A stretch of 64,000 nucleotides of DNA from Macrostomum lignano (taxonomy: Eukaryota): NCBI GenBank assembly GCA_002269645.1, contig NIVC01002757.1, positions 1 to 64,000 on the forward strand. The letters are read 5' to 3'. Within the stretch, counting starts at the first letter, position 1. Every line of letters starts with the position of its first letter. Below are positions 1 through 64,000 of the stretch, piece by piece. Position numbers and translations under genes: made by a program. The notes under the pieces were generated by a model. It saw nothing but the letters and a program-made list of their open reading frames with translations, was not told the DNA's origin and searched no databases.

Positions 1-2049
1 GAGTACAATATTTGCAAAAAGTTAAAAGTATGGAAATAGTTTCCAAATGCTGTGCTTTTTCTTTTCATAGTTAAAGCAAACAACTTATATCCCCGAACTC
101 AGCGTTGCCAAGATCTTGCAGCAATATAAGTTTCTCCTCTCAAGTTTTAAAACTCGAGGAACAGTTTAGCGTTTGAAACTGTCTGATTTATAGCATTGAA
201 GTATCGAGTGTACGTTCACTGCCTGCTTGCAAGTTGATGCATTGAATTTCAATGTCCAACAAATACACAGGATGCCCATTGATAGGCAGGAAAACTTATC
301 AGTAGCCATATCATTGCGCAATTATCTATAAAGTCAGCCAGTGAGCCAGGTCCAATTGTACACACGCGCCATGAGAACGCGCCCATTCCCCCACAGGAGA
401 GAAAATGCACTGGCGACATAGGAAAAAGTTGTGGCGTAATCACTCAAAATTTATGCAATTTTCAGCTCCGAGCAGAAAGAGGGGACAATTAAGATTATCA
501 AAGGTCAAGACCGCCGTTTTCTGCTTTTTTAGGGATCTTAAAATTGAAAATGAAAGATTAAAATAGCCTAAAGCCATCCTCGGAAAATTTGCAGTTTTCC
601 CATATAAGTTTCAACGCTGAGTTGCAAGTATTCTAGGAGGAGTTATCGAACGACATACAGACAGACAAACAACGCGTCAACTTTAGTATATACGAGGCCA
701 ACTCCTCCTTCGGAGAAGAAAGGGAAGAACTCCAATCAGCGGAATTCCATTCCCTGAACTCCATCAGCGGAATCCCATTTTCCAACACCTCTCCGCGCAA
801 CAGAAATCGTCTCCGTGAAACTGAACACTATCGAAATCCTCTCCGTGAAACTGAACACCATCGAAATATTCTCCGCGAAATAGAAATCCTCTCCGTGAAA
901 CTGGACTAAATCGAAATTTCTACGTCAAACAGCCCAGCTCTCAGAATTCATTGGTTAGGGTTAGGTTAGGGTTAGAGCTACACACAGCTGCGTGTTGAAA
1001 GGCGCCGTAAAAACATTGAACCAATTAAATTGCGCAACTTATTTCTCAGGCAGTCAGTATCAGCCTCAGTTAAAGTTAACAAAAAGATTGCGCAATCTAA
1101 ATCAACCCTCAAATACACAGCAACGACCCCCTTCCAATACGCAGTGCAGCTAGAAATTGAACCCCCCCCACCAACTATTGGGGGGTCGGTCGAACCCCAT
1201 TGAACTCCAAAATGAGCACAATCTTTGCAGAAAGCTAAAAGTATGAAAATCTTTTCTTGAATGCTGTGAATTTAATTTTCATATTTAAAGCAAAAAACTT
1301 ATATCCCCGAACTCATTGCAGCAAGATCTTTCCAGCAATATAAGTCTCTCCTCTCTAAGTTCAAAACTCGAGCAACAGTTAGTGTTTGAAACTTTCTGAT
1401 TTTAAGCATTGAAATATCGAGTGTACGTTCACTGCCTGCTAAAGATGCTCGCAAGTTTATGCATTAAAATGCACTGAATTTCACTGTGCAAAAAATACAC
1501 AGGGCTTCCTGTTAAAAAACAGAACACAAATAGTTGCGCATTGTCTATAAAGTCAGTCAGTGAGCCAGGGTTCAAGTGTACACACGCAGCCACTGAGAAC
1601 GCGACCATCCCCCACTTGAGAGAAAATACACTGCCAAGATAGAAAAATTTATGGCGCAATCACTAAAATTTATGCAAATTTTCAGCTCCAAGCAGAAAGA
1701 GGGGACAATTAAGATTATCAAAGGTCAGACCGCCATTTTCTGCTTTTTTAGGGATCTTAAAAATTGAAAATGAAAGATTAAAATAGCCTAAAGCCATCCT
1801 CGGAAAATTTGCAGTTTTCCCATATAAGTTTCAACGCTGACTTGCAAGTATTCTAGGAGGAGTTATCCAACAAACACACACACACACAGACAAACAACGC
1901 ACCAACTTTAGTATTAAGACGAGTGGAACTCCTCCTTCGGAGGAGAAAGGGGAAGAACTCCCATCACCGGAATTCCATTCCCTGAAATATCCATCAACTG
2001 AAATTCCATGTCTTGAACCCTATCTTCCAAATCGTCTCCAAATTCTTTA

Positions 2050-3130
2050 CAAACCTTTCAAAGACCATAGCTCAAAGACTCTTACGTCTCTCATATCTCC
2101 TCTCTCCTCTCTTCGCTATTATCGTGACTCTCTTCTCTCTCCTCTCTCTTATCTCATCTCTACCCCTACTCCCTTATTTATCTCTTCTCCCTCGTCTTTC
2201 GTTTGTACCCTCTCCTGTCTCTTGTCTCCTCTTTTCTCTCATATCTCTCCTCTTCACTTCTGTCTCCTGTCTCCTCTCTTCTCTCTTATCTCTCCCTCTT
2301 CTCTCCTCTCTCATATGTCATCTCTTCTTACTTATCTATCGTCTCTCTTAACCCTCTCTCTTCTCTTTTCTCTCCTATCTGCTTCTCATTTCTCATTTCT
2401 CATATACGCTCTCACACTCTACTTTCTTGTCTCCCATCTTTCTTTCCTCCTTACCACTATCCCCTGTCTCTTCTCTTCTCTCTTTTCTATCCTCTCCATT
2501 CTCTCTTCTCTCCTCTCCTTTCTCCTTTCATCTTCTCCCCTCTCTTCTCTAATGTCTAATCTCTTCTCTCTTATGTTCTCACTCATCTCTTTTCTCATCG
2601 CATCTCTCATCTCTCCTCTCCTCACTACTTTCCTTCTCTTAACTCTCTTATCTCTGATCTTTCATCTCTTTCCTCTCTCCTCTCTCTCTTTTCCTCTCGC
2701 TTCTCTCTCTCCTCTCTCTCCTGTCATCTATACTACCTTATTTATATCTTCTCCCTGGTCTTTCGTCTCTACTCTCTCCTGTCTCATTTCTCCCCTCTTT
2801 TCTCCTCTCTTCTCTCTCCCCTCCTCTCTCATCTCTCATTCCTCATCTCACTCCTTCTTTCTCCTCTACTCTCCCCTCTTTTCTATTACCTCTGTACGCT
2901 CTTATCCCTCATCTCTATTCTCTTTCCTATCATCTCTCTTGTCTCCCTCTGCTATCTCATATCTCTCCTCTCGTCTCCTCTCTCCTCTTCTCTTCTCTCT
3001 CCTTCGTTCCCGCCTTACTCCCCTCTTCTCTCCCATCTGTCATGTCTAATCTCTCGTCTCATTTCTACTCTGTTTTCTATCATCTCATCTCATCTCTCTT
3101 CTCTTTTCATTCTTCTCTTTACTCTCTTCT
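2050..3130. repeat. CT-rich low-complexity tract inserted in the repeat array
   Basis: Almost purely C/T degenerate (CT)n/(CTCTT)n; gives spurious S/L-rich ORFs. Confidence 0.9.
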
Positions 3131-3315
3131 CTGACTGATTGAAGATGCCAAATCCATCAAGATCCTCTCCGCGAAGCAGAAAAATCCTGTCCATGCAACT
3201 GAAAACCATCGAAATCCTCTCCGTGAAACTGGACTCCTTCGAAATCCTCTCCTTGAAACTTAAATCCATCAAAATGGTCTCCATAAAACAGAAATCAATC
3301 ATAAATTATCTCCGC

Positions 3316-3510
3316 GAAACAGAAATCCTCTCCGTGAAGCTGAACATCATCGAAATCCTCTCCGTGAAACTGAACATCATCGAAATCCTTTCACGAAACT
3401 GAACACCATCGAAATCCTCTCCACGAAACTGAACACCATCGAAATCCTCTCCACGAAACTGAACACCATCGAAATCCTCTCCACGAAACTGAACACCATC
3501 GAAATCCTCT
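3316..3510 (+). repeat. ~30-nt tandem repeat GAAACTGAACACCATCGAAATCCTCTCC(AC/GT)
   Basis: About 6 adjacent copies; the same motif occurs in lower copy at ~815-910, 4720-4800 and 7430-7500. Confidence 0.85.
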
Positions 3511-6500
3511 CACGAAACATAAATCCTCTTCGTCAAAATTAAAACATTGAAATCGTCTCCGCTAAACTGGACTCAATCGAATTTTTTCCGTCAAACAACT
3601 CAACTCTCCGGATTCATTGGTTAGGGTTAGGGTTAGGGTTAGGGTTAGAACTACGCACAGGTTTGTGTTAAAAGGCACTGATAAAAATATTGAACTAATT
3701 GAATCAATTCATTGCGCAACTGATTTCACAGTCAGTCAGTCAATCTAAATCAACCCTCCAATACACAGCAGCAGTGAGAAGTTGAACCCTCCCCCCAACT
3801 TTATCTATTACGTCTCGCAAAACTGATTACAATTTTGCAAAAAGTTAAAAGTATGGGAATAGTTTTCCCAATGAAAAGCTTTTAGTTTTCATATATAAAG
3901 CAAACAACTTATATCCTCGAACTCTGCGTTGCAAGATCTTTCCAGCAATATAAGTTTCTCCTCTCAAAGTTTAAAACTCGAGGAACAGTTAGCGTTTGAA
4001 ATTTACCGATTTCCCGACTGCTTGCTAGAGAAGCTCGCAAGTTTATTCATTGAATTTCACTGCCAAGCTAATACACACGGCTGCCTATGGAGAAAAAAGG
4101 CGCCAATAATAAAACCAAATGAATCTCGACACAGTCTTATCTGTTTACACTGTACAACTGCTATGTACACTCAGCCCAAGCCCAACCCCCCGTTCTGGGG
4201 GAATCATTAAATTCAACCCAACCCCCCAACACGCGGGGGGTTTTATTTGCATTGAACGCAGAACCCGCGGCGCACCCACCACCACTCAATACACAGCGGC
4301 CCGCGGGCGGAGGTTGGGGTGGCTATTTTTACAAACAGACTGCAACCCCTCCACTGGAGAGGCAGAGTGACCACAGAAGGGCCAAAGAAGGTTAAGAAAT
4401 TAGTTTTCTGCTTTTTTAGGGATCTTAAAATGTAAAAATGAAAGATTAAAATAGCTATAAACCCAGTCCGGAAAATTTGCAGTTTTCCCATATAAGTTTC
4501 AACGCTGACTTGCCAGTAGTTTAGGAGAAAAATTGCAACACACATACATACAGACAAACAAACAAACATCGCACCACTTTTAGTATTAAGACGAGGCCAA
4601 CTCCTCCGATGGAGGAGAAAGGGGAAGAACTCCCATCACCGGAATTCCATTCCCTGAACTCCATCAGCTGAATCCCAAGACCCGAATATCATCTAACTGT
4701 TCTCCAAATCCATCAAAATCCTCTCCGTGAAACTGAACACCATCGAAATCCTCTCCGCGAAACAGAAATCCTCTCCGTGAAACTGGACTCAATCGAAAGT
4801 TTCTCCGTCAAACAACTTAACTCTCAGGATTCTGTGGTTAGGGTTAGGGTTAGGGTTAGGGTTGGAGCTTCACAGAGCTGCGTGTTAAAAGGCACCGATC
4901 ATAAAACATTGAACCAATTGAATCAATTGATTGCGCAACCGATTTCTCAGTCAGTCAGTATCAGTCTCAGTTAAAGTTAACAAAAAGTTAAGTTAACAAA
5001 AAGTTTGCGCAATCTAAATCAACCCTCCAATACACAGCGATAGTAAGAATTTGAACCCTTCCCTAACTTTATCTATTACGTCTTGCAAAACTAAGTACAA
5101 TCTTTGCAGAACCTTAAAAGTATGGAAACCATTTTCTTAATTCTGAGCTTTCTGTTTCCATATTTAAAGCAAACAACTTACATCCCTGAACTCAGCATTA
5201 AAATATCTTTTTAGCAATATAAATCTCTCCTCTCAAAGTTTAAAACTCGAGGTACAGTAAGCGTTTAAAATTTACTGATTTCCCGACTGCTTGCTAGAGA
5301 AGCTCGCAAGAATTTCACTGCCAAGCTAATACACAGGGCGGCCTATGGAAAAAGGCGCCAATAATAAAACCAATTGAATCTGGACACATCCTATCTATCT
5401 GTTGACACTCTACACTCTAGTGCTATGTACACTCAGCCCAAGCCCAACCCCCCATTCCGGGGGAAGCATTAAATTTAACTCAACCCCCCAACACGCGGGG
5501 GGGGGGGTTATTTGCATTGAACGCGGAACACGCGCACCCACCACCCCTCAATACACAGCGGCCCGCGGGCGGAGGTTGGGGTGGCTATTTTTACAAACTG
5601 GCTGCAGCCCCAGGCAGAGTGGCCAAAGAAGGTTATTGAGGGTTAAAAAAACAGTTTTCTGCTTTTTTAGGGATCTTAAAATGTAAAAATGAAAGATTAA
5701 AATAGCTATAAACCCAATCCGGAAAATTTGCAGTTTTCCCATATAAGTTTCGACGCTGACTTGCAAGTATTGTAGGAGTTCACTTGCAACACACACACAC
5801 ACAGACAAACATCGCGTCAGTTTTAGTATTAGGATCGCGTCAGTTTTAGTATTAGGATAGATAGATAGATAGAAGATAGATAGATAGATAGATAGAAGAT
5901 AGAGAGATAGAGATTCATTGGTTAAGGTTAGGGTTAGGGTTAGAGCTACACAGAGCTGCGTGTTGAAAGACGCCGTAAAAACATTGAACCAATTAAATTG
6001 CGCAACTTATTTCTCAGGCAGTCAGTATCAGCCTCAGTTAAAGTTAACAAAAAGATTGCGCAATCTAAATCAACCCTCAAATACACAGCAACCGACCCCC
6101 CTTCCAATATGCAGTGCAGCTAGAAATTGAACCCCCCCCCCCTCACCAACTATTGGGGGGTCGGTCGAACCCCCATTGAACTCCAAAATGAGAACAATCT
6201 TTGCAGAAAGCTAAAAGTATGAAAATCTTTTCTTGAATGCTGTGAATTTAATTTTCATATTTAAAGCAAAAAACTTATATCCCCGAACTCATTGCAGCAA
6301 GATCTTTCCAGCAATATAAGTCTCTCCTCTCTAAGTTCAAAACTCGAGCAACAGTTAGTGTTTAAAACTTTCTGATTTTAAGCATTGAAATATCGAGTGT
6401 ACGTTCACTGGCTGCAACAGTGAATTGCAATTGTCTATACAGTCAGCCCGTGCGCCAAGGTCCAAGTGCACACGAAATGATTGCGCAATCTAAATCAACC

Positions 6501-9500
6501 CTCCAATACACAGCGACTGACCCCCTTCCGCAGTGGCAATTAAAAGTTGAACCGCCCCCCCTCCCACCAACTGTTGGGGGTTGGTCGAACCCCATTGAAC
6601 CCCAAAATGAGTACAATCTTTCCAGAAAGTAAAAAGTATGGAAGTTGTTTTCGATCGCTGTGTTTTTTCTTTTCACATTTAAAACAAACAACTTATATCC
6701 CCGAACTCAGTGTTGCAAGATCTTTCCAGCAATATAAGTCTATTCTTTTAAAGTTTAGAACTCGAGCAACAGTTAGCGTTTGAAATGTCCCGATTTAAAG
6801 CATTGAAGTATCGAGTGTACGTTCACCTGCCTGCTAAAAAGGCTCGCATGTTGATGCATTGAATTTCAGTGTGCAAAAAATACACCAGGCTGCCTAATTG
6901 AAAATCAGAGCACGTATCGTTGCGCAATTGTCTATACAGTCAGCCCGTGCGCCAAGGTCCAAGTGTACACACGCCGCCACTGAGAACGCGAGCACCCCCA
7001 CTGGAGAGAAAATACACTGCAGAGATAGGAGAAAGTTATGGCGCAATCGCTCAAAATTCATGCAAATTTTTAGCTCCAAGCAGAAAGAGGGGACAAATAA
7101 GATTATCAAAGGTCAAGATTGCAGTTTTTTGCTTTTTCGGGATCTTAAAATGTAAAAATAAAAAATTGAAATAGCCCACTGCCATCCTCGGAAAATTTGC
7201 AGTTTTCCCATATAAGTTTCGACGCTGACTTGCAAGTCGTCTAGGAGGAGATATGTATCACACAGACAAACAACGCACCAGTTTTAGTATTAACGAGGCC
7301 AACTCCTCCGATGGAGAAGAAAGGGGAAGAACTCCCATCACCGGAATTCCATTCCCTGAACTCCATCAGCTGAATCCCAAGACCCGAATCCCATTATCTA
7401 ACTGTTCTCCAAATCCATCAAAATCCTCTCTGAGAAACTGAACACGATCGAAATCCTCTCCGCGAAACAGAAATCCTCTCCGTGAAACTGGACTCAATCG
7501 AAAGTTTCTCCGTCAAACAACTAAACTCTCAGGATTCAGTGGTTAGGGTTAGGGTTAGGGTTGGAGCTGCACAGAGCTGCGTGTTGAAAAGGTCCGATAA
7601 AAAATGAGATAATTGAATCAAAAGATTGCGCAATTTACGCTCGTATTTCTAAGTCAGTCAGTATCAGTCTCAGTTAAAGTTAACAAAAATATTGCGCAAT
7701 CTAAATCAACCCTCCATCCAATACACAGCGACCGACACCCTTCCAATACGCAGTGGCAATTAGAAATTGAACCCCCCCCCCCAACTGTTGGGGGGTCAGT
7801 CGAACACCATTGAACTCCTAAAATGAGTACAATCTTTGCAATAAGTTAAAAGTATGGAAATAGTTTTTCCAATGCAGAGCATTTAGTTTTCATATTTAAA
7901 GCAAACAATTTATATCCCCGAACTCAGCGTTGCAAGTTCTTTCCAGCAATATAAGTCTCTCCTCTCAAAGTTAAAAAATCCAGCAACAGTCTGAGTTTGA
8001 AATTTGCCGATTTATAGCATTGCAATATTGAGTGTACGTTCATACGTTCACTGCCTGCTAAAGAGGCCCGCAAGTTTATTCATTGAATTTCACTGTCTAA
8101 CCAATGCACAGGGCAGTCAATTGAAAGGCGCTGATAATAAAACCAATTGAATCTCAGCACAATAGCCATATAATTGCGCTTACTTACCCACCACCCCACG
8201 AAATACACACAGTTCAATTTTTCAGCCGGGGTCCGCTTGTACACACGCTGCCACTGAGAACGCGACCAACCCCCACTGGCGAGAAAATACACTACAGAGA
8301 TAGGAGAAAGTTGTGGCGCAATCGCTCAAAATCATGCAAATTTTCGGCTCCGAGCAGAAAAAGTGTCCAGAGAAGGTTAGGAAATCAGTTTTCTGCTTTT
8401 TTAGGGATCTTAAAATGTGAAAATAAAAAATTGAAATAGCCCACTGCAGTCCCCGGAAAATTTGCAGTTTCCCCATATAAGTTTCAACGCTGACTTGCAA
8501 GTATTCTAGGAGGAGTTATGCAACACACAAACAAACAGACAAACAAACAAACAATCATCGCACCAACTTTAGTATTAGGAGACGAGGCCAACTCCTCCTT
8601 CGGAGAAGAAATGGGAAGAACTCCCATCACTGGAATTCCATTCCCTGAACTCCATCAGCTAAACTCAACTCTCAGAATTCATTGGTTAGGGTTAGGGTTA
8701 GAGCTACACACAGCAGCGTGTTGAAAGGCGCCAATAAAATATTGATCGAACTAATTGAATCAATTGATTGCGCAACCGATTTCTCAGTCAGTCAGTATAA
8801 AGTTAGCAAAAAGATTGCGCAATCTATTGTAAATCAACCCTCCAATACACAGCGACCGACCCCCTCCAATACTCAGTGGCAGTTTAGAAGATGAAACCAA
8901 CCCCCGGAACCCCCATGAACCCCTAAAATGAATAAAATCTTTGCCGACAGTAAAAAGTATGAAAAACTTTTTCCATTGCTCCGCCTTCATTTTTTCTACT
9001 TTAAAGCAAACAATTTTTATACCCGAACTCAGCGTTGCAAGCTCTTTTCAGCAATATAAGTCTCTCCTCTCAAAGTTTAATACTCAAAGAAAATTTAGCG
9101 TTTGAAAGTTCCCGTTTTAAAGCATTGAAATATCGAGTGTACGTTCACTACTGCCTGCTGGCACAAATAATAAAACAAATTGATGGCGCAATTCATTTCT
9201 CCGTCAGTCAGTATCAGTCTCAGTTAAAATTATTACGCAAACTAAATCAACCCTCCAATGCTCAGAGACTGACCCCTTGCAATACGCAGTGGCGGTTAGG
9301 CTGATGAAATTTAATAATAGCCCCCCCCGCCTAAGTTCTTGCTGGCTGAAACTTTTACGCGAGGGAAATTCCAGTCACGATTAACCGTGACATCTATAAC
9401 TTCCTTCATCCATGGCCATGGGCTCAAAACCTCTCTGTAGCTTTACTGTCTACGTAGGATTAAACATAAACGAATATTCGCAGTCACGGAGAGGCCTAAC

Positions 9501-9890
9501 CTTAACCAATTTAAGCCCTAATGTAAGTCTGGCCTAATATTAAAGTTTATTTTAATAGTGCAAAAAGAAGCCACAACAGTATCCCATAGAAGCTTCCGTG
9601 GTTCGTGGAAAAATCAGTTCATGAAAATATAAAGTCTTACAAAAATAATTTTATTTTTATCGCATGCATGAAAGTAATGCTAATATCAACAATAAGCTAC
9701 GATTAGACAGTGCGAATAAAAGACTTTTAAAACTTTGTTTTACGATTTGACAAAATTTAAAAGCAGGCTAGCTAATTTTTTTAAAAATTAAGATCTTGAG
9801 CTCACGTGTGCTACTAGCTATATTCTGCACGGCATGGCATGCATGACAAGACTAGACTGATTCTTCTTTCAGTTTATCACAGCGCATTAT

Positions 9891-12800
9891 ATGGATCAAG
9901 TTAAAAGTAAGTCTTTTTAATAAGGCATTTAACATAGATGCTATTTATTATTAAGATTTCTACAGGTTGGACAACATCAAAATTGTGATTGAATTAGATC
10001 AGGATTCTATTTTTTCCAGGGTCCTGACTCCTTGGATTTTGGGAATATGGGAGTGGTATCAGGATCAATATTATATATATAAATTAAAACTAAGCATGTA
10101 TAGATGTTGAACTGGGTCAAAATTTTTTTTTCAATATTGGCATTGGGATACCAATATGTTGTGTCAGCCTAGGCCTAAGCATGCCAAGGCCTAACCTAAA
10201 CCAATTTAAGTCCTAATGTAAGCCTGGCCTATGCATTTGCTAAGTATATGCTAGGCCTACAATCTGATTTTTGAATATCAGAAAAAAGGTTTGGCTCCTA
10301 TTAAAAGCAATAAAAATTTTGTGCTAAAAAAATGAAAAGCTCTTATCTCAACGGTAACAGTCCACTTTGGTAACAGCTATTTTGGTAACAGCCACTTCGG
10401 TAGCAAGTGAGAATAATATAATATGCATTAATTGATATGCTCCAAAAGGATATGCAAACAAACTTTAAAGAAAGAACGACAAAACACATGTGTACCTACA
10501 TGTGTTTAACTTGTTTTAAAGTGTTTTAACCAATCTATTTTAATTTCTGGATGAGTCAGATTACGTGCACCCAAGACATCTTGTAATTGACCAAATTTTG
10601 TGACTGTGTACATTGGAATCTCTGATCTAGTTAGCAAATAAAGACTTAAAATTATAGAATCTACTTCTTTCTTCATTAATTATTTAAATTTTTTCCATTT
10701 TAATGATTTGTGTATTAGGAGCTATAAAGCTTGCTTTGCTTAATTTTCTTTGCCTTTAAATGTTTCACAAAGTTACTGCGCAAGTTTAAACAAAGTATAA
10801 TATAGTTTAACTAGAAAGTTTAACAATGTGTGCAATAAGACATTTGAAATATTAATTATCATGAAAATATAGTATTGATAGTCGTAAATCTGCTTTGTTA
10901 CTAAAGTGGCAGTTATCTAAGTATCTAAGTATCTAAGTTATCTAAGTATATAAACTCTTTGTTGCTTTTGTTTTCTTGGACAAATAAAATTTCAGCATAT
11001 GACTAAGATGGCCATAGCTCTAAATGGCTACATGGATAAGAATGGGTCCATATATTTCCTCATTACCTTGAGATAGGAGCTTTTCATTTTTGAGCTTTGC
11101 ACAGAAATAATTGCTTTCAATAGTAGCCAGACCTAATATTCATCTTTTGATATGTTTTAGCTTTCTTATAATTATAAATATTCATAAAAACTTTTGCATA
11201 AAAAGTCATCATTCTGGGTTAATCTAAATGTGTCTTATACCCCAAAATACCATATAAAAATAGCATAGCTTATTGGTTTCATGAATCTATTTTATGATTC
11301 TTAGCTGACTATATAACAATATGTGCAATAGATAGTAGAAAAGATTTATAAAGCAAATAAATTGAGCCATGCTATTATTTTTTATGATTTTTAGGTATAG
11401 TGATGAATGATAATTGTACATGGAATAAAACCATTATGGTGAAATGCCTATCAGTTAGGAGGCATATACTGTGTTAAAAAACCTGTGTCTACCTGCAAAG
11501 GCCTCTGACAAGTCTCTTGGCTTGTGTAAGTTCAAAGGTTGCATATGTAGAATAATATTTAATCGATGCTGGTACTGCTCTTTTTTAATTAACCAGACAC
11601 CCTAGCGGAGCTGCAGAACAAACGCCCCAATGCGCCTCAGCCTCAGCCAGATGTTGACAAGCTGGAAGCTGAACTGCCGCTGCAGTCAATTCGTCAGAAG
11701 CTGCGATTCAGCAGCCTGGAAGTCAGCCGCTCAGAGCAGACTGGCAGCGTTGCATCGGCATCAACAGCGCCTGCGGTGTCGGATCGAATGAAAATCTACC
11801 TGCGAGTCCGACCTCTCACTGAAGCCGAGCTCGCTGCCGGCGAGGAGAAGCACTGCTTCACAATTGACGGGCCGAAATCTATTGTTGCTAACGCATCGGC
11901 TGACGCTCCACCTGCTGGGCATCTGCGGGATAGCGAGCGCCTGTCGCATCGGTTCGCCTTCAGCCGAGTGTTCAACGAGTCAGTCAGTCAGTCGCAGATG
12001 TTTGACGGTACAGTGGCTGACCTTGTCAAGCAGCTGCTTCAAGGCCATAGCGGCCTTGTGTTCAGCTATGGTGTCACAAGCGCTGGCAAGACTCACACTA
12101 TTCAAGTGAGTTGGACTGGCTTTCAATCCTCCTATTCACATCATTGGATTTTGAAGCTATAAATACTATGGTTATCCTGGCGCACTTTAAGCGACATTGT
12201 CACACAGCCGCCGAGAGGCATTGCTGCCCATTCCGCCGACTCCCCTGAGCGGGTCGCTTTCAAAAGACCGAAATTTCACAACGCCGAAAACTCAAAATGC
12301 AGGGCCCTTAACAAGACCGAAACTTCATAAGACCGAAATTTCACAACGCCGAAAACTACTGCACGATCCTTCACAAAACCGAAACTTCATAAGACCGAAA
12401 TTTCACATTGTAGAAAATTTAATACAATAAGGAGCATGCAGAATTTTCGGCGTTGTGAAATTTCGGTCTTGTGAAACCCCCCCCCCCCCCTGGAGCAGGC
12501 ATACGCGCAGGCACACGCCACACACATGTACACTTCACTGTGCCTTGGGGGTTAGCCTTCAAGGCCGTTAATTGCATGAGCAGAGCCAAGCCGAGATTCC
12601 AATTTAGCACTTGGAATCGAGCCTGGGCCGCTGGTACCCGTTGAAAATGTTACCGTGACCAGAATCGCTAAAGAGAGTCGTTGTCGTTAGTGCTTAACTT
12701 TCTACTAACTCAAGTAGACTAAATAGAGCTGAGTTGTTATAATTGTAAATGCGAAATGCGATTCTAATTCATACTTCCGACGCAACTCAGTGGCTCTAGC

Positions 12801-15800
12801 CCCGGGTCGTTTCAGAGTCTTGGGTCACTTATTTTACATTTTACCTGTATTACCTGCAACGAGGCGACGCAAGTGACTCTGGGATCAATCAGAGCGCCTA
12901 ATCAGAATTAAGAGTTATGGAATTTGAATTAGAATTAGAACTCTTATTAATCCGTATCATTTTTGCAGGGCAGCGGCGACCAACCCGGCATTCTGCCGCG
13001 CGCCCTAAAATCTCTGTTCGACAACATTGGCGACCGCCTGTTATCAACGCCTGCTCAGCCTGGCTGTTTATTCCGTCCGGACAGTTTCAGCCAAGCTGTC
13101 CAGCTGTCCAGAGGAGATGCTGAAGCTGAGTTTAAGAAAACCAAAGCCCTACTGCAGTCCTATGAGGCTGGAGAGGCTGTGGCAACCGCATGGTAGATCT
13201 TCTAATCTTCTGAATCTTCTAATTTCAGAGAAAAGTCTGCTATCTTCTGAAGAAGATCCCATTTTTAGGGAAAAATCTCCCATCATCTTAAGAATATCCT
13301 ATTTTTACCAGAAAATCTCCCATATTGTAACGAGTTTCCCATTTTCAGGGAAAAGTCTCCAATATCCTGATGAAAATACCATTTTCAGGGAAAATCTCCC
13401 ATTTAAAGAATGTCCCATTTTTTGGAAAAAATCTCCCATTTTAGGAATATCCCATTTTCAGGGGAAAATCTCCCATTTTAAGAACATCCCATTTTAGGGA
13501 AAATTACCAATCTTTAAAAAACGCCCGTTTTTTAGGGAAAAATCTCCTGTCTTCTGAAAAAATCCCATTTTCAGGGAAAAATCTCCCATCTTCTGAAAAA
13601 TATTCCATTTTAAAGAAAAAAATCTCCTATCTTCTGAAGAATCTCCCATTTTTACAAGAAAATTTCCCATCTTCTGAAAAAAATTTCGTTTTTAGGGAAA
13701 AATCTCCCATTTGAAAAAATCCCATTCTTAATTAAAATCTCCCATCTTTGAAGAATATCCCATTTTCAGGGAAAATCTCCCATCTTCTGAATAAAATCCC
13801 ATTTTCAGGGAAAATCTCCCATCTTCTGAAGAAAATCCCATTTTCAGGGAAAATCTACCATCTGAATAATCTTAAATCAAATTCCTAGCCAACTTCTATA
13901 AATCCTTTCTCACATCCCCATCGCAAAACAACTGCAGGTGCAACAACTCCCGCGATTCAGTGATTTTCGATTCCCGCCTGTCCTCGGACGCTGCTGTCGA
14001 TTCTTCGACAACCTGCGAATCCGACAGCGAACTGATTGGCGATGCTTCGTCAGTTCCGTCATCACAGAAGCGCTTCTGCGTCTGGGTTTCGTACGCCGAG
14101 ATCTACAACGAAGTCGTGTACGACCTGCTGGAGCCCATTGTTCAACGCGGCCGGAAGCCGAGCCGAACCGCTCTGGATGTTCGTTGGGACAAAACAGGCA
14201 AATTTTATATCAAAGGCCTGCGCTGCCTGCCTGTGTGCAGCGCTCAGGACGCTTGCAGGCTCGTGTTGCTGGGCAAACAGAACCAGAGCGTGGCCGCTAC
14301 CGTTCTGAATCAGCAGTCCTCCAGGAGTCACTCGCTGTTCGCTGTTCGCCTGGTCACCTGCTTGGATAAGGAGGCGCCTAATTTTGGATTGGTAAGGGTA
14401 TCAGGGGAATTCAGATGGATTTTGGGGGAATTTAGATAGATTCTAGAGAATTCAGATTCATTTTTTGAGGGAATTCAGATAGAGTGTCTGGGGAATTCAG
14501 ATAGAGAGTCTGGGGAATTCAGATAGAGAGTCTGGGGAATTCAGATAGAGATGCTGGGAAATTCAGATAGAGAGTCTGGGGAATTCAGATAGAGATGCTG
14601 GGAAATTCAGATAGAGAGTCTGGGGAATTCAGATAGAGATGCTGTGGAATTCAGATAGAGAGTCTGGGGAATTCAGATAGAGATGCTGTGGAATTCAGAT
14701 AGAGAGTCTGGGGAATTCAGATAGAGATGCTGGGAAATTCAGATAGAGAGTCTGGGGAATTCAGATAGAGAGTCTGGGGAATTCAGATAGAGATGCTGGG
14801 AAATTCAGATAGAGAGTCTGGGGAATTCAGATAGAGAGTCTGGGGAATTCAGATAGAGAGTCTGGGGAATTCAGATAGAGAGTCTTAGGAATTCAGATAG
14901 AGAGTCTGGAGAATTCAGTCAGTAAGTAGGATTCAGAATTCGTATTCAGATGGGAAATTCTGATGAAGATATTCCGAAGAGTTTATTACACTGCCCAGCT
15001 TAAACACGCATTTGAAACAGGTGTCCAGTTTAACATTCTGCGACCTGGCCGGTTCAGAGAGCCAGCGCACAGCCCGATACGGCGCCAACATCGGCGCAAA
15101 CGACCGCGCTCGCGAGGCCTGCAGCATCAACAGCAGCCTGCTGACTCTGCGCCGGTGCATTGAAACACTTCAGCACAATCAGCAGAATCCGAAATCAGCC
15201 AGGCTGGTGCCGTTTCGCGAGTCCAAACTCACCCAGTTGATACAGCCGTACTTTAGCGGCAGCGGCAGGGCCACTATGATTGTGAATATTAGCAGGTGCG
15301 CCAGCCTGTTTGATGACACTTTGAACGTATTGAGATTCAGCGCGTTAGCCAGCAACATCACCGTGACGGCGCCGACCCCGCACCGGCTTCACTTGGCCGC
15401 TCCGAATGCCGCCTCTCCCGGCATTGGAATTAAAAAGGTTACGGCTACTGCTACTACTACTAATAGTAATAAGACTTCTACTACGGTTACTACAGCTACT
15501 ACTAAGAGTAGCAGTCATAATAATTCTACTATTATTGTGCCAGTCTATCAGACTAAAACTATGACAGCTACGGTTGTTACTGCGGCTGCTATGACGACGG
15601 TTGCTAAGAAAGAGGAACAAGAGGAGATTGAGCCAATTGAGCCAATAGTAGACAAGATCGGCGACCATCAAGAAGACTCCGACGGCGAGGAGGAGCAGCA
15701 GTACGAAGTGACCTACGTTGATGCGAATGAATTCGAAATGGCCGACATAGCCCAGTGTAACAAGGAGGTAAGGAATGAGCGAGTTGCAGTGCTTGAGGTG

Positions 15801-18800
15801 TCATTTGCACTTGTTTAAATGATGCTATGATCTAAGAGTGAAACCAGAAGAATATCTAAGGGTGAGACCTGAAGGATATTTAAGGGTGAGGCCTGAAGGC
15901 TATTTAAGGGTGAGACCTGAAGGCTATTTAAGGGTGAGGCCTGAAGGATATTTAAGGGTGAGGCCTGAACGATATTTAAGGGTGAGGCCTGAAGGCTATT
16001 TAAGGGTGAGGCCTGAACGATATTTAAGGGTGAGGCCTGAAGGCTATTTAAGGGTGAGGCCTGAAGGATATTTAAGGGTGAGGCCTGAACGATATTTAAG
16101 GGTGAGGCCTGAAGGATATTTAAGGGTGAGGCCTGAAGGCTATTTAAGGGTGAGACCTGAAGGCTATTTAAGGGTGAGACCTGAAGGATATCTAAGGGTG
16201 AGGCCTGAAGGATATTTAAGGGTGAGGCCTGAAGGCTATTTAAGGGTGAGACCTGAAGGCTATTTAAGGGTGAGACCTGAAGGCTATTTAAGGGTGAGGC
16301 CTGAAGGCAATTTAAGGGTGAGACCTGAAGGCTATTTAAGGGTGAGACCTGAAGGCTATTTAAGGGTGAGGCCTGAAGGCAATTTAAGGGTGAGGCCTGA
16401 AGGATATCTAAGGGTGAGGCCTGAAGGATATTCAAGGGTGAGACCTGAAGGCTATTTAAGGGTGAGGCCTGAAGGATATTTAAGGGTGAGGCCTGAAGGA
16501 TATTTAAGGGTGAGGCCGGAAGGATATTTAAGGGTGAGGCCTAAAGGCAATTTAAGGGTGAGGCCTGAAGGATATTTAAGGGTGAGGCCTGAAGGATATC
16601 TAAGGGTGAGGCCTGAAGGATATTTAAGGGTGAGGCCGGAAGGATATTTAAGGGTGAGGCCTAAAGGATATCTAAGGGTGAGGCCTGAAGGATATCTAGG
16701 GGTGAGGCCTGAAGGATATCTAAGGGTGACGCCTGAGGGAAATCTAAGGGTGAGGCCTGAAGGATATCCAAGGGTGAGGCCTGAAGGATATCTAAGGGTG
16801 AGGCCTGAAGGATATTTAAGGGTGAGGCTGGAAGGATATTTAAGGGTGAGGCCTAAAGGATATCTAAGGGTGAGGCCTGAAGGATATCTAGGGGTGAGGC
16901 CTGAAGGATATCTAAGGGTGACGCCTGAGGGAAATCTAAGGGTGAGGCCTGAAGGATATCCAAGGGTGAGGCCTGAAGGATATCTAAGGGTGAGGCCTGA
17001 AGGATATCCAAGGGTGAGGCCTGAAGGATATCTAAGGGTGAGGCCTGAAGGATATCCATGGGTGAGGCCTGAAGGATATCTAAGGGTGAGGCCTGAAGGA
17101 TATCCATGGGTGAGGCCTGAAGGGTATCGAAGGGTGATGTCTGAGATCTAAGAGTGAGACCTGTAGAATTTCTATCTGATTTCAAAAGGCAGGCTAGAAC
17201 TATTGACTTCTCGTCTAGATAGCTAGATTCATGTAGAGGCTTCAATAAATAGATCTAGTGACTTCAATATCTAAATTAAACGATAATCCAATCCTAAAAC
17301 TACTGCAGGAGATGCTGAAGCTAATTGGAGACCTGCGCCAAACTGTGCAGCAGCAAGAGGAGGAGATGGAGGAGCGGGAGATGCGCATTAGACGCGAGCT
17401 CATTGCGGAACGGGACCGGCTGATGAGCGAGATGGAGGAGCGATTTGAGCAGCAGCTTCAGGAGCAGAAGGAGCTGCAAGAGGTACGTTATGATATAACT
17501 AAGCAATGCTATTACAAGAGTCTTCAATTATTTTGTAGTTTTAGAATCTGCCATTTTTTAGTTTCAGAATCTGCCGTTTTGTAGTTTCAGAATCTGCCAT
17601 TTTGTAGTTTCAGAATCTGCCATTTTGTAGTTTCAGAATCTGCCATTTTGTAGTTTCAGAATCTGCCATTTTGTAGTTTCAGAATCTGCCATTTTCTAGT
17701 TTCAAAATCTGCCATTTTGTAGATTCAGAATCTGCCATTTTGTAGATTCAGAATCTGCCATTTTGTAGATTCAAAATCTGCCATTTTGTAGTTTCAGAAT
17801 CTGCCATTTTCTAGTTTCAGAATCTGCCATTTTGTAGATTCAGAATCTGCCATTTTGTAGATTCAGAATCTGCCATTTTGTAGTTTCAGAATCTTCTATT
17901 TTGTAGATTCAGAATCTTCTATTTTGTAGATTCAGAATCTGCCATTTTGTAGATTCAGAATCTGCCATTTTGTAGATTCAGAATCTGCCATTTTGTAGAT
18001 TTAGAATCTGCCATTTTGTAGATTCAGAATCTGCCATTTTGTAGATTCAGAATCTGCCATTTTGTAGATTCAGAATCTGCCATTTTGTAGATTCAGAATC
18101 TGCCATTTTGTAGTTTCAGAATCTGCTATTTTGTAGTTTCAGAATCTGCCATTTTGTAGAATCAGAATCTGCCATTTTGTAGATTCAGAATCTGCCATTT
18201 TGTAGATTTAGAATCTGCCATTTTGTAGATTCAGAATCTGCCATTTTGTAGATTCAGAATCTGCCATTTTGTAGATTCAGAATCTGCCATTTTGTAGATT
18301 CAGAATCTGCCATTTTGTAGTTTCAGAATCTGCTATTTTGTAGTTTCAGAATCTGCCATTTTGTAGATTCAGAATCTGCCATTTTGTAGTTTCAGAATCT
18401 GCCATTTTGTAGTTTCAGAATCTGCCATTTTGTTGTTAAAATCTGCCATTTCTATTCCTTTTCCTAGAATCTAGAATTCCTAAAATTTGCCTCTTACATT
18501 GATTTATAACCACTAAACCAATCCCATTGACCCTTGCAGGAGCGCCACGACACCCGCCTGCGCGAGTACCTGGACACTTCCCAGCGGATCAGCGACAACC
18601 TGAAGAAGCGCATGGTTGAGGCTCACAAACGCAAGCTGGCCGAAATGCAGGCAAAAATCGATAGATTGGAAGAGCAACTTGGCGAGGCCAGGTCGGAGGC
18701 TGATCAGCAAGATGAACAGCTAAACAATCTGAATAATAAAGTTGAGAAACTGGAGATGGAGCTGGCCGCTGCTCAGAGCGTCTCCACTAAAGAGGCCATC

Positions 18801-21800
18801 GAAGCCGAAGTGAACATTCGAGTCAGGCGAATTGGCGATATGCACAGGCGGCTAGCGGAGTCTGCAGATATCAGCACCCTGGCCAGGTCGCACCCGCCTC
18901 CGCCCACCAATCAGCATCGAGCTGCGATGCGGGCCACTCTGCTTAAGAACGACTCGTTTCTGGTTCATGAGCTGGAGGCTGAACTGGTTGAAGAGCAGGA
19001 GAACCGGGAGCGACAGGTAGGCGCCATGACCGCCACACTGGCCTGCTCGCAGGAGATGCTGGATGGACTCAGGATGGAGCGAGAATTGCTGGCTGAGGAG
19101 TTGAAGACTGCTCGGCTGACTGTTAAGGAGCAGGTGAGGGAAACTGGCTTGAGAATAGAGTTGGATTGGAGATTGAGTGTGAGATTAGATAGTGGATACA
19201 CAGATGCAGAGACCAGATAGGGAGATAGGAGAGGGTAGAAGATAGATGGCAGAGGGAGATAGGAGAAGGAAGAACGGAGATGCGAGAGGGAAGAGCGGAG
19301 ATGGGAGAGGGAAGAGCAGAGATGGGTGAGGGGAGAGCAGAGATGGGAGAGCGGAGATGGGAGAGGGAAGAGCAGAGAGGGGAGAGGGGAGAGCAGAGAA
19401 GAGAGAGCGGAGATGGGAGAGGGGAGAGCAGAGAAGGGAGAGCGGAGATGGGAGAGGGAGAGGGAAGAGCGGAGATGGGAGAGGGAGAGGGAAGAGCGGA
19501 GATGGGAGAGGGAGAGGGAAGAGCGGAGATGGGAGTGCGGAGAAGGTGCACAGGAGGAATAGTCAAAGCATATGAATGAATCTCTCTGAATATGCACCAC
19601 TTGCACCCAGGCGGAAACCATCAGCCAGTTAAGGAGTCGCATCGAAGCCCTCGGGCATGCCGAACAAGGATCAGAGCCCGCTGCTAAATCTGCCGATGCC
19701 ATAGACAATGAAGCTTATACTGTCGCTAAGAACATTGAATCCGATCAAAGCTGCTGCCAAATGGCTAACGAGGAAGACAAGCATTTGAAAGAGGCTGCTA
19801 AGGCTGATGTTGATCTAGAGGAAAGAGTGGAATGCGTGAGTCTTATGCATTGACAATGTTCATGAGAAGTGCTCAGTGGCTGGGAGATAAAATTCGGTAG
19901 ATATCGTAGCTAAATGCTTAATAGATAATTAAGACTCATGGAAGAGATCTAGAAGGGGTGATTTCAAATTTCTCTTCTTTTATCATTTGCCAGCTCGTTC
20001 AGAAACTCCGCGAAGAAATGGCCGATTCCAAGGCTAAGGACGCCAAACTAGAAGAGATGAATGAGCAAGTTCTGCGAATTAGCTCGCAGGCTGAGGCCCA
20101 GCTGCAGCAGGTATGATACTTATACTAACGATATACTACTTATGGCAGTATTATGGGGCTTCGGCTGCTGCCAGCTTCCCAGATCCTCAATTGCTGGGCC
20201 AACAGCCTCCCAGATCCCCAATTGCTGGGCCACCAGCCTCCCGATCCCCAATTGCTGGGCCACCAGCCTCCCGATCCCCAGTTTCTGGGTCAGCCTCCTA
20301 ATCCTCAGTTGCTGGGCCAGCTTCTCAGATCCTCAGTTGCTAGGCCAGCCTCTCAGATCCTCAGTTGCTGGGCCAGCTTCTCAGATCCTCAGTTGCTGGG
20401 CCAGCTTCTCAGATCCTCAGTTGCTGGGCCAGCCTCCTAATCCTCAGTTGCTGGGCCAGCCTCTCAGATCCTCAGCTGCTGGGCCAGCCTCTCAGATCCT
20501 CAGTTGCTGGGCCAGCCTCTCAGATCCTCAGTTGCTGGGCCAGCCTCCCAGATCCTCAGTTGCTGGGCCAGCCTTTCAGATCCTCAGTTGCTGGGCCAGC
20601 CTCTCAGATCCTCAGTTGCTGGGCCAGCCTCTCAGATCCTCAGTTGCTGGGCCAGCCTCCCAGATCCTCAGTTGCTGGGCTCCCAGATCCTCAGTTGCTG
20701 GGCCAGCCTCCTAATCCTCAGTTGCTGGGCCAGCCTCCCAGATCCTCAGTTGCTGGGCCAGCCTCCTAATCCTCAGTTGCTGGGCCAGCCTCCCAGATCC
20801 TCAGTTGCTAGGCCAGCCTCCTAATCCTCAGTTGCTGGGCCAGCCTCCTAATCCTCAGTTGCTGGGCCAGCCTCCCAGATCCTCAGTTGCTAGGCCAGCC
20901 TCCTAATCCTCAGTTGCTGGGCCAGCCTCCCAGATCCTCAGTTGCTGGGCCAGCCTCCTAATCCTCAGTTGGTGGGCCAGCCTCCTAATCCTCAGTTGCT
21001 GGGCCACTAGCGTGCCAGGTTCCCAAGTGCGGTGAATGTAGACATGTTCTTTATAAGTTTTAATAAAGCAACAATCATGAAATCAAATATCCAGCTTGAA
21101 GAGCAATTGGAATTGGAACTGTCAGCTTCCATGGCCAAAGACAAGCAGATTGACAGTCTGCAAGAGAAGGTGGCGCTGTTGGAATCCGAAACTGAGCAGA
21201 AAGTCCAACTTGTGAGTTCTATATTGTGAATTTGAATTAGTTTTTACGAAGAGATGCTTAACTTTCATTACCAACATTAGGCTCAAGTAAAATGATTTTT
21301 CTTCTCTGAACGCCTGCTTCAGCTCAACCAACAGCTGCTGGAGCTGAAAGACCAGCTGGAATCTTCTCAGAGTGGAGTTGATGCCTCTAGCAAATCATCT
21401 GATTTGGTGAGCTCATTTCTTAAATTAATGATCAATAAAATACACAAACCTTATAGGCAACACCATTATTTGATATTTTATAGGCAAGCCTAAAATTTCC
21501 GACGTATAAGGGGTTTTTGAAAAATATGAAAACTTGATAAACGACTACAACTGGTTTGCAAACTAGTGCTATTAAATATATAATTAGCCTTAGTATAACA
21601 ATTGAGCCATTTTGAACATTTCAGCTAAATCAGCAGCTAGCCCAACTCCAGTCGCAATTGGCAGAAAAGTCACGTGACAGTGATAAGCTCTCTGTCGAAC
21701 TAGATGAGATGGTAAGCAAGCGTGTGGGAGTTGGGACTCTTCTCTTATTTTTATCAACTTATTGTTTTTAATTGAAGGTTGAGAAGCTCCGCCAGTCTGA

Positions 21801-24800
21801 AGCGAAGTTGGAGTCCATTTCGGCGGAGTCCTCAGCAAAGGATCAGCAGCTGCTGGAGCTTCAGCGTCGGCTGGATGAAGCTGAGTCTGAAGCTGAGAAT
21901 CAGCTTAAGCAGGTGAGTTTAAGAAAATGAGCTTTAGACAGGGCGTCAGATGGGAAACAGGGTGTCAGATGGGAAACAGGGTGTCAGATGGGAAACAGGG
22001 TGTCAGATGGAAAACAGGGTGTCAGATGGGAAACAGGGTGTCAAATGGGAAACAGGGAGTCAGATGGGAAACAGGGTGTCAGAATGAGAAACAGGGTGTC
22101 AGATAGGAAACAGGGTGTCAGATGAGAAGCAGGGTGTCAGATATGGGAACAGGGTGTCTGATGGGAAACAGGGTGTGGCATTTGAAATATGAAAACCCTA
22201 ACAAACCTGAGAATTACCGAAATAAAAGTTTTTTAACAATTCTGAAAAAATTGCCAAAATATTTGGATTTTCAACTAGCCTAAAAATTACCGAACTTTGA
22301 GGATTTAATGCAACCCCAAAAATTGCAAGCGTGTGGAAGTTGGGACTCTTCTCTTATTTTTATCAACTTATTGTTTTTCATTGAAGGTTGAGAAGCTCCG
22401 CCAGTCTGAAGCGAAGTTGGAGTCCATTTCGGCGGAGTCCTCAGCAAAGGATCAGCAGCTGCTGGAGCTTCAGCGTCGGCTGGATGAAGCTGAGTCTGAA
22501 GCTGAGAATCAGCTTAAGCAGGTGAGTTTAAGAAAATGAGCTTTAGACAGGGTGTCAGATGGGAACAGGGTGTCAGATGGGAAACAGGGTGTCAGATATG
22601 GGAACAGGGTCTCAGATATGAAACAGGGTGTCAGATGGAACACAGGGTGTCAGAATGGGAAACAGGTTGTCAGATATGGGAACAGGGTGTCAGCAATGGG
22701 AACAGGGTGTCAGATGAGAAACAGGGTGTCAGAATGAGAAACAGGGTGTCAGATAGGAAACAGGGTGTCAGATGAGAAGCAGGGTGTCAGATATGGGAAC
22801 AGGGTGTCTGATGGGAAACAGGGTGTGGCATTTGAAATATGAAAACCCTAACAAACCTGAGAATTACCGAAATAAAAGGTTTTTAACAATTCTGAAAAAA
22901 TTGCCAAAATATTTGGATTTTCAACTAGCCTAAAAATTACCGAACTTTGAGGATTTAATGCAACCCCAAAAATTGCAAGCGTGTGGAAGTTGGGACTCTT
23001 CTCTTATTTTTATCAACTTATTGTTTTTCATTGAAGGTTGAGAAGCTCCGCCAGTCTGAAGCGAAGTTGGAGTCCATTTCGGCGGAGTCCTCAGCAAAGG
23101 ATCAGCAGCTGCTGGAGCTTCAGCGTCGGCTGGATGAAGCTGAGTCTGAAGCTGAGAATCAGCTTAAGCAGGTGAGTTTAAGAAAATGAGCTTTAGACAG
23201 GGTGTCAGATGGGAACAGGGTGTCAGATGGGAAACAGGGTGTCAGATATGGGAACAGGGTCTCAGATATGAAACAGGGTGTCAGATGGAACACAGGGTGT
23301 CAGAATGGGAAACAGGTTGTCAGATATGGGAACAGGGTGTCAGCAATGGGAACAGGGTGTCAGATGGGAAACAGGGTATCAGATGAGAAACAGGGTGTCA
23401 GATAAAGGAAAGGGTGTGGCATTTGAAATATGAAAACCCTAACAAACCTGAGAATTACCGAAATAAAAGGTTTTTAAGAATTCTGAAAAAATTGCCAAAA
23501 TATTTGGATTTTCAACGAGCCTAAAAATTACCGAACTTTGAGGATTTTATGCAACCCCAAAAATTGCAAGCGTGTGGAAGTTGGGACTCTTCTCTTATTT
23601 TTATCAACTTATTGTTTTTCATTGAAGGTTGAGAAGCTCCGCCAGTCTGAAGCGAAGTTGGAGTCCATTTCGGCGGAGTCCTCAGCAAAGGATCAGCAGC
23701 TGCTGGAGCTTCAGCGTCGGCTGGATGAAGCTGAGTCTGAAGCTGAGAATCAGCTTAAGCAGGTGAGTTTAAGAAAATGAGCTTTAGACAGGGTGTCAGA
23801 TGGGAACAGGGTGTCAGATGGGAAACAGGGTGTCAGATATGGGAACAGGGTCTCAGATATGAAACAGGGTGTCAGATGGAACACAGGGTGTCAGAATGGG
23901 AAACAGGTTGTCAGATATGGGAACAGGGTGTCAGCAATGGGAACAGGGTGTCAGATGGGAAACAGGGTATCAGATGAGAAACAGGGTGTCAGATAAAGGA
24001 AAGGGTGTGGCATTTGAAATATGAAAACCCTAACAAACCTGAGAATTACCGAAATAAAAGGTTTTTAAGAATTCTGAAAAAATTGCCAAAATATTTGGAT
24101 TTTCAACGAGCCTAAAAATTACCGAACTTTGAGGATTTTATGCAACCCCAAAAATTGCAAGCGTGTGGAAGTTGGGACTCTTCTCTTATTTTTATCAACT
24201 TATTGTTTTTCATTGAAGGTTGAGAAGCTCCGCCAGTCTGAAGCGAAGTTGGAGTCCATTTCGGCGGAGTCCTCAGCAAAGGATCAGCAGCTGCTGGAGC
24301 TTCAGCGTCGGCTGGATGAAGCTGAGTCTGAAGCTGAGAATCAGCTTAAGCAGGTGAGTTTAAGAAAATGAGCTTTAGACAGGGTGTCAGATGGGAAACA
24401 GGGTGTCAGATATGGGAACAGGGTCTCAGATATGAAACAGGGTGTCAGGTGGAACACAGGGTGTCAGAATGGGAAACAGGTTGTCAGATATGGGAACAGG
24501 GTGTCAGCAATGGCAACAGGGTGTCAGATGGGAAACAGGGTGTCAGATGGGAAACAGGGTGTCAGATGGGAACAGGGTGTCAGATGGGAACAGGGTGTCA
24601 GATGGGAACCGGGTGTCAGATGGGAAACAGGGTGTCAGATGGGAAACAGGGTGTCAGATGGGAAACAGGGTGTCAGATGGGAACAGGGTGTCAGATGGGA
24701 AACAGGGTGTCAGATGGGAAACAGGGTGTCAAATATAGGAAGAGGTGTCAGATGGGAAACAGGGTGTCAGATGGAAAACAGGGTGTCAGATGGGAAACAG

Positions 24801-27800
24801 GGTGTCAGATGGGAAACAGGGTGTCAGATGGAAAACAGGGTGTCAGATGGGAAACAGGGTGTCAAATGGGAAACAGGGAGTCAGATGGGAAACAGGGTGT
24901 CAGAGGAGAAACAGGGTGTCAGAATGAGAAACAGGGTGTCAGATAGGAAACAGGGTGTCAGATGAGAAGCAGGGTGTCAGATATGGGAACAGGGTGTCTG
25001 ATGGGAAACAGGGTGTGGCATTTGAAATATGAAAACCCTAACAAACCTGAGAATTACCGAAATAAAAGGTTTTTAACAATTCTGAAAAAATTGCCAAAAT
25101 ATTTGGATTTTCAACTAGCCTAAAAATTACCGAACTTTGAGGATTTAATGCAACCCCAAAAATTGCAAGCGTGTGGAAGTTGGGACTCTTCTCTTATTTT
25201 TATCAACTTATTGTTTTTCATTGAAGGTTGAGAAGCTCCGCCAGTCTGAAGCGAAGTTGGAGTCCATTTCGGCGGAGTCCTCAGCAAAGGATCAGCAGCT
25301 GCTGGAGCTTCAGCGTCGGCTGGATGAAGCTGAGTCTGAAGCTGAGAATCAGCTTAAGCAGGTGAGTTTAAGAAAATGAGCTTTAGACAGGGTGTCAGAT
25401 GGGAACAGGGTGTCAGATGGGAAACAGGGTGTCAGATGAGAACAGGGTGTCAGATGGGAACAGCGTGTCAGATGGAACCGGGTGTCAGATGGGAAACCGG
25501 GTGTCAGATGGGAAACAGGGTGTCAGATGGGAAACAGGGTGTCAGATGGGAACAGGGTGTCAGATGGGAAACAGGGTGTCAGATGGGAAACAGGGTGTCA
25601 AATATAGGAAGAGGTGTCAGATGGGAAACAGGGTGTCAGATGGAAAACAGGGTGTCAGATGGGAAACAGGGTGTCAGATAGGAAACAGGGTGTCAGATGG
25701 AAAACAGGGTGTCAGATGGGAAACAGGGTGTCAAATGGGAAACAGGGAGTCAGATGGGAAACAGGGTGTCAGAGGAGAAACAGGGTGTCAGAATGAGAAA
25801 CAGGGTGTCAGATAGGAAACAGGGTGTCAGATGAGAAGCAGGGTGTCAGATATGGGAACAGGGTGTCTGATGGGAAACAGGGTGTGGCATTTGAAATATG
25901 AAAACCCTAACAAACCTGAGAATTACCGAAATAAAAGGTTTTTAACAATTCTGAAAAAATTGCCAAAATATTTGGATTTTCAACTAGCCTAAAAATTACC
26001 GAACTTTGAGGATTTAATGCAACCCCAAAAATTGCAAGCGTGTGAAAGTTGGGACTCTTCTCTTATTTTTATCAACTTATTGTTTTTCATTGAAGGTTGA
26101 GAAGCTCCGCCAGTCTGAAGCGAAGTTGGAGTCCATTTCGGCGGAGTCCTCAGCAAAGGATCAGCAGCTGCTGGAGCTTCAGCGTCGGCTGGATGAAGCT
26201 GAGTCTGAAGCTGAGAATCAGCTTAAGCAGGTGAGTTTAAGAAAATGAGCTTTAGACAGGGTGTCAGATGGGAAACAGGGTGTCAGATGGGAACAGGGTG
26301 TCAGATGGGAAACAGGGTGTCAGATGGGAACAGGGTGTCAGATGGGAACAGCGTGTCAGATGGAACCGGGTGTCAGATGGGAAACCGGGTGTCAGATGGG
26401 AAACAGGGTGTCAGATGGGAACAGGGTGTCAGATGGGAAACAGGGTGTCAGATATGGAAAACAGGATGTCAGATGGGAAACAGGGTGTCAGATGGGAAAC
26501 AGGGTGTCAAATATAGGAAGAGGTGTCAGATGAGAAACAGGGTGTCAGATGGAAAACAGGGTGTCAGATGGAAAACAGGGTGTCAGATGGGAAACAGGGT
26601 GTCAGATGGGAAACAGGGTGTCAGATGGGAAACAGGGTGTCAAATGGGAAGCAGGGAGTCAAATGGGAAACAGGGTGTCAGATGAGAAACAGGGTGTCAG
26701 AATGAGAAACAGGGTGTCAGATGGAAAACAGGGTGTCAGATGGGAAACAGGGTGTCAAATGGGAAGCAGGGAGTCAGATGGGAAACAGGGTGTCAGATGG
26801 GAACCGGGTGTCAGATGGAAAACAGGGTGTCAGATGGGAAACAGGGTGTCAAATGGGAAACAGGGTGTCAGATGGGAAACAGGGTGTCAGATATGGGAAG
26901 CAGGGAGTCAGATGGGAAACAGGGTGTCAGATGGGAAACAGGGTGTCAAATGGGAAGCAGGGTGTCAGATAGGAAACAGGGTGTCAGATGAGAAACAGGG
27001 TGTCAGATGGGAAACAGGGTGTCAAATGGGAAGCAGGGAGTCAGATGGGAAACAGGGTGTCAGATGAGAAACAGGGTGTCAGAATGAGAAACAGGGTGTC
27101 AGATAGGAAACAGGGTGTCAGATGAGAAACAGGGTGTCAGATATGGGAACAGGGTGTCTGATGGGAAACAGGGTGTGGCATATGAAGTATGAAAACCCTA
27201 ACAAACCTGAGAATTACTGAAATAAAAGGTTTTTAACAATTCTGAAAAAATTGCCAAAATATTTGGATTTTCAACTAGCCTAAAAATTACCGAACTTTGA
27301 GGATTTAATGCAACCCCAAAAATTGCAAGCGTGTGGAAGTTGGGACTCTTCTCTTATTTTTATCAACTTATTGTTTTTCATTGAAGGTTGAGAAGCTCCG
27401 CCAGTCTGAAGCGAAGTTGGAGTCCATTTCGGCGGAGTCCTCAGCAAAGGATCAGCAGCTGCTGGAGCTTCAGCGTCGGCTGGATGAAGCTGAGTCTGAA
27501 GCTGAGAATCAGCTTAAGCAGGTGAGTTTAAGAAAATGAGCTTTAGACAGGGTGTCAGATGGGAACAGGGTGTCAGATGGGAAACAGGGTGTCAGATATG
27601 GGAACAGGGTCTCAGATATGAAACAGGGTGTCAGATGGAACACAGGGTGTCAGAATGGGAAACAGGTTGTCAGATATGGGAACAGGGTGTCAGCAATGGG
27701 AACAGGGTGTCAGATGGGAAACAGGGTATCAGATGAGAAACAGGGTGTCAGATAAAGGAAAGGGTGTGGCATTTGAAATATGAAAACCCTAACAAACCTG

Positions 27801-30800
27801 AGAATTACCGAAATAAAAGGTTTTTAAGAATTCTGAAAAAATTGCCAAAATATTTGGATTTTCAACGAGCCTAAAAATTACCGAACTTTGAGGATTTTAT
27901 GCAACCCCAAAAATTGCAAGCGTGTGGAAGTTGGGACTCTTCTCTTATTTTTATCAACTTATTGTTTTTCATTGAAGGTTGAGAAGCTCCGCCAGTCTGA
28001 AGCGAAGTTGGAGTCCATTTCGGCGGAGTCCTCAGCAAAGGATCAGCAGCTGCTGGAGCTTCAGCGTCGGCTGGATGAAGCTGAGTCTGAAGCTGAGAAT
28101 CAGCTTAAGCAGGTGAGTTTAAGAAAATGAGCTTTAGACAGGGTGTCAGATGGGAAACAGGGTGTCAGATATGGGAACAGGGTCTCAGATATGAAACAGG
28201 GTGTCAGGTGGAACACAGGGTGTCAGAATGGGAAACAGGTTGTCAGATATGGGAACAGGGTGTCAGCAATGGCAACAGGGTGTCAGATGGGAAACAGGGT
28301 GTCAGATGGGAAACAGGGTGTCAGATGGGAACAGGGTGTCAGATGGGAACAGGGTGTCAGATGGGAACCGGGTGTCAGATGGGAAACAGGGTGTCAGATG
28401 GGAAACAGGGTGTCAGATGGGAAACAGGGTGTCAGATGGGAACAGGGTGTCAGATGGGAAACAGGGTGTCAGATGGGAAACAGGGTGTCAAATATAGGAA
28501 GAGGTGTCAGATGGGAAACAGGGTGTCAGATGGAAAACAGGGTGTCAGATGGGAAACAGGGTGTCAGATGGGAAACAGGGTGTCAGATGGAAAACAGGGT
28601 GTCAGATGGGAAACAGGGTGTCAAATGGGAAACAGGGAGTCAGATGGGAAACAGGGTGTCAGAGGAGAAACAGGGTGTCAGAATGAGAAACAGGGTGTCA
28701 GATAGGAAACAGGGTGTCAGATGAGAAGCAGGGTGTCAGATATGGGAACAGGGTGTCTGATGGGAAACAGGGTGTGGCATTTGAAATATGAAAACCCTAA
28801 CAAACCTGAGAATTACCGAAATAAAAGGTTTTTAACAATTCTGAAAAAATTGCCAAAATATTTGGATTTTCAACTAGCCTAAAAATTACCGAACTTTGAG
28901 GATTTAATGCAACCCCAAAAATTGCAAGCGTGTGGAAGTTGGGACTCTTCTCTTATTTTTATCAACTTATTGTTTTTCATTGAAGGTTGAGAAGCTCCGC
29001 CAGTCTGAAGCGAAGTTGGAGTCCATTTCGGCGGAGTCCTCAGCAAAGGATCAGCAGCTGCTGGAGCTTCAGCGTCGGCTGGATGAAGCTGAGTCTGAAG
29101 CTGAGAATCAGCTTAAGCAGGTGAGTTTAAGAAAATGAGCTTTAGACAGGGTGTCAGATGGGAACAGGGTGTCAGATGGGAAACAGGGTGTCAGATGAGA
29201 ACAGGGTGTCAGATGGGAACAGCGTGTCAGATGGAACCGGGTGTCAGATGGGAAACCGGGTGTCAGATGGGAAACAGGGTGTCAGATGGGAAACAGGGTG
29301 TCAGATGGGAACAGGGTGTCAGATGGGAAACAGGGTGTCAGATGGGAAACAGGGTGTCAAATATAGGAAGAGGTGTCAGATGGGAAACAGGGTGTCAGAT
29401 GGAAAACAGGGTGTCAGATGGGAAACAGGGTGTCAGATAGGAAACAGGGTGTCAGATGGAAAACAGGGTGTCAGATGGGAAACAGGGTGTCAAATGGGAA
29501 ACAGGGAGTCAGATGGGAAACAGGGTGTCAGAGGAGAAACAGGGTGTCAGAATGAGAAACAGGGTGTCAGATAGGAAACAGGGTGTCAGATGAGAAGCAG
29601 GGTGTCAGATATGGGAACAGGGTGTCTGATGGGAAACAGGGTGTGGCATTTGAAATATGAAAACCCTAACAAACCTGAGAATTACCGAAATAAAAGGTTT
29701 TTAACAATTCTGAAAAAATTGCCAAAATATTTGGATTTTCAACTAGCCTAAAAATTACCGAACTTTGAGGATTTAATGCAACCCCAAAAATTGCAAGCGT
29801 GTGAAAGTTGGGACTCTTCTCTTATTTTTATCAACTTATTGTTTTTCATTGAAGGTTGAGAAGCTCCGCCAGTCTGAAGCGAAGTTGGAGTCCATTTCGG
29901 CGGAGTCCTCAGCAAAGGATCAGCAGCTGCTGGAGCTTCAGCGTCGGCTGGATGAAGCTGAGTCTGAAGCTGAGAATCAGCTTAAGCAGGTGAGTTTAAG
30001 AAAATGAGCTTTAGACAGGGTGTCAGATGGGAAACAGGGTGTCAGATGGGAACAGGGTGTCAGATGGGAAACAGGGTGTCAGATGGGAACAGGGTGTCAG
30101 ATGGGAACAGCGTGTCAGATGGAACCGGGTGTCAGATGGGAAACCGGGTGTCAGATGGGAAACAGGGTGTCAGATGGGAACAGGGTGTCAGATGGGAAAA
30201 AGGGTGTCAGATATGGAAAACAGGATGTCAGATGGGAAACAGGGTGTCAGATGGGAAACAGGGTGTCAAATATAGGAAGAGGTGTCAGATGAGAAACAGG
30301 GTGTCAGATGGAAAACAGGGTGTCAGATGGAAAACAGGGTGTCAGATGGGAAACAGGGTGTCAGATGGGAAACAGGGTGTCAGATGGGAAACAGGGTGTC
30401 AAATGGGAAGCAGGGAGTCAAATGGGAAACAGGGTGTCAGATGAGAAACAGGGTGTCAGAATGAGAAACAGGGTGTCAGATGGAAAACAGGGTGTCAGAT
30501 GGGAAACAGGGTGTCAAATGGGAAGCAGGGAGTCAGATGGGAAACAGGGTGTCAGATGGGAACCGGGTGTCAGATGGAAAACAGGGTGTCAGATGGGAAA
30601 CAGGGTGTCAAATGGGAAACAGGGTGTCAGATGGGAAACAGGGTGTCAGATATGGGAAGCAGGGAGTCAGATGGGAAACAGGGTGTCAGATGGGAAACAG
30701 GGTGTCAAATGGGAAGCAGGGTGTCAGATAGGAAACAGGGTGTCAGATGAGAAACAGGGTGTCAGATGGGAAACAGGGTGTCAAATGGGAAGCAGGGAGT

Positions 30801-33800
30801 CAGATGGGAAACAGGGTGTCAGATGAGAAACAGGGTGTCAGAATGAGAAACAGGGTGTCAGATAGGAAACAGGGTGTCAGATGAGAAACAGGGTGTCAGA
30901 TATGGGAACAGGGTGTCTGATGGGAAACAGGGTGTGGCATATGAAGTATGAAAACCCTAACAAACCTGAGAATTACTGAAATAAAAGGTTTTTAACAATT
31001 CTGAAAAAATTGCCAAAATATTTGGATTTTCAACTAGCCTAAAAATTACCGAACTTTGAGGATTTAATGCAACCCCAAAAATTGCAAGCGTGTGGAAGTT
31101 GGGACTCTTCTCTTATTTTTATCAACTTATTGTTTTTCATTGAAGGTTGAGAAGCTCCGCCAGTCTGAAGCGAAGTTGGAGTCCATTTCGGCGGAGTCCT
31201 CAGCAAAGGATCAGCAGCTGCTGGAGCTTCAGCGTCGGCTGGATGAAGCTGAGTCTGAAGCTGAGAATCAGCTTAAGCAGGTGAGTTTAAGAAAATGAGC
31301 TTTAGACAGGGTGTCAGATGGGAACAGGGTGTCAGATGGGAAACAGGGTGTCAGATATGGGAACAGGGTCTCAGATATGAAACAGGGTGTCAGATGGAAC
31401 ACAGGGTGTCAGAATGGGAAACAGGTTGTCAGATATGGGAACAGGGTGTCAGCAATGGGAACAGGGTGTCAGATGGGAAACAGGGTATCAGATGAGAAAC
31501 AGGGTGTCAGATAAAGGAAAGGGTGTGGCATTTGAAATATGAAAACCCTAACAAACCTGAGAATTACCGAAATAAAAGGTTTTTAAGAATTCTGAAAAAA
31601 TTGCCAAAATATTTGGATTTTCAACGAGCCTAAAAATTACCGAACTTTGAGGATTTTATGCAACCCCAAAAATTGCAAGCGTGTGGAAGTTGGGACTCTT
31701 CTCTTATTTTTATCAACTTATTGTTTTTCATTGAAGGTTGAGAAGCTCCGCCAGTCTGAAGCGAAGTTGGAGTCCATTTCGGCGGAGTCCTCAGCAAAGG
31801 ATCAGCAGCTGCTGGAGCTTCAGCGTCGGCTGGATGAAGCTGAGTCTGAAGCTGAGAATCAGCTTAAGCAGGTGAGTTTAAGAAAATGAGCTTTAGACAG
31901 GGTGTCAGATGGGAACAGGGTGTCAGATGGGAAACAGGGTGTCAGATATGGGAACAGGGTCTCAGATATGAAACAGGGTGTCAGATGGAACACAGGGTGT
32001 CAGAATGGGAAACAGGTTGTCAGATATGGGAACAGGGTGTCAGCAATGGGAACAGGGTGTCAGATGGGAAACAGGGTATCAGATGAGAAACAGGGTGTCA
32101 GATAAAGGAAAGGGTGTGGCATTTGAAATATGAAAACCCTAACAAACCTGAGAATTACCGAAATAAAAGGTTTTTAAGAATTCTGAAAAAATTGCCAAAA
32201 TATTTGGATTTTCAACGAGCCTAAAAATTACCGAACTTTGAGGATTTTATGCAACCCCAAAAATTGCAAGCGTGTGGAAGTTGGGACTCTTCTCTTATTT
32301 TTATCAACTTATTGTTTTTCATTGAAGGTTGAGAAGCTCCGCCAGTCTGAAGCGAAGTTGGAGTCCATTTCGGCGGAGTCCTCAGCAAAGGATCAGCAGC
32401 TGCTGGAGCTTCAGCGTCGGCTGGATGAAGCTGAGTCTGAAGCTGAGAATCAGCTTAAGCAGGTGAGTTTAAGAAAATGAGCTTTAGACAGGGTGTCAGA
32501 TGGGAAACAGGGTGTCAGATATGGGAACAGGGTCTCAGATATGAAACAGGGTGTCAGGTGGAACACAGGGTGTCAGAATGGGAAACAGGTTGTCAGATAT
32601 GGGAACAGGGTGTCAGCAATGGCAACAGGGTGTCAGATGGGAAACAGGGTGTCAGATGGGAAACAGGGTGTCAGATGGGAACAGGGTGTCAGATGGGAAC
32701 AGGGTGTCAGATGGGAAACAGGGTGTCAGATGGGAAACAGGGTGTCAGATGGGAAACAGGGTGTCAGATGGGAACAGGGTGTCAGATGGGAAACAGGGTG
32801 TCAGATGGGAAACAGGGTGTCAAATATAGGAAGAGGTGTCAGATGGGAAACAGGGTGTCAGATGGAAAACAGGGTGTCAGATGGGAAACAGGGTGTCAGA
32901 TGGGAAACAGGGTGTCAGATGGAAAACAGGGTGTCAGATGGGAAACAGGGTGTCAAATGGGAAACAGGGAGTCAGATGGGAAACAGGGTGTCAGAGGAGA
33001 AACAGGGTGTCAGAATGAGAAACAGGGTGTCAGATAGGAAACAGGGTGTCAGATGAGAAGCAGGGTGTCAGATATGGGAACAGGGTGTCTGATGGGAAAC
33101 AGGGTGTGGCATTTGAAATATGAAAACCCTAACAAACCTGAGAATTACCGAAATAAAAGGTTTTTAACAATTCTGAAAAAATTGCCAAAATATTTGGATT
33201 TTCAACTAGCCTAAAAATTACCGAACTTTGAGGATTTAATGCAACCCCAAAAATTGCAAGCGTGTGGAAGTTGGGACTCTTCTCTTATTTTTATCAACTT
33301 ATTGTTTTTCATTGAAGGTTGAGAAGCTCCGCCAGTCTGAAGCGAAGTTGGAGTCCATTTCGGCGGAGTCCTCAGCAAAGGATCAGCAGCTGCTGGAGCT
33401 TCAGCGTCGGCTGGATGAAGCTGAGTCTGAAGCTGAGAATCAGCTTAAGCAGGTGAGTTTAAGAAAATGAGCTTTAGACAGGGTGTCAGATGGGAACAGG
33501 GTGTCAGATGGGAAACAGGGTGTCAGATGAGAACAGGGTGTCAGATGGGAACAGCGTGTCAGATGGAACCGGGTGTCAGATGGGAAACCGGGTGTCAGAT
33601 GGGAAACAGGGTGTCAGATGGGAAACAGGGTGTCAGATGGGAACAGGGTGTCAGATGGGAAACAGGGTGTCAGATGGGAAACAGGGTGTCAAATATAGGA
33701 AGAGGTGTCAGATGGGAAACAGGGTGTCAGATGGAAAACAGGGTGTCAGATGGGAAACAGGGTGTCAGATAGGAAACAGGGTGTCAGATGGAAAACAGGG

Positions 33801-36800
33801 TGTCAGATGGGAAACAGGGTGTCAAATGGGAAACAGGGAGTCAGATGGGAAACAGGGTGTCAGAGGAGAAACAGGGTGTCAGAATGAGAAACAGGGTGTC
33901 AGATAGGAAACAGGGTGTCAGATGAGAAGCAGGGTGTCAGATATGGGAACAGGGTGTCTGATGGGAAACAGGGTGTGGCATTTGAAATATGAAAACCCTA
34001 ACAAACCTGAGAATTACCGAAATAAAAGGTTTTTAACAATTCTGAAAAAATTGCCAAAATATTTGGATTTTCAACTAGCCTAAAAATTACCGAACTTTGA
34101 GGATTTAATGCAACCCCAAAAATTGCAAGCGTGTGGAAGTTGGGACTCTTCTCTTATTTTTATCAACTTATTGTTTTTCATTGAAGGTTGAGAAGCTCCG
34201 CCAGTCTGAAGCGAAGTTGGAGTCCATTTCGGCGGAGTCCTCAGCAAAGGATCAGCAGCTGCTGGAGCTTCAGCGTCGGCTGGATGAAGCTGAGTCTGAA
34301 GCTGAGAATCAGCTTAAGCAGGTGAGTTTAAGAAAATGAGCTTTAGACAGGGTGTCAGATGGGAAACAGGGTGTCAGATGGGAACAGGGTGTCAGACGGG
34401 AAACAGGGTGTCAGATGGGAACAGGGTGTCAGATGGGAACAGCGTGTCAGATGGAACCGGGTGTCAGATGGGAAACCGGGTGTCAGATGGGAAACAGGGT
34501 GTCAGATGGGAACAGGGTGTCAGATGGGAAACAGGGTGTCAGATATGGAAAACAGGATGTCAGATGGGAAACAGGGTGTCAGATGGGAAACAGGGTGTCA
34601 AATATAGGAAGAGGTGTCAGATGAGAAACAGGGTGTCAGATGGAAAACAGGGTGTCAGATGGAAAACAGGGTGTCAGATGGGAAACAGGGTGTCAGATGG
34701 GAAACAGGGTGTCAGATGGGAAACAGGGTGTCAAATGGGAAGCAGGGAGTCAAATGGGAAACAGGGTGTCAGATGAGAAACAGGGTGTCAGAATGAGAAA
34801 CAGGGTGTCAGATGGAAAACAGGGTGTCAGATGGGAAACAGGGTGTCAAATGGGAAGCAGGGAGTCAGATGGGAAACAGGGTGTCAGATGGGAACCGGGT
34901 GTCAGATGGAAAACAGGGTGTCAGATGGGAAACAGGGTGTCAAATGGGAAACAGGGTGTCAGATGGGAAACAGGGTGTCAGATATGGGAAGCAGGGAGTC
35001 AGATGGGAAACAGGGTGTCAGATGGGAAACAGGGTGTCAAATGGGAAGCAGGGTGTCAGATAGGAAACAGGGTGTCAGATGAGAAACAGGGTGTCAGATG
35101 GGAAACAGGGTGTCAAATGGGAAGCAGGGAGTCAGATGGGAAACAGGGTGTCAGATGAGAAACAGGGTGTCAGAATGAGAAACAGGGTGTCAGATAGGAA
35201 ACAGGGTGTCAGATGAGAAACAGGGTGTCAGATATGGGAACAGGGTGTCTGATGGGAAACAGGGTGTGGCATATGAAGTATGAAAACCCTAACAAACCTG
35301 AGAATTACTGAAATAAAAGGTTTTTAACAATTCTGAAAAAATTGCCAAAATATTTGGATTTTCAACGAGCCTAAAAATTACCGAACTTTGAGGATTTTAT
35401 GCAACCCCAAAAATTGCAAGCGTGTGGAAGTTGGGACTCTTCTCTTATTTTTATCAACTTATTGTTTTTCATTGAAGGTTGAGAAGCTCCGCCAGTCTGA
35501 AGCGAAGATGGAGTCCATTTCGGCGGAGTCCTCAGCAAAGGATCAGCAGCTGCTGGAGCTTCAGCGTCGGCTGGATGAAGCTGAGTCTGAAGCTGAGAAT
35601 CAGCTTAAGCAGGTGAGTTTAAGAAAATGAGCTTTAGACAGGGTGTCAGATGGGAAACAGGGTATCAGATGGGAACAGGGTGTCAGATGGGAAACAGGGT
35701 GTCAGATATGAAACAGGGTGTCAGATATGAAACAGGGTGTCAGATGGGAAACAGGGTGTCAGATATGGGAACAGGGTGTCAGATATGAAACAGGGTGTCA
35801 GGTGGAACACAGGGTGTCAGATGGGAAACAGGGTGTCAGATGTTAAACAGGGTGTCAGATGGGAAACAGGGTGTCAGATGGGGAACAGGGTGTCAGATGG
35901 GAAACAGGGTGTCAGGTGGAACACAGGGTGTCAGATGGGAAACAGGGTGTCAGATGTTAAACAGGGTGTCAGATGGGAAACAGGGTGTCACATAAGGGAA
36001 CAGGGTGGCTGATATAAAATATAAAAAACTTCAACAAACCCGAAAATTTCTAAGATATAAGGATTTCAACTAAACCTGAAAAATTACCAAAATATGAAAA
36101 CTTGACAAACGACTAGAAGTGGTTTGCAAATTAGTGCTATTAAATATATTATTAGCCTTAGTAAAATACTTGAGCCATTTTGAACATTTCAGCTAAATCA
36201 GCAGCTAGCCCAACTCCAGTCGCAATTGGCAGAAAAGTCACGTGACAGTGATAAGCTCTCTGTCGAACTAGATGAGACGGTAAGCAAGCGTGTGGGAGTT
36301 GGGACTCTTCTCTTATTTTTATCAACTTATTGTTTTTAATTGAAGGTTGAGAAGCTCCGCCAGTCTGAAGCGAAGTTGGAGTCCATTTCGGCGGAGTCCT
36401 CAGCAAAGGATCAGCAGCTGCTGGAGCTTCAGCGTCGGCTGGATGAAGCTGAGTCTGAAGCTGAGAATCAGCTTAAGCAGGTGAGTTTAAGAAAATGAGC
36501 TTTAGACAGGGCGTCAGATGGGAAACAGGGTGTCAGATGGGAACAGGGTGTCAGATGGGAAACAGGGTGTCAGATGGGAACAGGGTGTCAGATGGGAACA
36601 GGGTGTCAGATGGAACCGGGTGTCAGATGGGAAACAGGGTGTCAGATGGGAAACAGGGTGTCAAATGGGAAACAGGGTGTCAGATGGGAAACAGGGTGTC
36701 AAATGGGAAACAGGGTGTCAGATATGGAAAACAGGATGTCAGATGGGAAACAGGGTGTCAGATGGGAAACAGGGTGTCAGATGGGAAACAGGGTGTCAGA

Positions 36801-39244
36801 TGGGAAACAGGGTGTCAGATGGGAAACAGGGTGTCAAATGGGAAACAGGGTGTCAGATATGGAAAACAGGATGTCAGATGGGAAACAGGGTGTCAGATGG
36901 GAAACAGGGTGTCAGATGGGAAACAGGGTGTCAAATATAGGAAGAGGTGTCAGATGGGAAACAGGGTGTCAGATGGAAAACAGGGTGTCAGATGGGAAAC
37001 AGGGTGTCAGATGGAAAACAGGGTGTCAGATGGGAAACAGGGTGTCAGATGGGAAACAGGGTGTCAGATGGGAAACAGGGTGTCAAATGGGAAGCAGGGA
37101 GTCAGATGGGAAACAGGGTGTCAGATGAGAAACAGGGTGTCAGAATGAGAACCAGGGTGTCAGATGGAAAACAGGGTGTCAGATGGGAAACAGGGTGTCA
37201 AATGGGAAGCAGGGAGTCAGATGGGAAACAGGGTGTCAGATGAGAAACAGGGTGTCAGAATGAGAAACAGGGTGTCAGATAGGAAACAGGGTTTCAGATG
37301 AGAAACAGGGTGTCAGATATGGGAACAGGGTGTCTGATGGGAAACAGGGTGTGGCATTTGAAATATGAAAACCCTAACAAACCTGAGAATTACCGAAATA
37401 AAAGGTTTTTAACAATTCTGAAAAAATTGCCAAAATATTTGGATTTTCAACGAGCCTAAAAATTACCGAACTTTGAGGATTTAATGCAACCCCAAAAATT
37501 GCAAGCGTGTGGAAGTTGGGACTCTTCTCTTATTTTTATCAACTTATTGTTTTTCATTGAAGGTTGAGAAGCTCCGCCAGTCTGAAGCGAAGATGGAGTC
37601 CATTTCGGCGGAGTCCTCAGCAAAGGATCAGCAGCTGCTGGAGCTTCAGCGTCGGCTGGATGAAGCTGAGTCTGAAGCTGAGAATCAGCTTAAGCAGGTG
37701 AGTTTAAGAAAATGAGCTTTAGACAGGGTGTCAGATGGGAAACAGGGTATCAGATGGGAACAGGGTGTCAGATGGGAAACAGGGTGTCAGATATGAAACA
37801 GGGTGTCAGATATGAAACAGGGTGTCAGATGGGAAACAGGGTGTCAGATATGGGAACAGGGTGTCAGATATGAAACAGGGTGTCAGGTGGAACACAGGGT
37901 GTCAGATGGGAAACAGGGTGTCAGATGTTAAACAGGGTGTCAGATGGGAAACAGGGTGTCAGATGGGGAACAGGGTGTCAGATGGGAAACAGGGTGTCAG
38001 GTGGAACACAGGGTGTCAGATGGGAAACAGGGTGTCAGATGTTAAACAGGGTGTCAGATGGGAAACAGGGTGTCACATAAGGGAACAGGGTGGCTGATAT
38101 AAAATATAAAAAACTTCAACAAACCCGAAAATTTCTAAGATATAAGGATTTCAACCAAACCTGAAAAATTACCAAAATATGAAAACTTGACAAACGACTA
38201 GAAGTGGTTTGCAAATTAGTGCTATTAAATATATTATTAGCCTTAGTAAAATACTTGAGCCATTTTGAACATTTCAGCTAAATCAGCAGCTAGCCCAACT
38301 CCAGTCGCAATTGGCAGAAAAGTCACGTGACAGTGATAAGCTCTCTGTCGAACTAGATGAGACGGTAAGCAAGCGTGTGGGAGTTGGGACTCTTCTCTTA
38401 TTTTTATCAACTTATTGTTTTTAATTGAAGGTTGAGAAGCTCCGCCAGTCTGAAGCGAAGTTGGAGTCCATTTCGGCGGAGTCCTCAGCAAAGGATCAGC
38501 AGCTGCTGGAGCTTCAGCGTCGGCTGGATGAAGCTGAGTCTGAAGCTGAGAATCAGCTTAAGCAGGTGAGTTTAAGAAAATGAGCTTTAGACAGGGCGTC
38601 AGATGAGAAACAGGGTGTCAGATGGGAACAGGGTGTCAGATGGGAAACAGGGTGTCAGATGGGAACAGGGTGTCAGATGGGAACAGGGTGTCAGATGGAA
38701 CCGGGTGTCAGATGGGAAACAGGGTGTCAGATGGGAAACAGGGTGTCAAATGGGAAACAGGGTGTCAGATATGGAAAACAGGATGTCAGATGGGAAACAG
38801 GGTGTCAGATGGGAAACAGGGTGTCAGATGGGAAACAGGGTGTCAAATGGGAAACAGGGTGTCAGATATGGAAAACAGGATGTCAGATGGGAAACAGGGT
38901 GTCAGATGGGAAACAGGGTGTCAGATGGGAAACAGGGTGTCAGATGGGAAACAGGGTGTCAAATATAGGAAGAGGTGTCAGATGGGCAACAGGGTGTCAG
39001 ATGGAAAACAGGGTGTCAGATGGGAAACAGGGTGTCAGATGGAAAACAGGGTGTCAGATGGGAAACAGGGTGTCAGATGGGAAACAGGGTGTCAGATGGG
39101 AAACAGGGTATCAGATGGGAACAGGGTGTCAGATGGGAAACAGGGTGTCAGATATGAAACAGGGTGTCAGATATGCAAACAGGGTGTCAGATATGCAAAC
39201 AGGGTGTCAGATATGCAAACAGGGTGTTAGATATGGGATCAGGG

Positions 39245-39305
<61 letters not shown>

Positions 39306-39310
39306 GCCTT

Positions 39311-39365
<55 letters not shown>

Positions 39366-39393
39366 GCCTTTCTGTCTGTCTGTCTGTCTCTCC

Positions 39394-39440
<47 letters not shown>

Positions 39441-39441
39441 A

Positions 39442-39481
<40 letters not shown>

Positions 39482-39486
39482 GCCTT

Positions 39487-39525
<39 letters not shown>

Positions 39526-42500
39526 GCCTGTCTGCCTTTCTGCCTGTCTGTCTGCCTTTCTGTCTGTCTGCCTGTCTGTCTTTCTGTCTGTCTGCCTGTC
39601 TGTCTGCCTTTCTGTCTGTCTGCCTGTCTGTCTGCCTTTCTGTCTGTCTGCCTGTCTGTCTTTCTGTCTGTCTTTCTGTCTGTCTGCCTGTCTGTCTGAC
39701 TGTCTGTATCGGCCTTTTCTGTTTTAGTACCTTTTGTTTAAATGACTGTCTTTTTGTTTTGTGCCTGTCCATCCTAGTGTCTTTTCTATCTGACTTTTAT
39801 TCAACTTGTCTTAGTAGGCTCGTGCATGCTTGTTCCGGAAAAAAATGATTTATGATTTCGTTTTGCGCTCACTGTCGTCTTTTTATAGAATTTGTGTTTT
39901 ATTGTAATTTCTGCAGGTGGCAGAAATGAAATCTCATGTTTCATTCATAATTGTTAATTAAAATTACTAAATCTATTCGCATATAATTCTAGCTTCGAGA
40001 TGAGCTAGTTGCTGGGCAATCCAAGCTGGAAGCAAAGGAAACTGAGCTGACTGAACTGCGGCAGCAAATTGCAAACAAAAAAGCCGAAAATGCTCAGAAA
40101 ATTCATTCGGTGAGTGCTCTGTAGTCCCACCTCTGTACCACACAGCTATTCCCACCCCTGTACCACACAGCTAGTCCCACCTCTGTACCACACAGCTATT
40201 CCCACCCCTGTACAAACAGCTAGTCCCACCCCTGTACAAACAGCTAGTCCCATCCCTGTACAAACAGCTAGCCCCACCCCTGTACAAACAGCTAGTCCCA
40301 TCCCTGTACAAACAGCTAGTCCCATCCCTGTACAAACAGCTAGTCCCATCCCTGTACAAACAGCTAGTCCCACCCCTGTACAAACAGCTAGTCCCACCCC
40401 TGTACAAACAGCCAGTAAGCACGAGTGCACTGCTTTTCCTAAGCTCTAAGCTCTAATAGTCCATGCTTTGATCTCAACAGCTGGAGCAACAACTGGAGCT
40501 TAAATCAGTTGCATCTATTGAAAAAGATCAGTTACTGATTGATTTAAAGCAGCGCCTCTCCGTGAACAATACGGACTCTGAAGAAAGGATAACGTTGGTA
40601 AATATTTAAATCACAACTAAATTTGTCGACTAGTTCGCATTTCGTCTACTGTAAGTAAAACATACGAAAACTAAATTCTTAATTTCAGCTCCAAGAGCAA
40701 CTATCAGCGGATACAGATACTATTCAAGCCAAACAAAATCAGATTAATGAGCTGAAAGAGCAGTTAACTCGACATTCGAAAGAAACTAGCCAGCTCATCC
40801 AGGCTGTGAGTCTTATTATGTACATTTCGTAGCTTCAGCTTGTAGCTTGGGCAACTTAATTGCACGAGCAGAGCCAAGCTTTGGAAGACTCCGGGGGTTT
40901 GTAGCCTAGTGGTAAGAGCGTCGGACTGACGACCTGAAGGTCGGGGGTTCGATTCCCGATTCTACTTGGAACAGTTTGTGTCCTTGAGCAAGACGCTTAA
41001 CTCTGCATTGCTTCAGTTCACCCAGCTGTAAACTGGGTTGCCAGCATTAGCTGGGGATAATTGAGGGTGTGTGTGGCGACCCCCCCCCTCAATCTTAGAC
41101 TCAATAATTAAGACTCAACAACTCAAACTCACTCTTCATAGTCGGAGAACCGCGCAACCGCTGCCGAGGCAGAAGCTGAGATTGCGAGACGCAACGTAGC
41201 GGACTTGCAGGGCCGTTTAGAAGTGCTCAAACGCGACCTGGAGGATGAGAAGGACGCGTATAGGCGCAAATTAGAAGAGCGACGGCTTGAAAATCGGCGA
41301 AATCTTGAAGCGGCCGAGAATAGCAGGCTGGCCGAACGAGCCAAGGCCCAACGGGAGTTGGATGCCGAGATGGCTAAGGTGGCCAGCCTTCATTTGGATC
41401 TCGCTAAGCTCCAGGATAAAGTCGAGCAGCTCCAGTTGCCGCCGCCGCCACCGCCACCGCCGCAGCCGCAGCCGCCGCGTTTGTCGTCAAGAGCTTCGAC
41501 TTGCTCGACGGCATCCGCCACTGTAAAAGCGGGTACTAAACGGCAGCGGGTCAGGGTGAGTTCCCTTTGGTTTTTTTAATTAAAAAATAAAAAAAAATTG
41601 AATTTGGGGACTTTTAATTCTTGTTTCTTAGAAATGAGATTTATTGATCTGCTTTTCTTAGAAATTAGATTTATTGATCTGCGTTTCTAAGAAATGAGAT
41701 TTATTGATCTGCGTTTCTTAGAAACGAGATTCATCGATCTGCGTTTCTTAGAAATTATATTTATTGATCTGCGTTTCATAGAAACGATATTCATCGATCT
41801 GCGTTTCTTAGAAATTAGATTTATTGCTCTGCATTTCTTAGAAATGAGATTTTATTGATCTGTGTTTTCTTAGAAATGAAATTTATGAAACTCCGTTTCT
41901 TAGAAATTAAATTTATTGATCTGCGTTTCTTAGAAAGGAGATTTATTAATCTGTGTTTCTTAGAAATGAGATTTATTTATCTGCGTTTCTTAGATATGAG
42001 ATTTATTGATCTGCGTTTCTTAGGAATGAGATTTATAAATCTCTGTTTTTGAAATAGAATTAATTGATTTTCATTCTTAGAAAATGAACTTAACGGATGC
42101 GTGTTTCTTGGAAATTAGAATTTAATGACGTTTTTACGAATGAACTTTGGGATCTGTATTGATTAGATGTGCGATTTCTTTATCAGTATTTTATTCAGTA
42201 TTAAATAATTGTTAAGACCATGCTTGTGTTTCTTGTAAACAAATTGCATTTAATAAATATATTTTGTGTCTACGCTCGTAGAAAGACAACAGCTTTAATT
42301 TATTTATGACGGACAATCTGAAACTCTTTTTTTCCAGCCTTCTCGATTAACAAGAGATATGATTTTCTCCTCTGAGGAGGACGACAGCGCTGGGGAAATG
42401 GACTCGATGTCGGAGATGTCAACCCTGGGGGGCGCTTCGTCAGTTAGTAGTAGTCGACGCGTCGGCGGCGCCAGAACCCGCGCCGGGAAAAGTTCCAAAG

Positions 42501-43872
42501 CTGGCGCTTCGTCCGGCGCTAAACACGCCCGAAAATCCGTAGGGATCCGGAAGACGAGGACTGGAGGCGCGGGCGGCGGCGCTGGTCGATCCAGGAGGAC
42601 AAAACTGGATCCGGTGCTGACCACGCCGACAACTGGAGATACGGCTGGCAGCTCCGCGCGGCTGTTGCGCAGCCAAACTGCCGCCAGGACTGCGTATGAT
42701 GGGTTTTTGGTCTATTGGGTTGGTTTTAGTGCATGTGTCTTTTAACATTCTTTACGTTGGGTTCAGCTTTCTCCGGTTGGGGGTTCAGATTGCTCAGGTA
42801 GGGTTCAGATTTGTCAGGTAGGCTTCGGATTCATCAGGTAGGGTTTAGATTCCTTAGGTGGGGGGTTCAGATTCCTCAGGTGGGGGGTTCAGATTCCTCA
42901 GGTGGGGGGTTCAGATTCCTCAGGTGGGGGGTTCAGATTCCTCAGGTGAGGGGGGGGGGGTTCAGATCCTCAGGTGGGGGGTCCAGATTCCTCAGGTAGG
43001 GTTCAGATTACTTAGGTAAGGTTCAGATTCCTCAGGTGGGGGTCCAGATTCCTCAGGCGGGATTCAGATTCCTTAGGTAAGGTTCAGATTCCTCAGGTGG
43101 GGGTTCAGATTCCTCAGGTGGGGGGTTCAGATTCCTCAGGCGGGGGGTTCAGTTTCCTCAGGTGGGGGGTTCAGATTCCTCAGGTGGGGGGTTCAGATTC
43201 CTCAGGCGGGGGGTTCAGTTTCCTCAGGTGGGGGGGGGGTTCAGATTCCTCAGGTGGGGGGTTCAGATTCCTCAGGTGGGGGGGGGTTCAGATTCCTCAG
43301 GTGGGGGGTTCAGATTCCTCAGGTGGGGGGTTCAGATTCCTCAGGTGGGGGGTTCAGATTCCTCAGGTAGATTTCATATTCCTCAGGGGGGTCAGATATT
43401 TTATGTATGGTTCAGATTCCTCAGGGCTCACATTCCTCAGACGAGGCTAAGATTTTTCAGGTCTTCCAACTTCAACCTTCAGTAGCCTGCAGGTCGATTC
43501 AACCTATAAATCATATTATATCTATCTAACACCTCTCGCAGATCCTCTGTGCCCAGTTCTGCACTAACATCCCCGACGGAGCTGACGTCGGCGCCCCAGG
43601 CGTCGCAAGAGCGGCAGTCGGAGGCCGCAGCGGCGCCTCAGGTCCCGGCCACAGTTCCAAAGAGGCCAGTCGCTCGGCTTCTTTACGACGAGAGTGCCTA
43701 CAGGGACTCGTCGCTAATAGAACCTGTCGAGGGCGTCACGCCGCCGCCTCAGGTGCTGGTGTCCAGCACTTCCAGGCGGGGCACCGCTCGGCTGCCTTCG
43801 GGTGCTGCCGCTCTACTCGCGAGCAGCAGGGGCGGACGCGGCGGCAGAGGCGGCAGGAAAAAAAAGAATTAA
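9891..43872 (+). CDS. KIF20: Kinesin-6 family motor, KIF20A/KIF20B (MKLP2/MPP1/Subito)-like, with exon-amplified coiled-coil stalk
   Basis: Exons: 9891-9906 (MDQVK, tentative), 11597-12105, 12969-13192, 13938-14391, 15021-15767, 17309-17482, 18540-19133, 19611-19835, 19994-20110, 21095-21211, 21323-21406, [exon array 21625-38565], 39993-40109, 40481-40597, 40689-40805, 41142-41555, 42338-42693, 43542-43872 (TAA). All GT-AG with matching phases; total 7,674 nt. Motifs: KIYLRVRP, P-loop YGVTSAGKTHTIQG, long loop-6 insert, VWVSYAEIYNEVVYDLL, switch I NQQSSRSHS, switch II DLAGSE, INSSLLTL, VPFRESKLT, MIVNIS..DTLNVLRFSA (KIF20-type rather than KIF23-type). Basic C-terminal tail with RLLY and GRKKKN. 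Confidence 0.92.
11788..15360 (+). CDS. KIF20: Kinesin motor domain portion of the KIF20-like gene (exons 2-5)
   Basis: Conserved kinesin motifs in order across four exons joined in frame (phases 0, 2, 0). Confidence 0.95.
12264..12470. mobile_element. Small fold-back/MITE-like element in kinesin intron 2
   Basis: AAGACCGAAATTTCACAACGCCGAAAA at ~12264 and ~12330, partial copy at ~12391, and its reverse complement (TTTTCGGCGTTGTGAAATTTCGGTCTT) at ~12443-12470. Confidence 0.45.
13240..13870 (+). repeat. Degenerate intronic minisatellite (AAAATCTCCCATTTTCAGGG / ATCTTCTGAA)
   Basis: Repeated ~20-40 nt units in kinesin intron 3. Confidence 0.8.
14430..14915 (+). repeat. 22-nt intronic minisatellite GGGGAATTCAGATAGAGAGTCT
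   Basis: About 20 tandem copies in kinesin intron 4. Confidence 0.92.
15850..17135 (+). repeat. 24-nt intronic minisatellite GAAGG(C/A)TATTTAAGGGTGAGGCCT
   Basis: About 53 tandem copies in kinesin intron 5. The period is a multiple of 3, which explains the long spurious (RVRPEGYL)n ORF. Confidence 0.95.
17540..18450 (+). repeat. 23-nt intronic minisatellite TTTCAGAATCTGCCATTTTGTAG
   Basis: About 39 tandem copies in kinesin intron 6. Confidence 0.95.
19200..19545 (+). repeat. GA-rich low-complexity/minisatellite tract (GGAGATGGGAGAGGGAAGAGC)
   Basis: Purine-only degenerate repeat in kinesin intron 7. Confidence 0.85.
20170..21005 (+). repeat. 28-nt intronic minisatellite CAGATCCTCAGTTGCTGGGCCAGCCTCC
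   Basis: About 30 tandem copies in kinesin intron 9; the same family occurs inverted at 48447-49345. Confidence 0.95.
21625..38565 (+). repeat. Tandem exon array inside the kinesin: 20 x 135-nt exon A (VEKLRQSEAKLESISAESSAKDQQLLELQRRLDEAESEAENQLKQ) plus 3 x 87-nt exon B (LNQQLAQLQSQLAEKSRDSDKLSVELDE[M/T])
   Basis: Exon A starts: 21778, 22387, 23037, 23628, 24219, 25227, 26096, 27387, 27978, 28986, 29855, 31146, 31737, 32328, 33318, 34187, 35478, 36346, 37563, 38431. Each has a TTGAAG acceptor and CAG|GTGAGT donor, phase 0. Exon B: 21625-21711, 36193-36279, 38278-38364. Confidence 0.93.
21940..39245 (+). repeat. 18-20-nt G-rich minisatellite CAGATGGGAAACAGGGTGT following every exon A copy
   Basis: Starts ~25 nt after each exon-A donor. 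Variable copy number accounts for the different unit lengths. Source of the spurious (WETGCQMGNRVSDGKQGVR)n ORFs. Confidence 0.95.
39246..39705 (+). repeat. (TCTG)n microsatellite
   Basis: About 460 nt of TCTG with TTTC/CCTG variants at the end of the exon array. Confidence 0.97.
40120..40412 (+). repeat. 24-nt intronic minisatellite GCTAGTCCCACCCCTGTACAAACA
   Basis: About 12 copies right after the donor at 40110. Confidence 0.93.
40893..41085 (+). mobile_element. tRNA-derived SINE, 3'-truncated copy
   Basis: Pol III A box TAGCCTAGTGG, B box GGTTCGATTCC, then CORE-like GTGTCCTTGAGCAAGACGCTTAACTCTGCATTGCTTCAG..CACCCAGCTGTAAA. Highly similar to the copy at 52990. Confidence 0.85.
41625..42050 (+). 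repeat. 30-nt intronic minisatellite ATTTATTGATCTGCGTTTCTTAGAAATGAG
   Basis: About 14 tandem copies. Confidence 0.92.
42770..43445 (+). repeat. ~22-nt intronic minisatellite GGGGGGTTCAGATTCCTCAGGT
   Basis: About 30 copies with variable G-run length in the last kinesin intron. Confidence 0.92.
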
Positions 43873-44029
43873 CGAAATACATGTAATATCGGACTAAATG
43901 AAATTTGGATTTGATAACATGGTTTTGATAAATGAATGGAAGATTTGATACTTAATTGGGTCATACGATTTAATAACTAAATGAGGGGTTTGATAACTGG
44001 GTCAGGGATTTGATAACTGGGTCGGAGAT

Positions 44030-45050
44030 TTGATATCTGAGTCAGTGATTTTATTTCTGAGCCAGTGATTGATATCTGAGTCAGTGATTTGATATCTGTG
44101 CCAGTGATTTGATATTTGAGCCAGTGATTTGATATCTGAGCCAGTGATTTGATATCTGAGTCAGTGATTTGATATCTGTGCCAGTGATTTGATATCTGAG
44201 CCAGTGAGTTGATATCTGAGTCAGTGATTTTATAACTGTGTCAGGGGTTTAATATCTGAGTCAGTGATTTGATATCTGAGCCAGTGATTTGATATCTGAG
44301 CCAGTGATTTGATATCTGAGCCAGTGATTTGATATCTGAGTCAGTGATTTGATATCTGTGCCAGTGATTGATATCTGAGCCAGTGATTTGATATCTGAGC
44401 CAGTGATTTGATATCTGTGCCAGTGATTTGATATCTGAGCCAGTGATTTGATATCTGAGTCAGTGATTTGATATCTGTGCCAGTGATTTGATATCTGAGC
44501 CAGTGAGTTGATATCTGAGTCAGTGATTTTATAACTGTGTCAGGGGTTTAATATCTGAGTCAGTGATTTGATATCTGAGCCAGTGATTTGATATCTGAGT
44601 CAGTGATTTGATATCTGAGCCAGTGATTTGATATCTGAGCCAGTGATTTGATATCTGAGCCAGTGATTTGATATCTGTGCCAGTGATTTGATATCTGAGC
44701 CAGTGATTTGATATCTGTGCCAGTGATTTGATATCTGAGCCAGTGATTTGATATCTGAGCCAGTGATTTGATATCTGAGCCAGTGATTTGATATCTGAGC
44801 CAGTGATTTGATATCTGAGTCAGTGATTTGATATCTGAGCCAGTGATTTGATATCTGAGTCAGTGATTTGATATCTGAGCCAGTGATTTGATATCTGAGT
44901 CAGTGATTTGATATCTGAGCCAGTGATTTGATATCTGAGTCAGTGATTTGATATCTGAGCCAGTGATTTGATAACTGGGTCAGTGATTTTATAACTGTGT
45001 TAGGGGTTTGATATCTGTGTCAGTGGTTTGATTACTGTGTCAGGGATTTG
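44030..45050 (+). repeat. 20-nt minisatellite CAGTGATTTGATATCTGAGC downstream of the kinesin stop
   Basis: About 50 tandem copies. Confidence 0.95.
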
Positions 45051-45639
45051 ATAACTGGGTCTGGGCTCGTGTCTTGCAGACTTGAGACTGCCTTAGAAAC
45101 AGACTAGTAGAGATAAAATTAGCTTTCCAAGTCAGTCAAGCAGAACTCTATAGACAAAAACTTATTATTTAGTCTGTGGCATAACCTTCAGCTATGTACA
45201 TAGTCTGTCTTATCTAGACTGCAAGTACCATCTGTCTATGGCTAAGACGCAAATTTTGTTTGACGTGAATTTCGGTTAGTCGTGTACAAGAAATTTTACT
45301 CCAAACAAAACTCGACTGCATTTGATTAGGTTTTGTTATGCATTAAATTTATTAATTATTTTTGCTACCTATAAAATAAGTCAATTTAGCTTTTAAATCT
45401 TTAACATCCAATTGCATTTTTTTTGTTTTAAAACAACGTGTTCGAAAAATTAAATCTTTTGTTTTTTGTTTGTTATTTTCGGTTTAATTATTTTATTTCA
45501 CAATTCGACTGCCTTGCATATTGAATTTAGATATATTGGCTAGACGACTGAAAGAGATACACGTAAGAATGTGTGGGACATGTGCTCGATTGTTTCAGAT
45601 ATATGTTATCCTAGGGTGAAATATAGTGTAAACTAGGAT

Positions 45640-46420
45640 GAGATTAAGAGGTGAGACTAGCGTGAGATTGAGGTGAGACTAGGGTGAGTTAGGGGTTAGA
45701 CTTGGGTGAGATAGAGGTTAGACTAGGGTGAGATAGAGGCTAGACTAGAGTGACATTGAGTTGAGACTCAACTCAGTAGGGGTTAGACTAGGGTGAGATG
45801 GAGTTTTGACTAGGATGAGATGAGATAGAGGTTAGACTAGGGTGAGATAGAGGCTAGACTAGAGTGACATTGAGTTGAGACTCAACTCAGTAGGGGTTAG
45901 ACTAGGGTGAGATGGAGTTTTGACTAGGATGAGATGAGATAGAGGTTAGACTAGGGTGAGATAGAGGTTAGACTTGGGTGAGATAGAGGTTAGACTTGGG
46001 TGAGATAGAGGTTAGACTTGGGTGAGATAGAGGTTAAACTAGGGTGAGATAGAGGTTAGACTTGGGTGAGATAGAGGTTAGACTTGGGTGAGATAGAGGT
46101 TAGACTTGGGTGAGATAGAGGTTAAACTAGGGTGAGATAGAGGTTAGACTTGGGTGAGATAGAGGTTAGACTTGGGTGAGATAGAGGTTAGACTTGGTTG
46201 AGATAGAGGTTAGACTTGGATGAGATGAGTTTAGACTTTGGTGAGATAGTTAGACTAAGGTGAGATAGAGGTTAAACTAGGGTGAGATAGAGGTTAGACT
46301 ACGGTGAGATGAGTTTAGACTAGGGTGAGATAGAGGTTAGACTAGGGTGAGATGGAGATTAGACTAGGGTGAGATAGAGGGGAGAATGGAATGAGATAGT
46401 AGTTCGACTAGGGTGAGATG
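45640..46420 (+). repeat. 22-nt intergenic minisatellite CTAGGGTGAGATAGAGGTTAGA
   Basis: About 30 degenerate copies, including an internal ~102-nt duplication near 45715-45920. Confidence 0.9.
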
Positions 46421-47014
46421 GAGGTTGTTTTCACTTCTTATTAAGTATATGACTAGCAGTCTAATCACTAGAAGACATATTTTGCTTGCTCGATCGAGTA
46501 AAACTGCTGACCTAAAATTATAGGATTTTTCGATTCAGTAAAAAATCACTTTGGCACTGTCAATAAATTTTTTGTGAATCGGTTTGACTGACTTGCTATT
46601 TTGATTGTTGCATGCTGTAGTCAAAGCGAAGAATAAAACAACAGGTGAAATTCTGATTTTGATCGAATGCACCTCCCGACTTGGATATCAGAACATAAAA
46701 ATCAACCGAAAAATCTTGTCAACTAGAAATAAATAATTTATTGGCAAAGGCAGGTGTCTTTTAAACACTACTGATTGAAAATTGGGTTGATCAGTAGTAT
46801 AATCATAAATCATGATTTGAGCTATCTGCTTGGCTCAGCGTAAACAGTCGGGGGTTGCAGATTGCAAAATTTCTGTATAAATTTGTTGGCCCCAGGAATC
46901 CAGATTTGCCTCTTGAGTTGTGTTAGCAAAGTTGTCTTTGGATCAGTGTTTCACCTTGGCAACTTGGAATTTGGATAGCAACAAATACAGCTCTTCATTC
47001 CACACGAATTGAAG

Positions 47015-50000
47015 ATGGCTGCTGGACAAGTGCCGCTTCTAGCTGCTCTTGTTTGCCTTGCAGCTCTGAGTGGCCCCACGTTGGCTCATAGTGGTGAGTT
47101 TCTTATAATTGTTGGCGCTGAGCGGCATACGCTACAGGTTGATACAGGTATGGATACAGGTATTTCTTGATGGATTGGACATTGAGGTGGAATTATAACT
47201 GGTAGATCAGGGTAGACATTAAGAGGTAATTAAGATTGGCAGATCATGGTAGACATTTAGGGGTAATTAAATTGGTAGATTGGGGTAGACAATGAGGGGT
47301 AATTAAGATTGGTAGATTGTGGTAGACTTTGAGAGGTAATTAAATTGGCAGATCAGGGTAGATATTGAGAGGTAATTTTAATTGGCAGATCAGGGTAGAC
47401 ATTGAGAGGTAATTTTAATTGGCAGATCAGGTAGACATTGAGAGATAATTTTAATTGGTAGATCAGGGTAGGCATTGAGAGGTAATTTTAATTGGCAGAT
47501 AAGGATAGACATTGAGGGGTAATTAAATTGGTAGATTGGGGAGATTGGGGTAGACAATGAGGGGTAATTAAGATTGGTAGATTGTGGTAGACTGAGAGGT
47601 AATTTTAATTGGCAGATCAGGGTAGACATTAAGAGGTAATTTTAATTGGCAGATCAGGGTAGACATTCAGAGGTAATTTTAATTGGCAGATCAGGGTAGA
47701 CATTCGGAGGTAATTTTAATTGGCAGATCAGGGTAGACATTCAGAGGTAATTTTAATTGGCAGATCAGGGTAGACATTAAGAGGTAATTTTAATTGGCAG
47801 ATCAGGGTAGACATTCAGAGGTAATTTTAATTGGCAGATCAGGGTAGACATTGAGAGGTAATTTTAATTGGCGGATTAGGGTGGACATTGAGAGGTAATT
47901 AAACTTCGTATATTGTGGTATAGACATTCAGAGATAAGTATAACTGGTAGTTTAGGGTACACATTGTTGAGAGGTAATAATTGGTAGATTAGGGTAGAAA
48001 TTGAGGGTAATCATAACTGGTACATGTAGATTAGGGTAGACATTATGACAAAAATCATATCTCTACCCAGGTAGATGGAAGCAGGTGTAGATATGCTCAA
48101 ATCAAAGTCATTTGCTTTCCTTAAACTCTCGATATAGACTGTTACGCCAGCGTCGGCGGCGCCAGAGGCCATATTTATCAGTTCGACGGCGGCAGGGTGA
48201 CTGCCAACCCCGCCCTCGGAGGCTGCCTTAAACGGGATCTGCTGTTGACGAGATCCTTTGCCGACAAGGATGCTTCATCGCTGTGCGAGCTGGAGATTCT
48301 GGCCAGCTTCAAAGCTGTCGGCGGTCAGCGCAGCGGCCTGTCCCGGTTGAGTGCCGTCACCGTTAAAGTCGATGGAAAGGTCTATCGACTGCTGGCTGGG
48401 CGGAAACTCACCGTGAGTTTGGCTGTTGTTGATCACTGTTTGGTTTGGATCTGGGAGGCTGGCCCAGCAACTGAGGATCTGGGAGGCTGGCCCAGCAACT
48501 GAGGATCTGGGAGGCTGGCCCAGCAACTGAGGATCTGGGAGGCTGGCCCAGCAACTGAGGATCTGGGAGGCTGGCACAGCAACTGAGGATCTGGGAGGCT
48601 GGCCCAGCAACTGAGGATCTGGGAGGCTGGCCCAGCAACTGAGGATCTGGGAGGCTGGCCCAGCAACTGAGGATATGGGAGGCTGGTGGTCCTGCAACTG
48701 GGGATCTGGGAGGCTGGCCCAGCAACTGAGGATCTGGGAGCCCAGAAACTGAGGATCTGGGAGGCTGGCCCAGCAACTGAGGATCTGGGAGGCTGGTGGT
48801 CCTGCAACTGGGGATCTGGGAGGCTGGCCCAGCAACTGAGGATCTGGGAGGCTGGCCCAACAACTGGGGATCTGGGAGGCTGGCCCAGCAACTGAGGATC
48901 TGGGAGGCTGGCCCAGCAACTGGGGATCTGGGAGGCTGGCCCAGCAACTGAGGATCTGGGAGGCTGGCCCAGCAACTGGGGATCTGGGAGCCCAGCAACT
49001 GAGGATCTGGGAGGCTGGCCCAGCAACTGAGGATCTGGGAGGCTGGTGGTCCTGCAACTGGGGATCTGGGAGGCTGGCCCAGCAACTGAGGATCTGAGAG
49101 GCTGGCCCAGCAACTGAGGATCTGGGAGGCTGGCCCAGCAACTGAGGATCTGGGAGGCTGGTGGTCCTGCAACTGGGGATCTGGGAGGCTGGCCCAGCAA
49201 CTGAGGATCTGGGAGGCTGGCCCAGCGACTGAGGATCTGGGAGGCTGGCCCAGCGACTGAGGATCTGGGAGCCCAGCAGCTGAGGATCTGAGAGGCTGGC
49301 CCAGCAGCTGAGGATCTGAGAGGCTGGCCCAGCAACTGAGCATCTGGGAATTCCAAAAGCTTCCTGAACTCTAGAAATGTTATGCTAGATATTCACACCC
49401 ATCAGGGCCAACCCTCAAGGCGTAGAGAGTGTACATTCCTTACGATCAGAAACCGTGTACACCCCGTGGGAGCATGTGTAAGACTCTGGTTGCCCAAGGC
49501 CAAACCGATATTTCGCCCAACCATCGCAGGTGAACGGCCAGCTAAAATCGGTGCCCCACGGGCCGGACAAAGGTGTGAGGATTTTCTTCTCCGGCGAAGA
49601 CCTGGTGCTGGCGCACAAGCGCTGCAACTTCTGGGTCGGCTTCGACGGAGACTGGACCGCCACCTACTGGCTGAGCGGCAAGTACCGCGGCAAGCTGGAG
49701 GGTCTGGCCGGCGACTGCGACGGACACGGCAAGGACGAAGTCGGCAGCTGGCTGTCCGAGGCCGGCTGCCGTCCGGTCAAGCGGAAGCCTCGATGCCTGA
49801 GCTCGGCCGCCAAGCGGGAGGCTGTACACCGGTGCAGTCGGGTGATTAACGGCAAGGACGGCTGCTTCAATCGCGAAGTTCTGCGGCCGTGCATCGCGGA
49901 TGCCTGCTCGGCTGAGGGGGCTCTCAGAAAGAAGATTCTGTGCACCAGCTTCTACCTGCAATCGAGACGCTGCGCCAGGCACCACAAGCCGCTGTCTTGG

Positions 50001-53000
50001 AGGCACCGAAGCGGATGTCGTAAGCTGTGTTTATAACTAATGAGTTGATGCGCAATTCACCTACTATAAGTAGCATCAATTAGCAATACTTTTATTCTTG
50101 TTTAAAAAAGGGAAAGTTTAGCAGCGGCCTTTTACAGGTGAAATCAGAGATAAGGTGAGGGTGGTTGGCGGCCCTCATCTCAGGTGAAATCAGAGATAAG
50201 GCGGGGGTGGGTGGCCGCCCTCCTCTCAGGTGAAATCAGAGATAAGGTGGGGATGGTTGGCGGCCCTCATCTCAGCTGAAATCAAAGATAAGGCGGGGGT
50301 GGGTGGCCGCCCTCCTCTCAGGTGAAATCAGAGATAAGGTGGGGATGGTTGGCGGCCCTCTCTCCTCACAGGTGAAATCAGAGATAAGGTGGAGGTGGGT
50401 GGCGACCCTCTCTCCTCACAGGTGAAATCAGAGATAAGGTGGAGGTGGGTGGCGGCCCTCTCTCCTCACAGGTGAAATCAGAGATAAGGTGGAGATGGTT
50501 GGCGGCTCTCTCTCCTCACAGGTGAAATCAGAGAAAAGGTGAGGGTGGTTGGCGGCCCTTATCTCAGGTGAAATCAAAGATAAGGTGGGTGGTTGGCAGC
50601 CCTCATCTCAGGTGAAATCACAGATAAGGTGGGTGGTTGGCAGCCCTCATCTCAGGTGAAATCACAGATAAGGTGGGTGGTTGGCAGCCCTCATCTCAGG
50701 TGAAATCACAGATAAGGTGGGGTGGGTGGCCGCCCTCTCCTCACAGGTGAAATCAGAGATAAGGTGGGGTGGGCGGCCACCCTCTCTCCTCACAGGTGAA
50801 ATCAGAGATAAGGTGAGGGTGTTTGGCGGCCCTCATCGCAGGTGATATCAAAAGTAAGGTGCCGTGGCCTCTGATTAAATTATCGATCAAACGCATGGCT
50901 TATCGACCTAAAATACTCAACCAAATCAGCCTCCTCAACAACAACCTTCAGCAATAAAGTGCGGCCCGAACGAGCACTTCACCAGCAGGGCCAGCCCCTG
51001 TCCGGCCACATGCGGCAGTCATTTCTTCGGCACACCTAAGAAATGCTTTCACCTGCCCAGCGCCGAAGGCTGTCGCTGCAAGCGAGGCTTCGTCCTGGAC
51101 AGCAGCAACCGCTGCGTGCCACCCAAGGAGTGCGAGTGCCTGACCAAGCTGTGCCTGGACAGAATGCCCCGGAAAAAGTGTCTGAAATGGCGAGCTCGCG
51201 GCCGGTGCAAGAGGTACCCGGAGGTGATGGCGCGATTCTGCCGCCTGACCTGCGGCCACTGCGAGACAAGATGCGGAGAGAATCAGTTTAGCGACAAATT
51301 GTGCAAAAATATTTTGCGGCAAGGGAAATGCAGCAAGCCGTTGTACAAGGCTGTCTGCGCGGCCACTTGCGGCCGCAATAAGTGTCGTGAGTTGCTTTTT
51401 TAGGGCTTGTTTTGAAATTTTATAATGATTTCTGGATTGTGTTTGCGTGTAGAAAGTTGGCGCCAAAATAGAGTCAGATAGCGCAAATTAAAAGCTAGTT
51501 GACGCCAAAAAGAGCGTTAAGATGGCGCCAAAATGGAGATTCAGTTAGCGCCGAAATTGAGTGTCAGTTTAGGCGCCAAAATAGGATGTCAGTTTGGGCG
51601 CCAAAATAGGATGTCAGTTTGGGCGCCAAAATAGGGCGTCAGTTTGGGCGCCAAAATAGTCAGTTGGCGCCAAAATATAGTGTCACTATGGCCGGCAAAA
51701 TAGAGCGTTAGTAGGCGCCAAAATAGAGAGTCAGTTAGCGCCAAAATAGAGTGTCCGTTTGGGCGCCTAAAAATGTCAGTTTAGGCGCCAAAATAGAAAG
51801 CCAGATAGCGCCAAAAACAGAGTCAGTTAGCGCCAAAATAGGGAAACTATCAGCAATTGTTTTCTTCAATATGTTCAAATCTTCAACTTTTGATTTGAAG
51901 CCTAAAGCCGTTCGCTAACTTCCTATTCAGGCTGCCCAAACAAGCGCCGGATCGAGTCCAAGTGCTCCACGCGGTACAAAAATCGAATAATAAAATCGAT
52001 TCGTTATCTGCCCGGTCCGCACGGCAAGTGCATCAAGAGCACTGTAGTCCGCTACGAACCGTGCGGGGGTGAGTTCGTGTTCTATGGACACCTTTTTTAC
52101 ATAGAAAAAAACTGAGGATTGCTGATCGGGCTTTGTGAATGGCTGGTGAATGGGCTTTAGCACCAAGGGGCTTTAGCACCAAGGGGCTTTAGCACCAAGG
52201 GGCTTTAGCACCAAGGGGCTTTAGCACCAAGGGGCTTTAGCACCAGGGGCTTTAGCACCAACGGGCTTTAGCACCAGGGGCTTTAGCACCAGGGGCTTTA
52301 GCACCAGGGGCCTTAGCACCAAGGGGCTTTAGCACCAAGGGGCTTTAGCACTAGGGGGCTTTAGCATCAAGGGGCTTTAGCACCAAGGGGCTTTATCACC
52401 AAGGGGCTTTAGCACCAAGGGGCTTTAGCACCAAGGGGCTTTAGCACCAAGGGGCTTTAGCACCAAGGGGCTTTAGCACCAAGGGGCTTTATCACCAAGG
52501 GGCTTTAGCACCAAGGGGCTTTAGCACCAAGGGGCTTTAGCACCAAGGGGCTTTAGCATCAAGGGGCTTTAGCACCAGGGGCACCTACTCATAGATGCCA
52601 TGGCCTTAAAGGACACACTCTGAGCAGCTGCAATAAACCCATTCATTTGCAGCCTGTCCCAGCATAGCCAAGACCAAGCTGCAGCCGTGCAATTACTGCA
52701 AAGGTGTGCGAACAGGCAAGCGCACTGTGCAATACCGAGAGACCCACGGCAAGCACCGCTGTCTGCGTCGAGTCACTCGAGTCAGCAAGAAGTGTCCCTG
52801 CCCTCCCTCTGGCCAGCTGAAGGTTGTCAGCAGCAGAAAATGCGTCAAACACACCGAACTGGTCCGTGTCACCAAGGTGTTCAAAGCCGCCGAGAAGTGC
52901 ACCAAGTGCAAGCGAATAACCCAACGACAAGTTGTGAAGAAAATTAGTGAGCTTGTTATAACAATTTTGTTTTTTAAGCATTAGATTAAGGCAGGGGTCG

Positions 53001-56000
53001 TAGCCTAGTGGTTAGAGCGTCGGACTCGCGACTTGAAGGTCGGGGGTTCGATTCCCGATCGCACTGGAACAATTTGTGTCCTTGAGCAAGACGCTTAACT
53101 CTGCATTGCTTCAGCTCACCCAGCTGTAAAATGGGTGCCAGCATTAGCTGGGGATAATTGAGGGTGTGTGGTGACCCCGCCGTTAGCAACCTGCAGATGT
53201 GCCGCGCAATAGCTGCGGCTGAGCTGTCGGTTGCACATGTGGCCCAATTAGCGAGGTTACAGAGATTGTCTCTCTCAGAGAGTCACTCTCACCGTGTGTA
53301 ATTTACCTTTCAATCTATCTACGCTTCTACCTTTTTAATCACAGAATGCTCGGGCAGGCGAACCGTTCTCAAGAAGTGCACGTCGGGACGCAAGCATCGC
53401 AAGAAGCTGGTGTACACTAAGCAAGCGAGAAACTGCAAATGCATCTGGAAGCTGGCCAAGGAGCAGAACCTGCTCTGCTATTGTAGCAAGAAGCGCAGCG
53501 TAAATCGTAGTTGCTCGAACGGCTATCGGATTAAGAAAATAACTGGATTGCGGCTCAAGAACAACAAATGCGTTCGTTGGGTGCGCCAAGTGAAACGGAA
53601 GATTAACTGTCCCGAGAGGCGCCACGCAAAGCTGATTTGCCAACGAAAGACGTGCAAAGCGACTAAGATTTCCAGCTATTACCAGCTCAGTGGATGCAAG
53701 TGCAGTAAAAAAGTTGTTAAGCGGCTGGTTGGAAAATGCTGTGAGTTTGGCAAAAATATTTCTAATCTGTCTTGCTTTGTCGACTCGACCTGTTTTTTGC
53801 CCGACGTATGCCAAATTTAGCTCTACATTCTATACTTTCTACTCATCAGTAGACGAACTCTGACACAAAGTCTTCACTAAATAGAAAATGCGAAACGAAA
53901 CGAAGTCGAAGCTAGTCTATATCCTTGGAAATCCTGGGTGCCAGCGGCCCAGGCTCGATTCCAAGTGCAGTCCCATTAATTTGGGGCTTGAATTGAAATC
54001 TCGGCTTGGCTCTGCTCGTGAAATTAACGGCCTTGAAGGCCAAACCCAAAGGCACAGTGAAGTGTACATGCCTAACGATAAATAAAGTCAGGGCTGCTGT
54101 ACACTCCTGTGTGAGTGTGTGCCTGTGCGTATGACTGCGTACGTATCCGCGCGCTTGTGTGCCTGCTCAGGGGAGCCGGCAGAATGGGCGGCAGTAATGC
54201 CTCTCGCAGATTGTGTGACAATGTCGCTTAAAGTGCGCCAGGCCTCTTAAAAATCTTTAAATACAGTTTTTAGTAGTTGTTTTTAAAAACTGCTTGATTT
54301 TTTCTTAGAAACATTGAATTTTTTCCACTTTCAAAAGGTTGTCCGAAGGGCTACAAGAAAATTGTGCGAGTCGATCGCTATTGGAAGAAGCTGATCAAGG
54401 TGCAATACCTGCTAGAAGATCACAAGTGTCGTAAGAAGACAACCACCAGAAAGTACCGGGTTGCTTGTCCACCAGCTAAAAAGGAGGCTCGATGCGACAA
54501 AGTCACTGGTGCTAAGGTGTTCACGAAAATCTGGTACGTCCTCAAAAATGGCGACTGCGTCAAGAGGCGGTCGAAACGAGTGGCGAGACTGCGTGAGTTT
54601 CGATTTGCGCTTTTTGCTAGATTTTTGACACCTTTAAATCGCATTCCCTATCTATAAAGCTGGTGCCAGACAGTGGTAAAATACTCATTTAGTAAATATT
54701 TTAAATATTTTTGGATGGTTTCATAGATAATGATCCTGTCTAACAGGTGATGATCCTGTCTAACAGGTGATGACCCTGTCTAACAGGTGATGATCCTGTC
54801 TAACAGGTGATGATCCTGTCTAACAGGTGATGATCCTGTCTAACAGGTGATGACCCTGTCTAACAGGTGATGATCCTGTCTAACAGGTGATGATTTTGTC
54901 TAACAGGTGATGATCCTGTCTAACAGGTGATGATCCTCTCTAACAGGTGATGACCCTGTCTAACAGGTGATGATCCTGTCTAACAAGTGATGATCCTGTC
55001 TAACAGGTGATGATCCTGTCTAACAGGTGATGATCCTGTCTAACAGATGATGACCCTGTCTAACAGGTGATGATCCTGTCTAACAGGTGATGACCCTGTC
55101 TAAGAGGCTATGATCCTGTCTAACAGATGATGACCCTGTCTAACAGTCTATGATCCTTCTAACAGGTGATGAACTTGTCTAACAGGTAATCACCATGTCT
55201 AACAGGCTATGATCATGTCTGATTGTCTGTATATCCCTGTCTGGAGCAAGTTATGTATTTTGTCTGTTTGTCTGTGCAATTTACAAGCTTTTCTGCAGAC
55301 TAAACTGAATTAGAGTTCGAACTCACGCAGACTGCCTGCACGGTGTCTACCGACACGTCGGGCCCTGCCATCGCTCTGGCGGCAAAGGCGTCTCACGCTA
55401 TCGCAAAGTCCGCTACGAATATTATCGCCGAAAGAAGGGCAGCTGCAGCTGCGAGAAAGTCCGGCGCACCGTCAAAGAGTTGTGCGGCTGTCCGCAGGGT
55501 AACTTCGTCAAAACGACAAAATGTCCGAAGACTGGCTGCAATAGTAAGAAGTGCGGCTCCAAGTGCCACTATACTAAGACGTACTTTTACTTTACGAAAT
55601 GGTCGTATGATGGAGACAAACATCACAAGAGAAAGCACTGCCATGCTAAGGTACGTCATGAACTTTAATCTAGCCACCCGTGAAAGTTGTACCCGTCATA
55701 TTTCATAAGCAATGGGAGCATCAAATGAAACTATTCCAGGTGTTTAAGCACATCCATTTCCCTTGCTGCTGCGCCAGCAACAAGCGCGTGAAGACTTGGT
55801 GCCGTTCGCACAAGCACTCCGTCAAACAAGTCACCTACACCAAGCTCAGCAAGGACAAACACGAATGCGTCCGTTTGAGACGCACGACGACCTCCAGAAT
55901 TCGATGCAAGCACAATAGCGAGGGGACCGCCATTAAGAAGCGTCTGCCGCATCCGAAGCCTGGATACTACTATATCGCCACCTATCGCTGGCACGTGAAG

Positions 56001-59000
56001 AACTGTCGCTGTCTGTCAACCGTTGCCAAGCGAACCTGTCGCAAGCGATGCAATCCGACTAAAACGAGTCGACGCTGCAATCGCGTCACCGGAGAATGGA
56101 TCACTAGGAAGGTGAGCTGGAAGCTGCGCGGCTGCCGGACCTGCGTTCAACGGGTGCGAGAGGCTCGAACTCCCGTGCATTGTCGACGGAAGACAAAACG
56201 AACTAAACGGTGCGACAAAAAAACTGGTATTTTAACCGTCACGGTGACGCATTGGAAGCGCAAGGGATGCAAATGCGTGCAAAAGAAGCGAGTCACACGA
56301 AGACGTTGCAGTGAGTGCAAAATTCCCTTTAAATATTCAACTGCAGCACCGGTAGTTGATTTTTCGGCTAATTTAAGCTAATCTTTTATTTCAGAATGCC
56401 CCAAGCCGATCGTTGGAAAACGCCACTGCGACCACGAGTCGAGCGCTTACGTCACTCGCACCACCTACTGGCTGTTGAAGTCTGGAAAGTGCGTCAAGCG
56501 ACGCAGAGTCAAGGTCAGCCAAGTGACCTGCTCGCATAGCGTCAAACGAAAGAGCGTCTGCAAAGCAAAGTCGGGAGTGAAGTTGGTCTACATTGGAGTT
56601 TTGAAGCCTAAAGGATGCCGCTGTGTCAGGCAATGGTCTCTAGAGAATCGACTTCGGTGCAGTAAGTAGTCTGCACATTGTCATCATTATCTGACCTCTA
56701 CAGACGATATCATACAGAATGAAAGCAACTTTTTCCTCAGATTGCAACCGTGAGAACAACGAAGCCAAGCAGGACCGCAGAAAATATTGCGATAAACATC
56801 GCAACCTGAAAGTGACAGTAACCTATCGCTACGTGCTGAAGAAGGGTTCCTGCGTTCGCAAGCGTCAAAAGAGATATCGGGCGTACAGCTGTCCGCCATC
56901 GTTCACCGAGAAGAAAAAGTGCGACGTTAAACGACGCATTCAGGTGACGCTGACGCACTACTCGGTCAAGCGGAAGTGCTCCTGCGTGCGAGCAGTTAAG
57001 CGCCGATCGCGCAAATGCGGATGCGCTCACAAGGTGCGCCGGAAACGCTATTGTCGCAGAGCTGAGGGCGTAGTAGTGACCGAATTGCATACTGAAAGGT
57101 GGAGTCACAAGAAGGAGCGTTGCATCAAAAAGAAAACTACAAAGAGCCATCGAGTTTGTAAGTCGATTGTAGAACTGCTTTGTTGTTGCTAAATATGTTT
57201 TTAACAATCGAATAAATTACCTCCATTTACAGCATGCAGCCAGAAGACTCACTATAGCGTCACAAAGTGCATTAAGAATAAGCACTACGTTGAGACAAAA
57301 GTCTACGAAGTTCGCAAGGGCTGTCGATGCATTAAGCGAAGAGTCAAGAAGAGACGAAACTGCCGTAAGTGAAACTTTTTGCGCATTTAAGCTTTATGTA
57401 TTTTTAAGTTTATCGATAGTACGTACGATTTTTTCTATCTAATTAGCAAATGTTTTCATGAGAACATTATTATGCACCCTATTCAGACTGCAAGACAATA
57501 ACCCGCAAATACAAGTGCCCGAAGGCTGGCTTTACTCGACGAATTGTCACCCAGATTCGACGTTGGGACTCCGCTAAAAAGCGTTGTAAAACAGTTCGCT
57601 ACGTAACTCGCCGCATTCGATGCCGCTGCCCAGCTGGTGGACGCAAACGCCTTTGTCGCGCTGGTTCCTGGGTTACTGAAACCATATCCTTTGCTCTGCG
57701 TCACGGCCGCTGTTACAAGCGCGTAAAAAGGCGCAAGCAGAGGGTGACGTGTCGACACAAGATCCGCCGTAGATACACAGCTTGTAAGAAAACTGGTTGC
57801 AAGAAACGCCACATCTACACGATGAAGCTGAAACTTGACAGCAAGCGTTGCTCGTGTTACTATGCGGTTGTCAAGCGAATCGCATGCCCCTGCTGCTGTC
57901 CAAAGACTGTGAAACATCCAAAGCGTTGCGTCAAGGACGGCAAAGCTTGGCAACAAGTGACTGTTGGCTATCGAGTTTTGAGCGGCAAAAAGTGCGGCTG
58001 CAAACGTTGGCTAAAGCGAAAGACACGCCCAGTCGCGTGCACCAAGCTTCGCCAGCTTGTTTGGCAGCCCTGCGACCGACACAAATGCATCAGCCATCAG
58101 CGCAAGGTTCACCACGTGGTTCACGGATGTCGGTGCCGCAAGATCAGCCGGCTCACAGGAAAGAAGCGCGTCTGCTGCTGTCGAGGCAAGACAAAGCGAA
58201 AGCGCTTCTGCCGTCGGAGCGCAATCTACGAGCGAGTGACGCTAGTGCGGCTTCGGAACTGGCGTTGTGTGCGTATCAAACAATTGCGATTACTAAGATC
58301 TTGGCACTGCAAGGCCAAACGGAAGACTGTAGTAGGAAAGTAAGTTAAATATCGATTCCGTAAAATTTATATTTGAGGGAATGCTTTTAAAGATTTCTAG
58401 ATTCATCGCATGCCCGATATTTTCAAAGTATTGTCTCATCAATTTTAACTTACAACATGATAAAATATATAAAAACATCCCAGGTGCGATCGTACTACCT
58501 GTAAACAGCCGCTGCACACTCTAGTGTACAAGGTTTCCCGACCTCATTGCCGCTGTCGGCGAGTAGCCATCAAGCGACGCCACCGCACCTGTTGCTGTCT
58601 ACAGCGACCTAAGCGAACGAAACGCTGTGACTCTGCCACTGCGGCCTGGGTTCACACCCGAGTCTACTACGTATTCAATGCTTCGAAGCACGTTTGCGTA
58701 CGTCGACGAAGCACAGTCCGAACGCCCGTTCGCTGTTCTAAGCATGTAAAGCAAAAGAAAGATGGATCGTGCAATCGGCACACCTGTCGTCGAGTTGTTA
58801 AGCAGATCGATCACTACGTTCATCATTGCCGGTGCCGGCGTCGGGTTAAGCGTGTCAGTAAAGTCTGCTGTTGTCCACGAGCAAAACGCCTGCCAGTGCG
58901 CTGCGACAGGTCCAAGCACCAGTGGCTTCGGAGTAAGATCACCTGGCATCTCAGTCATGGTCGTTGCGTTAAGCGAGTCACCACAAAGAGGCATCAACTG

Positions 59001-62000
59001 ACCTGTCGACGCGATGTTAAAACTCGAGTACTAGCGTGTAGCCGTCGCACTTGCAAGCGTAAAATTGTAAAAATTTTACACAGACCCAAGGGCTGCCGCT
59101 GCGCTATTCGGCACAAAATCACCCACCGAACTTGCTGCTGCAGACCAGCTGTTAGGTCCAATGTCAAATGCGTGAATGATCGCGATGTTGTTAGAATCAC
59201 TAAGCGCCGAGTGTTTAACCGTCACACCTACAAGTGCAAAACTAAAGTTGTCAAAAAATTGCTGCACCGGCTGCACAAGTGTCGCAACACAATCTACCGA
59301 AGCAAATGTAATAAAAAGACTCGGCACCGAACAGTTCGCAAGGTGCTACGGCGACCGAAAAAGTGTCGGTGCAAAGTTTACCGTCGAGTCACTCATCGAG
59401 TGCTGTGCAGTAAGTTTCATTTCAAGCTTTTGTATGTTAAATAGTAGCTTGTGGCTTTTTTATATTATCCAATTGTTCAAATCAAATTATCTACCGTCAG
59501 GTTGTCCAAACACTCGCGTTAAGCGAACCAAATGCAGCAAGACCAGCTGTCACAAGTCTATCGTGAAGACCTGGTACACCTCGTCTGGCCACGGAGCTCA
59601 TTTCAAGTGCCGCAAGCATCGCCAGGTAATTAAAGTTCGCTGCTGTTGCAAGCGCAACCCGACCAGTCGAGTATATTGCGATCGGAGCAGCGGAGCGACA
59701 AAACGAGAGAGCAAATGGACTGTGTTTATCGCTTCTAGACGAGCCTGCGTGCGTCGCAGGAAAGTCGTGCTCGTTCGTCGACTTGGTAACCGAAAGCCTC
59801 TTCTTATATTGCGATAGCATGTTCTATTTTAAATAGTAAAGATTGTTATTGATTCCCCTTCCAGCTTGCAAAAGAGGCGGTTGCAAGTTGGGAAAATGCA
59901 ACAAAAGCACCGGCTATCGAATCAAAGTTTGCGTTTCCTATAAGCCTCTAAGGCATAAGTGTAGTTGTAAAAAGCGCACTGTTAAACGAAAGATCATCTG
60001 TCGTAAGTGTTGCTGAGAAATACGAGTATCTTTGTTTAATTTTAATTTAAAAAACAGTCATTCTATAAAACTCCCTGATCCGAATTTCTGCCAGACTGTC
60101 CAAAGAGTTACACAAAAAAGTTCTGCAAAGGTGACGAGCGGAAGCTTGAAGTCAGAACTAGCTGGAAAATTTCGCGACTCGAAAATCGTTGCGTCAAGCG
60201 CGTCAAAACTATTACTAACCATCTAGAATGTCCTAAGCGTCGTTGGCGCGAAAAGAAGTGTCCAACTAAGCCAGACTGTCAAGGAAAAATCACCACTAAT
60301 TGGTATCAGTTGAAAAAATGCCGCTGCAAACGAATTACCCGATCCAAACCCATCGTTTGCTGTTGTCCAAAGCCGACTAGAGTAAAGCGTTGCTTAGAAA
60401 ACCAATGGGTAACTGTGCTGACTAAACACAATCTATTCAAGGGCCACTGCTTGCAGAAGGTCAAACGGATTCGAGTCAGTGTTCGATGCAAGCGAAAGCG
60501 AGTACGAATCGGTCGCTGCAGAAAGGATTGCAAAAAGCATCGAGTTATTCTGCTCTACGAAGTGAAGAATTGCAAATGCGCAATAGCAAAGCGAATCATT
60601 CGCACTAAAATGTGCTGCTGTCCTCGACCGAAGCACTACAAGCGCTGCAAGGCAGCCAAGGGAGTTGTCCAAAACATCAAACAGTTTTGGCGCCTCTCCC
60701 ACGGAAAGTGTCTCAAGCGTAGGCGGATTGTCTCGCGCAAAATTGTCTGCCCGAAAGGTTCGACTCGAGCCAGCAAGTGCAACCGACACACCCGCAAACA
60801 GAAAGTTGTGATCGTGCGCTACAGTCGAGTAGCCTGTCGGTGCCATCGCCGCAAACGAATTCGTCAATTGCTGTGCATGTGTCGACCGCCGCGTACTGTG
60901 AAAGAGAAGTGCACTTCAGAGCGAATTAAGAGGCGGGTTTACCGGATCACCTATCATTTGTCGCATCCGCGCAGCAAACTAGTTAAGAGGCATTGTCTAA
61001 AGCGTCGGAAAGTATGGTAAGAAGCTGTTCGGTCCTGAAGTTTGCAAGTTGCTAACTGAAATTTAATTATAATAGATTTTACGAGCGCACGTTTTAATTT
61101 CAGGTATACGGAACCTTGCCGCTGTCCGAAGCCTACTCGTCGACAGCGCTGTTCTCGCAAGGGCACAGTTCTGACAACCAAAATCCGCAAATGGCGTCTT
61201 AAAATAGTTAAGAGATTGCATCATCGTAGATGGATTCGCAGGCGCACGTGCGTGCTGAAAATAACGAAGAAGCACACTAGAATCCGATGCAAACGTCGAA
61301 GTGTTTCCTGGACTAAGTGTCGCAATTTTCGCCGAAAGAGGACCACAGTCAAACACTGGGTGCATCGGTGCAAATGTCGACGACGCGCTGTAGTTCGAGT
61401 GTTTGCTTGCAGTGAGTGAAAGTATTAATAAAAATATCTTCGGCCATTTGTATTTAGAAGCTGTTTGCAATCACTTTTAAAAACACTTACTTCGATACAC
61501 TGACGCATCCAGATTGTGCGAAGAAATCTACCAAAAGTCGTCGCTGCGACGCTAAAGCCGGAGACCTGGTCTACACGCGCAAGTCCTGCTACAGCAAGCG
61601 CGGCGCCGCCACGTGCAGCTGCACTACCCGACGCTGGCGCAAACACATCAACTGTCCGCGTCGCTACGTACGGCGTCGACTCACTAAGCGACACTGCGGG
61701 CTCAAGCGACACCGCGCTTGGTACAATCGGTTCTCAATCGAATGGACGAAACGCCGCGGTTGCGGTTGCGTGCGCAAACGACGCACAGTGCTGCGCTTCT
61801 GCCATTGCCAGCGAGGTTCCAAACGCGCCGGGTGCGCCATTAACGGCAAGACATGGGTAAAAACGAAGGTGACTTATCGCCCCAGCGGCTCCAAGCATGG
61901 CGGCTGTAAGAAAGTGAAACGAGTCACCAAGCGGCGCATTTTGTGCCGCCGACATGCCGGCAAGCCAAAAGTTAAAATCGGTGGCTGCAGCAAGCACTGC

Positions 62001-64000
62001 AAGCGTTCTGTGTCCGTGCGCCAGTGCTACGTGAAAAACTGTCGCCGAAAACTGTACATCCAAAGTCGTTTGCAGTTGTGCTGCAAGCCGAAACCAAAGC
62101 GGCATCGCTATTGTGAGAAAAAATCTGGGAAGTGGGTCACAAAGACATTGCACTACAAGTGAGTTAAATGCCTCCGTCTATGTACTTTTATTAGGACCAT
62201 TTTGTTATTCACTCCTACGTTTATGGATAATATGAAACAAACGCTTTCCCTAATGTTGTTTCTCAGACTTGTTCCATCTGGTCCCTGCTGAAAGACCGAC
62301 ATGGTCGAGTCCTAGCTAAGCAGCTGAAGGTGGTAGCCACAACTAAACGTCACTATCGAAAAGTACGCTGCCCTCGAAATAAAACTCGCGAAAATTGTCA
62401 CCGACGTTCCGGCCGCTGGGAGAAAACCCAAATTACTTGGCGTCGCGTTGGCTGTCATTGCAAACGTCGAATCGTTCGTAAAAGGGGTCGATGCAGTGAG
62501 TTCTTCTCTGAAAAAATCGTTAATTCGAATCACTTTTCTTAATTAAAATGCAAGCATTAAACTTAAATATTATTACTAAACCAAAACAGAGTGCCCACCA
62601 AAGCGAGTCCGCTGGGGTCGGTGCCATAACAGACACAAGGTTCGCACCGTCATCAAATTTTTCCTGAGGAGTCAAAAATGTCACCGCGAAGTCAAGAAGC
62701 GACTATTCCTGTGTGCTTGCCCCAAGCCTCGACGTTACACCGTGTGCGACGGCAAAGGTGCCTGGAAGAAGTGTCATGTGACGTATCGTCTTAAATTCCG
62801 TCAACAGCGCTGCATCAAAAAGCGACACTGCCGAAGTCGCCTACAAACGTGCGAGGCGTCGTCTGAAACTCGTAGCAAGTGCAAGCATTGCCACCGAATA
62901 ATTCGCACAGTCTCGTGGCGCTTGAACCGACGTAAGTGCTCGTGCACTCGAATAACTCGCAAGCGAAAGGTCGAATGCGATTGTCGGAAGCGGAATAGTC
63001 GGAAGACTGTTTGCAAGCACGGAGCGTTCGTCACGAGCATTGTCAAGTATCATCAAAAAGGCGAGAAGTGTGCCAAGGTTGTCCGAAAGATTACAAGAGC
63101 TGTCCGTAAGTTTAACCTTCTTTTTTCGGTAAAAAGCTACTCATATTAGCGATGCAAATTACTCCTAAATATAATGTATTTATCGTGCAACACTCAATCA
63201 GGCTGCAGTCGTCGCCACATCAAGCGAATTTTGAAGGGCACCTGTGTGAAAAAGGCTGGTCATAAGCGCCGCGGCTACCAGAAGCTGTTACGGCTGTGGC
63301 ACGAGCGTCGTGGTTGCAAATGCTACCGAAAACGAGTCTATTCCTGGGTGCCATGCGTCTGTCACCTGATTAAGAAATACCGAACAAAACGATCGGTTTA
63401 TTGCAGCCGGGGTCACGTGACTGTTCACAAGAAAGTTTATTACGTTCTAAAGAGGAAGAGCCACAGATGTGTAAAGCGTGTCCACAAACGAAGGACTCCA
63501 GTTGGTGAGATTTATGTTTAAGCTTATTTACTGGTTTTAAGCTAATCTGTAGGCAGCACAAAGCAAATCGAAATTCAGGATAGTTGGTTAGGTATCTATT
63601 TAGGTCTACAATCAGTGAATTTAGGTTAGTTATAGTTGTACTGATGCAATGTCTACTGATGCAATAACTTCCAGTATGCAAGGGCACCAGGACCCGACGC
63701 AGTCGTTGCAAGCCAAACGGCAAAGGCGACAAGTTTTCTGTCACACGAGTTCTGCGTCAGCGCAGCGATGGCAAATGCGGCTGTGCTTGGCGTTCGGAGA
63801 GCACGCGTAAAAATGTTTGCCACTGCCGTCCACCTCGCCGAATTAAGCGCTGCGTGCAGAATAAGACGCGTCAACAAATCCTTATCCGCTACCACCCAGT
63901 TCGCGGACGCAGTCACTGCAAAGGAAAGCGCCGTGTTTACAACAAGCATCTGTCCTGCCCGAGCAACTTCTCCCGACGAGACAAGTGTCATCGATGTACT
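47015..64000 (+). CDS. Giant secreted protein: signal peptide - atypical VWD - C8 - TIL - 2x ShKT - ~2,750 aa Cys/Lys/Arg-rich modular region (3' end beyond the window)
   Basis: Exons: 47015-47093 (MAAGQVPLLAALVCLAALSGPTLAHS), 48138-48412, 49530-50019, 50952-51386, 51931-52068, 52653-52946, 53345-53740, 54338-54592, 55331-55650, 55740-56310, 56395-56661, 56741-57157, 57233-57364, 57487-58339, 58484-59409, 59501-59785, 59865-60002, 60095-61016, 61104-61411, 61513-62158, 62267-62495, 62590-63105, 63202-63504, 63675->64000. About 9.5 kb coding (~3,170 aa in window). All junctions are GT-AG and phase-matched except 62158/62267 (see findings). Confidence 0.85.
47200..48040 (+). repeat. 37-nt intronic minisatellite GGCAGATCAGGGTAGACATTGAGAGGTAATTTTAATT
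   Basis: About 20 degenerate copies in intron 1 of the secreted-protein gene. Confidence 0.9.
48138..50019 (+). CDS. VWD-like and C8-like domains of the secreted protein (exons 2-3)
   Basis: DCYASVGGARGHIYQFDG (cf. VWD C..xGDPHY.TFDG), AVTVKVDG...RKLTVNGQ, WVGFDGDW...LSGKYRGKLEGLAGDCDG (cf. Y.GK.CGLCGNFDG), then C8-like C..VING..CFNREVLRPCIADAC....LCTSFYLQSRRC......WRHRSGC. Confidence 0.75.
48447..49345 (-). repeat. 28-nt minisatellite (reverse complement of the 20170-21005 family)
   Basis: GATCTGGGAGGCTGGCCCAGCAACTGAG x ~30; the minus-strand translation matches the LLGQPPRSSVAGPASQILSCWAS pattern seen at 20 kb. Confidence 0.95.
50136..50850 (+). repeat. ~43-48-nt intronic minisatellite CAGGTGAAATCAGAGATAAGGTGGG..GGCGGCCCTCATCT
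   Basis: About 15 copies. Confidence 0.9.
50960..51386 (+). CDS. TIL domain followed by two ShKT domains (exon 4 of the secreted protein)
   Basis: TIL: CGPNEHFTSRASPCPATC..C....EGCRCKRGFVLDSSNRCVPPKEC. ShKT: CLDRMPRKKCLKWRARGRCKRYPEVMARFCRLTCGHC and CGENQFSDKLCKNILRQGKCSKPLYKAVCAATCGRNKC. Confidence 0.85.
51460..51845 (+). repeat. Degenerate ~22-nt repeat built on GGCGCCAAAATAG
   Basis: About 16 occurrences of GCGCCAAAA in intron 4. Confidence 0.8.
52152..52580 (+). repeat. 15-16-nt intronic minisatellite GGGGCTTTAGCACCAA
   Basis: About 27 tandem copies. Confidence 0.95.
52990..53325 (+). mobile_element. tRNA-derived SINE, longer (probably near full-length) copy
   Basis: A box TAGCCTAGTGG, B box GGTTCGATTCC, CORE-like central segment, extra 3' body and an ATTTACCTTT-type tail reminiscent of CR1/L2-clade 3' ends (partner assignment is inference). 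Confidence 0.85.
54728..55200 (+). repeat. 20-nt intronic minisatellite TGATGATCCTGTCTAACAGG
   Basis: About 23 tandem copies. Confidence 0.95.

What the first reader, a model, noticed from the sequence alone, without database searches (positions are those of the whole stretch)
21625..38565. Mitotic kinesin-6 whose coiled-coil stalk is expanded by 20 near-identical tandem exon copies
Seen: 20 copies of a 135-nt symmetric (phase 0/0) exon, all with intact acceptor and donor and no stop codons, between unique stalk exons of a KIF20-like gene. Translations are identical except L->M in copies 17 and 19. There are also 3 copies of an 87-nt exon. Including all copies adds ~913 aa over a single-copy gene (about 2,557 vs 1,644 aa). 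Established: KIF20A/B act in spindle midzone organisation and cytokinesis, and coiled coils rise ~0.15 nm per residue. Inference: the array could add ~135 nm of stalk, and because every exon is frame-neutral, exon skipping or copy-number variation would give a length-tunable motor. I know of no such array in a kinesin-6, but cannot check novelty.
Basis: partly seen in the sequence, partly recalled or inferred. Interest (0 to 1): 0.9.

Follow-up and report, generated by a model that had tools for sequence, protein, structure and literature searches.

The report
Tandem exon array in flatworm kinesin-6
A cell-division motor gene (kinesin-6, KIF20-like) of the flatworm Macrostomum lignano carries, as assembled, 20 almost identical in-frame copies of one stalk exon. 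The array is real and not described before, but it looks like a very young repeat expansion driven by intronic minisatellites, and nothing yet shows it makes a length-tunable motor.

Summary
There are 20 copies of a 135-nt phase-0/0 exon and 3 copies of an 87-nt exon, all with AG/GT splice sites and no stops. They lie inside an intact KIF20-type kinesin-6 gene (1,644 aa with one copy, 2,557 aa with all copies).

The window is Macrostomum lignano DV1, assembly Mlig_3_7, contig NIVC01002757.1. The deposited gene model is truncated at the first copy, so the array is unannotated.

The introns between copies are almost as identical as the exons. Two 3,759-bp four-exon higher-order units differ by 1 nt. 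Each unit is bounded by a 19-bp minisatellite. The array is therefore very young or homogenised, and intact reading frames say little about selection.

A paralogous contig carries (87-nt exon + 135-nt exon) x5 with the same minisatellite and more divergent copies. Amplification of this module is therefore real and recurrent. The exact count of 20 rests on a noisy PacBio assembly that was polished with short reads.

The module is predicted to be one continuous helix. Whether all copies reach the mRNA is untested.

Best reading: a coding, minisatellite-driven exon VNTR, analogous to LPA KIV-2. The "length-tunable motor" idea remains speculation.

The parts
9891..43872 (+). Whole KIF20-like kinesin-6 gene (M. 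lignano BOX15_Mlig033938g1 locus), from ATG to stop
   Evidence: Spliced model built from ORFs and GT-AG sites with consistent phases. It has no internal stop. The first 1,080 aa are identical to PAA55420.1.
9891..9906 (+). Exon 1 (ATG; MDQVK plus the first base of N)
   Evidence: Pattern match to the N-terminus of P0123/P0126; donor GTAAGT.
11597..15767 (+). Motor-domain exons 11597-12105, 12969-13192, 13938-14391 and 15021-15767, including the long loop-6 insertion
   Evidence: tblastn with the kinesin-1 motor. Pfam Kinesin 2.4e-80. PDB KIF20A 5e-88 over residues 66-525.
17309..21406 (+). Unique stalk exons 17309-17482, 18540-19133, 19611-19835, 19994-20110 and 21323-21406, plus the doubtful exon 21095-21211
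   Evidence: Phase-0 GT-AG exons. Exon 21095-21211 is absent from P0123/P0126 and has no match in the paralog.
21625..21711 (+). Exon B copy 1 (87 nt, 29 aa)
21778..38565 (+). Array of 20 exon A copies (135 nt, 45 aa each), with exon B copies 2 and 3 at 36193-36279 and 38278-38364. Order: B A1-A17 B A18 A19 B A20.
   Evidence: Unit lengths are 591, 609, 650, 868/869, 990/1008, 1217 and 1291 bp.
24219..31736 (+). Two copies of a 3,759-bp higher-order unit, each with four exon A copies (A5-A8, A9-A12). They differ by 1 nt. A third, slightly different copy starts at 32328 (A14-A17).
   Evidence: Global alignments. Flank haplotype classes repeat in the same order.
35478..38565 (+). Two copies of a 2,085-bp [A - B - A] unit (A17 B A18 / A19 B A20). 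Both first A copies carry L->M and both B copies carry M->T.
21938..39248 (+). 19-bp minisatellite (ACAGGGTGTCAGATGGGAA) starting about 25 nt after the donor of every exon A (11-48 copies per intron). It runs on after the last copy (38591-39248).
   Evidence: TRF. Counts per intron. The same minisatellite follows every exon A in the paralog.
39993..40805 (+). Three 117-nt (39-aa) phase-0/0 stalk exons: 39993-40109, 40481-40597 and 40689-40805
   Evidence: They are similar to each other and to other stalk exons.
41142..43872 (+). C-terminal exons 41142-41555, 42338-42693 and 43542-43872 (stop)
   Evidence: The donor at 42693 is the least certain junction.

Best explanation
The region is an intragenic tandem amplification, a coding 'exon VNTR', inside an intact KIF20-type kinesin-6 gene of Macrostomum lignano.

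Origin (inferred from anatomy). The ancestral module was [87-nt exon B, 66-nt intron, 135-nt exon A, 19-bp minisatellite]. Unequal exchange or replication slippage between the minisatellite blocks that flank each module multiplied it. In this locus a derivative that had lost exon B was then amplified. This happened first unit by unit and then in blocks of four (a 3.76-kb higher-order unit) and as [A-B-A] blocks.

Age (shown). The amplification is much younger than the split from the paralogous locus, or it is continuously homogenised.

Why it is tolerated (shown and inferred). Both exons are phase 0/0 and encode uninterrupted alpha-helix, so added copies keep the frame and simply lengthen the helical stalk. 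The expansion is therefore tolerated and probably close to neutral.

Consequence (inferred). If the identical splice sites are all used, which is the default expectation, the product is a 2,557-aa motor with about 135 nm of extra stalk. Copy number then differs between loci and probably between alleles.
For: Gene identity and intactness:
- The window is 100% identical to NIVC01002757.1 positions 1-31871.
- KIF20A is the best match over the whole motor, and the top protein hits are named KIF20A/B.
- The full model has no stop and all junctions are GT-AG.

Array anatomy:
- 20 A copies and 3 B copies.
- Every A is followed by the 19-mer minisatellite.
- The ~210-bp 'unique' part of the A-A intron corresponds to a 37-mer repeat that lies upstream of exon B in the paralog. 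The A-only unit therefore looks like a BA unit with B deleted.

Youth:
- The flanking intron sequence is nearly identical among copies.
- The two higher-order units differ by 1 nt in 3,759, and the third by 4 mismatches plus an 18-bp gap.
- By contrast, unique exons of the two loci differ at dS=0.10.

Amplification is real and recurrent:
- The paralogous contig NIVC01003851.1 has (B-A)x5 with the same minisatellite.
- Its copies differ by 1-6 nt in 289 from each other and by 7-9 nt from the window's copies, with locus-specific shared changes.

Helical module:
- No Pro or Gly; the dominant hydrophobic period is 45/13 = 3.46 residues.
- AlphaFold2 (single sequence) gives one helix through B + 3xA + the next exon, mean pLDDT 90.

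Context:
- Tandem repeats make up 15% of this genome (PMC5730564).
- Another M. lignano gene, Mlig-ap2, has 46 large coding repeats in a manually curated sequence (PMC6410801).
- Other stalk exons are mutually similar 39-aa phase-0 exons, so the stalk also grew by older exon duplications.
Against: - The copy number and the near-perfect identity come from one Canu assembly of error-prone PacBio CLR reads, polished by Pilon with multi-mapping Illumina and RNA-seq reads. Polishing can homogenise copies, and assembly can mis-count units. The 17-kb array is near the limit of what such reads span (my inference).
- There is no transcript evidence that more than one or two copies are spliced in. The transcript-guided public models either stop in the first copy (PAA55420.1) or include one B and one A (PAA49536.1). 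Short-read transcript assembly would collapse repeats anyway.
- A pooled exon-versus-intron contrast is marginal (p=0.047). It could hint at some constraint rather than strict neutrality.
- 45 residues is not a multiple of 7, so the heptad register shifts by 3 at every copy. Whether a regular dimeric coiled coil forms is not shown.
Confidence: 0.7

Rival explanations
1. Assembly artefact. The array exists, but its length, and above all the three near-identical 3.76-kb blocks and the two 2.09-kb blocks, is inflated or mis-counted by the assembler. The identity of the copies is exaggerated by short-read polishing.
For: - The two higher-order units differ by 1 nt in 3,759 even though each contains more than 100 minisatellite repeats.
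- The assembly is Canu 1.4 on PacBio CLR reads, polished by Pilon with Illumina and RNA-seq reads.
- The genome is known to be hard to assemble and redundant.
- The paralogous contig ends in an inverted partial copy of the same gene, which is typical of CLR artefacts.
Against: - Assemblers usually collapse tandem repeats rather than expand them (general knowledge).
- Units are distinguishable by minisatellite length and by SNP classes that recur in a consistent order.
- Private variants (L->M, M->T) survived polishing.
- The paralog independently carries 5 diverged copies.
- Collapsing every duplicated block would still leave about 10 exon A copies.
Confidence: 0.2
2. The copies are real in the genome but mostly silent. 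Splicing joins one (or a few) exon A copies to exon 39993 and skips the rest, so the protein stays near 1,600-1,700 aa.
For: - The public transcript-guided model of the paralog contains a single B and a single A of the 'QRRL' type. It joins that A directly to the next stalk exon, although the last genomic copy is the 'RRRL' type.
- Models from the older ML2 assembly also contain 1-3 copies.
Against: - All copies have identical strong splice sites (AG / GTGAGT) and identical intron flanks, so nothing distinguishes a used copy from a skipped one.
- Short-read transcript assemblies collapse identical repeats, so the models are uninformative.
- In known multi-exon coding VNTRs such as LPA KIV-2, allele copy number sets the protein isoform size (PMC7613587, PMC11462820).
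Confidence: 0.25
3. Adaptive, regulated 'length-tunable' mitotic motor. Selection maintains the array, and exon skipping or copy-number variation tunes stalk length for function.
For: - All 25 A and 8 B copies in the two loci are intact.
- Exons are slightly less variable than adjacent intron, pooled p=0.047.
- The gene as a whole is under purifying selection, dN/dS=0.11.
- Amplification is present in both loci.
Against: - The copies are too young for intactness to be informative.
- Substitutions among copies are 7 non-synonymous to 3 synonymous, about neutral.
- The exon/intron contrast is confounded by RNA-seq polishing and by the repeat-derived nature of the intron.
- Minisatellite-rich introns occur throughout this gene and genome, so expansion needs no selective explanation.
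Confidence: 0.07
4. Mutually exclusive exon cluster. One of the 20 copies is chosen per transcript, as in Dscam or myosin heavy chain clusters.
For: Tandem homologous exons of equal length with conserved splice sites.
Against: - 18 of the 20 copies encode the same peptide, so a choice would create no diversity.
- The exon length is a multiple of 3, so joint inclusion keeps the frame and nothing enforces exclusivity.
- The intron flanks are identical, so there are no copy-specific selector sequences.
Confidence: 0.02

Closest known systems
[quoted passage not shown]
   Same: - Head-to-tail genomic units that each contain whole exons plus introns.
- The units are nearly identical, introns included.
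- The unit is in frame, so copy number sets protein length.
[quoted passage not shown]
   Different: - Here the unit is much smaller (0.6-1.3 kb, one exon).
- It is bounded by a minisatellite and organised in higher-order blocks.
- It encodes a helical stalk segment rather than a folded domain.
- Copy-number polymorphism and isoform sizes are not yet shown.
KIF20A / KIF20B (MKLP2 / MPP1) kinesin-6 motors
   Same: - N-terminal motor with P-loop (GKT), SSRSH and DLAGSE motifs and a long loop-6 insertion.
- Best structural-sequence match is KIF20A.
- A long helical stalk and a basic/Ser-rich tail. The single-copy length of 1,644 aa is close to human KIF20B (about 1,820 aa, from my own knowledge).
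   Different: I know of no described kinesin-6 with a stalk built from many identical exon modules, and none turned up in the literature searches. Only 45-50% motor identity to named KIF20 proteins. Function in M. lignano is untested.
Mlig-ap2 adhesive protein of M. lignano (46 tandem coding repeats of 255/221 aa)
   Same: Same species; a large array of near-identical coding repeats inside one gene, in a manually curated sequence (PMC6410801). It shows that such arrays are a feature of this genome.
   Different: A secreted structural protein whose repetitiveness is plausibly functional. The genomic exon structure of its repeats was not examined here.
Higher-order-repeat macrosatellites and minisatellite-mediated unequal crossing-over
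   Same: - Nested periodicities (19 bp, then 0.6-1.3 kb, then 3.76 kb).
- Near-identity of the higher-order units.
- Copies within a locus are more alike than copies between loci, i.e. concerted evolution.
   Different: The repeat unit carries a spliced, in-frame coding exon of an essential-type gene.

Membership tests
Kinesin-6 (KIF20A/B subfamily) | N-terminal kinesin motor domain with P-loop, switch I and switch II motifs | tested here: met
   Pfam PF00225 2.4e-80 over residues 75-514. GVTSAGKTHT, SSRSHS and DLAGSE are visible in the translation.
Kinesin-6 (KIF20A/B subfamily) | Long insertion in loop 6 of the motor | tested here: met
   About 118 aa lie between GKTHTIQ and RFCVWVSYAEIYNE, against about 30 aa in kinesin-1. 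The KIF20A chains align across this region as one stretch.
Kinesin-6 (KIF20A/B subfamily) | Closer to KIF20 than to other kinesin families | tested here: met
   PDB hits: KIF20A 5e-88 (299 bits, full motor), ZEN-4 (another kinesin-6) 6.6e-53, KIF13B 5e-42. All named top database hits are KIF20A/KIF20B. No phylogenetic tree was built.
Kinesin-6 (KIF20A/B subfamily) | Role at the spindle midzone and in cytokinesis | not testable with these tools
   Needs localisation or RNAi in M. lignano.
Coding multi-exon VNTR (LPA KIV-2 type) | Head-to-tail genomic units each containing complete exon(s) with splice sites | tested here: met
   20 units with AG|135 nt|GTGAGT.
Coding multi-exon VNTR (LPA KIV-2 type) | Unit keeps the reading frame | tested here: met
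   135 and 87 nt, phase 0/0. The all-copy model translates to 2,557 aa without a stop.
Coding multi-exon VNTR (LPA KIV-2 type) | Units near-identical, including non-coding parts | tested here: met
   Mean pairwise difference is 1.3% in the intron flank and 0.16% in the exon.
Coding multi-exon VNTR (LPA KIV-2 type) | Copy number varies between alleles or individuals | not testable with these tools
   Only one assembly is available. The paralogous locus has 5 BA units against 20 A + 3 B here, which shows lability but not allelic polymorphism.
Coding multi-exon VNTR (LPA KIV-2 type) | All copies are present in the mRNA, and protein size follows copy number | not testable with these tools
   No long-read cDNA is accessible. 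The public gene models are truncated or collapsed.
Mutually exclusive exon cluster | Alternative exons differ in sequence and give distinct isoforms | tested here: not met
   18 of 20 copies are nucleotide-identical.
Mutually exclusive exon cluster | A mechanism that forbids joint inclusion (frame incompatibility, selector/docking RNA, steric intron) | tested here: not met
   The exon length is a multiple of 3. Introns are 456-1,156 nt with identical flanks.
Alpha-helical coiled-coil stalk | Continuous helix with about 3.5-residue hydrophobic periodicity | tested here: met
   Strongest Fourier component at 45/13 = 3.46 residues; no Pro or Gly. AF2 gives helix 22-230 at pLDDT about 95.
Alpha-helical coiled-coil stalk | Heptad register maintained along the repeat, and dimer formation | tested here: inconclusive
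   45 mod 7 = 3, so the best register shifts at each copy. Only a monomer was modelled, and no dedicated coiled-coil predictor was available.

The most novel reading that the evidence does not exclude
M. lignano really makes a ~2,500-aa kinesin-6 whose stalk contains about 20 identical 45-residue helical modules. The number of modules differs between the duplicated loci and between worm lines. This would be a natural length series of a cytokinesis motor, usable to ask how stalk length affects midzone function.
Probability: 0.3. Interest if true: 0.5.

Novelty: new member of a known kind. Interest (0 to 1): 0.35.

Why it matters
If the array is transcribed in full, it would be, to my knowledge, the first kinesin whose stalk length is set by a copy-number-variable exon array. 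M. lignano can be made transgenic and is amenable to RNAi, so the effect of stalk length on a mitotic motor could be tested with natural alleles.

More soberly, it is a clean example of how minisatellite-rich introns multiply in-frame exons and build long coiled coils. The older, diverged 39-aa stalk exons of the same gene suggest that the process has happened before.

It also flags a mis-annotated gene in the reference assembly: the model is truncated and frameshifted. It is a warning case for annotating repeat-rich genomes.

Tried and rejected
- Mutually exclusive splicing cluster: rejected, because the copies are identical and frame-neutral.
- A transposable element or a gene on the other strand inside the units: there are no minus-strand ORFs of 90 aa or more, and the + strand ORFs are minisatellite read-through.
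- tRNA or other RNA genes in the array: none. The only Rfam hit is a weak tRNA-like element at 40895-40964, outside the array.
- Orthologues from other species to compare the stalk: a stalk/tail query returned only five M. lignano proteins, so no cross-species test was possible. The contig collections on offer hold no animal genomes and were not scanned.
- Transcript evidence from the protein database: only gene models were found, and they are truncated or collapsed at the array.
- Selection test on the copies: there are too few substitutions. The 7 non-synonymous to 3 synonymous count and the Fisher tests are inconclusive.
- Literature: nothing on Macrostomum kinesin-6, and nothing on exon duplication in kinesin stalks.
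- Additional domains in the stalk or tail: Pfam finds none.


Full report
**1. What is in the sequence**

An approximate search with the 135-nt exon finds exactly 20 copies on the + strand between 21778 and 38565, and none on the other strand. Every copy is preceded by AG and followed by GTGAGT. Eighteen copies are nucleotide-identical, and copies 17 and 19 carry one change, T31A (L->M).

The 87-nt exon occurs three times, at 21625, 36193 and 38278, flanked by AG and GTAAGC. The last two copies carry T86C (M->T). The order is B A1-A17 B A18 A19 B A20.

**2. The gene**

tblastn with a kinesin-1 motor locates a motor domain on the + strand at 11.8-15.4 kb. I built a spliced model from open frames, GT-AG sites and consistent phases. 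Two additions came from database proteins:
- the first exon at 9891-9906 (MDQVK plus one base);
- a 39-aa exon at 39993-40109.

The model has no internal stop.

Evidence that the gene is a KIF20-type kinesin-6:
- Pfam finds only the kinesin motor (2.4e-80).
- The best solved-structure matches are three KIF20A entries that align over the whole motor, including the long loop-6 insertion (5e-88). ZEN-4 follows at 6.6e-53 and other families at 1e-42 or weaker.
- All named top hits in the large protein database are KIF20A/KIF20B at 45-50% identity.

It is absent from both transcript-guided public models and has no counterpart in the paralogous locus.

**3. Where the window comes from**

A stalk/tail query returned only Macrostomum lignano proteins. 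The contig encoding one of them, PAA55420.1 (BOX15_Mlig033938g1, 'partial'), is 100% identical to the window over 31,871 bases. The window is therefore the start of NIVC01002757.1 in assembly Mlig_3_7, GCA_002269645.1.

That assembly was made with Canu 1.4 from PacBio CLR reads. It was polished with Pilon using Illumina and RNA-seq reads. Tandem repeats make up 15% of the genome, and 180 Mb lies in duplicated blocks that are at least 95% identical (PMC5730564).

The deposited gene model runs into the first exon A out of frame and stops. The array is therefore in a public database but is unannotated. I found no paper mentioning it.

**4. Anatomy of the array**

Each exon A is followed, about 25 nt after the donor, by 11-48 copies of a 19-bp minisatellite (ACAGGGTGTCAGATGGGAA). 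Then comes about 210 bp of non-19-mer sequence, then the next acceptor.

Unit lengths are 591, 609, 650, 868/869, 990/1008, 1217 and 1291 bp, and they recur in order:
- Units A5-A8 and A9-A12 form two 3,759-bp higher-order blocks that differ by a single nucleotide.
- A14-A17 is a third block, with 4 mismatches and an 18-bp gap.
- The end of the array is a 2,085-bp [A-B-A] block present twice. Both copies share the L->M and M->T variants.
- SNP classes in the intron flanks repeat in the same order as the length classes.

The ~210-bp 'unique' intron part resembles a 37-bp repeat that lies upstream of exon B in the paralog. Its last ~57 nt equal the B-A intron. The A-only unit therefore looks like a BA unit that lost exon B. 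This last step is inference.

**5. The paralogous locus**

A second contig, NIVC01003851.1 (PAA49536.1), carries a copy of the gene. Its unique exons are 92-99% identical to the window's. Over 835 codons dS = 0.10 and dN = 0.012, giving dN/dS = 0.11.

It has five [B, 67-nt intron, A] units, each followed by the same 19-mer minisatellite, all with intact splice sites.
- Its units differ from each other by 1-6 nt in 289.
- They differ from the window's units by 7-9 nt plus an indel.
- All five share locus-specific changes.

Amplification of this module is therefore not an artefact of one contig. Copies are more alike within a locus than between loci. This means either independent amplification after the loci split or ongoing homogenisation.

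**6. What intactness does and does not show**

Within the window the intron flanks are nearly as uniform as the exons. 8 of 233 intron sites vary against 1 of 135 exon sites (Fisher p = 0.16). Mean pairwise difference is 1.3% in the intron flank and 0.16% in the exon.
- In the paralog the figures are 4 of 67 intron sites against 4 of 222 exon sites (p = 0.087).
- Pooled, p = 0.047.

This is marginal. It is also confounded, because exons, but not introns, were additionally polished with RNA-seq reads, and the intron part is itself repeat-derived.

The substitutions that distinguish A and B copies across both loci are 7 non-synonymous and 3 synonymous, close to the neutral expectation.

The array is far younger than the dS = 0.10 split. 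Open frames and intact splice sites are therefore what one expects with or without selection.

**7. The encoded module**

Exon A (VEKLRQSEAKLESISAESSAKDQQLLELQRRLDEAESEAENQLKQ) has no Pro or Gly. Its strongest hydrophobic periodicity is 45/13 = 3.46 residues.

AlphaFold2, run on a single sequence, predicts one continuous helix through exon B, three A copies and the next exon, at pLDDT about 95. This fits a stalk segment.

However, 45 is 6 heptads plus 3, so the heptad register shifts at each junction. Dimeric coiled-coil continuity is not shown.

The neighbouring stalk exons are also phase 0/0, mostly 117 nt, and significantly similar to one another (z up to 8.7 against shuffles). This suggests older rounds of the same process.

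**8. Most likely explanation**

The array is a coding exon VNTR created by unequal exchange or slippage between the minisatellite blocks that flank an in-frame, helix-coding exon. It is tolerated because each copy only lengthens a helical stalk.

The closest known analogue in kind is the LPA KIV-2 repeat, where allele copy number sets isoform size (PMC11462820, PMC7613587). In the same species, Mlig-ap2 has 46 large coding repeats (PMC6410801).

By analogy, and because the splice sites are identical, inclusion of all copies is the default expectation. It is nevertheless unproven. The available gene models are truncated or contain one copy, which short-read transcript assembly would produce in any case.

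**9. Rivals**

- An inflated or mis-counted assembly is a real possibility for the exact number, because the blocks are near-identical and the assembly is from CLR reads. It is unlikely for the existence of a multi-copy array. The units are distinguishable, private variants persist, and the paralog has five diverged copies.
- Silent copies cannot be excluded without long cDNA.
- A mutually exclusive exon cluster is excluded by identity and frame neutrality.
- An adaptive, regulated length-tunable motor has no support beyond the weak exon/intron contrast.

**10. Verdict**

The gene assignment is confirmed. The functional interpretation is untested and its main argument (intactness) is uninformative.

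This is a new, undescribed member of a known kind of structure, in a genome where tandem repeats are rampant. Interest is moderate to low unless long reads and long cDNA show a 2.5-kaa motor with variable copy number.

Noticed in passing
window 46900-64000 (+ strand): A second gene follows the kinesin. Its exons encode VWD (weak), TIL and ShK domains at 49.5-51.4 kb. From about 52.6 kb to the window end there are many long ORFs extremely rich in K, R and C with no Pfam match. This architecture resembles the adhesive protein Mlig-ap1 (KR-rich regions plus VWD/C8/TIL; PMC6410801). Identity with Mlig-ap1 was not checked.
   Followed up: partly
window 40895-40964 (+), intron between exons 40689-40805 and 41142-41555: A tRNA-like element. 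Rfam tRNA scores 31.1 bits, just above the gathering score, but ARAGORN calls no tRNA. It is probably a tRNA-derived SINE or a pseudogene.
   Followed up: partly
window 13223-21006 and 39245-43391: Almost every intron of the kinesin gene holds its own long minisatellite. Examples: 40-mer at 13223-13863, 22-mer at 14404-14918, 24-mer x55 at 15833-17144, 23-mer x40 at 17530-18451, 28-mer x30 at 20170-21006, 24-mer at 40122-40416, 30-mer at 41623-42083 and 22-mer at 42759-43368.
   Followed up: no
window 20170-21006 and 48447-49349: The 28-bp minisatellite of a kinesin intron (GCCAGCCTCTCAGATCCTCAGTTGCTGG) reappears as its reverse complement, with about one mismatch per unit, 27 kb downstream in the neighbouring gene. 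A related 31-mer sits in the same intron of the paralog.
   Followed up: no
window 3619-3648 and 4836-4863: Two short interstitial blocks of perfect telomere-type repeat (GGTTAG x5, i.e. TTAGGG) lie upstream of the gene. They sit among 30-bp repeats that recur at 803, 3182, 4710 and 7421.
   Followed up: no
L002 149-2795 (minus strand), i.e. one end of contig NIVC01003851.1: An inverted partial copy of kinesin exons, 95-98% identical for the counterparts of window exons 15021-19133 and about 76% for the 19611-19835 counterpart. It lies about 17 kb upstream of the same exons in forward orientation. It is either a real inverted duplication or a palindromic PacBio assembly artefact at a contig end.
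   Followed up: no
window 21700-21880 (B1-A1 junction): The deposited model PAA55420.1 reads exon A in the wrong frame (…SVELDE RLRSSASLKRSW…) and ends inside the first copy. The reference annotation of this gene is therefore truncated and frameshifted.
   Followed up: partly
window 21095-21211: An exon-like 117-nt phase-0/0 segment with good splice sites. It encodes a peptide similar to exons 40481 and 40689 (z about 8). It is absent from the paralogous locus and from the transcript-guided models. It may be a locus-specific exon, an alternative exon or a dead one.
   Followed up: partly

Follow-up and report, generated by a model that had tools for sequence, protein, structure and literature searches.

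What protein is encoded by a locus whose reading frames open with a mucin-like head and run on into a tail of thousands of Lys-, Arg- and Cys-rich residues, and what could such a protein be for? The locus lies on Macrostomum lignano contig NIVC01002757.1, of which we analysed bases 1-64000 (64,000 nucleotides, hereafter the window). The window holds the 5' 57% of gene BOX15_Mlig016097g3. A first-pass annotation of this DNA had proposed a giant secreted, polycationic, disulfide-rich modular protein, and the 24-exon gene model, the Pfam matches in the head and the residue composition bore this out. The tail modules matched no known family; the protein is already deposited in GenBank (PAA55421.1), but only as "hypothetical protein BOX15_Mlig016097g3".

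A 24-exon gene under constraint

In a splice-aware model the gene runs on the forward strand in 24 exons, from the ATG at 47015 to the window end (47015-64000). All exon borders are GT-AG, and 18 of the 23 introns are in phase 1. The model matches PAA55421.1 at 99.8% over 2,700 aa and a second genomic copy (P0015) at 99.56% over 2,952 aa without gaps. Past the window, coding sequence extends to about contig position 72.6 kb. A full-length protein of ~5,480 residues was obtained from the second genomic copy, which reads through; the P0015 model comprises 5,270 residues.

The longest forward-strand ORFs within 55331-64000 span 323, 313 and 293 aa, compared with a mean maximum of 125 aa and a largest value of 205 aa in 200 shuffled controls. 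Between the two genomic copies, exons are 96-100% identical with no indels, and introns are 78-94% identical with many. In tail exons 5-8 dN/dS is 0.10, a ratio that, as read from substitutions between the two copies, shows the gene to be under constraint; the head gives 0.16. Within the tail the calculation was limited to the early exons, because beyond 54.8 kb the two copies show 99.6% identity. In addition, a homologue from another species forms an uninterrupted 4,171-codon ORF on a 12.9-kb contig assembled from SRR8820788. These results demonstrate that the gene for this giant secreted protein of M. lignano is real and protein-coding.

Six introns contain minisatellites. A 37-bp repeat fills intron 1 (47178-48011, strand unassigned), and others lie in introns 2 (48447-49349, 28 bp), 3 (50135-50861, 46 bp), 4 (51455-51841, 25 bp), 5 (52152-52582, 16 bp) and 8 (54730-55220, 20 bp).

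A VWD-TIL-ShK head precedes a polycationic tail

The protein is laid out as a signal peptide, a VWD domain, a Cys-rich linker, a TIL domain, two ShK domains, about 40 hairpin di-modules and a VWA domain, followed by more di-modules, a ShK-like domain, a PAN/Apple domain, another ShK-like domain, further modules and a C-terminal ShK-like domain. Exon 1 (47015-47093) carries the start codon and the putative signal peptide MAAGQVPLLAALVCLAALSGPTLA (47015-47086) and ends at the phase-1 donor GTGAGT. The signal peptide was called by reading the sequence, and the N-terminus is identical in PAA55421.1. Exon 2 (48138-48412) encodes the first half of VWD (DCYASVGGARGHIYQFDGG...), and exon 3 (49530-50019) its second half, up to 49739. 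VWD scored above the Pfam gathering threshold (1.3e-7; 4.5e-8 when the region was scanned alone). From 49740 to the end of exon 3 follows a stretch at the position of C8; its last 5 bases fall in exon 4. Exon 4 (50952-51386) encodes TIL (50960-51133; Pfam 2.3e-9 to 3.6e-10) and two ShK stretches (51143-51262 and 51272-51385; Pfam 4.9e-8). Of the VWD-C8-TIL-ShKT2 head named in the first-pass annotation, VWD, TIL and both ShK domains were thus recovered by Pfam, but C8 was unconfirmed: the stretch at its position (aa 189-283) has 95 residues with 9 Cys and no Pfam C8 match at E<=1.

Past the window, Pfam detected VWA (2.3e-8) and PAN_1 (6.3e-11). In M. lignano the metal-site motif of VWA (DLHSS) is degenerate, and the MIDAS is intact only in Sparganum (DESVS). 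Two of the three ShK-like copies in this part score 17-19 bits, under the cut-off of 20.9, and the third has no ShK match. An "NTR domain" label attached to some UniRef fragments was not reproduced by Pfam and was discarded. The last 1,320 aa of the full-length copy gave no Pfam match to CTCK and end in a ShK-like domain; the missing mucin/VWF-type C-terminal cystine knot speaks against a VWD-linked polymer.

The tail starts in exon 5 (51931-52068), which encodes the first module (RCPNKRR...YEPCG); its motif YEPCG-x-CP is also kept in Schistosoma and Sparganum. The acceptor of exon 6 (52653-52946) was corrected to 52653 on the basis of the GenBank model and P0005. The splice-aware model then places exons 7 (53345-53740), 8 (54338-54592), 9 (55331-55650), 10 (55740-56310), 11 (56395-56661), 12 (56741-57157), 13 (57233-57364) and 14 (57487-58339). 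Exon 15 (58484-59409) is the largest and holds 3.5 di-modules. It is followed in the same model by exons 16 (59501-59785), 17 (59865-60002), 18 (60095-61016) and 19 (61104-61411), and later by exons 22 (62590-63105) and 23 (63202-63504). The donor of exon 20 (61513-62158) was corrected from the second copy to AA/GTGAGT at 62158/62159. Exon 24 (63675-64000) is cut by the window end, where the tail was said to be still open, and its ORF indeed runs on in the contig.

Within the window the tail comprises 2,747 aa, in agreement with the more than 2,700 aa of K/R/C-rich sequence first described. Arg makes up 16.8% and Lys 15.8% (together 32.6%), His 4.6%, Cys 9.8% and Gly 4.0%. Acidic residues are as scarce as had been noted (Asp plus Glu 3.2%), and the calculation of charge that the annotation had called for gave a net charge of +807 and a pI of 11.1. 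The P0015 model carries +1,480 over its 5,270 residues. The tail within the window contains only 6 N-glycosylation sequons, and no Pro/Thr/Ser mucin domain is present in the protein.

The repeat unit is a 79-residue di-module predicted to form two hairpins

The tail had been described as dozens of independent modules of ~40-50 aa with a recurrent Cys pattern. The pattern was essentially right: three Cys are invariant at the module level, C1-x19-24-C2-x12-C3 (21 aligned modules). The true unit, however, is a pair of modules, a di-module of ~79-80 aa with 8 near-invariant Cys and a facultative Cys pair, whose consensus is C-x4-[C]-x13-C-x-C-x10-C-[C]-C-P-x9-C-x20-C-x12-C. The whole protein has ~49 copies, the first 30 of them inside the window, and copies within the array are 17-33% identical to each other. 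An even Cys count in the conserved unit is reached only with both hairpins included.

One di-module of 79 aa (CNRHTC...HQLTC, 58770-59006, forward strand) was modelled by AlphaFold2. The model consists of two beta-hairpins with 12-residue strands (7-18/21-32 and 51-62/65-76), as the first-pass annotation had suspected for its modules, with a pLDDT of 88 from 7 sequences and of 97.0 from 51 sequences (all five models 95-97). AlphaFold2 thus predicts with high confidence a di-module of two beta-hairpins, pinned by four disulfides; hairpin packing and all disulfide pairings other than C6-C34 are deduced from Cys parity and secondary structure only, the four being expected to cluster at both ends of an antiparallel hairpin pair. 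A facultative fifth disulfide, C6-C34, which would close the base of the first hairpin, is supported by co-occurrence: among 79 di-modules from 5 proteins, the set used for the Cys column frequencies, both Cys are present in 43, neither in 34 and only one in 2 (Fisher p = 4.7e-20). Since ~10 di-modules carry 9 Cys, the disulfide map is provisional.

The modules appear undescribed, as had been supposed. Pfam gave no match to them in the exons, in whole orthologues or in 51 single di-modules, and sequence searches of the PDB with them were empty. A Foldseek search against the PDB had a best E-value of 1.5, with nothing at E<1 among the best 50 of 236 matches. The di-module resembles TSP1 and midkine/pleiotrophin in being a small, elongated, disulfide-pinned antiparallel beta module of a kind that is often basic and heparin-binding, with strands bearing Trp and Arg. 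That it is not a canonical TSP1 repeat, a point already made in the first-pass annotation, was upheld: Pfam TSP_1 gave no match at E<=1 in exons, orthologues or the 51 di-modules, the WSxW and CSxTCG motifs are missing, the number and spacing of Cys differ, and AlphaFold2 gives two two-stranded hairpins per 79 aa, whereas the TSR has three strands.

The di-module array is colinear in parasitic flatworms

With the whole 2,717-aa tail as query, and only then, orthologues surfaced in Schistosoma japonicum (KAH8867000.1, E = 2e-80) and Sparganum proliferum (4.5e-54). The entries, all uncharacterised, are KAH8867000.1 / TNN07514.1 ("von Willebrand factor type A domain-containing") of S. japonicum, KAK4474636.1 of S. 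mekongi and BHF74425.1 of Sparganum proliferum. Word-indexed protein searches with a single 323-aa exon returned only a frameshifted M. lignano fragment, and those with the head only M. lignano fragments. HMMER was run against 1.84 billion representatives with a profile of 43 positions that drew on M. lignano B-modules only, and it recovered a single M. lignano fragment; this profile is too short and too K/R-biased for the result to be informative about distribution outside flatworms.

A single BLAST HSP aligns residues 78-5269 of the M. lignano protein with 173-5553 of that of S. mekongi. The di-module count is 49 versus 50, and 12 of 41 best matches fall at the colinear position, against an expectation of about 1. 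The Schistosoma and Sparganum proteins share the 79-aa di-module with 8+2 Cys in 49-50 copies, one VWA at the same relative position and a ShK-like C-terminal end, and the S. mekongi protein also has TIL-ShK-ShK near its N-terminus. They differ in being only 23-25% identical and in lacking the VWD head. The colinearity between M. lignano and Schistosoma indicates that their common ancestor already possessed the array of 49-50 di-modules, and the absence of VWD from the Schistosoma and Sparganum proteins indicates that VWD multimerisation is not a conserved feature.

Charge follows a different course. Net charge per di-module is +21.5 in M. lignano, +7 to +8 in Schistosoma and +2.4 in Sparganum, and among the family members compared a strong polycationic character is limited to M. 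lignano and one other species. Since the orthologues are far less charged and have the same array, the extreme charge is lineage-specific and the array old in flatworms. To our knowledge, schistosomes and tapeworms have neither duo-gland adhesive organs nor rhabdites. The presence of orthologues in such animals argues against functions tied to organs of free-living species and for an older, shared structural role.

The following joint proposition seems to us about evenly balanced between true and false: that Pfam and the PDB so far lack the domain family and fold of the double-hairpin di-module, and that the ~5,000-residue protein is a structural component common to the sampled rhabditophorans (macrostomids, blood flukes and tapeworms), which in macrostomids was turned into a large polycation among the most highly charged known (~+1,500 per chain), possibly for secretion or adhesion. 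If true, this would mean a new disulfide-rich extracellular domain whose fold is confidently predicted and which has no relative of solved structure; such a domain would be well suited to structure determination and Pfam curation. It would also mean a giant protein whose conserved array is common to flatworms both free-living and parasitic. Being large, extracellular and apparently phylum-restricted, the orthologues of schistosomes and the tapeworm would be worth checking as tissue markers or antigens. The range from M. lignano (+21 per di-module) to the tapeworm (+2) would form a natural charge series on one scaffold, through which the purpose of extreme positive charge could be probed; this bears on polyelectrolyte-based underwater adhesion and on secretory-granule packing.

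A proposed polyanion-binding matrix polymer and its alternatives

The reading we favour, at slightly better than an even chance, is a disulfide-multimerised structural polymer of a matrix or secretion that binds polyanions. The chain would be long and stiff, a succession of hairpin rods each stapled by disulfides. Its VWD-TIL at the N-terminus would join one chain to another through disulfides, as happens in gel-forming mucins and von Willebrand factor, and VWA and PAN would attach the chain to a matrix or cell-surface partner, so that the product would be a structural polymer of the extracellular matrix or of a secretion. With ~+21 per di-module, the M. lignano polymer would be expected to bind and condense polyanions such as sulfated glycans, glycocalyx or negatively charged substrata. 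Literature and supplement searches yielded no expression, localisation or proteomic data for the gene, no match to the gene ID or to SRR8820788, and no characterised Schistosoma orthologue.

Two known classes invite comparison. Like mucins, VWF, zonadhesin and SCO-spondin, the protein is giant, secreted and disulfide-rich, with an N-terminal VWD followed by TIL, and multimerisation through a D assembly is plausible. Unlike the mucin/VWF class, it has one VWD only and a C8 undetected by Pfam, and it lacks a C-terminal cystine knot, a PTS mucin domain and repeats of the TSP1 or LDLa type; another domain makes up its bulk. Balbiani-ring silk proteins of Chironomus and other giant secretions with charged, Cys-containing repeats make underwater fibres or cements. 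Compared by description only, with no sequence relationship expected, they too are secreted as giant chains in which short, highly charged repeats with Cys recur many times, but theirs are recent near-identical tandem copies, whereas those of M. lignano are ancient.

It is unlikely, in our view, that in free-living worms the protein forms the matrix of a secretion from epidermis or glands, such as rhabdites, frontal-gland mucus or cement-gland material, in which it would be packed together with acidic glycans and would expand on release. Polycation-polyanion packing commonly condenses secretions, the VWD-TIL head is mucin-like, and the two most cationic family members both have a VWD head. The staining of rhabdites by acid dyes, moreover, implies basic protein. 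The array is, however, colinear and equally long in Neodermata, which have no rhabdites, and a Pro/Thr/Ser mucin domain and abundant sequons are missing.

That the protein acts in the duo-gland organs as a cohesive or adhesive component, with a polycation bridging glue and glycocalyx and a polyanion bringing about release, is decidedly unlikely. The orthologues in schistosomes and a tapeworm, animals that lack duo-glands as far as we know, already speak against it. The model for such a role is Mlig-ap1 (GenBank MH586844, 5,407 aa), the cohesive protein in the duo-gland adhesive of this species (PMC6410801); in Mlig-ap1, Gly/Arg/Lys low-complexity flanks surround a C-lectin/vWD/EGF core (PMC6410801, PMC9229212). 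Both proteins come from the same species and are secreted, similarly giant, extremely K/R-rich and partly Cys-rich, with vWD and TIL; in M. lignano, heparin blocks attachment and cations block release (PMC6410801). On the other hand, only two secreted adhesive proteins have been published for M. lignano, and double RNAi of the adhesive proteins removes all adhesive vesicles (PMC6410801). The architectures also differ. Mlig-ap1 has a central C-lectin, vWD-C8-TIL and 17 EGF domains with its low-complexity repeats on either side; in the Mlig016097 protein VWD is N-terminal, ShK, VWA and PAN are present, and the basic regions consist of folded hairpin modules, rich in Cys and with 4% Gly. No Pfam match to C-type lectin or EGF was found in the window exons or in the C-terminal 1,320 aa, and the Mlig-ap1 antibody peptide SRKPRRKNRKSRKP, from a low-complexity repeat, occurs neither in the protein nor in any of the window's six reading frames. 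Identity with Mlig-ap1 was rejected, as lectin/EGF core, low-complexity flanks and peptide are all missing, and the link drawn in the first-pass annotation to published K/R-rich proteins of flatworm adhesive glands did not hold.

More improbable still is a secretion of the eggshell, cocoon or reproductive tract. The family is present in egg-laying flatworms, and eggshells typically contain secreted, crosslinkable proteins rich in Cys. Sparganum proliferum, as far as is known only an asexually proliferating larva, nevertheless keeps a long orthologue that appears intact, and known flatworm eggshell precursors are small and Tyr/Gly-rich. The gene ID does not occur in the supplementary text, itself possibly incomplete, of two reproduction-focused papers on M. 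lignano.

Processing of the protein at dibasic sites, as a polyprotein that would release dozens of small, cationic, Cys-rich peptides of antimicrobial or toxin-like kind, is very improbable. In M. lignano, modules often have K-R directly before their first Cys, ShK domains are present, and a cationic beta-hairpin is a classic antimicrobial shape. This reading was rejected: the dibasic linkers are not kept in Schistosoma or Sparganum, an even Cys count needs both hairpins of the unit, and a single VWA and PAN, together with strict colinearity over 5,000 residues, fit one large structural chain better.

A missing base in exon 21 truncates the GenBank model

Exon 21 (62267-62495) lacks one base between 62284 and 62285, where the window reads GGTCC-CTG and the other genomic copy GGTCCACTG; the second copy is open at this site and reads through. 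Because of the missing base the GenBank model ends at 2,723 aa, at a TGA at 62289-62291. If the frameshift were real and not an assembly error, the window copy would make a truncated protein of this length. A weak donor-acceptor pair (62112/62295) that would bridge the frameshift was rejected, as the second copy shows the true junction.

The idea that the tail is a decayed or mis-assembled repeat array without coding function draws on this frameshift and on early UniRef models of the locus, which are fragmentary and frameshifted, but it is scarcely credible given the dN/dS of 0.10, the full-length orthologues, the other exons, all open and identical or nearly so in the second copy, and a single mismatch to that copy over the 1,346 bases of exons 21-24 past the frameshift; for the gene as a whole, a pseudogene is already refuted. 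The GenBank model is truncated by a single-base indel and needs correction.

Gene model and composition of the giant protein

From 47015 to the window end, the plus strand carries a run of open segments with high Lys/Arg/His/Cys and low Asp/Glu content. The tail exons of this giant gene (BOX15_Mlig016097g3) were modeled by splice-aware dynamic programming, the head exons were curated by hand, and two corrections were applied. The corrected model contains 24 exons within the window, with GT-AG borders throughout, and codes there for 3,174 residues with zero stop codons. Phase 1, usual for shuffled extracellular modules, was found in 18 of the 23 introns. ORFs on the plus strand of 55.3-64 kb reached up to 323 aa, compared with a longest ORF of 125 aa on average (maximum 205) when the same sequence was shuffled (n=200). 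The N-terminus, MAAGQVPLLAALVCLAALSGPTLA, reads as signal-peptide-like. The first-pass annotation had described a VWD-C8-TIL-ShKT2 head on a K/R/C-rich modular tail. Pfam supported the VWD (1.3e-7), the TIL (2.3e-9), and two ShK domains after the TIL, but the expected site of C8, 95 residues with 9 Cys that separate VWD from TIL, gave no C8 match. The 2,747 tail residues inside the window contain 16.8% R, 15.8% K, 4.6% H, 9.8% C, and 3.2% D+E, with a computed net charge of +807 and pI of 11.1, bearing out the K/R/H/C-rich, acid-poor tail. The finding is real and had been well described.

A single-base gap accounts for the annotated stop

When a single exon or the head was used as a protein query, only fragmentary M. 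lignano entries were retrieved. The whole tail retrieved PAA55421.1, "hypothetical protein BOX15_Mlig016097g3", at 100% identity; its contig is NIVC01002757.1 (GCA_002269645.1), whose bases 1-64000 are the window, and the GenBank model agreed with the splice-aware model at 99.8% over 2,700 residues. The giant protein has been deposited as hypothetical, but it is not a characterised protein. The PAA55421.1 model terminates at 62291 (...LHYKLVPSGPC*), the position at which P0015, the 5,270-aa product of a second gene copy (contig NIVC01002505.1, locus L003), reads ...LHYKLVPSGPLLKDRHGRV.... DNA alignment of the two copies showed GGTCC-CTG in the window and GGTCCACTG in the second copy, indicating that one base is absent between 62284 and 62285. 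Downstream of this gap, the reading frame is open throughout, and exons 21-24 (1,346 bases) show one difference from the second copy. Judging from the aligned copies, the annotated stop is an artefact that this single-base gap creates; the gap itself could be an indel of the assembly or a mutation of very recent origin. This frameshift is a new explanation of the truncated GenBank annotation.

The two copies are 99.6% identical from 54.8 kb onward to the window end, so this stretch is uninformative for constraint. Up to ~54.3 kb they are 85-92% identical (window 46000-64000 compared with L003), a mosaic pattern suggesting gene conversion or a haplotype/homeologue join in the assembly. Over this diverged 5' region, exon identity is 96-100%, with a lone indel (a single-base gap in exon 3), whereas introns are 78-94% identical with numerous indels. 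By Nei-Gojobori counting, dN/dS was 0.10 across tail exons 5-8, where 20 changes were synonymous and 7 non-synonymous; the head gave 0.16. This exon-intron difference and the low dN/dS values indicate that the giant gene is functional coding sequence.

The tail is an array of di-modules predicted to form double hairpins

Twenty-one aligned modules share three invariant cysteines, C1-x19-24-C2-x12-C3, and 3-Cys modules alternate with modules of 5 or 7 Cys. A first HMM, built from seven M. lignano module pairs, detected 21-31 copies per homologue, and its iteration yielded 79 di-modules (pairs of ~79 aa) from five proteins, with the consensus C-x4-[C]-x13-C-x-C-x10-C-[C]-C-P-x9-C-x20-C-x12-C. 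Eight cysteines are near-invariant; of the two bracketed ones, both were present in 43 di-modules, neither in 34, and one in 2 (Fisher p = 4.7e-20). By this co-occurrence signature, the bracketed pair is a putative facultative disulfide; it and the di-module unit itself are new. About ten di-modules, in several species, have no Cys at position 20 and therefore nine cysteines each, and at least one such variant occupies orthologous positions in both Schistosoma (S. japonicum P0008 456-542 and S. mekongi P0013 1834-1920). A free thiol is one possible reading, a disulfide between modules or between chains another. Di-modules of one protein share only 17-33% identity.

For the di-module at 58770-59006, AlphaFold2 gave a pLDDT of 88 with seven paralogous sequences and 97.0 with 51 sequences from four species (five models, all 95-97). 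The predicted topology was identical in both runs: two hairpins whose strands, 7-18/21-32 and 51-62/65-76, are 12 residues long, with C6 and C34 flanking the base of hairpin 1 in agreement with their covariation. From the Cys counts at hairpin tips and bases rather than from atomic coordinates, we infer antiparallel packing of the hairpins, the only packing with even Cys numbers at both ends. Pfam found no family in the tail exons, nothing other than VWA or ShK in whole orthologues, and no recurrent match among 51 di-modules scanned singly; two profiles searched against PDB sequences returned zero matches. The best Foldseek hits in the PDB (E-values 1.5-1.6) were long basic hairpins of ribosomal-subunit chains, with TM ~0.37. 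The earlier suggestion that the tail modules may be an undescribed repeat held in every search, and the double hairpin, predicted with high confidence and unmatched by any known fold, is new. Foldseek has difficulty with domains this small and elongated, so the case for a new fold is good without being absolute.

The giant gene extends beyond the window and is conserved in flatworms

The flanking contig sequence (L001) contains more module exons, so the giant gene extends past the window end. These are followed by a VWA domain (Pfam 2.3e-8) and, after it, by an ShK-like domain, a PAN/Apple domain (Pfam 6.3e-11), and two other ShK-like domains; additional modules are also present. This newly recognized extension brings the full-length protein to ~5,480 residues, ~57% of which lie inside the window. 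At the metal site of the VWA domain, Sparganum has an intact DxSxS motif (DESVS), but M. lignano has DLHSS (L001 ~31180-31650, contig 68.2-68.7 kb, beyond the window end) and S. japonicum has DETIIS.

The whole-tail search also retrieved a protein of S. japonicum annotated as "von Willebrand factor type A domain-containing" (KAH8867000.1, E = 2e-80), Sparganum proliferum BHF74425.1 (E = 4.5e-54), and, from an assembly of run SRR8820788, a 12.9-kb contig with an ORF of 4,171 aa. In the alignment with the 5,554-aa S. mekongi member, a single HSP covers residues 78 to 5269 of the M. lignano protein; S. mekongi has 50 di-modules and M. lignano 49. Of 41 M. lignano di-modules, 12 scored best against the S. 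mekongi di-module at the colinear position, against a chance expectation of ~1. This colinearity indicates that the array is older than the Macrostomorpha-Neodermata split and not a recent expansion. Each di-module carries a net charge of +21.5 in M. lignano and +18.3 in the SRR8820788 species, compared with +7 to +8 in Schistosoma and just +2.4 in Sparganum. M. lignano and the SRR8820788 homologue have the VWD head, which the parasites lack. Colinear orthologues with graded charge, as aligned here, are new for flatworms. The exhaustive library search used a short M. lignano-only profile and has no bearing on distribution outside flatworms.

Possible function of the giant protein

With a signal-peptide-like N-terminus and solely extracellular domain types, the giant protein is probably secreted, and it is predicted to be built of disulfide-pinned hairpin pairs. 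Module order and number are conserved among flatworms, and the positive charge is extreme in M. lignano. We infer its function from these features. The protein may form a long, stiff, protease-resistant beads-on-a-string rod, with VWD-TIL multimerising chains in free-living forms and VWA and PAN tethering the chain, and could serve as a structural polymer of a matrix or a secretion. The charge in M. lignano would allow strong polyanion binding, sea water included. Because orthologues also occur in animals that lack duo-gland organs and rhabdites, the ancestral role was probably a general one; in macrostomids, the charge and the VWD head may have come with a derived use in secretion. Adhesive-gland, rhabdite/mucus, eggshell, and peptide-precursor roles are less probable alternatives, each with specific evidence against it.

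In the 5,407-aa adhesive protein Mlig-ap1, Lys/Arg regions at either end enclose a core of C-lectin, vWD-C8-TIL, and 17 EGF domains (PMC6410801); these Lys/Arg regions are described as Gly/Arg/Lys low complexity (PMC9229212). The giant protein, in contrast, has 4% Gly, folded Cys-rich modules, and an N-terminal VWD, and contains ShK, VWA, and PAN but no lectin or EGF. Identity with Mlig-ap1 was rejected on these differences and on the absence of the Mlig-ap1 antibody peptide from the giant protein. Mlig016097 was not mentioned in the literature searched, nor in supplements readable as text.

Other features of the window

A very large minisatellite at 21938-39248 (core 24379-37352, ~670 copies) consists of 19-bp units, ACAGGGTGTCAGATGGGAA, with a strong G-over-C skew of ~0.4 and all three plus-strand frames open; a (TGTC)n tract (39245-39707) follows it. 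Exons of an upstream coiled-coil gene, e.g., KVEKLRQSEAKLESISAESSAKDQQLLELQRRLDEAESE, lie on the plus strand at 38269-43870. UniRef A0A1I8JNR8 (P0002, 'TRAF-type domain-containing') joins them to the VWD exons of the giant gene, an artefactual fusion in that gene model. Two copies of a tRNA-derived SINE-like element, near-identical across ~140 aligned bases, were found in the upstream gene region (40939-41030) and in giant-gene intron 6 (52999-53126); ARAGORN called no tRNA gene at either. Six of the eight long 5' introns of the giant gene (1-5 and 8; 47178-55220) are each filled by their own minisatellite, with units of 37, 28, 46, 25, 16, and 20 bp, and the tail introns are just 75-182 bp and free of repeats.
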